A stretch of 64,000 bases of DNA. Origin: Ruditapes philippinarum (lineage: Eukaryota). A program made the translations under genes and the position numbers. This document shows positions 1-64,000 of this stretch, in pieces. Each line of letters opens with the position of its first letter. The first letter of the stretch is position 1. The notes beneath the pieces were generated by a model, which was not told the DNA's origin, ran no database searches, and worked only from the letters and a program-made list of their open reading frames with translations. The DNA lies in NCBI RefSeq assembly GCF_026571515.1, contig NW_026866069.1:62001-126000 (forward strand), read 5' to 3'.

Positions 1-485
1 CAAGGGGTTAATGCGTCTTTCATTAAGCCTAGGAAACGCTAGGTCAGGCACTAATGGGGTTTAGTCTATGACACAAGAAGTAGTAATTTGTAGGAAGTGT
101 TTATTAACATTAATGGTGCTACATTTTGCACTGGACTAACACAGCTTATAATTAAGATGCTGAATTATGTCATGGGACCAGCTTTAAATAACTTATAATC
201 CAGGCACTTAATTTGTGTTATAGACCAGCTTAACTTATAATTCAGGTGCTAAATTTGTGTCATGGATAAACTGAGCTTAAATGTCAAAAAAAAATTAATT
301 ATAATTTAGTTTTTATTTCAATATCAAAATGCTTAAATTCAGCAGCAAATAAAGCTGTCAGGTTAGATTGGACAGTTGTGAAAGCTGGGCTGACTCCATT
401 TAAGCTAGTCTGACTCCATTGAAGCTGGCTTGCCTCCATTTTAGTGTCATACCAGTCTTTATCTCTGGTAACATTCAAATAATAC

Positions 486-3400
486 CTTTTCATTATCAGA
501 TTGTTCAGCTGTTTTCTTCTTTTTAAAGTCCTCATCTGTTGTAATAGGTAGACCAGGTAACATATCTGGTAGCTGGAAATACAACAGCTGACCCTCCTCT
601 GTCAGAGAAAAAATGACTAACTTGAGCCGCGTCATGACAAAACCAACATAATGGGTTTGCGACCAGCATGGATCCAGACCAGCCTGAGCATCCGCGCAGT
701 CTGATCAGGATCCATGCTGTTCGCTTACAAACCCTAAAACAAGTAAAGAAACTGATAGCGAACAGCATGGATCCTGATCAGACTGTGCGGATATGCAGGC
801 TGGTCTGGATTCATGCTGGTCGCAAACCCATTATGTTGGTTTTGTCATGACGCGGCTCAACTTATACTCAATAACTCAAGGATGTCAAATATAAAACCAA
901 ATAAAATACTTGATGTACCATCACTTTATGTATTTAGATTTTTTAATCTTTACCCTGGTAACTTTGCATCATAGACATACATTGCTTTGAACTTGAAAAC
1001 TGTACATTTTCTCACTTAAGTATATAATTTCTAAAACGGAGCAGTCAAACTTGAAAACTGTACATTTTCTCACTTAGCTATATAATTTCTAAAACGGAGC
1101 AGTCAAACTTGAAAACTGTACATTTTCTCACTTATCTATATAATTTCTAAAACGGAGCAGTCAAACTTGAAAACTGTACATTTTCTCACTTAGCTATATA
1201 ATTTCTAAAACGGAGCAGTCAAACTTGAAAACTGTACATTTTCTCACTTATCTATATAATTTCTAAAACGGAGCAGTCAAACTTGAAAACTGTACATTTT
1301 CTCACTTATCTATATAATTTCTAAAACGGAGCAGTCAAACTTGAAAACTGTACATTTTCTCACTTAGCTATATAATTTCTAAAACGGAGCAGTCAAACTT
1401 GAAAACTGTACATTTTCTCACTTATCTATATAATTTCTAAAACGGAGCAGTCAAACTTGAAAACTGTACATTTTCTCACTTATCTATATAATTTCTAAAA
1501 CGGAGCAGTCAAACTTGAAAACTGTACATTTTCTCACTTATCTATATAATTTCTAAAACGGAGCAGTCAAACTTGAAAACTGTACATTTTCTCACTTATC
1601 TATATAATTTCTAAAACGGAGCAGTCAAACTTGAAAACTGTACATTTTCTCACTTATCTATATAATTTCTAAAACGGAGCAGTCAAACTTGAAAACTGTA
1701 CATTTTCTCACTTATAAAACGGAGCAGTCAATTTTCCTATCTTGTCCCAGGGCACAAACTTTTATTGTAAAGGCTTTACAGTGCACTACTTTTAACAAAA
1801 GTGAACCAAGTGCCGTGCTTATTATTGTTAAAAGTTTAACTGTAAAAGTTTGTTTGTACCCTGGGAAATGATGGGTAACATCCACATTTGCTGTATTTCA
1901 GGAGTACCTCTATATGGAATTGAGCATTGGCCTAGTTCTACATTGGTGACATAGGCCTGTCCTTATTGCTCAAAGGATTAATACTAAAAGCATTGTACAG
2001 TTATCTGTCAAGCAATAAGGTAAGGACTTAATCTGCAGAACAAATTATTAATCCCAGGATGGTCTTCCAACAACCATAACTGCTTAATGCAGAAAATTTA
2101 CAAATAGTAACCACAGAATTCTGGAAACCTTAAAGGTAGGTAAAATATCCTTTAAGATAAAATTTTGTAATATAATATTGGAATACCATTAAAAAAAAAT
2201 AAAATAAATTTTTTAAAACAAGAGTGGAAGTTTTAAGATTAAGTTGTATACATTTCTAGTACCTGATTTGAGAGGATTTGTAAATAATTCACTGCATGTA
2301 ATTTGTCTCTCCTCTGTTTTTCCTTTCCACATTTCATCTTTTGAAGTCTTTTGATCTTCACCCCTCGCGCTGTCATTGGCCTCATCAGTATCCATTGGTT
2401 CAGATTTGACCTTGACCTTTGTGTAATCATCTTTCTTGATTGAAGGATCAGTTTTGATCTCTATAGGGAGTTTGACAGGCATCAAAGTTATATCATCCTC
2501 ATCAAACCCACCCCCAGCTATAAACTGAAAGGCCAATTAAAGATACATGTTAAACTGAAAATTCATATTTTTATAAAAAAAAATAATCTGATATTACATA
2601 AATACAAAAAATAGATATCTTTAAAAAAGTGATTGAATATTCATATACATATACATGTACTTAAATACTTAGTATATTGTATAGAATCATTTTACATGTT
2701 TATAATCCGTTATGAAGTGGTCTTTATATTATACATGTAGAAGGAATTTCATTTCTGCTTATAAGCAAAATCTCTAGTTATTTAAGTGAAACATAAACTA
2801 CATTGTAAATGATATAAAAACTCATTTTAGAAATTAACATTTTTCATTACATATTTAATCTGTTTTTCCATAATATGGAAAATACATTTTCTAAAAAATA
2901 AAAAAAAGGTTTCAAATTTTGATTAATTTGGAAATCAAACTGAATAACATCATTCTACCATTATCACTTTTTTCATCCGTAGTAATTTTCCGACATAACT
3001 GTTTGATAAATAATGCTCTATTATGGATAACTTAAGGAACTAGCTGATACATGTGATAACTTTGTAGAACCTGCCTGCTTTCAAAGCCATGCAATACTCC
3101 AATAATCTTAATATTCCATTTCTATAAAGCAGATGATTTAAGCTAAATTATTAAATTATTGAAAGTAACCAACCACTCTGTCAAATTTTTCATCCACTCC
3201 AACCACTAAAACAAATATTCACACGAGAAATTTGGCATGACTTGTAGACAAGAGGGCCTGAGGTCGCTCACCTGTATATAGCCCCCCCCCCGGCCAATTT
3301 TTACCCAAGGGCTTTTATTTGAACAGACTTGGTAGACACCCATAAGAAGATGTTTCATGCTAAACATCTAAGTTCTAACTCATTGGGTTTTTTAAAAGAA

Positions 3401-6400
3401 GATTTTTTAAGTTTTTACTATACACATATGGTTAAAAACAATGACACCCCTGGGGCAGGGCCAGTTTTGACCCCAGGGCTTTTATTTGAACAAACTTTGT
3501 AGATATTTACTTAAAGATGTTTCATGCTTAATATCTAAACTCTAGCTATTTGGGTTTTTTCAAAGAAGATTTTTAAGTTTTTGCTATACACACATAAGGA
3601 AAATCAATGACCCCCGGGGCGGGGCCAGTTTTGACCCCAGGGCTTTTATTTGAACAGACTTGGTAGACACCCATTAGAACATGTTTCATGCTAAATATCT
3701 TAGCTCTAGCTCTTTGAGTTCTTTAAAAGAAGATTTTTTAAGTTTTTACTATATGCATATAGGGAAAATCAATGACCCCCTGGGGCGGGGCCAATTTTGA
3801 CCCCAGGGCTTTTATTTGAACAAACTTGGTAGACATTCACTAGAAGATGTTTCATGCCAAATATCTAAGCTCTAGCTCTTACAGTTCTTTAAAAGAAGAT
3901 TTTTTAAGTTTTTACTATATGCATATAGGGAAAATCAATGACCCCCGGGGCGGGGCCAATTTTGACCCCAGGGCTTGTATTTGAACAAACTTGGTAGACA
4001 CTCACTAGAAGATGTTTCATGCCAAATATCTTAGCTCTAGCTCTTTGGGTTCTTTAAAAGAAGATTTTTTAAGTTTTTACTATATGCATATAGGAAAATC
4101 TATGACCCCCTGGGGCAGGGCCAATTTTGACCCCAGGGCTTTTATTTGAACAAACTTGGTAGACACTCACTAGAAGATGTTTCATGCCAAATATCTTAGC
4201 TCTAGCTCTTTGGGTTCTTTAAAAGAAGATTTTTTTAAGTTTTTACTATATGCATATAGGGAAAATCAATGACCCCCTGGGGCGGGGCCAATTTTGACCC
4301 CAGGGCTTTTATTTGAAACAAACTTGGTAGACACTCATTAGAAGATGTTTCATGCCAAATATCTAAGCTCTAGCTCTTAGGGTTGTTTAAAAGAAGATAT
4401 TTAAAGATTTTTCTTTCGGTTGCCATGGCAACCAGAGTTCTGCATGGAAATAAATTCTTTGAACAATTTTTAAAGGTGACCACCAAAGGAACATTCCTGT
4501 GAAGTTTGGATGAAATTGGCTCAGTGGTTTATGAGGAGATGTCATTTAAAGCAAAAGTTTACGGACGTACGACGGACGGACGGACGACGGACGGACGCCG
4601 GACGAAAAGCGATCACAAAAGCTCACCCTGTCACTTTGTGACAGGTGAGCTAAAAACAGTTCAGATTTTAGTATTTATTCTATTATTGTACAAACTGGCA
4701 GGATATTCTTATACTTACATCATCTCTAAGAAGGTTGTCTAAAACTTCTTTTGTCTCCTCATCAGTTCTCTCCCTTTTTACTGACTTCTTTGGACTGGAA
4801 CTTGAAGAACCTCCCCTTCCACCCCCTGAATAGGCATAGTCTCCACCTGAAATTCAAAAATGAACTCAATGAAGCACATGGCCCATACCCTGATTATTTA
4901 TAAAGACTGGGAACCAGGGGCCCTCAAATGGGGGGATTTTTAGTCATATGAAAGAAAAAAATACTCATTATGTTCTACAGGATTTCCTTTTAAATAAGAG
5001 GAAAAAAATATTTGGGGTTGGGAAAGAGGGCCCTGCAGCACATGCCATGACAAAAGCGTTACTAGAGTAATGTTAACAAAACTAATAGTTTAACATAATT
5101 TGTGTTTTACATAATACATTACCCATTTAGATTTATATCTAAAAGTGGAGATTAACATAATTTGCATTTTATATAATGCCTTTCATAACCAGATTTTATA
5201 TCCTCTAAAGACAATGCTATTGTTATAATTATTTACCTCCAGTGGGCTTGTTTATTTTCTCTGTTGGTCCCTGCTCAAATAAAGAATGGGTCTGTATAAC
5301 ATTTGCTGACATCCTGCCTCGACCTCGACCCCTGCCTCTACCCCGGTCACCAGAATCACGACCCCTTCCGCTACCACCAGAGTTTGGACGTTTGCCATCA
5401 TTGGACTTTGGTGTTGATGCTGATGCAGAATCACTTGCAATACTAAAACAGAAAGAAAACATAGTGTACATCATTTATTGGTGATTGATTTTTGTTCCAA
5501 AAATAACATACAAAATATTTTGGTCTTACCACTGATGAACCTTAAAACAAAATTACAAAATTTTGTTAAAATAAAATAATATACACTTAAATAAATCTAT
5601 CTATTCATATAAAAAGCTGCTCATTCATTCAGAATATAAATAAAAAGAGAGAAATTCTATATTTTACAAATTAATCAATGTCTTTTAGTGTCCTAATAAG
5701 CAACAACAGTGTTATTTTTGCTTTATTGCTGGTATTCAGATTAAGTATGTATAAAAATACATGAGGCTTGGCAATAAACAAGTTTCTAACTACACAATAA
5801 ACAAGTTTCCAAATACACCTACCTTTCACTTGGTTTGTTCCTTCTGGCAGGGATATTGGGTACAAACACTTTTTTCTGCACACCTCCAAGAGTTAAATCC
5901 CTTGGTCCTTTAATGGATGGCAATCTGTATATATAAATTTAGTTAACATTATTCCTTTGAGTTAAAGCTGCAATATTGAAAGACAAATGCAACCAGTACT
6001 GGAATTTATGTTTTTCTTCAAAGCTTTCATACTGATCATTCAGAAAATTAAACAATGAAATGAGTTGTCATAATCAAATAAAAAAATCATTGCAAAATCC
6101 CACTGCATCAAAGAATGCACATTCCATATTTAATATTAAAAATGTTGAAGATGCTGTAATTTCTAAAAATAATCAAGCAGACTGTAGAGGCATACACTTA
6201 ATGTTAACTGAAAAATCAAAACATAATTCACCATATTTAGTTATTTACTATAGAATTGAAGTAAAATGTATTTAATCCAAACCTGCTACCAAAAGTAATT
6301 AGGCTTTCTCAGCAGTACATCTGTGCAGTTTGACAAGGCTCTATACTGTTGGCTGGATACCTATTTATTTTCACCTTATTTCCCCCAAAATTTATAATGG

Positions 6401-6679
6401 ACACAATTTATTTACAAGTCCATTTAATAAATTCAGCAAAAACTATTTTCTGTTTGGCCAAAGTTGTCCCACAACCAGGCAATTGATTTTTTTCCATATG
6501 ATACAAACAAGTAAAGAAATGCTTTTAAAGATAAAAAGACATGTAAGTAAACCTCAGATTTTGCCTGCCCTGAGTAGGTTTAATATTTCAAAATGTTACC
6601 TTGTCCCTTTTCCACTGGGTGTTCCTGTTCTTCCAATTAGCCCACGTGGAAGCTGTGGATTGTCTCCTCCAGAAGCCAT
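486..6679 (-). CDS. POLR3D: RNA polymerase III subunit RPC4 (multi-exon, 3'-partial; continues beyond position 1)
   Basis: Hand-spliced exons 6679-6600, 5924-5823, 5442-5237, 4846-4719, 2524-2263 and 598-486, all GT-AG with consistent phases. Translation contains the RPC4 hallmarks RLPSIKGPRDLTLGGVQKKVFVPNI, an RG-rich tract, IQTHSLFEQGP, MPVKLP and LLYFQLPDMLPG. An acceptor at 6687-6688 implies an upstream non-coding exon. Confidence 0.92.
624..858. mobile_element. Palindromic MITE, copy 1 (GAG...CTC termini, Sola-like)
   Basis: The whole element is an inverted repeat (gagccgcgtcatgacaaaaccaacataatgggtttgcgaccagcatg ... catgctggtcgcaaacccattatgttggttttgtcatgacgcggctc), flanked by direct repeat aactt. 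Near-identical copies at 20218 and 62614. Confidence 0.85.
990..1731. repeat. 58-bp minisatellite, about 12.5 near-identical copies, in a POLR3D intron
   Basis: Unit acttgaaaactgtacattttctcactta(t/g)ctatataatttctaaaacggagcagtcaa recurs at 991, 1049, 1107, 1165 ... 1687. Confidence 0.97.
3248..4655 (-). mobile_element. Helentron/HINE-like non-autonomous element, family A (about 165-bp internal tandem array)
   Basis: Reverse complement of the 55933 element: subTIR aggtgagc, hairpin ctgtcactttgtgacag, GACG microsatellite (4561-4605), about 7 monomers of about 165 bp, end acaagagggcc. Confidence 0.85.
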
Positions 6680-9351
6680 CAGTGCCCTAAAAAAAATCAA
6701 AAGAAATTATAATTGAAATTTACAAGCAAGTTGGATTGGGTCCATGTACTTGTATCGATATTTGAAAGTGTTTATCGATATTGTATCGAATGATGAATAT
6801 CAATGATACATCGATACTGCGATATTCAATGACAGCCCTATTTTAAGTCACACATGGCAACTTTCCAGCTTTACTGTCAGGGCGATCAGGACCTCAAGTG
6901 CCTCTTTTATTGTTGCTACAGGTCACACTGACTCAGTGACCATAACATTTTTTTATCTGAAAATGAATGTGGCAGGTGGAACTCATTAAGGTGTATCCAT
7001 ACATGTATTATAAAGTTTTAATGTAAAAGCTTTGCTGATATTGAAGTAAATAATCATGAATGAAACCTTTTTTGAAAAGGTTAAATAGAAGGTCATGACG
7101 CTCGAGTTCAATTGGAAATAAACATTAAATAAGATTTATCACAAAATACGCCAATCACTAATGCTCTGACAAGCATATATAACATTTCCATTAAAATCCC
7201 TCAATTTGATTATGCTTGCCGACAGTCAGACAACTGCTGTCTGTGTGGTGAAATGAAACAAAAGTGATGTGATAAGAATTTAATTAAAAAAGGATATTTA
7301 AAATTATTTTCAGATGTGACAGTAATTCTTTTTATTCAAAGATACTATTTTTTTTTTCAATTTCACTTAAGAGAAAAAAGCAGGATCCCTAAAGAAAGCC
7401 CAACATGGCAAAATTGAAAATGGTTCAGGCTTGATTGATGACTGTAGCCACCAGGTAATTAATTGCACGCTTACAACCTTCCACGCCCACTTAACATTTT
7501 ACATGAACTGGTAACATTTTCAATTTTGAAATAATTCTTAAGCTGAAAAGTTGTGACTGTTCTGTTATCGAAATACCCTTACGTTAAACATTGAGTTATA
7601 GTAAAAATGGCGCCACCCAACTAGAAATTATGCTGAAAATTTCACCAATATGCATAGAATTTTAAATTTCTTTTTATTGTTTATTTTTTTATTTGACTTT
7701 AAATATACATATGTAGTCTCATATAATTGCCGGGCAAGAAAAAGTCCAGGCTTTCCCATAATATGAAATTAGGCAAAGCCTATGAACGGGCAAGTCGTTA
7801 AAAATTACTTTAATTTTTTCCGTTTTAAAGGTGTCATTCGGTATTTCATGCACCACTTCCGTTTTCACTCGGAATACTCAACGTTTATTATTTATCCGAA
7901 AAGTTGAGATTTGTTCCATTATCGGAATACACCGTCCTTTATCATTGAGTTACGTTGTGAATGGCGGCGCCTAACTAGAACTGACACTGAAAATTTAATT
8001 GATAGGTATAGAATTCTATATATTTTTTATTTGTTTCTTATTTGATTTTCTTTTAAATATACACATGTAGTCTATAACAGGGCAAGCCAAAGCCCGGGAT
8101 TGCTTTGCCCTGACTTTGACTTTCCCATATTATGAAGAATTGAAATTAATTCATTTTTAAAAGAATAAATACAATGATTTAATTGTTCAATAATTCTGCA
8201 AGAAAATCTTGCAGAACGTGCTGTGGATTTTAAAACAATTCTGGCACGAAATAGCTTTGCCAAAACTTTTCAAAAGAAAAATATCACTAACTTGGACAAA
8301 GCAACACCTTATCTGTAGGAATATTTTGACTTTGATTTGCAATGTGTAGCCTGGTTATATACTTTTAACGAAGCGGCAATATATTGCCATAGGGTCATAT
8401 CCTATTCCTCTATAGAAGAATTTTAATTTGAATATTTTTAATTGAATAAAGACCGACAAGTTTTGAAAAAAAAACAAATTATGTCGCGAAATCATATGAC
8501 AAACATCGTTACGCAAAAAACAGGAATTTACCTTTAATTTCAGTGCCGTAACATATAATCACTTCCCTAAACTCATATGAATGTAAACTATATATAATAC
8601 ATAGTGTCACAACGAATCGTTATTTTAAAGAAAATCGTGTTTTTGTATTCTCTGAAATATTTCATCAGACTCTTTCAGACGCTGTTAAAAACCTTTTGTC
8701 AAAGAAAATATCTGATTGGGTAGTCGCTCGTTTTATTAACGAATCAAATTTTATTTTACATAAATAGTTAAATCATACTACAACAACAACATTGGAAAAT
8801 GCCGATAGACTGAATTTAACTTTTCTACATTGTAAATTCAACACTGGTGAGATACTAATAAATTGAAATTGCAAAGCTAATACTGTAGACCGTGCCAGAA
8901 ATTGTGATTAACTCATTTTTCAGATTCTGCACGAATGCAACATCAAGCAAAGTAGATCGATTATTTAGTTAGGATGGTCCCCTTATTATTTCCTGCAAAT
9001 TGTACACATAAAAAGAACTTGTATTTACTATTTTAATAAATTGTGTTGAACTGTCACATCTTTGCCTTTAAAATACACCTGTCATTCATAAAATAACTAA
9101 ATGATTTAAATTAGAATCATCTATGGTCATTCAGCCAAAAAAGCAGCACTTCCACTTTCACATTAATGGTGGAAACATTTGATTGGTCCCGTTCAGTGTG
9201 TAAAGAAACACATTTTCTGATTGCACCGGAATGGGCAAGGACGCAGTACCCGCGGGGAGTACTTATAATAACTTAAACTTGAAATTTTAACTTGTTAATT
9301 TTACAATTTAAATATAATAAAATGTTTTAAGCTGTAACTTAACCATTGATT

Positions 9352-9625
9352 TTTAGCTCACCTGAGCACAACGTGCTCATGGTGAGCTATTGTGATCCCC
9401 CAACGTCCGTCGTTGTGCGTCGTCAACAATTTCTTTAAACAACATCTCAAAAACCAATGATTGCACAATAACCAAACTTTTAGGTGGTCCCCTGCCAAAG
9501 TTGTTCAAATGGTTCCGGTCTGTTCCATAAGTATGTCACGGGCTAGAAAATTAGTTTAAATTATGCAAACTTAAAAAAACTTCTTGTCTGAATGTACATG
9601 GCCTAGAGCTTTGATATTTGGTACA
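9352..9625 (+). mobile_element. 5' fragment of a family A-related HINE-like element
   Basis: tttagctcacctgagcacaacgtgctcatggtgagc start followed by cgtccgtcg; truncated after less than one monomer. Confidence 0.65.
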
Positions 9626-10639
9626 TATACTCAACATAACTAATTCCGCGTCATCATTTATTTCACGGTAATGGCATATTTTCATGTCACCAGTTTTAAA
9701 ATTGGTCAGAATGTCATATTTTATTCATACACCTAAACAACAAAGTTTTTGTGCAAAATAGTTAACATATCTAGTTTTTTCGTAAAATAGAGCAACATTT
9801 CACAAATTTCTGCAAAAAGCAACAATAGTCCATTAAGTTTATTTTTTTATCAATGTGGTCATATTTTCTTCCCAGGTCCGATACTCGTGCCTGTGATCAT
9901 TAGCAGTAATGCAGGTTAAAAATCCCTCTGGGTCAATTTTAGATGTGCCACTAAATTCACCAATCAGAAAAAATTGGAGCCAATGGCTCTAAAGTTGGAG
10001 CCAATAATTCTGCAAGGGAGACATGCCTATCTTTGTTAAGATATGCTAGCAGTTATATATATCATTGTGATTACAAACACATATTTATAAAATTTTGATT
10101 TATTACAGTTGTTTATAATGTAAATAGACATATAAAAATGTGGATTTCAAATTCCATTTAAATAATTACACATGATGACAACATAAATTTAATAAAAAAA
10201 AGGTTGGAAGGTCCTGTTTTGCATTATAGCAGTTCTTATCTCTTATTCACTTTCACTGACTGGACTGCGCCAAGATCTTCCCAGCTTTCACTGCATTCTG
10301 GTGATCTACAGTATAAAATAAAGAAGAAAAAAACATTACAGTAACAGGTCAACAGTGGCTTTATATCAATCATTTGTGAAATTATTATTTTAATTGTCAC
10401 TTGATTTAAGTGTACTTGTAAGTTGTCATATATTTTTATCGGTAATGTAACGATTCGCCACACTAACGATTCGCCACATAACGATTCGACACGGAGTAAT
10501 AACGATTCGCCACAGTTAAATAACGATTCGCCACGTGTTCAAGTACAAAATTTTTCACACCTGTTTTCAAACTGTTGATGGAAAACATTTTGCTATTTTA
10601 TATTTCATTTGTTAATTACATAAATTAATTACACTAAAT

Positions 10640-11230
10640 ACAGCTTTTATTGCATAAAAAGACACGAAAACCAAATATTTTATTAACAAAATTACATAAC
10701 ACAATTCATAACTTCGTTATTTATATAAACTGGAAAAAATATACTAACACCTTTTATAGGATAAAAATACATGAAAATAGAAATATTTTATTAACAAAAC
10801 TACATAACACATTTTATAACTTCGTTATTTATATAATAACAACTTTTATAGAATAAAAATACATGAAAATAAATATATTTTATTACCAAAATTACATCAC
10901 ACATTGCCGATGAGAAAAACTTCGTTATTTATATATCTGGATAATTATACGAAAACAGCTTTTATTGAATAAAGACACTTAATCATATATATATATATTA
11001 TTAACAAAACTACATTACACATTGTAGATAATTTATATAACTAACATATTTTATTACAAAATTTACATTTTTAAAACTTAAACCTGAAAAAGAATAGTAT
11101 AAACAGCTATTGAATAGAAGCGCATAAAAACATATTTTATTACCAAAATTACGAAAAGCAATTCTATAGCCAGAAAAAAACATACAAGAAATAGCTTTTT
11201 TATTTTAACATATTAACATTACACATTGTT
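10640..11230. repeat. Degenerate AT-rich direct repeats (about 100-120 bp) inside the MULE, downstream of the transposase stop
   Basis: The motif tattttattaacaaaa(t/c)tacataacac...aacttcgttattta recurs at about 10676, 10783, 10875, 10995 and 11132. Confidence 0.6.
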
Positions 11231-11281
11231 AACAGAAAACAAGTAGTGTCCAGTTGTGAGGGAACTCTTATACACCGTTGT

Positions 11282-14164
11282 TTATGCGGGACCATACAGG
11301 GCTGCACAAGCATCAAGCAAAGCGCTGGTGGTAATTGTTCTTAATCTGTACTGTTCCCAAAGGGCCCACAGTCGTCCTTGAATCTTCTTCGTCTGCTTGG
11401 TTTGATATCGTTTAAGTTTCTTCTCTTTCACCAACTTCGTCTGAATTTTCACATCTGCTGCTTCCTTATATAGAAGGGATATCAAAACGTAGAATGGAAG
11501 GTTCCCTTTCCTGGCTCGTCTGTTCAGTTTGTTATGCCAGCCTTCACAGTCGTTATTGGTTCTCACAGATCGTCCAAACTGACACCACGATTCCACAGGC
11601 CAAATGACGTTGTTGATCCAGGTATTCTCGATGTAGTTGATGTAGGCGTCTGTTTCTGGGGTTGAACTCTTCGACTTCAGATACTGGAAAGCTGGTCTAA
11701 TGTCGTCTGCTGGCAGAAGTGGGAGGGAAAACGTCTTCCTTAAAAGTTGATAAACATCATTCTGTTCACTGTAAGCTGTCTGTAAATAAAAAAAATACAG
11801 ATAAATTATTATGATTCATGTATATATAAGATATATGAGAGACTGACTTTTATAGACATGGAACAATTAATTTAACTAATAAAATTTATTTATTTTACAA
11901 ACATAATTTTCTTATAAACGTGATTCATTCTATAAATTATTATAGCAAGTAGCGTAATATAGATACCTGTAGACCAAGTTCTTGTACTTTACGGAAGAGG
12001 GCCTGTCCGAAATGAAACGCACAGCCTTTAATGTGGGGATCCTCAAACACGTCTCTTAGCCCCTGCCACATTCCTGCTTCAAAATCAACAACGAATGTTT
12101 CAACGCATCGCCCAGGTGTTAGATTGCTGATCGCTCGGAAGACCTGAAAAAAATTAACCAGTAATAACTGTAGTTTATAGTTTGTATCAAACAGAATAAT
12201 GTAGGAAAAAATCAACAAAATAAAGATAGAGATGTTGTTTTTTTTTTTTGCAAGAAATACAGTTTGCTGAATGTCATCATTTTATTTACAACTCAAGTAA
12301 ACATTAATTATTAATATTTCATTACCTTTTTATAGTCACGCCGTTTTTTCCCAGACATTAGTACAAAACATAAAGGGACCTGCTTCATGTTTTCCCCGGA
12401 CTTGATGAAAGCGTGAACAGACAAAAGTTGAGTGAAGGGAGTCTTCACCACTTTGAATGTACCGTCGATGTACCATGACTTCGCTCTGGAGAGAAGGCTG
12501 AGCTGTACGTCTGTAGACAGGATAATATGTTTTCGGTCCTTCACCGTCACTGTTTCCCGGTAGAAAGGTTCTTCTATTGTTCGACCAAGGTATTCCTCGT
12601 CAATCTGAAAAATATAAAATATTATAATTTAAATTATAACAATAATAATATTCGTATTCACGTTTATATATACATGTATATAAATGTATAAAAAAATATT
12701 TTAATTGTGATTGCTTTAATTTATATAAACTCTTTATATTTTTGTTTTTTTATACTTATGTATATGTTTTACATCAAGATTAAAATATGTATGATTTATA
12801 CCTCAAAATCAAGAGTTGTTGTTGTGCGCGACTGCACATCTGGTAAAGTGCCTGATCTGTGGTTCGAGAGGCTTCTGGTTGATTGGCGTCTTGTAGTGAA
12901 TCTGTTACGTTCTTCACAATTACTGGTGCTGTTTCGAAAATATCGGTGACGGCAACCTCCTTCAACTGGAAATATAAATTGATTTAATACATATATCATA
13001 TATATTTGTTATATATTGCATGTGAGAACAATGAAAACATATGATAATTATTTATTCATTTTCCATTTATTTCTTTAATATTTTGGTTTCAGTGTAATTA
13101 AAATTCATGTTAAACTAGCCTGGTTTTCTTACATATGCTATAAATATCTTCATTTTTTTCCTTGTGATGACAGCTTTAAATTTTGATTTAGAAAATGGTT
13201 GAGTATTGTAATCATTGAATATATTGATGATAACGTTACCTTCTTTTTCACTTGAACTGACACGCTCAGTCCAGGTTTAGACGGATGACTGTGACCAACA
13301 CTTGATGGGTGAAACGAATCCCCTTTCTGTTTAACGATAGCGCTACACTTTAAGTCCTTTCTTCTAACACTACACCGCCACTCTACAACGCCTGAATTGA
13401 ATGTTCTATTGATAACAAACGAATACCCATCCGATGTCACCAATTTCGGTTTCCCTCGTTCAGTACCCTTCTCTATTACTTCGTAAATCACTTCTGATGC
13501 TGATGGTACCCCCACAACAGTGTCATCGGGAATATCAGTCTCTATATTGTCAGGTTCAATATCTCTAACGGTCCCTGGCACGTCAAATGTACTGGTGTTG
13601 TCGGCGCGAACGTAATCACTAATTTCTTCTATCATGGAGACACTAGAGTTACAGACTGGTTCTGGCACTTCCAGATCACAATAGATCATTGTCACATCTT
13701 CACAGTTGTCGACTTCCATCGGTTCTACCTCCATTGACTCGTCATCAAAACGGCAAATTGCGCATATAAAATGCAGATCAATATTACCCTCTACGGCTGC
13801 ATCGTAGTCTTGCTGAGAAATACCTGCAACAATAAAAAATAATGTTTTAACAAAGCACATTTTTTATTAGTTATATTAACAAAGCACATTTTTTTATTAG
13901 TTATATTATTTTATCTATTTAATATGTATGAAGCTTAGTAAATTTAAAAAAAATAGAACAAAAAAAAAAAACAGTAAACATTTTGACATTGTTCATTTTC
14001 GCAATATTAAACTTTTTTTAATATAGTATGTAATATTTCATCTTAAAATTAATCATACCTGTGTTTCCACATTTTATATGCCATCTTTGACACTTGTCAC
14101 ATGTTACAGCACGTGAGTTACTGTAGATACGTCTTAAACAGAATGAACAAGGAGGAGCAGGCAT
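11282..14164 (-). pseudogene. MULE transposase (PHD finger + FLYWCH + DDE), 6 exons, one frameshift
   Basis: Exons 14164-14059, 13823-13240, 12965-12802, 12604-12326, 12143-11967 and 11779-11282. PHD: CSFC..CDKCQRWHIKC..FICAIC. FLYWCH: LVTSDGYSF..WRC..C..HSHP. Catalytic motifs WYIDGTF, VVDFE, GCAFHF and RTNNDCEGWHNKLN. Exon 3 is 164 nt between two phase-0 junctions, so the frame is broken. Confidence 0.85.
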
Positions 14165-15544
14165 GATTTTGTTTTCGTTATTTTTCGTTTGTATACTATT
14201 TTGTGTATGATTTTAAGTTGTGCAAGATGGTGTTTTTAAACCCTCTAAAACGTCATATATCGCTCAAATTAATTTGTTAACAAACATAAGCTTAATTACC
14301 GCATTGTTTTGAAAACTGCTCACGTTGTCAGCTAAATAAAGGATTATTTCGGCGTCAATTAAATATTTCTACAACAATCCTAAGGTGATTGGCTTGCTTA
14401 GATTAAAGGTGTGACAAATGTTTTAGATGTGCGTTCTTTAATCAATTATCGTAAATCAATTTTCAAAACACATGTTTTGCAATACTTTTTTTTAAAAATA
14501 TTTGACTTATATATATAATTTATGAAATATGTATTTTTATAAATATATATAAATATATATTCTATTTTTTTTCAACATATAATTACTTTCTTGTAAATGT
14601 ACTCCTGTAATAATGTTACTTTGATAAATTGAAATTCCTCGATGGGGGCCTTAACTTCATATTACTTGTATTAAGAAACATTATTAAATTATTGTCATTG
14701 TCAAATTATTAAAACAAAAGGAAAAAGTTTGTTGATTACTAAAAAAATCATTTTTATAATCATACTGTGGCGAATCGTTATTTAACTGTGGCGAATCGTT
14801 ATTACTCTGTGGCGAATCGTTATGTGGCGAATCGTTAGTGTGGCGAATCGTTACTAATTCTTTTTATCTTATGTTGGAGCCAGTAAAATTCGCCAATTAA
14901 AGATTTTATGTGCCAGAATTAATATTTTGGTTCCATAAGCAAGCAACAGTGGGAACCCTGGTAATGGACCATTTACATATGTTTTTAACTTTGTATTGTT
15001 TGTTTAAAAGTCATTCCAGGTATTAAGTACTTAAAAACAAAGATGGTTGCCATTCATATGAGGTTATTTACGTACAAAATTATTGTTCGAATTTGGAAAA
15101 AGAATTACTCCAAAATATTTGTAAGAAAGAAATATGTTTGTATGTTACTTTAAAATCAGATGGTGAATGCAAGAAATCTTTGCTTAACTATTTCAACATT
15201 GCTTCAAATATAATATTTTGTTCAGAAACATTTTATTCAGATTTATATACAATTTTGTGTTAAATAATTGAGAAACATTCTTTTGTATAATTTTTTCAAG
15301 AGTGGACATTAAGATTGTTGAAACAAGATAATTTTATCATTTATGATTATTTATATAAAATATATAATTAGATATATAGCTTTATACAGTTAAAGCTATG
15401 TAATGAGAAAATATAAATCGACAAAATGTTGTATTATAATTAGGAATGACAAACACTGAGTTCATGGGAATGTTTATTGAAGAATATGGACTTAAGTAAA
15501 TAAGTATCAAATTATTTAGTACATGAAAGAAATTATAATACAAA

Positions 15545-16660
15545 ACAAGAGCGATCAGTGATCACATGTGTCGCCTCATGATGGCTAATTTCATGTTGGG
15601 ACAAGTTTTGTGACAGACTGACAGACAGACGGACAGTGCACAACTAGACTTGGTACTGATCATTCCTGTAAAATTTGGATAAAATTGCGCCTGTAGTTTA
15701 TGAGGAGTTAAGTCCGGACAAGGTTTTGTGTATCTGGCAACACACAGAAAAAAACCACCTTTCTATCAAAGGGCCATAACTCGGCCAAAAATCATTCAAC
15801 CGGAAAACCCATGCAATATGCACAAGGACTTGAGCTACAGATCAATTCTGTAAAGTTTCATTGAAATTGCATTAGTGGTATGATGAAGAGAAGTAGTCCG
15901 GACAAACTTTAAAAATAAAATTTTTTAAAGGGCCATAACTCTGACAAAAATCATTGAACCAGAAAATGCTGACAATATGCACAACTAGACTTGGTACTGA
16001 TCATTCCTGTAAAGTTTGGATGAAATTGCACCAGTAGTTTATGAGGAGTAGTCCGGACAAGCTTTTGTGTATCTGGCAACACACAGAAAAAAAACACCTT
16101 TCTATCAAAGGGCCATAACTCGGCCAAAAATCATTCAACCGGAAAACCCGTGCAATATGCACAAGGACTTGAGCTACAGATCAATTCTGTAAAGTTTCAT
16201 TGAAATTGCATTAGTGGTATAAGAGAAGTAGTCCGGACAAACTTTAAAAATAAAAATTATTAAAGGGCCATAACTCTGACAAAAATCATTGAACCGGAAA
16301 ATGCTGACAATATGCACAACTAGACTTGGTACTGATCATTCCTGTAAAGTTTGGATGAAATTGCACCAGTAGTTTATGAGGAGTAATCCGGACAAGTTTT
16401 GTGACGGACAGACAGACGGACGTTCTCACAGGACAGTAATTATGTGGCTACTCTATTGTTCTCTCTATTGTTCTTTTTAGCAACACAAAAGAAAATAGCC
16501 ACATAAAAGCATTAAGGAATGAATGACATCAAAGAGAAAGAACAGTTACCTACTGTCCCTCTAGCCACATAATTACTCTCCTGTGAGTGCGGACAGACAG
16601 ACAGACCACGGAGAAGTGATCCCTATATGTCACCACTACTCCGTAGAGGCGACACAAAAA
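15545..16660 (-). mobile_element. HINE-like element, family B (alternating about 159/180-bp monomers)
   Basis: End acaagagcgatcagtgatcacatgtgtcgcc, GACA/GACG microsatellites, aagggccataactc at about 15769, 15928, 16108 and 16263, other end ...gaggcgacacaaaaa. Confidence 0.8.
16423..16589. mobile_element. Small MITE (CACTA/CMC-like terminus) nested in the microsatellite of family B
   Basis: TIR ctcacaggacagtaattatgtggcta / tagccacataattactctcctgtgagtg, flanked by cg on both sides; interrupts the gacagacgga run. Confidence 0.65.
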
Positions 16661-16900
16661 AGACATTAATATGCAGGGCTGATCCTGGAGGGTGATACCG
16701 GTGAAAACTTTGCCTTGTATGTTTCAAATACAAACAGTTGTTAAAACAGTTACATGTATTCAAATTCATTAAATTAACTTGGAAAGTCTTCTGATGCCCT
16801 TCTTAGAACTTTTCAACTATAATATGATATCCAGCTTACTGCACTGAATGGAAAACGTTCACCAAATTTCACAAAAAATCACCAATCAACAATACAATAA

Positions 16901-18299
16901 TTTTTATGCCCCCGCCATGTAATGGCCGGGGCATATAGTGTTACCCTGTTCCGTCATTCCGTCATTCCGTCCTTCCGTCATTCTGTCATTCCGTCATCAT
17001 CAGTTTCCGTTCATTATCTTAAGAACAGTTGCACACATTCAACTCAAATTTGACATATGGATATGTCATGAGAAAATACAGGTCAAGTTCGAATTTGGTC
17101 ATGGTTCGATGATTTTTGGCAGAGTTATGCCCCTTTTACTTTGAAAATAATATGAAATTTTCAGTTTCCGTTCATTATCTCCCCAACGGTACAACACATT
17201 CAACTCAAACTTGACATATGGATATGTCATGAGAAAATACAGGTCAAGTTCGAATTTGGTCATGGTTTGATGATTTTTGGCAGAGTTATGCCCCTTTTAC
17301 TTTGAAAATGATATGAAATTTTCAGTTTCTGTTCATTATCTCCCCAACGGTACAACACATTCAACCCAAACTTGATATATATGGATATGTCATGAGAAAA
17401 TACAGGTCAAGCTCGAATTTGGTCATGGTTCGATGATTTTTGGCAGAGTTATGCCCCTTTTACTTTGAAAATAATATGAAATTTTCAGTTTCTGTTCATT
17501 ATCTCCCCAAAGCTACAACACATTCAACTCAAACTTGACATATGATTGTGTCAAAGGAATGCGCAGGTCAAGTTCAAATATGGTTGTGGTTCAATGATTT
17601 TTAGCAGAGTTACGCCCATTTCACTTTGAAAGTAATATGAAATTTTCAGTTTCCGTTTATTATCTCCCCAATGGTACAACACATTCAACTCAAATTTGAC
17701 ATATGGATACGTTTTTGGAATGCCCAGGCCAAGTTTGAATTTGGTCATGGTTTAATGATTTTTGGCAGAGTAATGCCCCTTTCACTTTGAAAATAATATG
17801 AAATTTACAGTTTCTGTTCATTATCTACCCAACAGAGTTACATATTCAACTTAAATTTGACATATGGATATGTCAAAGGAATGGGCAGGTCAAGTTGGAA
17901 TTTGGTCATGGTTTGATGATTTTTTGGCAGAGTTATGTCCCTTTCACTTTGAAAATAATATAGATACATCTTAGGAATAAGCAGTTTAAGTTTGAATTTG
18001 GTCGTGGTTCAATGATTTTAGACAAACTTATCTTTCCTGAATGTTGGAAAAATTTTGAACTTTCAGTTTCAGCACTCATACTTTTAGCCATTATTTTGGC
18101 TACAAATATGCAATATGCTATTTTTAAAAGGTTAAGACTGATTAATTTCAGTGCCTTGAACATTGTATGAAAATGGTTTGTGTTAACATTGAAAAGTTTT
18201 AAGGGCTTTGAACTTAAAATGAAAAAAATAATTAATGCACCATCTGAAATTTTGGCTGCATGCGGGGGCATCCGTGGCATGATGACACATTTCTAGTTT
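16901..18299 (+). mobile_element. HINE-like element, family C (about 161-bp monomers)
   Basis: Start tttttatgcccccgccatgtaatggccggggcata, (ttccgtca)n microsatellite, about 6 monomers, end gggggcatccgtggcatgatgacacatttctagttt. Confidence 0.85.
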
Positions 18300-18788
18300 C
18301 TAATAGCCTTACTTTATACCTGAGTAAACTTTATAAATAAATCTTTAAATGTGTTTTTAAATTGAAGTAATCTTAGGGGTAGATTTGGAGCATCTGTGGA
18401 TATCTTGGGGTATTTAGACTGACCGCAGTGCGAGTCCAAACTTTTGGTGATATTTTTGTCAATATGTTTGGCTGAAAAAAACAAAATTCTTTGATAAAAA
18501 TCTTCGTATAGATATAAATATTACCTAAGTCCATACATTTTGGAAGTGTGAACACCCTTTTTGGTAGTAAAAAAGCACATAGACTCTTGCCAGTTTTCAC
18601 AAATATAAAGAATAAATGTATTTTCAAAGGCAATAAACTATTAAAAATAGGTAAACTTGATATAATTTTTGTCAATAAATGAAGGTACTGGTAAACGAAA
18701 TAAATTTTCCTGGTATCATTCAGATCGTGACTTGATGATTTGTTTTAGGAATGGTGACATTGTGATACAAAATTGAAACAGCTGAATA

Positions 18789-21700
18789 ATGTCAGCTACA
18801 GAGAATAGAGCAGGTTGCCATGGGGATCATGATGTAACCGGAGAAATACAAGAAGATAATGTAACTTCTAAGGAGGCAGTGGATAATTATGGTGCATGGT
18901 ATGAGATTATAGTTAATTTGTCTCTACTCTTTATTCTGGGGGAAATATCAGATATAGTCTTGAAATCAGAATATTGTAACAAATAAAGCAGAAAACTATT
19001 AACTAAGCTCTCATTTTGTGTTTTGCAAAATCAGTTTAAGATGTTATCATGCTTGTTGATGTAATATGGTTGTTTACCCCACTGAAGTTTAAACATAATT
19101 CAACTTACTTATTTAAATTATAACATTTTCGCATGGTATAGTATTACGGCCATATGGTATGTCCAACCTGTTTATTTATAGTCTGTATTATACAGTGAGT
19201 GTCAAAGTTGACTAAAATAAGAATTAATAATTAAAGGGTGTATCTCACTCACTTATTTACGGTCTCTTTCATTTTAGATTGGTAACTGAATACATTTGTA
19301 CTTTTTGAGCTGTGATTTGAATTTAATACAATCTCATTTGAGTAGCTTTTGAGATAGCTTTTGAAAAATTTAATTTTACATAGTTGCTTTTACTAACATG
19401 CAGGTATGAGATTATTGTCTTTTGTCCTATTCTATGTATTTTAAGCTGTGTGCCATCAAAGTTTTAAAGTGATATGCACCATAACAGTGATAACTATTTC
19501 ATCATTAAGATTAACATTGCCTATAATAATTGATACAAATTAAAGTTTAAATAAGATCTGCATATTGCTTAAACAAATCATGATCTTGGACAGGTTAATA
19601 CATGACTCTTTTATAAGCTTATTTACGATTTTTTTTTTCAGTGGAGATCATTATGATGAAATGTCTTCAACAACATTGTTTGATGTGCCATGGGATGATG
19701 TTTTATTTCAATACATTCTACCATTATTGCCAGTACAAACTTTGTTCCAATTACGACGCGTTTGTACCACTTCATTGCTCATGATCAAAGAATACTTCAG
19801 CCAGAGTAAAGAAATAAATATTGCCAGAATAGCTGGTAAAGTGACTGCAAAGGCTTTCCATATATTGACAGACGAAAATACAAATTTACTGCGTCTGAAT
19901 TTACGTAATTCAAAGGGATGGCTATCAGACGAGTTATTGATACCAGTTTTAAAATGCAATCCTAAACTACAATTGTTAGACTTGACTAATTGTACTAGTG
20001 TTTCGAACGCAGTACTCCAGTGTGCCGCAGTGCATTGTCCGGGTTTGAAGAAGTTAATGTTACGGGATTGTGTCTGGTTAAGTCCAGAAGGCGTGACTGT
20101 GATAGGTTTATACTGTAAAGATTTGGAAACAATTGACTTTAATGGATGTTGGAATGTCAATGACGAGTCTTTGTCTGTGCTAGTTTCAAGTTGTCCAAGG
20201 TAAGTAAAATAATAAATGAGCCGCGTCATGACAAAACCAACATAGTGCGTTTGCGACCAGCATGGATCCAGACCAGCCTGCGTATCCTTGCAGTCTGATC
20301 AGGATCCATGCTGTTCGCTATAAGTTTCTCTACTTGTAGTAGGGTTGGTAAGCGAACAGCATGGATCCTGATCAGACTGCACGGATGCGCAGGCTGGTCT
20401 GGATCCATGCTGGTCGCAAACCCATTATGTCGGTTTTGTCGTGACGCAGCTCAAATATCTTATGGTCAATGCTTATAAACATCCATTAAATACAAGTATA
20501 TTTATGACAAGTACATGACTTTGTAGTAGGTTGAACAAATCAATCGATGTAAATTTAACAACCATATCACAAAAAATTTTGCTTTATGTTATTTCTTATG
20601 GAAGGCCTGTATTTGTGTTGTAAGTATTAAAGTAAAATACATGTGTGTAAAAATCTAAAAGACTGAAGTGGATCGATTGATACAATATAAATGTCATATG
20701 TGAATACTTCTGTAAATGAAATTTCAAATTTAGCTGATTTTTCCTTAGATTGCTGTGTCTGAGTCACTTGAGTTGACTTTATAAAATTTTCATTCCTCTG
20801 TTTAGTTATTATAATTATCTTTAAATAAAGCTCATTATGACATTGTGCCAATTTGTGGACACTCAACAAAACATTGTGCCAATTTCCCGACACACTAAAT
20901 GAAAATCAAACTGTGCCACTTTGTGTACACTATATGACATTGACATCTGATACAAGATTTTTTTTCTGAAATCTTAAGGAATGATGATGAATTTTTCGTT
21001 TTTACCACACACATTCTTTCAGCCATAACTTAATTATTTTTGTTGTTATTTAGATTGAAATCCATTCAGCTTGCGAAGATATATGGACTAACAGACAACT
21101 CAATGACAGTACTAGCTAAATGTAGCAGTCAGTTATATCATTTAAACATTCAAGGATGCTGGAGAATCACAGATGACAGTATCAGGTATCTAACATTCTT
21201 ATATTTTATATCCTTTGTTACATACAGTTAGAATTTTCTAGAGCATTCTACACAGATACCTGCTTGTACTTGAAAAGTGCAAAAAGGTCATCTGAGGGTC
21301 TCCGTTAACTTGTTAGTTTAATGAGTAAGTTGCTAAAGTTAGATTTCTGCGTTGTTTGTAATGATGTAGGGATGTAGTTTAAAACCAATTGAAAACAGAA
21401 CCCGCTGGATCCTTTGTCAACACAGTATAGAGCCAGGCCAGTCAGCACATCCATTCAGTCTATACTGTTGACTAATTGATCTAAGTACATGTATCCCTAA
21501 AATAGATTATGGACAGTTCCGAAAATGTTTTACTTTAAGTGCTGAATTTATTCACTTCAAAATACAAGTCTTAACTTCATAATTATGTCTCCCCTACCTC
21601 GGGGGGAGACATATTGTTTTTGCCCTGTCCGTCCGTCAGTCCGTCCGTCCGTCAGTCCGTCCGTCCATTCTTCGTTTCCGGACGATAACTAGAGTTCCTT

Positions 21701-23790
21701 TTGACCTACAGCTCTCAAACTTCATAGGATGAATGGTCTTATTGAGCAGATGATCCCTACTGTTTTTGGGGTCAGTAGTTCAAAGGTCAAGGTCACAGTG
21801 ACCGTTGGTCAATTTCTCATTTCCGGATGATAACTAGAGTTCCTTTTGACCTACAGCCCTCAAACTTCATAGGATGATTGGTCTTATAGAGCTGATGATC
21901 CCTATTGTTTTTGGGGTCAGTAGGTCAAAGGTCAAGGTCACACTGACCGTTGGTCAATTTCTCGTTTCCAGATGATAACTAGAGTTCCTTTAGACCTACA
22001 GACCTCAAACTTCATAGGATGATTGGTCTTATTGAGCAGATGATCCCTATTGTTTTTGGGGTCAGTAGTTCAAAGGTCAAGGTCACAGTGACCGTTGGTC
22101 AATTTCTCGTTTCCGGATGATAACTAGAGTTCCTTTTGACCTACAGCCCTCAAACTTCATAGGATGATTGGTCTTATAGAGCAGATGATCCCTATTGTTT
22201 TTGGGGTCAGTAGGTCAAAGGTCAAGGTCACAGTGACCGTTGGTCAATTTCTCATTTCCGGATGATAACTAGAGTTCCTTTTGACCTACAACCCTCAAAC
22301 TGGGGGGAGACATATTGTTTTTGCCCTGTCCGTCCGTCAGTCTGTCCGTCCGTCAGTCCGTCCATTCTTCGTTTACGGACGATAACTAGAGTTCCTTTTG
22401 ACCTACAGCTCTCAAACTTCATAGGATGAATGGTCTTATTGAGCAGATGATCCCTATTGTTTTTGGGGTCAGTAGTTCAAAGGTCAAGGTCACAGTGACC
22501 GTTTGTCAATTTCTCGTTTCCGGATGATAACTAGAGTTCCTTTTGACCTACAGCCCTCAAACTTCATAGGATGATTGGTCTTATAGAGCTGATGATCCCT
22601 ATTGTTTTTGGGGTCAGTAGGTCAAAGGTCAAGGTCACACTGACCGTTGGTCAATTTCTCGTTTCCGGATGATAACTAGAGTTCCTTTAGACCTACAGAC
22701 CTCAAACTTTGGTCTTATTGAGCAGATGATCCCTATTGTTTTTGGGGTCAGTAGTTCAAAGGTCAAGGTCACAGTGACCGTTGGTCAATATTTCTCGTTT
22801 CCGGATGATAACTAGAGTTCCTTTTGACCTACAGCCCTCAAACTTCATAGGATGATTGGTCTTATAGAGCAGATGATCCCTATTGTTTTTGGGGTCAGTA
22901 GGTCAAAGGTCAAGGTCACAGTGACCGTTGGTCAATTTCTCATTTCCGGATGATAACTAGAGTTCCTTTTGACCTACAACCCTCAAACTTCATAGGATGA
23001 TTGGTCTTATTAATCAAATGATCCCTATTGTTTTAATGGTCAGTAGGTCAAAGGTCAAGGTGACCGTTGGTTAATTTAGACCTACAACCCTCAACATTGT
23101 AATTTGAGTTGTCTTTCAATAGTGTAAAAAAATCTGACAATATGAACGTTTGTTTCAAGTATCATCAAAATCCTTTAAAGGTTTGAAGAATTATGGAGCA
23201 GACACAATTTCATTTAATTTCATTTGTGAAACTATATATGATATGACCATCAAGTGCAATTTCGTTTGACGCCCGCCTGCCATACGCTGATTGAATAACC
23301 AGGATTTTCAAAATTGAATACCTGGTTAAAAACAAACAGTTTAGGAAGCATCTTCTCATACAACCTTAACAATAGAAACCATCCATAGACAGCCTTCATT
23401 GAAGTGACTACCGGGTATTTACATTATCTTATCTCCATTTCCATTCCTGTTTCCATTCACAGTTATTCTCAGCAGTGGGGGAGACATGCGCTTTTTTACA
23501 AAAGCATCCTCTAGTTTAATTCAGTAATACAAGACTTAGTCTTAACTTGATAATTTAATTGAGTAATACAATTACTAAAACATTGTTGTTGTTATTTCAG
23601 GTTTCTAGCAGAATATGGTAAAAACCTGAAGATGTTACAGATACGTGAATGTCATCAAGTAACGGAAATGACATTAGGGAAACTTCGTGAAAATGGTGTA
23701 AAAATGGATAAATTGTCTCCACCAAGCACAAGACCGCGAATAAATCAACTGTTGTGGAGTATGCGGCATAAATTAAATGTCCAGATGTGA
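18789..23790 (+). CDS. FBXL15: F-box/LRR-repeat protein 15 (4 coding exons, about 329 aa)
   Basis: Exons 18789-18898, 19642-20199, 21054-21185 and 23601-23790, with consistent phases. F-box LFDVPWDDVLFQYILPLLPVQTLFQLRRV, cysteine-containing LRRs (LDLTNCTSVSN, LRDCVWLS, FNGCWNVND, IQGCWRITD), C-terminus LNVQM. Confidence 0.9.
20218..20452. mobile_element. Palindromic MITE, copy 2
   Basis: Same family as 624-858; 4-bp TSD aaat (20214-20217 / 20453-20456). Confidence 0.88.
21583..23517 (+). mobile_element. HINE-like element, family D (145-bp monomers) with an internal 5' duplication
   Basis: Start ttatgtctcccctacctcggggggagacata, (gtcc)n, 145-bp units with tcaaaggtcaaggtcaca, end gggggagacatgcgcttttttacaaaagcatcctctagttt. 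Confidence 0.85.
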
Positions 23791-24238
23791 ATATTATTTC
23801 AGATATAACATAAACATGTAATATGAGTAAATGATTGGCTGGGAGTGATAGCATTACAAAAGAAATACTCCTAAATCTACAGCAAGTTGAAAATGGGTGT
23901 AGAAGCTACAATCGGAACATCTTAGGCTGGCCCTCAACAGCATATCATTATCATTTTGAATAAATATTATGGGAGTCAGAATGTATACATGTAAATGGAA
24001 CATTATCATACATGTATTTAAAGTGCTTTAGAACAATATGTTTCTAAAGTGTTTGATTGAAGAGGCCAATATTTTTTACCGTATTTGCTTGTCTTCTGAA
24101 TTTCATTTGATATTTGAAAATGTGATGACAGAAAAATTTACCAAAGAGGCTGTCAAAAATATTCAGCTATGTGAATGTACATAATCAGTCTTTCAGTATA
24201 CAAACATCGAAAAAAGTTGCAGTGTGTTAGCTCAATGG

Positions 24239-24477
24239 TACCGTGGCATAGAGATGATATGTGTAAGTTTTTATTTATCGTGTGCACATGATGTGCTATA
24301 ATACTATCTTTTGTGCACAACATAGTTTCTTGTGTGCACTACATAGTATCTTAGTAACTTGTGCCCACAATTTAATTATCTTGTGCACACGACATAGTAT
24401 CTCATGCACAGGACAAATAATATAACATGATATATGATACATAAAAACACGCACATGTCATCTCAGTGCCACTTTAT
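24239..24477. mobile_element. Degenerate MITE with internal about 22-bp gtgcac repeats
   Basis: Imperfect TIR ccgtggcatagagatgatatgtg / cacatgtcatctcagtgccac; internal tcttgtgcac..catag repeats. Confidence 0.55.
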
Positions 24478-25405
24478 AATAGAGTTATCTTCTATGGAAA
24501 ATATTAATCATATGTACATGTTTGTAAGAGAAAAATTGTAAAGAGCCATATCTTGGAACTTGTTATTTAGGTTTTGTAAATCAAGTTTACATAAGTATAC
24601 ATGTATATGCACACATCCTGTAAAATGATATCAAAATCAACAAGAGCATTTTTAAAGTAATTCATTCTTCTATTTTGTAATAAAGATTTTGCAAAGGAAA
24701 ATTTCTGTTCAGAGCCATAATTACATATATACATGTATCTCAAAACTGGTCTGTTAGAATTAAAGGGAACTTTGAATTGAATTTAATGTATAACTATATT
24801 GGTAAGTATACAGAACCTATGGAAATCCCCTAAAGCATAATTGTTTACAGAAATTGTCCTGTGTTACAGAATCTAAACCAATACCATACACAGAATGATG
24901 GTCCTCACACAAGTAACATAGATCACATCAAGCTTGGATAGTAAATCACTAGAGTATGTTTTTATCTGCCCAATATTATTTATACATGTAGTGATCTCTG
25001 TACTTTTTTATGTCAGAATCCATTTAATGTTTTCTCCAAAAATGTAAATGTTTCTTTCTTTGTTGTGTCTGTAAGTGTAAAATATTTGTTACAGAGTATT
25101 ATTTTGTTAAATGTCTGTATAGAAGGCATTAACAAAAATTAAGATTTTATTTTCTCAGAGGAATGATAAAATAATGTATGTCTAATAATGTTTAGTTTAA
25201 TTTTCTTGCATAGGCCTCTAAGAATTGTTTTATTTAAAATGATCAGAATTCAATTTTGTTACACAAATCTGGTAACTTAGGCAACAAAAATGTTTTTTAC
25301 AAGATTTCAAAACACATAAGTTAATTGTTAGAAGGATTTAATGTGGAAGGAAAGACAATAATTCTGTTTATCCTTGGAAACTGATCTGTATTTACAAAAT
25401 ATTAA

Positions 25406-25734
25406 AGCTGCATGCCTCCAAATGAGTCAAATATTTCAAGAAAATCAAACTTGAGAAAAATGTACTAAGACTTTAAGAAAAGTAAAAAGATTCGAGTGAC
25501 ATTACCCGTCAAATTGTCATGTGTGATAAAGGACTGATTTTGCAGTAATTTATCACCATTTTTCTACTGCTTGACTAAAGCAGTCAGGGCTATTTTTGCA
25601 TATTTTGACCTCGTAGAAAGTAATGTTGATTATAAGTGCCATTTGCAGTACATTTTTTGTTCACTTCACAATATTTTATAAATAAATTTTCAAAATTTTC
25701 ATGAAAATTAGAATTAATCTGGAGGCATGCGACT
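25406..25734. mobile_element. Kolobok-like MITE (TTAA TSD)
   Basis: ttaa|agctgcatgcctccaaat ... atctggaggcatgcgact|ttaa. Confidence 0.7.
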
Positions 25735-26239
25735 TTAAGTTTATTAGTCATAGGCATTTGATTCAAGATTTCTTCAGGACAGCCATGGACAATGGGTTAT
25801 ATTGCAATACAATGGCTTTATAATACAAAGGTTTGCAGTATGATATCTTAACTTTGTGAGACAGCAGAATTATATGATTATAAACAAATGTTTTGTTACA
25901 ATATTGTTAAATATATCTTGTTATAAAGTGATGTTTTCTATTGTAATATAGCTTTTGTTATCTCTTATCCTTCAAAACTATTCAAGGTCAAGGAAATAAC
26001 ATTATTTTACTATTTATAAATTTATACAAATAGTTTCATTAGGCTTTTTACCCTTTAACTTTCAAATTAATTTTTTTAAAAGAACAGTGAGAAGTTCAAT
26101 ACTAAGAGGATATTTTTTCGTTTTCGTGAAATATGGAATATATTTTCACTCAACATGATAAAATGCCACATATTTTCACGAGCCGGGACGAAAAAAATAA
26201 CCTTTTTATTTAATTTCATAATAAAAGAAAAATGGTAAT

Positions 26240-26868
26240 GAACCCCCTTGCCCTTGACTTAGAAAAAATTTCCAATTTTCAAATTGTATAGCGCGTAACT
26301 AAAAAAATATTTGACCTTGTGTCATGAAACCTTACAGGAATGTTGATCAGCAGGTGTAGTTGTGCACCTGGGTATTTTCGTGTGGATATTTTTAGTATTT
26401 TTAGAGTTATTGCCCTTGACTTAGTAAAAACTTGCAATTTTCAGCTTGTGTCACACGTAACTCAAAAAAGTATTTCACCTAGAGTCATGAAACCTTACAG
26501 GAATGTTGCTCAGCATGTGTAGTTGTGCACCTGGGTATTTTCGTGTGGATATTTTAGTATTTTTAGTTATTGCCCTTGACTTAGTAAAAATTTACAATAT
26601 TTAACTTGTGTTGCACGTAATTCAAAAAGTTTATGACCTGTAGGCCTGAAAGTTTACAAGAATGTTGGTCAGCATGTGTACTTATGCACTTTGGGGTTCT
26701 CTTGTGGATTTATTCAGTATTTGTAGTATTTGCCATTTACTTAATTCAAGATTTTTAGTTTTCAACTTGGGCAGATGTAGCCAAAAAAAAAATTTGACCT
26801 AGAGACATAAGATTGACAAATCGGTGGAGTGTGGGGGCACCCGTGTTCTATGGACACATTTCTAGTTT
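26240..26868 (+). mobile_element. 3' part of a HINE-like element (about 165-bp monomers)
   Basis: About 3.5 monomers with gttattgcccttgacttag; end gggggcacccgtgttctatggacacatttctagttt resembles the family C terminus. Confidence 0.7.
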
Positions 26869-27391
26869 CCAATAAAAGACCTTTTAAAGTAAGAGGACAG
26901 AATGAGATGCCTTGATTTTAAAATGATAGTCTGTACTGGAGCATAAACTGGAAGAACATAAGTTCTAACTTCAACACTAACCAACTAACTTCAAAATCCC
27001 TTGATGCATGACCAGGAAGACTGCTCATCTTTGACCTGTAAGTGTGACCTTGACCTTGAGGTCTTTGTCTTGCACATGACACACTGTCTCATCATGCCAA
27101 GTTATTTAAAAAGACTTGATGCATTACAGTAATATGTATTTTGCCGGACAAGATTTTCTAACTGCTGATTTTGTAATTACATGTATTTGGTTTATGCAGA
27201 CTAAAGTATATGTTCTTCTAACCAAATACATCATTCAAGAAAACTTCTTTGTTTTAAAACCATGACACCGCATCAAATTCTGATGGTAAATATAACTGCA
27301 GTACTCTAACTCATAAATTGTATGCAATCATGCTTTAACCATTTATTAAGAAAGTATATGTACTAAAATAATGATTCAAAACAATGTCCAA

Positions 27392-28024
27392 TCAACTAGT
27401 GTCAGTATCAACATAGTCTGGTAGATCATCAGAAGCATTAACAGTATCTTTATCATTTCCCACACAGTCATCATAGTCTGGTAGTTCTTCATTAATTTCA
27501 CTCTCATCAATTTTCTCTGTTTTTTCTTTCAAGTCTGACCTTTTAGATTTCCTAAGCTTTATGTTTGGAAAGAATCTAATTTCCCCTGTCCAATTTCGAA
27601 AATATTCCAAATTCTTTCCATTTAACAGGTCAGGCACCTCAATACCTATGGTATCAAACTCATGGTTTTCTCTTTCCTTCGATATTTTGATGGCAGCTTC
27701 ACGAGCCTGGTGCTGTTTTGTTTGCCTATTTCCAACAGAATTTACAATGCCTATCTGTTCCAGCTCATCATTAAATCTTTCTAGGTATGTGCAAGTCAAC
27801 TCTGCTACTTCATTCTTAGTATACATAGACTTCTGAGAATCCAAGTTTGTCTGGTACCACAGAAGCTTTTGCTGAAGATGTTCCTGCTTAATTGCCGATT
27901 CTGCTTTGTTTTTCATTAGCCTATGTTCGCGATTATTTTGCTTTTGAATGTACAGTGCATGTCGACTGTTGGGATGTACCACCTTCTTGGATTTTCCAAC
28001 AACTGCTTTAGGTGCCTTTGGCAT
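27392..28024 (-). CDS. TMA16: Translation machinery-associated protein 16 (single coding exon, 210 aa)
   Basis: MPKAPK...KVVHPNSR, YLERFNDELEQI, REAAIK..ERE..EF..GIEVPDL and FRNWTGE..FFPNIKLRK match the Tma16 family. Acceptor at 28049-28050 upstream of the ATG. Confidence 0.93.
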   Translation of the reverse strand: MPKAPKAVVGKSKKVVHPNSRHALYIQKQNNREHRLMKNKAESAIKQEHLQQKLLWYQTNLDSQKSMYTKNEVAELTCTYLERFNDELEQIGIVNSVGNRQTKQHQAREAAIKISKERENHEFDTIGIEVPDLLNGKNLEYFRNWTGEIRFFPNIKLRKSKRSDLKEKTEKIDESEINEELPDYDDCVGNDKDTVNASDDLPDYVDTDTS

Positions 28025-29399
28025 TTTTGTGTCCTTTTACAGCAACACCTAAAATATACATAAGAGAGGGGTTTTGATAATTTAAATTTTATCTTGAAAA
28101 AAATCTACATAATGATTATGCTTTTATAAGAAGGATTTTTCTGTAGTAGGCTATTCTTCACATAACAATACAAATGTATATTGAAATTCTGATATCCTCA
28201 AAACACACAGTTCACTTGATTTCCCAATTAAAATTAAGCAGGATTGGAGTATTTCCGTTAGTTATAAGTAAGTCAGTCCAACTGGACATGAAATTGGTTT
28301 GTCATATGAATCAACTATTACAGATGTACTCATGAATGAATTGGTAAGCACTTATAGGACCAAAGGTAGTAGGACAGGGTGTAACATGCAATAATTCTTT
28401 GTTATGTTCATTAGGTATTATTAAGTGGTAGGATTTAAGCATAAAGTGCAATAATTCTTTGTTGCTTTTGACCCAGCTTTTGTAACTATGTGTGTATGTC
28501 TACTAGTCATGGTGTTACATACCAGTCGCCCTCCCTCCCCTACCCTGGGGATTTGTGGGACTATAAAGTTTAGATTTTCCAATGAATTCCTTATATTAAA
28601 GCCATGCTTCAACATTGAATTCATGATGTAAAATTCTGGAAAAAGGAAAACAACACAAGAAAAAAGGTGAAAAAATGCAGTGTAGGTTGGATGGAGTCTG
28701 TTTGTGAGAGATGATGAAAGGTGCAACAACTCTCAACTAAAAGTTATAATTTGGAATCAATGATCTTGAAGGACCTCAATAAAAATATAATAATTCCTGC
28801 AACCCATGGTATAGACAGGTTATAATTAGTATCATTCAGGCGCGAACTGGCAATGGGTAAAACAGTCTGTTATTCGTCAGGACTAATTGACAACGGCACA
28901 ATATGATGTGACGTTAAAGTTGACCACAGGCCGAGCTGACTAAAGGACGACTCCAAATCCTATTTACAGTAGAACTTGTAGAACTACAAAACTTAACTGA
29001 ATCCGGGTCAGCTCGGCCCTAAAACGTACTCGGCCCCCGAGTCAGCTCGGCCCTATTCCAACTCGGCATGGGTCAACTTGGCCCACTTTTTAATTATTAA
29101 TATTAAGGTTTGTGTTATCACTATTTATTGTTATTATGAAATTATTTATAAAACACGGATTGACATTTTCAAAGGCTTTTCTTATCAGTAGAATTGCGAG
29201 TAAAGACTACCGATTGCGTATCTCAGTGTATTTCTGACTCGTGGCAGGTGGTAGGTTTAACCATAAACAGATAAATTTAAATACATTCAGTGTCAAACAA
29301 TGTGTTGAAATATACTGAGAGAAAGCTTAACTCTTTATCATACACAACACCAAAACAGGTTTCTGTATCGCATCGCTTTACTTGAAGTGTTGATTCATA

Positions 29400-29545
29400 A
29401 TATCCTACCTTTTCAAATATTTAAAGAGCTACGAGGAATCACAGAATGCTTTTAAACTTAGTCAGTGTTAGTTGCACCACGTTTTGACGAATTTTTTGTT
29501 GTTGTTGTAATAGTTGTTGTTGTTGTTTCAGGAGAGTTAGTTCCC
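29400..29545. promoter_or_regulatory. Putative compact bidirectional promoter / first non-coding exons of TMA16 (-) and METTL22 (+)
   Basis: Minus-strand donor AAG|GTAGGA at 29409 and plus-strand donor GA|GTTAGT near 29536. Both genes have acceptors just upstream of their ATG (28049, 29741). Inference. Confidence 0.4.
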
Positions 29546-29765
29546 TTTTCTTAAATTTGATGTCGATACAATCAGAGACTTAATAGATCTGTGATACAAT
29601 CAATTATTGTAAAAGCTAAACCGTTTAGATTTCTTAGTAAAAAAAACAACAAACAAACTTTCCTTGGTTTTTATAATAGATATGCTTAGAAAAAATTTAA
29701 TTACGTACCAAATTGGGTACGAAATCCAATATCTATTTTTAGATTTGGGAAATTCCAAAAGTAAA

Positions 29766-32700
29766 ATGCTTTCCCAGTCATATGTACAAGATGCAAATGC
29801 ACATGTACTGTCAGAGGTGCACACTGACTGCCAGTTTCAAGTTTTACCAAACTCTGATAATGCAGGTAAGTTTCTTTTTAGTTAAATAGCATCTGCAAGA
29901 AAATAATGTAATAAATTACTTTATAATGATATTAAATTAATTTAAAACATCATCAAGTGACTAGATCTGTAAATTAATATTTATAACAGCATTTCTGTGC
30001 ATGAATTTGGTCAGGTCACAAATGCCAAGTTAAATCAACTTTGCGAACATTGACAGGGCCATTAAATTAGTGTATTAATTGTAGTTTCATGCAAAGTAAT
30101 TTCAGATAGTCTCCGGTAGCAAGCTAGCTTTTTTTACAACAGAATTGAATATAGCAAGCTTATATTTACTAGTAGCCACATGTATTGTCACTTAAGTGTA
30201 CTAACAGGTTAACTTCTATTTAGATTTAATAGGAGTTTACTGTTTTCCCGTTACTGCACTAATTAAGGTGAGAATACATTTACACCTGATTATTTTTAAG
30301 GATTTTCATCCATACATGTATCTCAGAAACTAAATTAACATATTATTATATCTTTCAGTGACAAGATTTAAGATAAATCTTCACAATTTAAAAGCCAAGT
30401 CAGAAGGGCATTACTGCAACAGGAAGGCTGTAAAATTAAAAACAAATGAAAATGTGAACACTGAATTAAACGATAAATGCACAGAATCTGACACTAGATT
30501 TGGACATGAAGAAGAAAAGGATGCATATCATAGAGAGTATAGAAGAACTGAGGATCAAAAAGAGAAGTTTGATGAAGATGGGGACTTGATATTAGATAGA
30601 CACCCCTGTCAAAGTTTAAAACTTGATGACGATAGAGATTTGATATTAGACAGACACTCATGTCAAAGTTTAAAACTAGATGAAGATGGGGACTTGATAT
30701 TAGAAAGACACTCTTGTCAAAGTTTAAAACTCAATGAAGACAGCCACAGGCCTTTGAGCAAGGAGATAGACACACAGGAAGATGAATATAAAGATGTAGA
30801 CTCCTTTGAAATTAAAGATAATAGTGAAGAGACTCCAGTTAGGAAGAAAATAAAGTTAGAAAAGGGAAGTAATACTGGTAATATGAGCTCAATTTTAAAT
30901 GCTGAGGATAACATCAAGGATGATTTAGATTGTGAAACAGAAAATACACCTCGTGACAAATTGATAGAAACAATTCAAAGTTCAATACAAGCATGTCAAC
31001 ATTGTAATGCAAATTATGAAAGTCAAAAGAGACCTTTTGAATTTGACACATCAGGAAAAAATGTAATTGTAAACTCAGAAAGACTTGTCAATGATAGAGT
31101 TAAGATGTGCAAGAACTGTGTCAAAGAGCAACATTCAGGTGAAGATGTGCAGAAAGAAGTCAAGACAGGAATTAGTGATAATGCAGAAAGTTTCAGAAAA
31201 GCTAGTGAGGTCTCGGACACAGTCAAAGACAATGATTATGATTCATCTATTTATTATATAAATATAAGTAGGTATAACTTAACAGTTAAAGGGACTCCAC
31301 TGAGATTTTTTGAAATGTTTGGTCTGAAAATATTTTTTTCCAGATAAATGTACCATTTGATGTAACTTTAGACCACAGACTAATCTTTGTGCAAAATTTC
31401 AGATAATACGCACACTTCGTTTTTTCAGAATAATTATTCAAATTGTAAAAAAATGACCCAAAATGAAAAGCTTTTAAATGCTTTTCACTCAAATCGTGCT
31501 AAAAAAAGCATAAACATACGATTTTCAATTTATTTCAAAGTATATTTCTTAACTGTCTTTGCATATATTTATACCCCCAAAAACGAAGTTTGGGTGGGTA
31601 TATAGGAGTCACCCGGTGGTCGGTCGGTCGGTCGGTCCAGACGTCCGTTGCATTTTCCTTGTCTCTAATGGTTGGAATTCAATATAACTTCATACAATGG
31701 TCAAGCACATTGAGAGGAAGTGCAGTGCACAAGAACCATAACTCCATCATGACTCATTAAAGAGTTATTCCCCTTTGTTACTTTTCCTTGTCCGTGGCAT
31801 AACTTGAAAACTACTGGTTGGAATTCAAAACAACTTCATACAATGGTCAAGCACAATAAGAGGAAGTGTAGCACATAAGAACCATAACTCTGTCTAAAGT
31901 AATTACAGAGTTATTACCCTTTGTTACTTTTCCATTGCTTTTTTCTTGTCCAGAGCATAACTTGAAAAGTACTATTTGGAATTCAATACAATTTCATACA
32001 ATGGTCAAGCATATTGAGAGGAAGCGCAGTGCACAGAAACTATAACTCTTTCTTGACTCATTTAAGAGTTTTTGCCCTTGGTTACTTTTAAATGTCCAGT
32101 GCATAACTTGAAAATTATTGTTTGGAATTCAATGAAACTTCATACAATGGTCAAGGGCAGTGAGATGAAGTGTTTTTGTTACTTTTTTGTCCAGTGCATA
32201 ACTTGAAAAACTAGTAGTTGGAATTCAATACAAACTTCATACATGGTCAAGCGAAATGAGAGGAAGTGCAGTGTACAATAACCATAACTCCATCTTCAGT
32301 ATTTGTAGAGTTATTACCCTTTGTTCCCTTTCCTTGTCCAGTGCATAACTTAAAACTAATGTTTAGAATTCAATGCAACTTCATTCAATGGTCAAGCGCA
32401 ATGAGAGGAAGTGCAGTGCTCAAGAAGCATAACTCTTTCTGGATTTATTACAAAGTAATTCAATAAAACTTCATCAATGGTCAACCATATTGTAAGGAAA
32501 TGCAACATACAAAAACCACAACAATATTTAATTGCCCACAACCATAACTCTTTTTCAATTCTTTAACAAGGTATTCTGTAACTTCCTCATTTCTGAAGCA
32601 GTCTTGTGGGGTATTAAATAGTTCTTGTTCTGAGCCCCAGCTCATTTATGTAAGAAATTCAAATGTTATGTATTTAGGCTTTTAAAGCTCAGTGGAGTCC

Positions 32701-35700
32701 TTTTAATACATGGATATATTAATTTATTGATTATGATTAATTACAAAAATATGTTGTTACAATGCAAATATAGTTACTTTATTTCAGTTCAAAACTCACA
32801 CATGTTAACTTTGTATTTATTTGTAATATCAGATATTAAATGTCCAGGTCCTGCTGGCTTCAAAACTATTTATGTACAAAGTAATAAAATCTCAATAACC
32901 TTGTAGAATTGTAAGCTTCATGTATAAAAGAAATTGAGCTTTGTTACTGTAATCTTTTTACTGCTGAGGCAGGAATAATGGTTTGTCTATGCCAATATTA
33001 AGTATAACTGTACAAATGTATACAGCTGACAAAAGTTCATGTATGTTTATATTCAAATCCATGATGCCCACACAAGCATTATTTCCAAGATAAAAGCTGG
33101 AGAAGTACATACTGTATACTTAGATATTTAAGGGTATAGCCTTTAAAAAATTTAAGACATTCTTTTACTAGAAGATACTAGAAATCATAATTTTGAATTT
33201 ATTGCAGAGCACAGTTTGTCTACAGAATTAAATAATGTAGGTGAACAGGTATGTTACTTTAAGCCACATGTATTTAATTTCCAACATTATGAATTTTTAT
33301 TTAGTATAACAACATAATAGAAATTGCTTCATATTTATAAGCATTGATAGAATCTCTAACAAGTTGACATCTTAAGACTGTTATAACTTTAAAAAGTTGT
33401 TCTGAAAAGATCTTACTAACATGTGAAATGTATTTAAGTTGGCTGAGTTTATTTCATTTATTTTAGGACTGTTTAGTGGCTGAGTTTATTATGTTGTGTA
33501 CATTTATTTAGGACTATCTTAACTTGAAAGTCATTTTATAATATTTTGTTCTTTCTCTAGACAGTTTTGAGAAACTTAGCCTTTCTTTGGCAAATAAAAG
33601 CTTGATGTACTTCATCTTTGTTTTTAGGTATGGCATGGTTCTCTGTTACTAAGTGACTATATTATATGTAACCATGGCAACTTTGATGACAAGGTCATAG
33701 TAGATTTGGGAGCAGGTGTAGGACTGTCCAGTATTGTTGCTGCCATGTATGCAAAGATGGTGTACTGTACTGGTAATATTGTGTTGTTGGTGGTGGTGGT
33801 GGTGTTTTTTTTACAACTTTGGAATCTTTATTCAGCAAAGATTTTGATAAATGAAATTTGGCAGTGCATGTTAAAGTATTTGATGTTGTTTAATGTCATT
33901 ATTTGGAATTAAGTGTAAACCACCATAGGTGTTAAATATAGTAAAATGAAACATATTAAGCCTATTATAAAAGAATTGTGTGACAAATTTTGATTTTCTT
34001 AATTTCAAAAGAATGTCTAAAGTACAAAAGTGATATTATATGAGGTGCTCTAAGTTAAATCAAAAGAAATTTGTTTTATATATTCCTTCTTGAATGTTAT
34101 ATAAGTGAAAATAGAACTATAATACAAACTTATATTTCTTAGATACTGGGGAGAAGATTTTATCACTGGCAGAGAGCAATATTTTAACAGCCAGGACTTG
34201 CCCAACTCTTCCTAGACAACTGTGTGATGTACATGTCAAAGAATTGGACTGGTTTAAAGGAATGGAAGGTTTGTAAAATAGAAAAAGCAAATAAATGGGT
34301 TCTCTATACATTGATTAGCTATAGCAAATCATTTAATATTCATATCTTTGAGATGCATGAAGTTTACCAATAGGAACAGGGTTTGATTCTTATTTTGAGA
34401 ATTACAATTACTGAATCCTAGTATTTCTGGGTTATTTCACCATAAGTAAATTCTTGTATATCTGCCTTGAGTATACATAAGAACTTCAGTCTTGATGACA
34501 AAGTGGTGAAGTTTCCTGATGTCTATTTTTGGTTTGTAACAAATAATTCCATTCTTTGCCTTTATAATTTAACACTTTTCTTACTGAATTTATTAAATGC
34601 ATTTTGCCCTGCTTTAGATTGGAATAGTCTATTCATAATTTAAGGGATTTCAATATCAAAATACAAATATTCAGCTATACATATAAGTGCAGACTGGCCT
34701 GGCAAAAGCTAAACACTTAGTTTGTTACAGCAGGTTCAGGGTTAGACACTAATTAGTTTGTCACAAGTGACAGGACTGAGCTCAAAATTTAATTGAACTC
34801 TCAACAGGCATTTCATAAAAACTTATGGCATCTCTGAGGAAGTAATGATTTTGTAAATATTTTAATTTTATCACTAAACCTAATAAGATTTTTAAAAATG
34901 GACTTTTTGGTCTCTATAATCAGTTTTGGGGATATTAAGGTTAAATTTAAAGTAAGCTAAAATAATAGCCTGACTGCTCAGGCTGGTCTGGCTCTTAATA
35001 GATGACAAAAGCTTGTCCATTATGATTTCAGCAGCATACATGTAACTAGCTGCATAAGGGTCAAATGAATTGAAATTTGATAATCAAAAGTTCCCTTATT
35101 AAAATATAATGTTTTCCAGAGAGTTTTGAGATAAAGCTCCAGGGTTATGATCTAATCAGTATGCAGCATTTTCAATAAAAACATATGGTGACAGATGCAA
35201 GGTCACCGTCTTGTAATGCCAAACATTCATCATTTGACAGACATGATAAATTATGTATGTTTTAATGTATATATCTATAATTTTAATTGGATGATACAGA
35301 TTATTTGGTATTTTCATGTAAGAATTTGTATCACATGTTGCAAATTCTATACTTTGCATAAGTAATATGATTTTTAAAAAGTACCCATTATACATTATAT
35401 AAAAAAAATTATGAATATGTACATTATGAGGCACATTATCCCTCAGAAACAAATAAATGAGCCCATGTTAGCTGCTTTTAACCTGAAGAAAGTAGTTGTA
35501 AATGTGAAATTATCTGTCATAAAAGTAACAAAATGTAAACAAAGTAGTATAAACTGTTTTTTTACTTCCAAACTGAATCACTAATACTGTACTAATTGGA
35601 TGAAAAAGATAGTTTAGGTGATTGGCCAATGAGTAACTTTTTTAAGACTACAAAAATTAAATGCTTTTGAGATATTAATATGAAAGGATTATCTGAGGCA

Positions 35701-38700
35701 TAATGGGCCTTTAGGCTGTTATAAGACCCACATACTACAGTATAATGTTATTGAAGTGAAATGGATGTTTATAAAAATTTAAATACATTTTGTAAATGCA
35801 TTAACTAATCACTTAGCAGTTTTACCTTTCTTGAATGTATTGATAATTTCAGAGGACAGCTCTTTATTCAGTCTTACTAAAGAGGATATAGAAAGAATCA
35901 ACAGCAGTGATATTCTGATAGCTGCTGATGGTAATTACTTTTATTTCAACTCTTTTTAAACTGCCATAAGTGAAGACTGTGATAATAGAAAATATAATGT
36001 GCAAAATTTTAATAGTACAACCATAAAGACCTAACAAACCATCTTACATTTATTAGTTTCTGAAAAGTTAAAAACAGTTTTACAGTTCCATAGGATAAAA
36101 GGAAATAAATATGAATTTTACAATTTACAATGTAGTTAAAATTGGTCTTAGTTAATGTTCAGAAAGAGTGCAAGTGTACTTAGAAATTACAAAAGTTTTA
36201 GTGATGGGATGTCGCTAAACAGAAAGGAGTTTTCTGCATCATTATTTTGGTAAGTTTGTTGAAACTAAGTTCATATATGACAAAATGTTTTTTTCATTTA
36301 CAGTGATTTATGACTTTGACATCACTGATGCATTCTTCAACATAGTGAAACAGATCATGACCCACCCTCCTTGTAAAACTCTGTACATTGGTTTGGAGAA
36401 GAGGTAGAATACATACACGTACATTTTTCATTTTTCAAAATATAAACATTAAACTATTATTTTGTAGATATCAGCTTTTTTTACCCATAACTTGCTGACG
36501 TTATATAATGGATTTGCCCAATTTTGAATTTAGAACAGTCCAATCAAAGTTGCAGGGATTTTAAAATATTTAAAAAAAAAAGAGCAAAAAATGAAATATC
36601 AGCAGTATAGAGTCTGGTAGGATTGCACAGAGGGTAGACTGGCCTTGCTGTCTACTGAATTTTGTTTAAGGGCTATGTCCGTAACTTCAAATCTTGATTT
36701 CAATGATTATTTGTTAACAGAAGATGTGCATATCCTTTGCATGCCCTGTCAGATTATTTAGCTCTGAGTAATAGTCCCTAGTATGTTTAGAGTTTCCACA
36801 CTATTTCTGGGCAATTGCTTTCTTGATTTCATCAAAACTTTTTTTTGGAAAGGAGATGAGCATATCCTGCTCAGACCATTTATAACCCCTAAAAAGGTGA
36901 AATTATTGTATTTTTGATTGTAATTTGCTTGTTTTAGTTATAACTTTATTATTGGTAAATTAATGGATTGTCTTCATACTTTGACAGAACAACAATGGAA
37001 CACAACACAGCAAAGGAGTTCAAACTGAATCTGACCTTGACCTTGAATTACCTTGATCTTGAAGTTCAAATTATTTATCATAGCTATTTTGCTTTTACAG
37101 TTTTCAATATAATAGGGTTAATACCAAATCCATTTTCAGTCCTTTTATGTATTTTGTGTTACTGAAAGACTTCAGTCAAGTGATTGTATCTTGTATTGTT
37201 GGATATCAATTCAACAACCTTATGTGTACTATTTGACAGTGTTAGACTTTTATATGTATCTTTTTGTTTCCTAGGATTGTCTTTACATGTGAGGACCTCA
37301 CTTTCACAAGTCCAGGTTACAATTATTTCCGTCTTCAACTCGACGATCTTTGTTCAGGGGATGATGATGACACAGAGGCTTTGTTTGAAGTGGAGGAGAT
37401 TGACCCTAGCTTCCCACAGTTTTTCCAGTATAACAGAATTAGACAATTGGTAAATTTAAAACTATTGCTGATACCTTTTTAGCTCAACTGAGCACAATGT
37501 GCTCAAGGGTGAGCTTTTGTCATCACTCTGCGTCCGTCGTGCGTCCTTCAAAAAATGGCGTCAAACTTTTCAAACAACATCTCCTCCTAAACCACATGGC
37601 CAATTGCAACCAAACTTTACAGAAATGATCCTTAGGTGGACCCCTTTCAAAGTTGTTCAAAAATTTAAATTCCATTAAAAACTCTGGTTGCCATGGCAAC
37701 CAATAGGAAAAACTTAAAAAATCTTCTTTTAAAAAACCCTAAGAGCTAAAGCTTAGATATTTGGCATGAAACATCTTCTAATGAGTGTCTACCAAGTTTG
37801 TTCAAATCAAAGCCCTGGGGATAAAATTGGCCCCGCCCCAGGGGGTCATTGATTTTCCCTATATGCATTTAGTAAAAACTTAAAAATCTTCTTTTAAAGA
37901 ACTCAAAGAGCTAGAGCTAAGATATTTAGCATGAAACATGTTCTAATGGGTGTCTACCAAGTTTGTTCAAATAAAAGCCCTGGTGTCAAAATTGGCCCCG
38001 CCCCGGGGGTCATTGATTTTCCTTATATGTGTATAGCAAAAACTTAAAAAATCTTCTTTGAAAAAACCCAAATAGCTGGAGTTTAGATATTAAGCATGAA
38101 ACATCTTCTAGTGAGTGTCTACAAAGTTTGTTCAAATAAAAGCCCTGGGGTCAAAATTGGCCCCATCCCGGGGGTCATTGATTTTCCTTATATGACAGTG
38201 TATAGCAAAAACTTAAAAATCTTTGAAAAAACCAAGATAGCTAGAGTTTAGATATTAAGCATGAAACATCTTCTAGTGAGTGTTTACCAAGTTTGTTCAA
38301 ATAAAAGCCCTGGGGTCAAAACTGGTCCCGCCCCAGGGGTGTCATTGTTTTTAACTGTATGTGTATAGTAAAAACTTAAAAAGTCTTCTTTTAAAAAACC
38401 CAATGAGCTAGAGCTTAGATATTAAGCATGAAACATCTTCTAGTAAGTGTCTACAAAGTTTATTCAAATAAAAGCCCTGGGGTCAAAACTGGCCCCGCCC
38501 CAGGGGTGTCATTGTTTTTAACTATATGTGTATAGTAAAAACTTAAAAAATCTTCTTTTAAAAAACCCAATGAGCTAGAGCTTAGATGTTTAGCATGAAA
38601 CATCTTCTTATTGGTGTCTACCAAGTTTGTTCAAATAAAAGCCCCTGGATTAAAATTGGCCCTGACGGGCGGGGGGGGGGGGGTACATCATTGTTTTTCA

Positions 38701-40925
38701 TTATATGTGTGTAGTAAAAACTTAACATTGTGAAACATCTTTTAATGGGTGTCTTCCAAGTTTGTTCAAATAAAAGCCCCGGGGTTTAAACTGGCTCCGC
38801 TCCGGGTGCCTTTATACAGGTGAGCGACCTCAGAGCCATCATGGCCCTCTTGTTCTTTGAGTGATTGATCCTTTCCTTAACCTTTTCAATAAACTTGTGT
38901 GAATTTTTTTAAATATATTGATTTTCTTTCACAGCATGTGAAACCATTAGTGACTGTAAGAAAGAAAATATTTGTTTATTCTATATCTTATTTAGTGAAA
39001 TCTAAGTGAAATGTTTATGAACAGAAAGTAAGAAAATAAAACATTTTTTGGCACAAAATACTTGATAAGCCAACAATCAAAACAGTATAACATCATTATA
39101 CCCCCGAAACGAAGTTTTGGGGGTGTTCTATAGGAGTCACTCGGTGGTCGGTCTGTTGGTCGCTCAAGTGGTCTGTTGCATTTTCCTTGTCCGGAGCATA
39201 ACTTGAAGAGTAATGATTGGAATTCAATACAACTTCATACAATGATCAAGAACCATAACTCTTTTTTGTCTAATTACAGAGCTTTGCCCTTTGTTATGTT
39301 TCCTGAGCATTACTTGAAAACTACTGGTTGGAATTCAAAACAACTTCATACAATGGTCAAGCACTATAAGGGGAACTGCAGTGCACAAAAACCATAACTC
39401 TATCTAAAGTAATTACAGAGTTATTTCCCTTTGTTACTTTTCCATAGCTTTCTTTTGTCCAGACTAATAGTTGGAATTCAATATAACTTCATATAATGGT
39501 CAAGCACATTTAGAGGAAGTGCAGTGCACAATAACCATAACTCCATCTTGACTTATTTATAGAGTTATTGCCCTTTGTTACTTTTCCTTGTCTGGAGCAT
39601 AACTTGAAAACAACTAGTTGGAATTCAATACAACTTCATACAATCATCAAGCACATTAAGAGGAAGAGCAGTGCACAAAAACCATAACTCTATCTTGACT
39701 ATTTATAGAGTTATTGAGCTTTGATACTTTCCCTTGTCCGGAGCATAACTTGAAAAGTACTGGTTGGAATTCAAAACAACTTCATACAATGGTCAAGCAC
39801 ATTTAGAGGAAGTGCAGTGCATAAGAACCATAACTCTATCTAAAGTAATTACAGAGTTATTGCCCTTTGTTACTTTTCCTTGTCCGGAGCATAACTTGAA
39901 AACTACTAGTTTTAATTCAATACAACTTCATACAATCATCAAGCACATTAAGAGGAAGTGAAGTGCACAAAAACCATAACTCTGTCTTGACTATTTATTG
40001 CTATTTATTGTTACTTTTCCTTGTCCGGAGCATAACTTGAAAACTACTAGTTGGAATTTAATACAATTTCATACAATGGTCAAGTATATTGAGAGGAAAC
40101 TCTTTCTTGACTCATTTAAGAGTTTTTGCCCTTTGTTACTTTTATTGTCCAGTGCATAACTTGAAAATTGAAAATGGTTGGAATTCAATGAAACCTCTTG
40201 CAATGGTCAAGGGCAGTGAGATGAAGTGCAGTGCACAAGAACCATAATTCTATTTGGACAAATTACAGTTATTGCCCTTTGTTACTTTTTTGTCCAGTGC
40301 ATAACTTGAAAATTAGTAGTTGGAATTAGATACAACTTCAAACAATGGTCAAGGGCAATGAGAGGAAGTGCAGTGTACAATAACCATAACTCAATCTTCA
40401 GTATTTGTAGAGTTATTGCCTGTTGTTCCTTTTCCTTGTCCGGTGCACAACTTAAAAACTAATGTTTAGAATTCAATGCAACTTCATACAATGGTCAACC
40501 ACATTAAAAGGAAATGCAACATACAAGAACCACAACTATCTTTAATTGCCCACAACAAGAACTCTAGTTCAATTCTTTTGGAAGGTATTCTGTTACTAGT
40601 AACTTCCTCATATCCGAAGCAGTCTTGCAGGAGTATTAATCACATTTAGTGATAGTTCTAGTGTACAGATAATGTTCATATGTACATCTTCGTGTTAATA
40701 ACCAATCAATTGTTTAGTAATAGATCAGTGAAAATTTATATGGCAGGTGAGAACATGGAATAGTTACATTACACATATTCTAAATAAAAATATATATCAT
40801 TTATTGAACATATAAAATAAATTCCTTGTATGTTTCATACATATAGACATGTGTGTGTAAATTTGTTGTTGTTTTTTTTCAAACCTCAGGAGTTATGGAA
40901 ATTAACAGCTTCATTCAAGTCATAG
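29766..40925 (+). CDS. METTL22: Methyltransferase-like protein 22 (9 coding exons, about 569 aa)
   Basis: Exons 29766-29865, 30359-31267, 33208-33248, 33628-33772, 34143-34268, 35853-35930, 36304-36403, 37275-37449 and 40890-40925, with consistent phases. Motifs VLSEVH, DEDGDL, HSLSTELNNVGEQVWHGSLLL, SAM motif I VDLGAGVG, ELDW, AADVIYD, LEKR, FPQFFQYNR and QLELWK. Confidence 0.92.
31290..32702 (+). mobile_element. Kolobok-like MITE interrupted by a nested HINE
   Basis: ttaa|agggactccactgag ... ctcagtggagtcctt|ttaa; same family as the uninterrupted copy at 52406-52704. Confidence 0.75.
31568..32630 (+). mobile_element. HINE-like element, family E (about 155-165-bp monomers)
   Basis: Start tttatacccccaaaaacgaagtttgggtgggtata, (ggtc)n, monomers with ggaattcaatacaacttcatacaatggtcaagcac. 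Sister copy at 39096. Confidence 0.82.
37476..38853 (+). mobile_element. HINE-like element, family A
   Basis: tttttagctcaactgagcacaatgtgctcaagggtgagc start, about 165-bp monomers, end caggtgagcgacctcagagccatcatggccctcttgt. Confidence 0.85.
39096..40661 (+). mobile_element. HINE-like element, family E
   Basis: ttatacccccgaaacgaagttttgggggtg start, about 8 monomers, end gagtattaatcacatttagtgatagttctagt. Confidence 0.85.
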
Positions 40926-42182
40926 ATCAAAGATGGAACATGGCAATGGAAAAGTATTTAGAGAGACCTTGATCTAGGATAAAATAAGCCTAAAATGGGA
41001 GCATTTCACAATTCAGAGGGCACTCATACTTTTTATGGATACAAATCCATAAAGAGAAATTCATAAAGACTTGAGAAAAAAATGGTGTACTGCAGTAAAT
41101 GGTTACATAAAAATAGTCCTGAATGTAAAAGTCTTGTGTTTGATTTGAAATTGGATACAAAATACAGGTATTCATGGACAGGTGACATGATTTAAATGAA
41201 GACAAAAGTGTTTAATGGAAATAAATTCATAGTGGATGAAAGGAGTCACTGTACCATGCCTTGCAAGTAAATGTACATGTATAGACTATTCCATGTGTAT
41301 CATTTCATGCAAGTATAAACACTTATTATTTCCAATCACTGTAACTTTCTCAGGATCCTTTATATCATGTTTATACTTCCTGAAACCAAGCAATTTAAAT
41401 GAACAAAGGACAATTAGTTAGCAAGAAACTTGCACAAAATCAAGATTGAATTGATCACAATTTGACATTGTCTGAAGTTTGTTTCTTATAAATAAGGTAC
41501 CCATATTGAACATGTGTTATAGCTTATACAGTAATAAATATAATATATTTATCTACAAGCTTTTCTGTTTGTTTCAAAGTAGGTAATTTCAAAGAATGAA
41601 AGTGATTTTAATTCAGTCTGCTGAGGGCATCTGATTCTACCTATGCAACCAGTAGAGACCAAGATCAGCTGGCAAATCTTTGCTGTGAGATCATGGTTTG
41701 TACTGTTCACTACTAAGTCAGTTTTTCTGGTTAGTGTTTAAACTGAAAGGTTAATGTCAAAACTGATCTGTCTTATAAAGTCATATAAATTGCCATAATT
41801 ATGTTTTTTATGTAATTCATGCGGAAGAGAACTGTAAATATTGATATGAGTGGACAACCAAACAACACCTGTGTAATATCAGACTCGGACCCATTAAACA
41901 TAAAGTCTGTGACCAACAGCTTCTTCTAAATTTCAGGGACATAATTCATCATAATTTTATGTGGTCGCCCATTCTACAATAGTATCTTCATAGTGTACCA
42001 ATAAGGAAGACAATATGCCTTGCTATAATGGCTAAAGTGAGTTTAGATACAAAGTATAAAAACAAAATCAAATATGACATAGTTTTATTTTGTAGCTTTT
42101 GTTTTAATGGTGGCCACATAGTGCTTATTTACCAGCTCTTTAATGCTTGTTTCGATTAATAAATTGCAATAAAATTATGTCA

Positions 42183-43918
42183 ACTCACCTGAGCACAAAG
42201 TGCTCAGAGGCCAGCGTTTGTGATGGCAGTGTATCTGTCATTCATCGTTATCCACAATTTCTATAAACAACATTTTCTCCTTAACCACTGTATGTATTCT
42301 GACCAATCTTTACAGGAATGAACCTTAGGTGGTCCTCTAAAAAAGTTATGTAAATGGTTCCAGTCTGATAAATAAGTAGGTCATAGGAGTTAAAATAAAA
42401 TACTTAAAATCTCCTTCTTAGAAACTAGAATGCCCAGAGCTTAGATATTTGGCATGTATTATCACTTGGGGGTCACTTATATGTATTTTACATTGACTTA
42501 TACAATGAAAGTGTCTAAGAAATCTTCTCAGAAAGTACAATGCCTATTTGATATTTGGCATGTATTATCACCTTGTGATCCTCTACAAAAGTTAAAAATT
42601 CATGCCCCTGAGTTCTAAATTTGCCCACCTTGTTGGTTACTTGGTTTATGTAGTTTTGTATAGGAAAATACGTTTAAGTTTTCTTTTGTGATACTACAAT
42701 GCCAAGAGTGTATGTATTTGTCATTTTATAGCAGACATCTAGAAATATTTTTAAAATTATGCAGCTTGAGCAAAAAGGGACAAACCAAATGTGACCACAT
42801 TACTGACTTTGTAAAAAAATGGGTCAAAGACAGAAAAGGCCAGGTTGCATATGTATACAAAATATCTTGAGGCTGTGATGTTACTTAAATTTTCTACCAC
42901 TGTCTGACCATTGATGTTGATAATTTAACTTAGTTGGTAAACCGGAAAAGAATGAGCATCAGACCTGAAATGGAATCCCACAATATGGGACCAAAGTCAT
43001 GTCAATGCTGTGAACCACATATTAAGAGGTTGTGGTAAGTAGTTGCTGAGAAAACTGTTACGAAAATTTCCTACTATCTATTGATCATTAATTATGTCAA
43101 AATTTAATGTTGAAAATTTAACTAAGTCGGCAAACAGGAAGTGGATGAGAGACAGACCTGAAATCGAATCCCACAGTATGGGACCATGTGTTGATGCTGT
43201 ATACCAAATATGAAAAGGCTGTGATAAGTAGTTGCTGAGAAAACTGTTACAAAAATTTCTTACTATTGACCATTAATGTTGAAAATTTAACTAAGTTGGC
43301 AAACAGGAAGTGGATGAGCGACAGACCTGAAATCATCTCCCACATTATGGGACCATATGTTAATGCGGTGTGCCAAATATCAAGAGGCTGTGATAAGTAG
43401 TTGCTGAGAAAACTGTTACAAAAATTTCTTACTATTGACCATTAATGTAGAAAATTTAACTAAGTCGGCAAACAGGAAGTGGATGAGCGACAGACCTGAA
43501 ATCGAATCCCACAGTATGGGACTATGTGTTGATGCTGTATACCAAATATCAAGAGGCTGTGATAAGTAGTTGCTGAGAAAACTGTTACGAAAATTTCCTA
43601 CTATTGACCATTAATGTTGAAAATTTAACTAAGTCGGCAAACAGGAAGTGGATGAGCGACAGACCTGAAATCGAATCCTACAGTATGGGACCATGTGTTG
43701 ATGCTGAATACCAAATATCAAAGGCTGTGATCAGTAGTTGCTGAGAAAACTGTTACGAAAGTTTTTTCCCCACCCGCCTGCCGCCCGCCCGCCCCCTGCC
43801 CAACATTCACCATACTATAACCCGGGTTTGCACCAGTGCAACCCGGCCAAAAAACTGTGAACTTTTCTGGCAAAATATCTCAGGTGATCAATCCAGGGCC
43901 ATAATGACCCTCTTGTTT
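42183..43918 (+). mobile_element. Old family A-related HINE containing a nested element
   Basis: Start ctcacctgagcacaaagtgctcag, end caggtgatcaatccagggccataatgaccctcttgttt. Confidence 0.65.
42735..43853 (-). mobile_element. HINE-like element, family F (168-bp monomers)
   Basis: aaatttaactaagtcggcaaacaggaagtggatgag at about 43114, 43284, 43452 and 43620; (gccc)n microsatellite; terminal hairpin ccgggtttgcaccagtgcaacccgg. Left boundary approximate. Confidence 0.75.
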
Positions 43919-45259
43919 ACATATGGCGATTAAATATTAATGAAACTAGATACATATTATATAGGCTATTTATATTTTTCTCTGACAAATACATGTACAT
44001 GTATTTATTAAATGTGATAAAAAGTAGGCAATCTTATTAAAATCATATCCTAACTGTTGCTCCACTACCCTTTGCTTGGTAGTAAAGAGTAATGGAGTGA
44101 AAACGATCTGATTTGAATGAGATTGAAAAGTTAAGGCTGCCAAATTAGTATTTTGTGGAAGTGTGTATCATACAAATTAGGGGAATGTTCATGTATTTTG
44201 AATTGATTTATACAGTCATTATCTACAAACATGATAAATAGCCTGATTTACCACTGAGAAGATTTATTGTCTGTGTATTTATATATTCTTTGCAGGTAGT
44301 TGAAATCTCAAGATTATTGACTGAAATGAGTCAATCTAAAATTTGAAATTCATCAATGTGAACTTTTTGCGTGCAGAAGTATTTGTGAAAATAATTATGA
44401 TTTCTTAAAGAAAATAATGTTTTTGTGATATCATTAATTAAGCAGGTACATGTTAAGAATTTGCTGTTATTGTAATCGTTTTATTCAGTTGTTTAATACC
44501 TTTATTATTTATATAATTGTTTGAAATGTACATCATTAGTTTGATAAAGGACCTTATCAGACATTTCTTTGTCATATTTTGAAACATATTTTGTTATATG
44601 AATAACCTGTTATGTTACACATATATTGTTTCATTAAAACATTTGTGATTTGTACAAATTTAAAAAACAAGCAATGAAAACAAAAATAATCTCAGTAGCA
44701 AGCTCAAACTTATTCAATTGAGATGCTGTATGAAAATGCGTTTTCAAATGATAGAAGGAAGTTTGCCTAAAAAGGAATAATTTTTGTGCGATCAAATCTT
44801 TGCAAATAATTTCAATTGGAAAAAATCACAAATATTTCCATGTCGCAAAATGAACCACTTATACAGTACAAAGCATTGATATTCAATAGATAGATAAAGT
44901 AAAGTTTTGACATTTTGTTTAAACAATAACCACCATGATATTTTCACACTAATATATAGATTACATCAGATTTTAGAAGAGTAAAAAAAAAGTTCTATAT
45001 ATCAAAGCAGAAAAAAAAATCAAATTTAGATATAAGAGAATGTTGAAAAGTCAGGTGAAAAGAAAATAATGTAAGTAATAATAAAATTTTCAATTAAATT
45101 AATATAAAAATGTAAAATTATTACATTTGTATAATAATATTATGTTACTTTAAAAATATATATAACTTTAGATAGTCAAAGTAAAATTGCTTCCTTCAGA
45201 TTTCAGGAACAGTCACAAGGGAAAGTTGGAATGGTTATTGACATAAGGCAATAATAATT

Positions 45260-47803
45260 ATGGGAGCAAATGTGCAACCAACAGCAAAAAAATATCCTGA
45301 AAACACAAAGGAACAACCCCAGGAAAATCTTTTAGAAAACAAGTCAGACAAACAAGAACTAGGAAGAAGGACCAAAAACTTAAACACACAACCCCAGGAA
45401 GAAAATTCAAGAAACAAAGCAGATAAACAGGCAGAAGGAATACAAAGTACTAAAAATGGAACAGAATTGCAAGAAAAAATACAAGACATACAGGAACACA
45501 AACTAGTAGCAGAAAAAGCAAATACTGAAAAGGAACAGAGCAGGGAAAAGATACCAGACTACAAGGCAGACAAACAGATAGCTGGAAATCTAGGTACTGA
45601 AAACACACTGACAAAACTTTGGATAAAAATACCAGAAAACAAGTCAAATGGTCAAGTAGCTGGGAAAAAAAGGACTGGAAATACTAAGGAACAATCTCGT
45701 GGAAAGATACCAGAAAACAAGGCTGACAAACTGATAGCAGGAGATCTAAGTACTGAAAACACACAGACAAATCCTCAGACAAAAATACCAGAAAACAAGT
45801 CATATGGTCAAGTAGCAGGAAGAAGATGTTGTGAAATGACACAAAACAGGGCAAACAAACAAGAAGCAGGGAGAATATGTACTGAAAATACAATGGAACA
45901 AATCTGGGAAAATATACCAAAACATGATGCAAACCATAAAGTAGCAGGGAAAAAAAGCACTGAAAACACAAAGACACCTACCAGGAAAACGATACCAAAA
46001 AACAGAGCAGATGTTCAAATAGCAAGGAAAAAAAGCACTGAGAACACAAAAGCCCAACCTCTAAAAAAAATATCAGAAACCAAGGCAGATTCAATTCATC
46101 AAGCTGATGAAACAAATAAACATCAGGTTGTAGTTGCGATTGATTTTGGAACAGTCCATTCGGGTTTTGCATTCTCCTTCAAGGGCAATGAGGAAAAAAT
46201 AATCTCAGCCAAACATGGAGGCATATTTCAAGAGGACAGAGTACCCACAATATTGCTTTTAAATCCAAACAAAACAGTCCATTCATTTGGCTACAATGCA
46301 CAGACACATTTCCATAAGCTTTCAGAACTCAAGAGGTCAAAATTTTACTACTTTGAAAATTTTAAAATGAAAATATACAATGAAAGTAAATTTAACAGAG
46401 ATATGAAAATTTGTGATTTAAATGGTAAGCCACTTCGTGCAATGACTGTTTTTTCCAAAGCAATAAAGCATTTAAAAGATGAAGCAACAAATATAGTCCA
46501 TCAATTTAAAACTGGCCTGAAAGAAACAGACATACAATGGATGATAACAATTCCTGCAATATCTTCTGATTCTGTAAGACAATTTATGCGTGAGGCTTCT
46601 ACTGATGCAGGAATCCCAGAAGCACATCTGCAAATTGTCCTTGAACCTGAGGCTGCTGCGTTATACTGTAAAACCCAAAAAATGTCAAAAGAGATGTATT
46701 GTGGGTTTAAATACTTACTTGCTGATCTAGGAGGTGGAACATCAGACATATGTGTACATAAAATATTAGATGGTGGCAAATTGCAAGAAATGTACCGTGC
46801 AAATGGAGAGGCTAAAGGTGGTAGTGATGTTGATGAATGTTTTATCAACATGATGGAAACATTAGTAGGAAAAGAAGTGTGGAGCAAATTCTCATCAACC
46901 TCCTCATCAGCCTATGTAAGCCTTGTCAATGAGTTTAGATTAAAGAAGAAGGACTTTAAATCAAACACAGCTGCATTAAAACTGAAAATGGAAAATGCAC
47001 TGGTGCATCTGATCCACAAAAAGGATGGTAAGAGCTTCAAAGATGTAATAGATAAGACAAAATATGCTGGAAAACTTAGATATGGTGCTGATGCTAGACT
47101 GATGATCAGTGGAGAGATATTAGAAGAAGTTTTCAAGCCTTCAGTTGATAAAATCATTGATAAGTTAAAAGATGCACTACATCATTGTTCTGATAGTGAA
47201 ATCAAAACAATACTTTTAGTTGGAGGTTACAGTGAATCTCCATATGTAAGGGAGAGAATTAAGTCAGAGTTCAGTACACTAAGAGTTATCCTTGTAGATG
47301 ATGCCAGACTGGCTGTGTTAAATGGAGCAGTGGCGATGGGCTGGAATCCTAGAAATATCATACAACGTAGGTCAAGGTACACATATGGATATTTAATAAA
47401 TCATTACTTCAGACATGGAAAAGATCTAAATGAACTGAAGTTCAAAGTGGATGGAAGAGCACGGTGTGGTAAGGTTTTCCAAAAGATTATAGAGAAAGGT
47501 CAGACTCTGGAATCTGGACAAACTTTTAATTTTGCAGGAGATTGGACAGCTACTGAACAAGACATGAAACATATTATAAAGAAGGCTGAACTATACAGAT
47601 CTACAGAAGAGACTCCTCAATACTGTACGGAGGAGGAAGGGTGTAGTTTAGTAGGAATGATCAAAGCAAAGCCTCCACGTTTAGGATGGCCTGATGCCTT
47701 GAAAGTTAATTACAGTGTTACTGTTGGAGAGACTGAGTTTACAGTGAAAGTTTTCAGCCCTGAAGCAAAAATGGAGTATATAGCTCAAATGGATTTCCTG
47801 TGA
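45260..47803 (+). CDS. HSPA12: Heat shock 70 kDa protein 12-like (HSPA12 family) with a repetitive N-terminal extension, 847 aa, single coding exon
   Basis: VVAIDFGTVHSGFAFS (phosphate 1), PTILLLNP, WMITIPAI, VLEPEAAALYC, LADLGGGTSD (phosphate 2), LLVGGYSESPY (adenosine), AVLNGAV, RRSRYTYG and C-terminal DFL. The first about 285 aa are tandem 26-aa repeats. Confidence 0.93.
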   Translation: MGANVQPTAKKYPENTKEQPQENLLENKSDKQELGRRTKNLNTQPQEENSRNKADKQAEGIQSTKNGTELQEKIQDIQEHKLVAEKANTEKEQSREKIPDYKADKQIAGNLGTENTLTKLWIKIPENKSNGQVAGKKRTGNTKEQSRGKIPENKADKLIAGDLSTENTQTNPQTKIPENKSYGQVAGRRCCEMTQNRANKQEAGRICTENTMEQIWENIPKHDANHKVAGKKSTENTKTPTRKTIPKNRADVQIARKKSTENTKAQPLKKISETKADSIHQADETNKHQVVVAIDFGTVHSGFAFSFKGNEEKIISAKHGGIFQEDRVPTILLLNPNKTVHSFGYNAQTHFHKLSELKRSKFYYFENFKMKIYNESKFNRDMKICDLNGKPLRAMTVFSKAIKHLKDEATNIVHQFKTGLKETDIQWMITIPAISSDSVRQFMREASTDAGIPEAHLQIVLEPEAAALYCKTQKMSKEMYCGFKYLLADLGGGTSDICVHKILDGGKLQEMYRANGEAKGGSDVDECFINMMETLVGKEVWSKFSSTSSSAYVSLVNEFRLKKKDFKSNTAALKLKMENALVHLIHKKDGKSFKDVIDKTKYAGKLRYGADARLMISGEILEEVFKPSVDKIIDKLKDALHHCSDSEIKTILLVGGYSESPYVRERIKSEFSTLRVILVDDARLAVLNGAVAMGWNPRNIIQRRSRYTYGYLINHYFRHGKDLNELKFKVDGRARCGKVFQKIIEKGQTLESGQTFNFAGDWTATEQDMKHIIKKAELYRSTEETPQYCTEEEGCSLVGMIKAKPPRLGWPDALKVNYSVTVGETEFTVKVFSPEAKMEYIAQMDFL

Positions 47804-49192
47804 CATAGAAAAAAGACATTTTGGAGAGTAACATCATGAATATCTTAGAAAGATACATTGATATGATTGTACCATTGATATAAAGGTTTCAAAGAAATAT
47901 TTTTATGTTATAACCTAAGAACTGCTTTGTCAACCGATTTAGCAAGAAGAGAAAACCACAATGATTCATCTAGAAACTGTGCTAAAAAGTTGTATACACA
48001 AAATTTGTTTAAAGATAACATTATTTCCCACCAAAACACAAAGCAAATTTTGGAAGTTTAGATATAGTGTTGCCACCATTAGAAAAGAAACATTAAAATA
48101 TGAGAATCTGCCCTTGTAAGAAATAAAATGTCCATTTTCAATGAAAAATGACTATGTGAGAACTATGTGTAATATTGCATTGAGACAAATAATCATGTCT
48201 TTTTTTTAAAAGCAGAAAAAAAAATGTGAGTAACTTTTCTAGATTTGATGACTGATTATATTTCATATTTGTGTAAATAGATAATAAAATATTTTATGCA
48301 TGTTCTGTTATTTTTAGCTCTTGCTATACAGTGTTCTTTTGTCATGGTCAAATAGGCTATATGATTTTTCAGACCAATCCTTGCATATTTGTAATAGCTT
48401 TTATTTTCTTTATGCCAAAATTTATTTCTTCTAGAGATAATTTATAAATGCTTTACTCTATAGATTTGCAGCATTCATTTGGATTTTAATTTATAACTAA
48501 CTTGCCATTTATGATGGTATTATTATAAAGTTTATGTTGAAGTTTTTAGTCTTTGCTGTTTCTCAGTCTTGTATTTCTAACTAGAAAGGATGTATACTTT
48601 GTGTTACTAATTGAGTATAAAATTTCATGTACATATTTATGTTTGTATATGTCTGAGGAATATATAAATTAATACAATATAAAATAAAAAATGATATAGT
48701 TAGTATCGATTTTGATACCAAACTGTCAGAACATGGCTGCATTGATGTTGCTGTCTGCACACTTTTACCATGATCATAACTTTTTATGTTTTGTCTTCAT
48801 ACCATCAAGGGCAAATTAATGAAATTCTCTTGTTTTTTTTTCTCAAACTGGCTATAACTTTGTTATTTCAAAATGACCTTGACCTTCAGCTTTAAGTGAC
48901 CTTGACCATCAAGGTCAAATTATTGAATTTTGGTTAAGTTGTCATAATTTTGTTATTTATGTATGGATTTGATTTATATGTGGACAAATGACATTTGTGA
49001 CCAAACAAATATGTTGAATGATTTAGTTATGACCTTGATCTCTAAAAATTAATGACCGTTACTATTCTGCTTATATTTTCTTAACTTTGTCTTTAATTTA
49101 TGGAAATGATTCATACTTGGACAAAACAAAAAGTGTGACTAGACAGACCTATTTAAATAAAAAATATTAAAAACCTACTATTTTTCCTTTAT

Positions 49193-49736
49193 TTTTTTAT
49201 GCTCCCGAAGGGTGAGCATATAGTCCCCGCTTTGTCCGTCCTTCTGTCAGTCCGCTATTCTTGTCCGGGATATAACTTTGAAACCACAAGAGGTATCAAC
49301 ATAAACTTTGTTGGTAGATAGATCTCATTGAGTAGGTATGCAGTGCACAAAAACAGTAACACACTTTGAACTTTGTCCGGGACATAACTCTAAAACTATT
49401 AGAGATATCAACATGACACTTTGTAGGTAGATAGATCTCATTGGATAGAACTGCAATGCTTAAGAACCTAAACACAGCCTTGTCTAATTTTGGAGTTATT
49501 GTCGTTTGTTCATTTTTACACTTTGAATTTTACCCTGGACATAACTCTGAAACTATAAAAGATATCATCACAAAACTTTATAGAAAGATAGATCTCATTG
49601 AATAGAAGTGCAGTGCCAAAAATCATATATCTGCCTTGCCTAATTTTGGAGTTATTGCCGTTTGTTAATTTTTTTATACTTTTCTGTGTCCAAAACCTTC
49701 TCGGGGAGCATCATCCGGTTCAACCGGTTCTTGTTT
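49193..49736 (+). mobile_element. HINE-like element, family G
   Basis: tttttatgctcccgaagggtgagcata start, gtccgtcc, about 3 monomers with gatagatctcattg, end ggggagcatcatccggttcaaccggttcttgttt. Confidence 0.78.
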
Positions 49737-50546
49737 AACTATTTATTTGCTTTAAAAAAAATAAAAAAGTAGAAGTAGTGTTGCTCTCACCTGCGGTGGC
49801 TCTTGTTATTTTTAAAGTTTGCCCAGACTATTACTCTCATATCTCTTATGCAATTTCACTGAAACTTTACAGGATTGATTGCTTGTGCATCTTACACAGG
49901 TTTTCTGCTGAAATGATTTTTTTAAATAATTCCTTTACTGTCAAATGATTAAATTCTGCTTATATTTTGGAGCTATTGTCGTTTGTTCATTTTTGAATTT
50001 TACCCGGGACATAACTCTGAAACTATAAAAGATTTCATCACAAAACTTTATAGAAAGATAAATCTCATTGAATGGCTTGAATAAAAAGATGTTTTTAGTG
50101 TCTTCTGCTACACAGAAACTTGTCTGGACTACTCCCCATGCAGAAACTACTGGTGCATTGTCATCTGAACATTACAGGAACGATAAATACCAAGTTAAGT
50201 TGTGCATATCATCAGTTTTTTTTGGTTCAATGATTTTTATTTGTTTTGGTTGTCGGACCAAACAAATAATGGTAGCGAAATTTCAGACCCTGATGTTCTT
50301 ATTTGCAAATGCCGAAAATTGTCCAAACTCCTCAAAGCAGTAACTGTTACTTTTCTTCATATGTACATTAACGCCAAAAAATTAAGGGGAGATCACTGCG
50401 TAAAGATTGTCAAATGACAGGTGCATTAATTTTCCTAAAGAAAAAATAGTTCCCGATTTGTTACAGATTTCTAATATTGTGTTATTCTTATAGATATACA
50501 TGCTTATATTAAGCTCCATGATTATTTAAATTTACTTCAGTGTTAA

Positions 50547-51161
50547 CCTTTTCCCTTATATAAGCGTGTTTCGACAACCTTTTGCCCCCCTCCCCCACCT
50601 TTTTGAGGCCTCAAACAGTGAAAAAATGCCCTATTTAGGCCCCAAACACTGGTTTTCGTTTGAGAAATGTTGTTAAAAAAAGTGACCACTTTTTCGGCGC
50701 CGTCCCCCATCCAAATGTTACATCCGGGGGTTGCCAGAAGGGGGATGTGCCCCCTTCTGTTTGGGGGGTTTGAAGTCCCCCTCATCGCCAAGAAAATTTT
50801 GGACATATGACAGGCTAAAAATGGCCTCAGGTGGATCTTAGGGTAACTAGTAACCGATACTGAAAAGCCTTTTACTCTATCTCAATTCATTGAGAAGTTT
50901 CAGCACTTTGAAATCAGTTTTGATGGAAAAAAACAATGCAAAATAGTGATTTTTGGCAATTTTGAGATGTTCCCCCGTTGCCATGGTAACTGGAAATTTA
51001 TGATTAAGCATGCTGTTACAGAGGCTATGGTGTAGTCAACATTTGTGCCAAGTTTCATCAGTATTGAAGCATTTTTCATAGTTTCATAGAAGTTTGAACT
51101 TGTTACAGGAGGCTTTTCAATGAAAACGGCATTTTTCGCAATATGCTCATGGGGTAAAAGG
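50547..51161. mobile_element. piggyBac-like MITE (TTAA TSD, CC...GG termini)
   Basis: ttaa|ccttttccc ... ggggtaaaagg|ttaa. Internal segment 50636-50775 recurs at about 59603-59742. Confidence 0.6.
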
Positions 51162-52405
51162 TTAAACAACAGGTTTACCCTGAACGAAATATATCGAAAT
51201 TAATAAGGGTTACAAACTCTAATTTAGAATGGTGACACTATACAAACAAATTGGGTTATAATTAAATCTCACAACCTTCACCTTTCTGACATTTTGAGAC
51301 CCAAACAAATTCAGCGCCTTCTGTGCTTTGATTGTCAGAGTTATGGCACTTAAATGATTTTTACTTTTGACTAGTCCTCTTATACCACTAATGCAATTTC
51401 AATGAAACTTTACAGGATTGATTGGTAGCTCATGTACTTGGGCATAATACACGGGTTTTTAGGTTGAATGATTTTTTGCTGAGTTGTGGCCCTTGAATAA
51501 GATAAACATTTCGCCCTGTTAATGATTTTTGTGTCTCCTGCTACATGCAATTGGCTATCATGAGGCAACACATGTGATCACCTATTGCTCTTGTTGCATA
51601 GAATTTAGAATTATGCGATATTGCTTATTCTAACCAACCCAAATATCAACCATTGAAGCATAACCAATACAATAAAATTTGACAATAATGTGTGAGGAAA
51701 CAATTCTGTCTGTTATGATACCAGAATAAACTTCAGCAAATTTGTCAGCATTGACATCAGAAATGTGGCTTCAGTTGGAAATATTTTTTTAAAAGATTTA
51801 GGAATGGGTCAAATTATCTGACCTGTGGTGACACTTTAAAAATGCATGCTAAGGGTCAATTATTTTATATAGTTACATAGTAAATGACGGGGTGCATTCC
51901 TGAGCCATCATGACCCTCTTGTTACTGTAAACCATCTTATAATTCTTACTTTTTTTACTTTGTTTGCAAGAAAAAATGTTGGGGACAAGCTATTCCTAAA
52001 GAAACATGCTGTATATAAGAGTTGTTTCTTTTCTTTAAAGGCCCACTATGCCTCAGAAATACTATCAATTTATTTCACAAAAACTTTCAACCTTTAGTAT
52101 CTTAATTGTTAGTTTCCAAAAATTACTTATTTGCCATATACATAAATCTTTGCATCTTTTGCGTTGATGGCAATGGGTAAAATTACAGTGAATTAGTTTT
52201 ATGTGTGGGAATCAAAATACTACTTTATTTACATTTTAATTACCACCTTTACGACACACTACTGCACATTCAGCACTAACTTTCTTTAGTTTCTGCCAGA
52301 TTAATCTCAATTCTTTTACAGGACATTAACACCTTCTTCTAATCATTTTTACTGTCTTAGTTGTTACACAGTCTTAAATTGATACTTACTGTCTGTGGTT
52401 GTTAA

Positions 52406-52704
52406 AGGGACTCCACTGAGGTTATTTTGACATGTTGGGACTGAAAATAATTTTTCCAGATACATGTATCATTTGATGTAGGTTAAGATCACTAATCTTT
52501 GTGCAAAGTTTCAGATCATTTGTGTATTTCGATTTTCCAGAATAATTATTCAAATTTAAAAAAAAAAAAAAAAATGAAAAGCGTTTAAATGCTTTTTACT
52601 GAATTCGGGCTACCTTTGATATTTCTGTTTAAAGTGCCCCTGCTCATTTTTGTAAGAAATTCAAATGTTATGTTTTTAGGCTTTTAAACCTCAGTGGAGT
52701 CCCT
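52406..52704 (+). mobile_element. Kolobok-like MITE (uninterrupted copy)
   Basis: ttaa|agggactccactgagg ... cctcagtggagtccct|ttaa, perfect 16-bp TIR. Confidence 0.85.
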
Positions 52705-52914
52705 TTAATAAGAATATATATTTTTGGTCCCAGACCAGACTGTACTTTTAAAAATTATTTTTTGTTCAAGATTAATCTCAATTATTTTAAATCACTATGT
52801 TATCGGACAATATACCTTCTTAAAATAAACTTTTACCAAGCAGAAAATAAAAAAAAAATTGGTAAGAAGGGGAATAATTGATATTCATCAAATCAAGGGA
52901 CGTAATTTGTTGAC

Positions 52915-53165
52915 ACATGTCACGTGATTGAAAGTTAGCTTGATGTTGTCAATAGTTACGCTAGCGTTCGAAGATTTAATAAACTTACGCTTGAAATATA
53001 GATCTATACAACTTTAAATTTTGAACTTGTTTTGTGTTACGATCTTTTCATTTTATAGGAATATCGGTTAACATTCAATAATTTCACAGTTATACCCTTA
53101 TAAACGTAAATATATTTGTAAAATCGCCACTTTCAAAAGTTGTGATCGAACCGGAAGTTGTGGCG
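52915..53165 (+). promoter_or_regulatory. Putative promoter of the QRICH2-like gene
   Basis: Local CpG enrichment, E-box gtcacgtgat (52919-52928) and ETS motif ccggaagt (53151-53158) upstream of the ATG at 53303. Confidence 0.4.
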
Positions 53166-53302
53166 GAGTCATTTCATTCAGCACACTAGGAGTAAACACG
53201 AAGTAAATAAAATGTAGGTTCAATAAAATGACAATTAAGGGGTGTAATTAAATCAGTTAAGTTAAAATACAATTTCTTTGGGCTATCTAAATTCGGGCAA
53301 AC

Positions 53303-56300
53303 ATGCCGACTGCAGTGTCACTGTCGCAAATGGTGGATTTGTCCCTGGGGACACCAGAGATAGGGTCTGTGAATTTCAATGTGATGCATACACTCCTTCA
53401 TGCTATCATAAGGAAATTAAGTATTGCTGATCACAGAGCAGAGATAAATGAACATGACAGGGATTTTTTGGCAACATCAAAAATACGAGCTAGATCCACA
53501 CTCAGTGATGCTGACAGTGGGCGGGGTGAAGATTCTGAGGATGCCACAAGTGAGAAATCTGGAGCTCCCCCATTTCGACCATCCCCATATCATAGGATGG
53601 AATTAAAGGTTGAAAAACTTGCACAGCAGTTGGAAAGTTTAAATCAGCTTCCATCGAATAGTGAATTATTTGATCGTACCACAAAATCAAAAAGTGAAAG
53701 TTCTACAGATAGGCCTGTAGCTGACATGTGGCAATATATGCAACTTAAAAAAAGGGTTGATGCTAATGAAGAAGGTGTAGGAAAGGTATATTTTCAGTCT
53801 ATTTAATATTTTAGATATTTTAATAAGATATGAAAGTGTTTGTGTAAATCATTTAGAACAGTCAAAAGAACATGTCATTGAGTCCTTACATCAGTCATCG
53901 AATTTAGCACTGGCCCGGTGGCCCATGGCCAGTGAAAAATAGTTTGGGCCAGTGAAAATTTTAAGAAAATTTAGTGAAATATATAGAAGAATAAATTCAA
54001 AACTGGAATTGGGGGTAGTAAATTCAAAATCTTAAATTCATTGACTGTTACATGATATCAATTTCTTTGCATAACAAGATGAGATGTAGAAAGTTATTAT
54101 CTATTGCCAACAATACTTGTTTACAGTATGTCATTCAAGAGAGGAAAGATCATACGGGGAAGTCAAAGGCCGGGCTTGCCCAACTTGCCCAGCTATAGAC
54201 TACACAAACATGTATACTTATACATCAAATCAAATCAAATATATAGATTCCTGTACCTATCTGTGAAAATTTCAGTGTCATTTCTTATTGGGCTCCACCA
54301 TTTTTAATGTAACTCGTGGATAATCTGCAGGGTATTGCAACTTTTCGCTTAAGAGTAATCATTGAGGTATTCTGAGTGAAAATGAAACTGCTGCACAAAT
54401 TACCCAATGACGCCTTTAAAATGAAATATATCAAATAAAACTTGACTCAGTTTTTTTGTCTGACTTTCCTTGCATAGCATTTGCCTTCTTTCATAATTTT
54501 ATTATTATTCAGTGAAATTAGTAAATTTTCATTCAGTAACAGCAATGAGGTAATTTAAGAAAATCTTCAAAATTTGCGAGTAAAACAACTTTAATTTTGA
54601 AGGTAATTTATGATGTCAGTAAATAGAAAATAAATAGCTTTTAAATCTAATGACATTTCAAGCTGGTAATGATTTTACTGCTTTGTTAGGTGAAGATCCT
54701 TTTTTTTCCATAAATTAATATACAATGTATCTGATCCAATTAATACAATATTATTTGCCAGTATTAATATACATGTATATGATCAAAAAGTTGTAATGAA
54801 TTAAATTATTTATTTTAAAAAATTTTTTTATCACAAGAGCATGATTGTTTCAGTACAGTTATCACAGTTCTGAAATTTTGTTTCCCCTGTAAGTAGCTTA
54901 AAAACCTTTAATTATGTTATAAGTAGGGTGAAAAGTTTGCATAAAATGTTTGATGTTATGTAAAAAAAAGTTTTTAGAAAGATAAAAAAAAATCTGAGCA
55001 TGTTTCTCAAGATATTATGATGATGTTTATATTCCCAAAAAAGGACATTGATATTGCCAATTTAAATTGCCCCACACTGCGTGCCCTGTGTTAGGGAGTT
55101 TGGGTTAGAATTTACTGGCACTGAGAGAAAGTTCCTGACATTTCTGTGATTTCTTTGACATATAATTAATACTAAAATACCTTTTTGCCAGAGTGGTCCA
55201 AGAGTCAACTAATGGATTGAAAGTTATCAACATTTCAACAAGAGGGTGTTTTATTCAGATGTTTTTCAATGTAAATTAACACTTGAAAAACAAGAAGATT
55301 AAAATTGTTAGATTGAAGGAAAGTCAATTTAATTGTTTATCCTGTGTATAAATCAAATGAAAGTGTTGAAGTAGGTGAAAATGAAATGTCATTGAAATGT
55401 TTAAAAGATGGTCCTATCTTGTTTGAATTGAACAGCTACGTGGGGTAGCTATGGTCCATGACAATTTGTAAACTCTCTGATCAGATTATATACAGACAAG
55501 CTTTTCTGATAAAAGAAATGTCTTAAAACAAATCTGACTGACACTATTTTTTTTACAGTCTCTGTGTATTTTGAAGGTATTAACATAATGCAAGTATTTA
55601 TTACAATTTCAAATAAGTGATAAGATTAAATATTCTTGAATTTGAATTTTCAATATTGATCCAACTAATGATTAATCAAGTAGAAGTGAAGCTGGTTTCA
55701 GGCTTCAGTTATTTATTTTGAATCATTTGAAATCATTGTCGACTGTCTCTTACATAAACTCACTACAGTAGTGCGGGGTAAATAGGAAAATTGAAGTCAC
55801 AATTAAGCTTGATTTTATCTCACTTTATATTGATCAAATGAAATGAATCAGATGGAATGTTTTATGTCATGCTGTCAATTGATGAAAATGAATTGAGGTA
55901 AAAAAAGCAAGAATAACATTTTCTACAAGGCATTTTTAGCTCACCTGTCACAAAGTGACAGGGTGAGCTTTTGTGATCGCTTTTCGTCCGGCGTCTGTCC
56001 GTCGTCCGTCCGTCCGTAAACTTTTACTTTAAATGACATCTCCTCATAAACCACTAAGCCAATTTCATCCAAACTTCACAGGAATGTTCCTTTGGTGGTC
56101 ACCTTTAAAAATTGTTCAAAGAATTTAATTCCATGCAGAACTCTGGTTGCCATGGCAACCAAAAGAAAAAAACTTTAAATATCTTCTTTTAAAAAACCAT
56201 AAGAGCTAGTGCTTAGATATTTGGCATGAAACATCTTCTAGTGAGTGTCTACCAAGTTTGTTCAAATAAAAGCCCTGGGGTCAAAATTGGCCCCGCCCCG

Positions 56301-59300
56301 GGGGGTCATTGATTTTCCCTATATACATATAGTAAAAACTTAAAAAATCTTCTTTTAAAGAACCAAAAGAGCTAGAGCTAAGATATTTAGCATGAAACAT
56401 GTTCTAATGGGTGTCTACCGAGGTTGTTCAAATAAAAGCCCTTGGGTCAAAATTGGCCCCGCCCCGGGGGTCATTGATTTTCCCTATATGCATATAGTAA
56501 AAACTTAAAAAATCTACTTTTAAAGAACTCAAAGAGCTATGGCTAAGATATTTAGCATCAAACATGTTCTAATAGGTGTCTACCAAGTTTGTTTAAATAA
56601 AAGCCCTGGGGTCAAAATTGGCCCCGCCCCAGGGGGGTCATTGATTTTACCTATATGCATATAGTAAAAACTTAAAAAATCTTCTTTTAAAGAACCAAAA
56701 GAGTTAAAGCTAAGATATTTAGCATGAAACATGTTCTAATAAGTGTCTACCAAGTTTGTTCAAATAAAAGCCCTTGGGTCAAAATTGGCCCCGCCCCGGG
56801 GGTCATTGATTTTCCCTATATACATATACTAAAAACTTAAAAAATCTTCTTTTAAAAAACCATAACAGCTAAAGCTTAGATATTTGGCATGAAACATCTT
56901 CTAGTGAGTGTCTACCAAGTTTGTTCAAATAAAAGCCCTGGGGTCAAAATTGGCCCCGCCCCGGGGGGTCATTGATTTTCCCTATATACATATAGTAAAA
57001 ACTTAAAAAATCTTCTTTTAAAGAACCAAAAGAGCTAGAGCTAAGATATTTAGCATGAAACATGTTCTAATGGGTGTCTACCAAGTTTCTTCAAATGAAA
57101 GCCCTGGGGTCAAAATTGGCCCTGCCCCGGGGGGTCATTGATTTTCCCAATATGCATATAGTAAAAACTTAAAAATCTTCTTTTAAAGAACCAAAAGAGC
57201 TAGAGCTAAGATTTTTAGCATGAAACATGTTCTAATAAGTGTCTACCAAGTTTGTTCAAATAAAAGCCCTGGGGTCAAAATTGGCCCCGCCCCGGGGGTC
57301 ATTGATTTTTCCTATATGCATATAGTAAAAACTTAAGAAATCTTCTTTTAAAGAACCAAAAGAGCTAGAGCTAAGATATTTAGCATGAAACATGTTTTAA
57401 TAAGTGTCTACCAAGTTTGTTCAAATAAAAGCCCTGGGGTCAAAATTGGCCCCACCCCGGGGGATCATTGATTTTCCCTATATGCATATATTAAAAACTT
57501 AAAAAATCTTCTTTTAAAGAACTCAAAGAGCTATGGCTAAGATATTTAGCATCAAACATGTTCTAATAGGTGTCTACCAAGTTTGTTCAAATAAAAGCCC
57601 TGGGGTCAAAATTGGCACCGCCCTGGGGGTCATTGATTTTCCTTATATGTGTATAGCAAAAACTTTAAAAATCATCTTTTAAAAAAGCCAATGAGCTAGA
57701 ACTTAGATGTTTAGCATGAAACATCTTCTTATAGGTGTCTACCAAGTCTGTTCAAATAAACAAATAAAAGCCCTTGGGTAAAAATTGGCCCGGGGGTGGG
57801 GGGGCTATATACAGGTGAGCGACCTCAGGGCCATCATGGCCCTCTTGTTTATCATTCTCATCTAGCTATAAAATCTGCAGAAAGTTGGGTTCCAAGCAAC
57901 TTTTATGGCACCATCTTTGTTAGGAATACAATTGTTGTTAGAAAACCTTTGAGGCTATTACACTTTGAATCACAAAGTGGATAGGTGATCACACCCTGAG
58001 TACTAATTTATGATTTTTTTTATTCCCCAACAGAAAATAACATAACAACAACAAACCCTACATTACATGTAATGTATATTAAAGAAAATGATACGTTTTG
58101 ATCTTTTCAATACACAGGTTGTGCAGATTATTGTTTTCAAGCTGTAGAAGCAGTAGAGAAACATGCCTGTATAATAAGCAATGATGCTGTGTTATAGAAA
58201 ATTTTTATTAATCAGTTGTCAAGGAGAAATGCCATGGCTCTTTGATTTCAAATCACCCTCAGTGACTGAATAATGAGAAAATTTCATTTACATTCAAGAT
58301 ACACCATTATTTCCTTGGTGAAATCCACATAAATATTTAATGGGCATCATGGGAGTCTTCATTATATTGAAATGATTCAGGACATTCTTCTCTTGAGTAT
58401 AAATAGCTGATGCTGTGAAATTCTAATTAAGTTTGCACCTAAGAGAGAATCCTAGCAAAGTCTTTTGTTTTGAGTCGGTGTAATGTATCACATTGTTCAC
58501 ATATTCATTGAAACTTATTTTTTAGTAAAATATAATTTTAGAATGTTTTCTCTCTTACCCCCCCCTCCCCTCCTCACACACACACAGCTCTTATTCTGTC
58601 CCCTCAAACATAACACACCTCTAACCTGATATTATCCCTTTCTGTCGATACCGATAAGAACTATGTATATATCGAGGTGTGACACTTTGGGACAAAGATG
58701 ACCTCGTCCTGATTGAATTTTTAAACTGTTTATAAATCTTTCAAGTAAATGCCTAATTATTGATCAGTGAGTTTGATATATCAATTCAAGTACTCATTGT
58801 CTTTCACTATTTTTACATTCTTTTAATTTAAACCATCTATTATTTATAATTTATCAACAGCTTCCTCGTCTTAATGAAAGTGATTGGCCTTTGCCACTTG
58901 TCTAGTGCAATGGCGAGCCTGCACAACCAGACTATACTTTTGGCTGACTTACCAGATATACAAATGTACCAAAAACGAAATATTCTTAAAATGGAAGCTG
59001 GGCATTAGTCTATTCAGAAATTTGGCAGGTTAAGGTCTAATCTCTATATCTAATATAATGTAATCTGCCGACAATATTTTGTGTTAAGCTTGATTATTAT
59101 ATATAAAAGATAAGCTGATGTTTATAACACAAAAAGCTCTATTAGGTATGGTGAATGTCACAAATTTATATTATTATATATGATATAATGTCATAATGTG
59201 ATAAAAAATAGATGATAGGGAATAGATATTTAATATTTAAATATTTTTAAGAACAAATATGCTTGCTTTTACATGAAGCTGTTATCCTCCTTGATCTGAG

Positions 59301-62300
59301 TACATTTAAACAGTGCCATTCAGGCATAATGTTTGATCATTTGGCCAATTTATATATTTATTTGACTGTTTAATATTACTCAAATAGTTTTATATCAATA
59401 TTTGTCAGATTTTATGACAGTTTAAGATGACTCAAATGATTTAGTTAATAAGACGACCTGGTTATAACTTTGCTAAACCCTTAATCCCCTATATTTGTAT
59501 AATGGACTTGCTCCACTGCTGTCAACTTGGAACTAATCATTATCATGTTAGGGGGTTTCAATATCTAAAAGCTAAGTAACTAACATTAATCCGCACAACC
59601 CTAGGCCCCAAACACTGTTTTTCGTTTGAGAGAAATGTTGTTAGAAAAGTGACCACTTTTTCGGCGCAGTCACCCATCCAAATGTTACATCAGGGGGTTG
59701 CCAGAAGGGGGATGTGCCCCCTTCTGTTTGGGGGGTTTGAAGGGGGCGGCAGTTCTGGAACTATTTCAATCTGTCTAGAGCAAGTCAAGTGCAATTGAGA
59801 CATGGAAATTCTGTAAACAATTTAGTTTTTGAATTATTTATGTTCATTTTATAAAGCAAAAGTTCATGAACTACCAAGAAATTGATGAAATGGATACAGT
59901 AACTCATGACTAGTTCATTTGAAAACCTAATAAATTAAAGCCAAGCAGTATACATTGTAAAACTGTTTAGTTACGACACCTTTAAAATCAATTAAATTTA
60001 AGTCTGGTTGAAATATTATACTCTTATTTTTCATTGCTTCAGTGAATAAGTGTTAAATTTATATGTCAGAAATTTTGGTGTCATATAACGATTTAGTAAC
60101 AGTATTTTTTTTGTAATAAAAGTTACAAGATCCTTATAAATTAGACGGTTTTGACGGATTGGTGTGGTGCATCAACTTCTATATTAACTAAATTGGGCGT
60201 ACAGTGTTTGAATTTGTATACCAAAACTTGGCCCTTATAGAAATTCTTTCCGGATCATAAATAATTAAAATTCTTTTCAAATATAAATCTTTGCATTTAG
60301 ACCTTTTAGATGAAAATCAATAATCTTTATTGATAGTAGCTTGTATAAGCAAACCATTTTGCATTTAAAGGGGTGCTTAATAATTCTTTGCTATAATCGA
60401 ATAAAAACAGATTGTGAAATTTTACAGCTGAACAAATGAGTTTTAAAACTGGATACTAAAGAATAAGTCCTGGTCTTTAAATCTTTATGGTACATTTAAT
60501 TGTTTAATGTGAGGAAGCCATAGAGGTTATAGACAGGCTACTGGATCTACAAGGGTGGCTGCTTGTACCTGAAATATAAAATCTCAAAAGGGCCTCAGGT
60601 TTCCTTAAGGCTTGTAGTGAAGCTTAAAGGAACTCCACTGACATCAAAAAGCCTAAGAACATAAAATTTAATTTCTTTCAAAGATTAGCTTAGGTAAATG
60701 AAATAGAAGGGCCTCAGGTTTCCTTAAAAAGGCTTAAGCTTGTAGTGAAGCTTAAAGGAACTCCACTGACATCAAAAAGCCTAAGAACATAAAATTTAAT
60801 TTCTTTCAAAGATTAGCTTAGGTAAATGAAATAGAAAGATATGCAAAAGATAATTAAGAAGTAATACTCCGTAATAAGTTGAAATTTGTATTTTGTGATT
60901 TTTCTAGCCAAATTTGAGTTAAATTTTGAGTCACTTTTCACATTAATAATGATTATGCTGGATAAATGGAATGAAAGAATGATCTGAAAGTTCAAGACCT
61001 ACACCAAATGACTGAAAAATTATTTGAAGTCCAGTCATGTCAAAAAAACCTCAGTGGAGTCCCTTTAAGTAGCCATGTATGATCTTAACATTGTTGTGAA
61101 ACTACTCCCATACTCATTGTGGAAAGTTACACCCATCCTAAATTCAGAAAAAGATAAGAATTTATAAGTTTTGCAAAACACCCATTATAACTCATTTATT
61201 CAATGTTTTGGCAAATTTATATACAAAGCTAATTGATATGATAATTTGTTTGACATAAATTGACTGAAAAATCTCAGTTCTAACCAGATAACTTTCGATG
61301 AAAAAGAAACATTTTGACTGTTCACATTCCAATTTGTACATTTGATATAACATCAGATACAGGATTCAATTAAAATGCAAATGAGCTATGAAGATTTATG
61401 TAAATGAAGTCACATCGTGCCTATTTCAAGGTGTGGTTTAGTGATTAAAATAGACTGAAGAACAGTGATTGATCAAGAACTATTTTAAGCATTGGTTAAG
61501 CTAGTTGTCAGCCTGATAGAGACTTATAATTTTAAGCATATTAATATAAAATTGGTTAAGGTGTCTGCCTCTCAACCCACAGATCATGGGTTCGAGCCCT
61601 ACTCAAGTCACAACCATGTTTCTTCATATGACACCAGTACTGGTTGGTTCCAGGAAGTGGTTTCGAAAGTGATTAATATAAGTTGCAAGAACTTGTTTTT
61701 CAATCAAGCTTAAATAAATATGTTTAAACCAACTGTGAGTCTATGGTTTAATTGGTCTAAGCAAAATTTAATACCCTATACTTCACCAGTTCAAGAACTA
61801 ATTTGCTTCTTAAAAGAGCATAGCGGCATGGCAAGTTTGTATGTGTCAGAATGGTAAGGATTTTAAGCCTCATAATGTTCAAACCTTGCCAGGGGCAAGC
61901 CATTGTTTTATTGTATGTCTTACAACACAATCATACTAAAATAAATTCTGTATAAACTAAACAGCTAAAATAAGCTTATTGTATTAGAATACTGTATTAC
62001 CTAAAACAAAAAAAAGACATTGTTGAGTTGATAAGAAAACACTTTCTATTGTGAAAATAAGTTGAAAAACATTCATTTCTTTATCAGCATTGTGTTATAA
62101 ATTCCAATTGCACTGATCTACATTTAATAAATTAAACTTTTATTAAATTTGAGGTATAACACCAAAAGAATGTTGAAATAAGAATTGTGAGAAAGTTTGT
62201 TACAGTATGACTATCACATTCTGAAATAACAATAGAATTAGGATATTCTGAAGTTCATGACAGTCTCTTTAAAATCATGTTATTTATTTATTTGAATAAG

Positions 62301-63968
62301 TTTAATATTTTAACCTTACAATATAAGAGGGAAAAAACTAGCAGCCACTCAACAGAGTTCCATTTGCTGTTAGCCTCAACTTTAGTCCACTTTACTATTA
62401 AATTTTGTGAAAAGGGTTAATACATTTTTATTACAAATAACTAAAATTGTAATATTTGTAGCAAAAAGGTTGTGTAATTGTAAACATAAATACATAACAC
62501 ATTTAAGTTGCCTATTACATTTTCATACAATTTTTAGCTCGACTTTTTCAAAGAAAAAAAGAGATATTGCTACAGTCACCCTCGAGTCAAGTATTAAACT
62601 TGAATTATAATTTGAGCTGCGCCATGACAAAACCAACATAATGCGTTTGCGACCAGCATGGATCCAGACCAGCCTGCTGTTCGCTAGCAGTTTCTCTACT
62701 TGTAATAGGGTTTGTAAGCGAACAGCATGGATCCTGATCTGTATCCATGCTGGTCCCAAACACACTCATTGGTTTTGTCATGGCACGGCTCATTTGTTTA
62801 AAACAGAAATGTTTTCTAGGAGTATTTTTTACTGCAATAATCTTTCTTCAATGTGTTTAAAAAGAAATAAGAAAAGTCAAAAGTGGTCCCCGCCCTTTCG
62901 TGTTTTTTTGGAACCCTCTGAATGTATTAAGAAAAAAAGAGTTACTAAATTTAAAAATTTTTTAAAAACCTTGGTTTTCTTTTTAATGTATAAAAATTGT
63001 TTAAATTTTTAAATAAAAATTTATACTTTTTTATGTTGTTTTTTTTATTTTTTTCACTGATTAAATATGATGAAAGGTGAAAGTTTTAAAAGATGCAAAA
63101 AAACTTCTCAGGACAACTTAAAGGAAAAGTAATATTGATAGTCAACTTGTTACTCTGGTAAAAAACTTGTTATTATTATGGCGAGCATAATATTGTTTTA
63201 TTCAACAAGTTCAATAAATTCAGTAATGAACCTACACAAATATAATATTCTATTTATCACATACCCAAAATAAAGACTATAAAGTGAAAAAGAATCATTC
63301 TTTCATTGTCGCGCCTATAGTGTAATGCTTACATTTAGCGCATCATTACACAAAAATATAACAAAAATGACATAACGTCAAAATATATGCATGACTGTGC
63401 AATACCATTTTCACGGAGTTGCAAAAGCGGCATGAGTGTGTGATAAAGGTTATATATCTTCTGTATCTATATTTGTTCTTGTATCAGTGAGCCTGGAAGA
63501 GCTCTGACACAACAGTACGCTTAATTACTTTTTGAGCATATTAAATATTTATATGTAAAAATGTTAGCCTGACTGGTTGATGTGTTGGCGATTATAAGAA
63601 AGTGTCTACACAACATAGGATACACATAAAGGCTAAGAAAATATGTGGTAAAATATTGTATATTGTTCAGGCGACATTTTTGATGTTTTTAAAATCGTTC
63701 TTGTTGCACCATTGTTTAGGTGCATTTATTAGAATGCAGTGATACAATAGAGAAAACAAGGACAAAATCTATCCCCATATTTTCCCTTTAATGATAACAC
63801 TTGCTTTTTCTATAGTCTTAATTGTTAATTTGAGAGAGAAAGTTAAGACGTTATCACTTATGTGATTAATTAATGGTTATAATTGTATCTATTTATAAAT
63901 ATACTTTGTTTTTGCAGTTAAACCTTGATGACTTAAAGAAAAGATTAGCACAATTAGAGAATATCACA
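53303..63968 (+). CDS. QRICH2 / C16orf96-like protein, 5' part (exon 53303-53785; probable exon 63918-63968; continues beyond the window)
   Basis: MPTAVSLSQMVDLSLGTPEIGSVNFNVMHTLLHAII and DMWQYMQLKKRVDANEEGVGK match the conserved N-terminus of the QRICH2/C16orf96 family. Donor AAG|GTATAT at 53785. A 51-nt phase-0 exon LNLDDLKKRLAQLENIT is flanked by tttgcag / gtaagt. Confidence 0.8.
55933..57848 (+). mobile_element. HINE-like element, family A (complete, about 10 monomers)
   Basis: tttttagctcacctgtcacaaagtgacagggtgagc start, (gtcc)n, about 165-bp monomers, end caggtgagcgacctcagggccatcatggccctcttgt; inserted in a T-run. Confidence 0.9.
60756..61064 (-). mobile_element. Kolobok-like MITE (inverted, older copy)
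   Basis: ttaa|aggaactccactga ... cctcagtggagtccct|ttaa. Confidence 0.7.
61550..61720 (+). mobile_element. tRNA-derived SINE (5'-truncated)
   Basis: A-box remnant tggttaagg (61553), B-box ggttcgagccc (61589-61599), non-tRNA body, aaataaata tail. Confidence 0.65.
62614..62791. mobile_element. Palindromic MITE, copy 3 (internally deleted)
   Basis: Same termini as 624-858; 4-bp TSD attt (62610-62613 / 62792-62795); both inner hairpins partly deleted. Confidence 0.85.
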
Positions 63969-64000
63969 GTAAGTGTGCTTTTTTATATGCTCGAAAGGGC

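What the first reader, a model, noticed from the sequence alone, without database searches (positions are those of the whole stretch)
10441..14860. Recently inserted full-length Mutator/Phantom-like transposon whose transposase carries an N-terminal PHD finger plus FLYWCH
Seen: perfect 8-bp TSD, near-identical TIRs, and six exons with canonical splice sites. Exon 1 (absent from the ORF track) and exon 2 together encode a C4HC3 PHD-type finger, followed by an acidic linker, FLYWCH and an intact D-D-(CxxH)-E core. Knowledge: FLYWCH+MULE with repeat-built TIRs describes Phantom-type Mutator elements, and PHD fingers often read histone H3 tails. Inference: a chromatin-reading transposase might target promoter-proximal chromatin, which fits its location about 1-2 kb from a putative divergent promoter.
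Basis: partly seen in the sequence, partly recalled or inferred. Interest (0 to 1): 0.7.

Follow-up and report, generated by a model that had tools for sequence, protein, structure and literature searches.

The report
Broken clam Mutator with Pygopus-type PHD
This is a real but broken copy of a cut-and-paste jumping gene, likely from a clam; its family (one intact copy elsewhere in the genome, many relatives in molluscs and amphioxus) likely makes an enzyme that starts with a zinc finger resembling the histone-reading finger of the Wnt protein Pygopus, but whether that finger steers where the element lands is untested.

Summary
The element is real: 10441-14860, exact 8-bp target duplication, 88-bp inverted repeats (98%), six GT-AG exons with PHD, FLYWCH and MULE D-D-CxxH-E parts. 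It is not intact. A net 22-bp loss in exon 3 shifts the frame and stops translation before the catalytic core, and a 3-bp loss in exon 1 shortens the PHD. A sister copy (G000:C4446) reads openly for 610 aa; 104 exact left ends exist, mostly short derivatives. The N-terminal PHD is a family trait, shared with oyster, mussel and amphioxus relatives, and is closest to the Pygopus PHD. It keeps the H3-tail docking residues and the key Trp but mostly lacks two of three methyl-lysine cage walls. No read showed the exon 1-2 splice; one contig splices exon 2 to a host exon instead. Forty insertion sites showed only a weak lean towards CpG-rich DNA, and this copy sits inside an older repeat. PHD-bearing Mutator relatives (Rehavkus) and PHD-bearing LINE proteins are in print; this exact layout was not found in my paper searches. 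The scan noted the same layout in two other genomes. Verdict: dead copy of a modestly novel variant; targeting unproven.

The parts
10433..10440 (+). left 8-bp target-site duplication TTTTTATC
   Evidence: single copy in paralogous empty repeats
10441..10534 (+). left (3') terminal inverted repeat: 6-bp end GGTAAT, then 88 bp holding five 15-bp units
   Evidence: end GGTAAT in 15 of 17 distinct two-ended copies, one-letter variants in 2
10631..11229 (.). AT-rich tandem repeats of about 92-118 bp between the stop codon and the 3' inverted repeat
   Evidence: families D4-D8
11282..11779 (-). exon 6: insertion domain, W, RTNNDCEGWH (catalytic Glu), stop; open but out of frame in this copy
   Evidence: spliced to exon 5 in a contig of run X1
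11967..12143 (-). exon 5: second Asp (VVDFE) and CAFH
12326..12604 (-). exon 4: first Asp (YIDGTF); in this copy the shifted frame stops at about 12576-12574
12802..12965 (-). exon 3, 164 bp; net 22-bp loss near 12822-12824 causes the frameshift
   Evidence: the X1 contig carries the longer form
13240..13823 (-). exon 2: C-terminal half of the PHD, acidic disordered linker, FLYWCH finger
   Evidence: Pfam FLYWCH E 1.3e-7; linker pLDDT under 50 in the model of the sister protein
14059..14164 (-). exon 1: start codon and N-terminal half of a Pygopus-like PHD; one His codon lost near 14080
14767..14860 (+). right (5') terminal inverted repeat, outer end GAATTA read inward
14861..14868 (+). right 8-bp target-site duplication
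9923..10440 (.). left part of an older dispersed repeat that the element interrupts (continues at 14861-14963)
   Evidence: 41 matches to the right flank; 10 of 11 paralogues examined also match the left flank

Best explanation
This is a frameshifted, non-autonomous copy of a recently active Mutator-like (MULE) DNA transposon whose family likely encodes a 610-aa PHD-linker-FLYWCH-DDE transposase, and whose Pygopus-type PHD is predicted to dock on the free N-terminal tail of histone H3 as a loose chromatin tether rather than a strict promoter-homing device. Shown: ends, 8-bp duplication, exons, the frameshift, an open sister copy, over 100 family ends. Inferred from Aedes Muta1: the transposase binds the 15-bp subterminal repeats, the D-D-E core cuts and pastes, and this copy, with near-perfect ends, could still be moved by an intact copy. 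Inferred from residue conservation: H3-tail binding (about 0.45). My odds that the finger measurably steers insertion to promoters are about 0.2.
For: Structure and break. Open copy C4446: 1833 nt, 0 internal stops, D340, D406, CAFH 427-430, E524. 104 exact left ends; 34 of 40 sampled have both ends with an 8-bp duplication (at most 1 mismatch), 0.8-5.2 kb long. Exons 2-6 are joined at the predicted GT-AG sites in one contig of run X1 (RNA is a guess). PHD at family level: 23 of 180 proteins; 9 of 23 scanned relatives hit PHD, FLYWCH and MULE together at E up to 0.01; named hosts Saccostrea, Mytilus, Sinanodonta, Branchiostoma; an Atlas cluster of 71, mostly molluscs, carries PHD_Pygo plus FLYWCH. 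Closest solved sequences are Pygopus PHDs, E about 1e-9, then MLL PHD3; the model's PHD superposes on Pygo at about 2.4 A. Of the Pygo contact residues named in PMC2726290, in 18 of 21 aligned proteins that could be parsed: V350 is V/I/L in 18, A356 is A in 13, I357 is L/V/I in 18, E360 is D/E in 11, W366 is W in 16, Y379 is Y/F in 18. Muta1 binding to subterminal repeats: PMC5499845 passages.
Against: No read or contig joined exon 1 to exon 2 in 4 runs; exon 1 had depth 0-2, and the one contig reaching the exon 2 acceptor joins it to a host exon. The other two cage walls are mostly missing: Y341 aromatic in 3 of 18, D352 acidic in 3 of 18, and both are absent in this element; loop 1 is often basic. 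None of the 23 relatives reaches Pfam's PHD cut-off (best 23.7 of 24 bits). 47 of 68 long relatives lack the full pattern, although about 10 of these show PHD fragments by eye. The frameshift was not checked against DNA reads, so an assembly error is not excluded.
Confidence: 0.7

Rival explanations
1. The PHD is a true H3K4me2/3 reader that aims the transposase at promoter-proximal chromatin.
For: Pygo likeness and conserved Trp. Within 250 bp of insertion sites CpG observed/expected is 0.67 against 0.52 in controls (74 against 80 flanks, p 0.029), and it is higher near than 2-4 kb away at 29 of 40 sites (p 0.0009). This copy lies at the edge of a CpG-rich stretch between two divergent genes. 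The X1 contig implies one more insertion downstream of a host first coding exon. A sea-urchin RAG2L PHD binds H3K4me2 (PMC7204232 passage).
Against: All 8 paired site-versus-control tests were non-significant (p 0.10-0.74). The 250-bp result is 1 of 7 bins, uncorrected, with two flanks per site. Controls show the same near-far sign at 26 of 40 and the difference from sites is not significant (p 0.17 paired, 0.10 unpaired). ETS-like motifs: 24 against 23. CpG content marks unmethylated DNA, not promoters. Two cage walls are mostly absent. Mutators favour genes and open chromatin anyway (PMC6446971 introduction; PMC2774946 title only).
Confidence: 0.2
2. The finger does not read histones; it binds transposon-end DNA or a partner protein, or helps the enzyme assemble, as the PHD-like domain of piggyBac binds DNA.
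For: Loop 1 has net positive charge in 14 of 21 proteins, +3 here. The same PHD_Pygo type sits on LINE-type endonuclease and Baculo_FP-domain proteins. A piggyBac cross-brace finger binds DNA (PMC5861402, search listing only).
Against: The positions kept are those that contact H3 A1-T3 and K4 in Pygo. The element already has a FLYWCH finger for DNA binding.
Confidence: 0.3
3. This copy is intact in the animal and the two deletions are assembly errors.
For: Another copy in this assembly (C1863) is full of 1-bp indels. No read carrying the short exon 3 was listed.
Against: The break is a 25-bp loss with a 3-bp CAA filler, unlike homopolymer error; the rest of this copy's exons have no 1-bp indels.
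Confidence: 0.08
4. Exon 1 is not normally used; the working transposase starts in exon 2 and the PHD is a vestige.
For: 0 of 4 runs show the splice; many database models lack the PHD.
Against: The finger's halves lie in exons 1 and 2 in the right phase; eight zinc ligands are invariant or nearly so over 21 proteins at 30-41% identity; several relatives are single long frames on 2-3.5 kb contigs; two truncated models (P0005, P0020) break off at the place of this intron (by eye).
Confidence: 0.08

Closest known systems
Phantom group of MULEs, including Aedes Muta1 and nematode Tm1 (PMC6446971 group 20; PMC5499845; PMC3169594)
   Same: FLYWCH finger before a MULE DDE core, 8-bp duplication (Phantom 8-10), inverted repeats built of short subterminal units, introns, repeats after the transposase frame
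   Different: an extra N-terminal PHD and acidic linker; the table lists no PHD for Phantom; ends differ in their outer 6 bp; tree position not tested
Rehavkus (Repbase; outgroup in PMC6446971)
   Same: PHD finger in the transposase; minisatellite before the 3' inverted repeat
   Different: Rehavkus has 9-bp duplications and arthropod/annelid hosts; this family has 8 bp and a FLYWCH finger, which the table does not list for Rehavkus
MULE transposases of Ciona and C. elegans with a PHD (PMC1702500)
   Same: MULE transposase carrying a PHD finger
   Different: there the PHD is C-terminal and the DNA-binding domain is of another WRKY-GCM1 family
Pygopus PHD finger (PDB 2vpe, 2vpg, 2xb1; Pfam PF27108 PHD_Pygo; PMC2726290)
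   Same: fold and positions V350, A356, I357, E360, W366, Y379
   Different: cage walls Y341 and D352 mostly absent; no known BCL9-like partner; binding untested
PHD-bearing proteins of non-LTR retrotransposons, and RAG2/RAG2L
   Same: mobile-element proteins with a PHD proposed (LINE ORF1, PMC5940361) or shown (RAG2, sea-urchin RAG2L, PMC7204232) to contact chromatin
   Different: other element classes; in RAG the PHD is on a separate subunit

Membership tests
Mutator/MULE superfamily | MULE DDE domain with (C/D)xxH and a Trp before the Glu | tested here: met
   Pfam MULE 34.1 bits (cut-off 27.6) on sister model P0001; D340, D406, CAFH, W499/W510, E524 in the open copy
Mutator/MULE superfamily | 8-11 bp target-site duplication | tested here: met
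   exact 8 bp in 15 of 17 distinct two-ended copies; 34 of 40 within 1 mismatch
Mutator/MULE superfamily | terminal inverted repeats | tested here: met
   88 bp, 98%
Autonomous MULE | open transposase frame in this copy | tested here: not met
   frameshift in exon 3, stop before the core; met by copy G000:C4446
Phantom (group 20) | N-terminal FLYWCH plus MULE domain | tested here: met
   definition from PMC3169594 passages
Phantom (group 20) | TSD 8-10 bp, TIR 18-613 bp, simple or repeat-built | tested here: met
Phantom (group 20) | DDE tree placement inside group 20 rather than MULE-Mollusca (19) or MULE-Cg (15) | not testable with these tools
   reference sequences were visible only as supplement passages; my tree held no named reference
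Rehavkus | PHD finger in the transposase | tested here: met
Rehavkus | 9-bp target-site duplication | tested here: not met
   8 bp; a 9-bp register gives 3-9 mismatches
Rehavkus | DDE tree placement outside the other MULEs | not testable with these tools
   no Rehavkus sequence was available to the tools
H3K4me-reading PHD (Pygopus type) | C4HC3 zinc ligands with C-x4-H spacing | tested here: inconclusive
   met in the family and in C4446; shortened to C-x3-H in this copy
H3K4me-reading PHD (Pygopus type) | dividing Trp and pocket base (W366, V350, A356) | tested here: met
   W28, I13, A19 here; 16, 18 and 13 of 18 relatives
H3K4me-reading PHD (Pygopus type) | cage walls Y341 and D352 | tested here: not met
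   Pro and Ser here; 3 of 18 each in the family
H3K4me-reading PHD (Pygopus type) | measured binding to H3 tail | not testable with these tools
   needs a peptide-binding assay

The most novel reading that the evidence does not exclude
A wide clade of animal Mutator transposases (bivalves, amphioxus, annelids) carries its own Pygopus-type H3K4 reader on the catalytic chain and uses it to insert into active, unmethylated chromatin near promoters: a one-polypeptide parallel of RAG2-guided RAG1, and possibly the pool from which the Pygopus finger itself came.
Probability: 0.2. Interest if true: 0.72.

Novelty: new variant of a known kind. Interest (0 to 1): 0.32.

Why it matters
This copy is a dead insertion and matters little alone. 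The family matters more: Mutators are known to favour genes and open chromatin, and how the enzyme picks such sites is not settled (own knowledge). A transposase with a Pygopus-like finger, an open copy in the same genome and over 100 mappable insertion sites makes the question testable with one peptide assay, one point mutant and one overlap with start sites. If true it would be a self-contained chromatin-guided DNA transposase, of use for understanding and tuning insertion profiles.

Tried and rejected
Complex prediction of the PHD (residues 1-64) with this genome's H3 tail (35 aa): score 0.23 against a mark of 0.34, verdict 'no answer'; not used as evidence. Run search: no RNA holder listed on record; not evidence. 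Transcript starts of the two neighbouring genes were not mapped, so the divergent promoter and whether the element lies in a 5' intron stay open. Word-indexed search with the PHD alone found only the query: insensitive. Foldseek gave no match at E up to 0.001; best rows were Hermes transposase and Pygo PHD. Tree of 68 cores (77 short rows left out; quick method only): the PHD label needs 15 changes, shuffled mean 18, so no single PHD clade, but labels are confounded by truncated models. A 9-bp duplication was rejected. Other exon 3/4 boundaries that would save the frame were rejected because sister copies and the X1 contig use the same donor and acceptor with 22 more bases. My first exon coordinates were off by 1-4 bases and were corrected. 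The Phantom paper (Marquez and Pritham 2010) is not held; Repbase and Dfam could not be searched, so a prior description there is possible. An empty allele of this exact locus was not seen; only paralogous empty repeats were.
Full report
Observation. The element spans 10441-14860 between two copies of TTTTTATC. Its inverted repeats match at 86 of 88 bases, are built of five 15-bp units, and differ in their outer 6 bases, an asymmetry shared by the family. Six minus-strand exons with GT-AG introns carry half a PHD, the other half plus an acidic linker and FLYWCH, a helical region, and the D, D, CAFH and E motifs. The element interrupts an older dispersed repeat: the right flank has 41 matches in the genome, and 10 of 11 paralogues examined also match the left flank, with a single copy of the target.

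The copy is broken. The exons total 1808 nt. Exon 3 is 22 bp shorter than in the four other copies that cover the spot, so the frame shifts and stops about ten codons into exon 4, before the first catalytic Asp. Exon 1 lacks one His codon found in five other copies, shortening C-x4-H to C-x3-H and lowering the exon's PHD score from 25.3 to 17.6 bits. Of 11 other loci aligned exon by exon, one (G000:C4446) has all six exons open: 610 aa, no internal stop. The DNA search scored only 40 of 391 candidates and the exon 2 protein search 76 of 76, with six close copies, so more open copies are unlikely but not excluded. There are 104 exact left ends; 34 of 40 sampled have both ends and an 8-bp duplication, most 0.8-2.8 kb long. 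This copy has 0.8% private substitutions: young, not brand new.

Host. The best protein match, 98% identical to exon 2, is named by NCBI as Ruditapes philippinarum LOC132730609; it shares the internal deletion of copy C14357. Whether RNA backs that model is unknown.

Is the PHD part of the enzyme? At family level, very likely. P0001 passes Pfam cut-offs for PHD, FLYWCH and MULE. 23 of 180 proteins have the full C4HC3 pattern near their start; 21 were aligned at 30-41% identity with the zinc ligands fixed. Named hosts are oyster, mussels and three amphioxus species; several unnamed ones are single frames on 1.6-3.5 kb contigs. In a quick tree of 68 long cores the PHD is scattered (21 with, 47 without, about 10 of the latter with fragments), which fits an old trait with losses or truncated models. 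Direct proof of the exon 1-2 splice is missing: 0 of 4 runs. One contig of run X1 joins exons 2-6 at the predicted sites with the long exon 3, and another joins exon 2 to 28 letters that map once in the genome, to a small exon ending in a GT donor at G000:C495, where this assembly has no element within about 20-30 kb either side. The join is in frame and drops half of the PHD; it suggests a polymorphic insertion caught by a host gene, on one contig's evidence.

What kind of PHD? The family profile finds Pygopus PHDs first (E about 1e-9), then MLL PHD3; the predicted finger (pLDDT about 80-95) superposes on Pygo; the Atlas names the precomputed family PF27108 as PHD_Pygo and shows it also on endonuclease (LINE-type) and Baculo_FP proteins. 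Mapping the contacts named in PMC2726290 onto 18 of 21 aligned proteins (3 did not parse): pocket base, T3 pocket and dividing Trp are kept; walls Y341 and D352 are kept in 3 of 18 each and are absent here. I infer a finger able to dock the H3 N-terminus with an incomplete methyl-lysine cage.

Targeting. The element lies 3.8 kb from the start codon of an RPC4/POLR3D gene on the minus strand and 4.8 kb from an F-box/LRR gene on the plus strand. Outward-facing donor motifs at 8528 and 8844 and a CpG peak at 8501-9000 suggest a divergent promoter about 1.6-1.9 kb away; no transcript data confirm it. For the family I compared the first 40 listed sites with contig position above about 41 kb (of 104) with 40 same-contig controls about 30 kb away. 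All 8 paired tests were non-significant. CpG content was higher within 250 bp (p 0.029, 1 of 7 bins, uncorrected) and fell with distance at 29 of 40 sites, but controls did so at 26 of 40 and the difference was not significant; ETS-like motifs were 24 against 23. This is at most a weak avoidance of CpG-depleted, probably methylated gene bodies.

Mechanism. By analogy with Aedes Muta1 (PMC5499845 passages) the transposase binds subterminal repeats and cuts and pastes with its DDE core, leaving 8-bp duplications; this dead copy and the short derivatives would be moved by an open copy. The PHD, on a disordered tether, most likely contacts H3 tails (inferred, 0.45); binding DNA or a partner is the main rival (0.3); strict promoter homing is less likely (0.2).

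Comparison with print. It works like a Phantom/Muta1 element and meets the structural criteria, but tree placement could not be tested. PHD fingers on MULE-related transposases are known: Rehavkus (PMC6446971) and C-terminal PHDs in Ciona and C. elegans (PMC1702500); PHDs on LINE proteins are known too (PMC5940361). I found no description of an N-terminal Pygopus-type PHD before FLYWCH-MULE in searches; Repbase, Dfam and the Phantom paper were out of reach. Papers seen: PMC6446971 (passages, introduction, supplement search), PMC13359780 (passages, supplement passages), PMC1702500, PMC2726290, PMC3169594, PMC5499845, PMC5940361, PMC7204232 (passages only), PMC2774946 and PMC5861402 (search listing only). 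The scan reported the same layout in two other genomes; I had reached the Pygopus match before that look-up.

Verdict. Real element, wrongly called intact; a dead copy of a widespread, little-described PHD-bearing MULE variant. Interest 0.32.

Noticed in passing
G000:C495:455141-455170 (L042) and window 13823: A contig of run X1 joins a small host exon (ATG-AGT-GAA-G, GT donor, in a CpG-rich stretch) in frame to transposase exon 2, giving a PHD-less transposase under a host start; the assembly has no element there, so this may be a polymorphic insertion trapped by a host gene.
   Followed up: partly
G000:C4446:382558-383353 (L031): The open copy carries an insertion of about 0.8 kb in intron 2 with its own inverted ends and a TTAA duplication (Kolobok- or piggyBac-like; names recalled).
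   Followed up: no
proteins P0037 (1885 aa) and P0057 (1409 aa): PHD-like finger followed by 9 and 6 FLYWCH fingers with no MULE hit: possible domesticated derivatives of this transposase head.
   Followed up: no
window 10441-10446 and 14855-14860: The two ends differ in their outer 6 bp (GGTAAT against GAATTA) and the asymmetry is kept across the family, so the ends may not be interchangeable.
   Followed up: partly
window 5825-6679 (-) and 19659-20200 (+): RPC4/POLR3D exon (PDB match E 4e-5) and an F-box/LRR gene (FBXL15-like, name recalled) face away from each other around the element.
   Followed up: partly
window 27392-28036 (-), 30334-33912 (+), 45242-47803 (+): Tma16 gene (Pfam E 7e-36), a divergent methyltransferase-like gene (by eye, no Pfam hit), and an 853-aa single-frame Hsp70/HSPA12-like gene with a repetitive N-terminus (weak MreB_Mbl hit; name recalled).
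   Followed up: no
window 15599-16422 and about 16950-17950: Two further repeat blocks right of the element: a duplication of about 340 bp and a tandem array of about 140-bp units.
   Followed up: no
G000: About 30 more distant FLYWCH-linker matches at 26-68% identity show several other families of this MULE type in the same genome.
   Followed up: no

Follow-up and report, generated by a model that had tools for sequence, protein, structure and literature searches.

The genome of the Manila clam Ruditapes philippinarum encodes a divergent member of the heat-shock protein 70 superfamily, an HSPA12 protein, whose ATPase core is preceded by the longest case that we found of a linker expansion recurring within one HSPA12 clade. 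The gene lies in the 64,000-nucleotide stretch of contig NW_026866069.1 (positions 62,001 to 126,000) that we refer to as the window. Its single open reading frame on the plus strand (45260–47803) encodes 847 amino acids, with an array of 26-amino acid units in front of the HSPA12 core. The explanation that we prefer, with moderate confidence, is that the protein is a myristoylated, membrane-held HSPA12 in which the array acts as a disordered spacer while the core engages clients close by under nucleotide control.

The coding sequence is contained in one exon, and the features of the locus are collected in Table 1. In a contig from sequencing run X3, 45070 is spliced to 45207 across a GT-AG intron, and the contig continues through the start codon to position 45340. 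The predicted start (45260) falls within this spliced contig and has an in-frame stop ahead of it, with no other in-frame ATG between the two. Downstream, poly(A)-type hexamers are present at 48092, 48122, and 48283. Motif-bearing exons of a neighboring methyltransferase-like gene were found as well, all of them at or before 37479. The exons found do not indicate that the HSPA12 gene is nested inside this neighbor, the last exon of which was not located.

Table 1. Features of the HSPA12 gene and its transcript (positions in the window).
Feature	Positions	Strand	Evidence and remarks
Upstream non-coding exon	44998..45070	+	Junction in X3 contig; contains a 9-codon uORF; 5' limit not fixed
136-nt GT-AG intron in 5' UTR	45071..45206	+	One contig, one run; GTAAGT donor
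5' UTR portion of coding exon	45207..45259	+	In-frame stop at 45239–45241; short out-of-frame uORF
MGANVQPT at the N-terminus, a predicted signal for N-myristoylation (Gly2, Ala3, Gln6)	45260..45283	+	MG conservation in paralogues; Ser6 enrichment in family
Array of 11 degenerate units, predicted disordered spacer	45275..46093	+	Periodicity, register, pLDDT <50, pN near pS, zero stops
Lone predicted helix in array, aa 67–93	45458..45538	+	AlphaFold2, pLDDT ~74 over aa 71–90
HSPA12 Hsp70-type nucleotide-binding domain, aa 289–697	46124..47350	+	Pfam HSP70, fold match to DnaK nucleotide-binding domain, invariant residues
Beta-sandwich client-binding-like domain and stop codon, without helical lid or EEVD	47351..47803	+	All-beta in model; core aligns with ATP-state BiP
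Probable 3' UTR	47804..48507	+	Contigs of X15, X2, X3, X5, and X1; 3' limit not fixed

Coverage of the locus was drawn from 8 of 24 runs (six contig sets and two raw-read sets). A 1,544-nt contig of X15, a run whose kind is not on record, spans 45279–46821 without gaps from the array into the core, and a contig of X1 bridges 45860–46496 with zero differences. Run X5, which is recorded as RNA, covers 45592–46050 inside the array. The whole locus is also present in one independent contig of X16, with no array indel among the differences listed. Raw RNA reads of X23 and X24 (4–5% of each run) gave zero depth on the array and almost none on the core. The sequence-only reading had named transcripts that splice or initiate downstream of about 46100 as an observation that would count against it; none was seen among these contigs, which instead splice upstream of the ATG and bridge the array and the core. 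A non-coding or misassembled array, with a protein that starts further downstream, is a reading that gains from the RNA status of most of the covering contig runs being a guess, yet it is largely refuted by these contigs and by the open frame described below, and we find it hardly credible.

By its sequence and predicted fold, the gene product is an HSPA12, as first proposed from the open reading frame. Pfam returned an HSP70 match (E 8e-17), the nucleotide-binding domain superimposes on that of DnaK (Z 32.7, rmsd 3.4, 351 residues), and the whole core aligns with ATP-state BiP (Z 32.2, rmsd 4.2, 467 residues). Named matches are mostly HSPA12A/12B-like proteins (E down to 5e-237), canonical Hsp70 chains being reached only at an E of about 1e-10, and the closest are R. 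philippinarum proteins annotated as ‘HSP 70 kDa protein 12A-like’ (~65% identity). In the tree, seven paralogues from the clam genome lie at zero distance from such proteins. All 98 sequences in the alignment retain D295, G297, T298, E462, D489-GGGT, and G656. Confidence in the AlphaFold2 model is high over amino acids 289–847, where it predicts the ATPase domain and a lid-less beta-sandwich. The array is thus fused in the same exon to an intact Hsp70-type ATPase, as had been claimed, and the claim can be extended to a core that also includes the beta-sandwich. The C-terminus is all-beta in the model and ends in MDFL. The protein shares with canonical Hsp70, DnaK, and BiP the combination of ATPase and beta-sandwich folds, the docking of ATP-state BiP, and the phosphate and adenosine motifs, but differs from them in its ~20% identity, the lack of a helical lid and of an EEVD terminus, and a long N-terminal extension.

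In the best register the array comprises 11 units from Gln6 to Ser278 with lengths of 26, 25, 25, 24, 26, 26, 26, 17, 26, 26, and 26 amino acids. The amino acid autocorrelation peaks at lag 26 (0.264; the top of 500 shuffles was 0.158), the DNA autocorrelation peaks at 78 (0.51; the top of 100 codon shuffles was 0.42), and Tandem Repeats Finder (TRF) reports a period of 78. These results bear out the roughly 11 degenerate 26-amino acid repeats and 78-bp period noticed in the initial reading of the letters, and the N-terminal position given there holds with the refinement that the array already begins at residue 6, within the N-terminal peptide. The partial A/B alternation noticed at that stage is equally real: units 5 and 7 share 86% DNA identity, units 5 and 6 only 62%, and the amino acid autocorrelation at lag 52 is 0.246. 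The difference in identity points to duplication of a 52-amino acid block. A 13-amino acid half-period, looked for in the array, was not evident.

Every change in unit length preserves the reading frame. The coding frame of the array has no stop codons, the remaining five frames have 3–18, and neutral simulation from the unit majority gave a mean of 11 stops and never reached zero in 5,000 runs, a number of expected stops that the AT-biased model may overstate. Nor did a stop arise upstream of the in-frame Met193 and Met212. The suggestion of coding constraint, made from the short in-frame units, is in line with these observations. Within this open frame, the divergence between units (pN 0.38 and pS 0.44, pooled over 21 pairs of the seven full-length units) indicates that the identity of the residues is barely constrained.

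Such near-neutral divergence is also what the main rival explanation predicts. According to it, the linker is a permissive, recombination-prone spot whose expansion has been tolerated, the frame stays open since the gene must stay intact, the length has no function, and the present copy is perhaps soluble or decaying. We attach to this alternative a low but appreciable probability. Against it, the contig pieces listed have no array indel and only 5 differences in 1,533 nt of array versus 71 in 4,332 nt of core, counts that leave out five straddling pieces and come from haplotypes that are not independent. The low count fits an array that is now stable.

The composition of the array is that of a hydrophilic, mildly basic chain, with 54 lysines and arginines versus 41 aspartates and glutamates, 34% charged residues, and a GRAVY of −1.5. 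A handful of positions are repeated from unit to unit (Ile-Pro, Lys-Ala-Asp-Lys, Val/Ile-Ala-Gly, and Thr), and most units contain a proline. The disorder guessed earlier agrees with the AlphaFold2 model, in which all 251 residues with a pLDDT below 50 are inside amino acids 1–280 and the helix at amino acids 67–93 is the exception. For a predicted disordered chain of this size we estimate a radius of gyration of ~5 nm and a contour length of ~100 nm.

Searches for relatives of the array were negative. Pfam had no family for amino acids 1–285 at E up to 1, the Atlas search with the array gave no usable match (TM <0.25), and the region search with amino acids 1–290 found only the query among 1,255 candidates (lengths 465–1483). 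A library of 1.84 billion representatives contained no true homologue, the matches being the query and P0121. The latter was rejected as a homologue of the array because its score adds up 35 stretches, none of them above 2.3 bits, across a protein with 112-amino acid repeats. A search of the clam's own genome with the array matched the present locus alone (10 candidates scored), and DNA alignments of the array with the linkers of paralogues were not significant (z of 2.5 or less). Neither the known-domain match that, according to the initial reading, would count against it nor the copies elsewhere in the genome about which it asked were found in these searches. No domain, sequence, or structure match to the unit was found in these databases, and its model is of low confidence, with which a conditional fold is compatible. 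The array is coding and lineage-specific.

In paralogues of the gene, different units have undergone expansion in this very position, a point that the sequence-only reading missed together with the likely origin of the unit in the ancestral linker. Searching the genome with the core (78 of 898 candidates scored) yielded 12 intact single-exon paralogues at 60–67% identity, in addition to broken copies. With the present gene included, 9 of the 13 close intact genes have an array, in every case after the N-terminal peptide and ahead of the first ATPase strand, and 4 of the 13 have none. The units are of 26 amino acids here, of 34 in L005, L010, L011, and L013, of 34 plus 12 in L004 and L007, and of a different 12-amino acid type in L014 and L015; further records have units of 8, 10, 13 (Mercenaria), and 14 amino acids. 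L006 and L009 have exactly 34 amino acids between residue 6 and the first ATPase motif, L011 has 68, and several 34-amino acid copies are present in both L005 and L013. These linker distances of 34 and 68 amino acids in the young paralogue cluster show that the 34-amino acid unit is the whole linker, duplicated.

A similar origin is likely for the unit studied here, which we infer to be a tandem-duplicated copy of the ancestral linker between MGANVQPT and the first ATPase strand. Unit 1 likewise begins at Gln6, and its agreement with the majority of six later units is 69% (shuffled mean 37%, 0 of 2,000 as high). Among 19 linkers, the unit profile recognizes only those of L014 and L015 (z 4.9 and 4.7), the single-copy linkers of L009 and L006 scoring 1.9 and 0.1. 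This narrow profile match, together with the non-significant DNA alignments, is why the ancestral origin is proposed rather than demonstrated here.

The linkers of the 13 close genes are all hydrophilic (GRAVY −1.2 to −2.1), and their lengths lie between 12 and 281 amino acids. The lack of a common length, the absence of arrays from four of the genes, and the presence of an array in a pseudogenised paralogue (L016) are consistent with tolerated expansion. On the other hand, all 20 arrays detected among 180 proteins fall in one clade rich in proteins that start with MG, although most of the proteins outside this clade have N-termini too short for an array test. The 180 proteins were retained from 209 after dropping those with no Met start, no motif, or an incomplete core. 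We found no sign of selection on spacer length.

The start of the protein carries a putative lipid-anchoring signal. Gly2 follows the first in-frame methionine, and the MG start is kept in 11 of the 13 close genes of the genome and in 49 of the 180 relatives (44 in the array clade and five in a second clade). Myristoylation of Gly2 depends on positions 3, 6, and 7, with Ser or Thr typical, according to the accessible parts of three studies (PMC7463600, PMC4735555, PMC3668125). Ser6 is present in 30 of the 49 MG proteins versus 8 of the 131 others, a raw count from relatives that are not independent by descent, and serine at positions 3, 4, 5, 7, and 8 occurs in only 3–8 of the 49. Two sister proteins from Mercenaria begin with MGSNPSK. 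The possible myristoylation that the MG start had first brought to mind thus gains support from Ser6 enrichment at the level of the family.

The present gene departs from the canonical Ser6-Lys7 and has Gln6-Pro7 instead, without the canonical Ser/Thr at position 6. This non-canonical Gln6 is a further point in favor of the reading in which the copy is soluble or decaying. All 12 members of its Gln6 sub-clade, which is one lineage, have Ala3, and Ala3 reportedly permits substrates lacking Ser6 (Utsumi, 2004, is said to have described it). Gly2 has been lost in two of the 13 close genes, L004 and L013, both with long arrays, and codons 2–8 are weakly constrained (pN 0.21 and pS 0.29 in a small, non-independent sample). 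At the level of the family, a lipid anchor has good support; for the present copy, with its weaker Gln6 form, it is no more than likely. The HSPA12 clade with recurrent linker expansion is likely membrane-anchored.

The two domains of the core evolve at different rates. The core as a whole has a dN/dS of 0.32–0.39 against the 12 paralogues (dS ~0.7). In the 10 young paralogues, the ATPase has a maximum-likelihood omega of 0.32 and the beta-sandwich one of 1.09; across all 13 genes the values are 0.26 and 0.72. Omega of the beta-sandwich was not significantly above 1, and values of 0.3–0.5 fit far worse. Amino acids 712–835 hold 34 of the 43 highly variable columns, and the peptide groove, if the strand order follows the DnaK topology as we presume, would lie among them. 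The predicted client-binding domain therefore evolves fast in young paralogues. Allelic differences in the core (40 of 94 listed) include at least 24 non-synonymous and at least six synonymous codons, against a ratio of 3.6:1 for the sites. This non-synonymous surplus is in keeping with selection on the core that is relaxed or diversifying, and it is a point in favor of the tolerated expansion. A McDonald-Kreitman-type count from the same 40 of 94 differences gave a P of 0.05, and we do not rely on it. Several reference residues deviate from those invariant in the paralogues, and the present copy may be under relaxed selection.

The rapid diversification of the client domain could also suit a different role for the units, namely as multivalent binding or decoy motifs with short hydrophobic cores flanked by basic residues, which might engage the client site of the protein itself in autoinhibition, a different Hsp70, or a protease or effector of a pathogen. 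The few positions that recur across units are compatible with such motifs, as is a Leu-Val-Val core between lysines and arginines in paralogue units, a pattern that resembles Hsp70 client motifs. However, this core derives trivially from the first ATPase strand, no relationship is seen between the units of different paralogue groups, and the closeness of pN to pS speaks against such motifs. Complex prediction of the core with units 4–7 gave a score of 0.00, which we do not count as evidence either way. We regard this role as improbable.

Less probable still is that the array protects against stress in the manner of LEA proteins or hydrophilins, as an appendage of a chaperone, a role for which a hydrophilic, charged, repetitive, and predicted disordered array would be suitable. 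Some Manila clam HSPA12 genes, which may or may not include the present one, respond to heat priming, according to the accessible text of one study (PMC12314336). Yet the Pfam search included no LEA profile match, the helical hydrophobic moment does not exceed that of shuffles (z 0.7), and proline is frequent in the units. The upstream region has no perfect heat-shock element, and its one-mismatch sites occur near the background rate of the window. The earlier suggestion of a lineage-specific tether or stress-protective module is thus retained for the lineage specificity and the tether, and loses its stress-protective part.

The anchored chaperone that we prefer would have arisen by duplication of the ancestral linker through unequal crossing-over, giving eleven tandem hydrophilic units over the first ~280 residues. 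Met1 would be removed and Gly2 myristoylated, and the mildly basic array may assist membrane binding. The spacer would extend the reach of the core by the dimensions estimated above, allowing the fast-evolving beta-sandwich to bind membrane-near clients under nucleotide regulation. Continuity, hydrophilicity, and perhaps length of the spacer would matter, and its exact sequence would not. The client-binding part of this model is drawn by analogy from human HSPA12A, a divergent Hsp70 that, in the available portions of the report, binds the tail of the membrane receptor SorLA in a way that depends on ADP/ATP (PMC6345817).

No report of myristoylation of human HSPA12A was found in the open-licence literature. 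To our knowledge, the human protein has no repeat array. Precedents for the predicted architecture come from MARCKS, BASP1, and the unique region of Src, which are N-myristoylated and have a long disordered region after the anchor. Like them, the clam protein begins with MG and continues into a charged, predicted disordered stretch; it differs in having Gln6 rather than Ser6, no compact polybasic cluster, and a spacer made of tandem copies that varies between paralogues.

HSPA12 proteins are described as lid-less, with a function ‘presently unknown’, and as massively expanded in bivalves to tens of genes, in the sections accessible to us (PMC13580251). The oyster Magallana gigas has 89 HSPA12A/B-like genes (PMC11268181), and tandem duplication as well as responses to stress are reported in the available parts of surveys on oyster and ark shell (PMC11268181, PMC10939072). 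The clam gene shares with this expansion the ATPase and lid-less client domain and the many paralogues, some in tandem, and each of the 10 HSP70/HSPA12 motifs given for oyster in Table 3 of that survey's accessible text (PMC11268181) can be recognized by eye in its product. It differs in its single coding exon, DFGTVH in place of DFGTTY, the MG start, and the 280-amino acid repeat array. The accessible portions of the bivalve HSPA12 literature make no mention of N-terminal repeats or a lipid anchor, and the parts available of the open-licence literature on myristoylation with HSPA12A or bivalve HSP70 and on N-terminal features describe neither an anchor nor a repeat spacer. Nor did we find in open-licence publications a description of the putative N-myristoylation signature in HSPA12 relatives.

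More tentatively, and with rather low confidence, we propose that a sizeable part of the bivalve HSPA12 expansion is made up not of bulk chaperones but of recognition proteins that are lipid-anchored and nucleotide-switched. Such proteins would combine a myristoyl anchor, an accordion-like spacer with its length retuned as the linker is repeatedly duplicated, an ATPase that is conserved, and a client groove that diversifies, and may patrol membranes for variable, possibly pathogen-derived targets; the present gene would be the longest-reach member found. The array by itself is a local curiosity. One HSPA12 clade, however, combines a myristoylation-like start, an ever-expanding linker, and a fast-evolving predicted client domain, and this three-part pattern gives the function-unknown HSPA12 family of bivalves a testable lead.

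The predicted client-binding beta-sandwich of the HSPA12 gene (47351-47803) evolves fast. Among young paralogues (loci L004-L013 compared), omega was approximately 1.1 for this domain versus 0.32 for the ATPase, and 34 of the 43 hypervariable columns lie inside it. Two divergent haplotypes of the HSPA12 core, differing mainly at non-synonymous positions, were found at 46198-47613. The sequencing run with a single contig across the locus (X16) carries an in-frame 9-nt deletion at 47021, and the reference sequence has derived residues at several sites that are invariant among the paralogues.

The window also holds several other coding features, among them a probable mobile element, and tandem repeats (table). 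We take the methyltransferase-like gene to be METTL22-like; a separate coding repeat, with units of 18 aa, lies in its first large exon (30569-30740, 3.2 copies), and the Tma16 gene points away from this gene. The F-box/LRR exon is presumably FBXL15-like, and we assume that the exon at the 3' side of HSPA12 resembles QRICH2/C16orf96-like proteins. The FLYWCH and transposase-like ORFs probably belong to a MULE-type element. Tandem arrays of 145-169 bp are numerous across the window, several of them adjoining ACGG/GTCC microsatellites, an arrangement that we regard as typical of bivalve Helitron-related repeats.

Other features of the window
Feature	Position	Strand	Evidence
FLYWCH zinc-finger and transposase-like ORFs	11282-13863	-	FLYWCH Pfam E 1e-7
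F-box/LRR exon	19544-20203	+	Weak Pfam matches only
Tma16 gene, single ORF	27392-28036	-	Pfam E 6e-36
Methyltransferase-like gene	30334-37479	+	SAM motif exon, 33628-33909
Coding exon	53291-53806	+	No match in Pfam search
145-169 bp tandem arrays (examples)	3292-4412, 21675-23061, 37703-40518, 43104-43764, 56168-57760		

Some HSPA12 records are long, at 930-1230 aa (P0008, P0012, P0014, P0021, P0025 and P0097), and guanylate cyclase domains occur in one of them; these records possibly reflect fusions or merged annotations. Among array-bearing paralogues, L004 and L013 have lost Gly2, and at L016 34-aa units form a 240-aa array upstream of a core interrupted by stops. The MG start, a predicted N-myristoylation signal, also occurs in a second HSPA12 clade (proteins P0166, P0181, P0182, P0183, P0191 and P0176). 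The presence of cysteines near the N-terminus of some MG members suggests that these proteins could be dually acylated.
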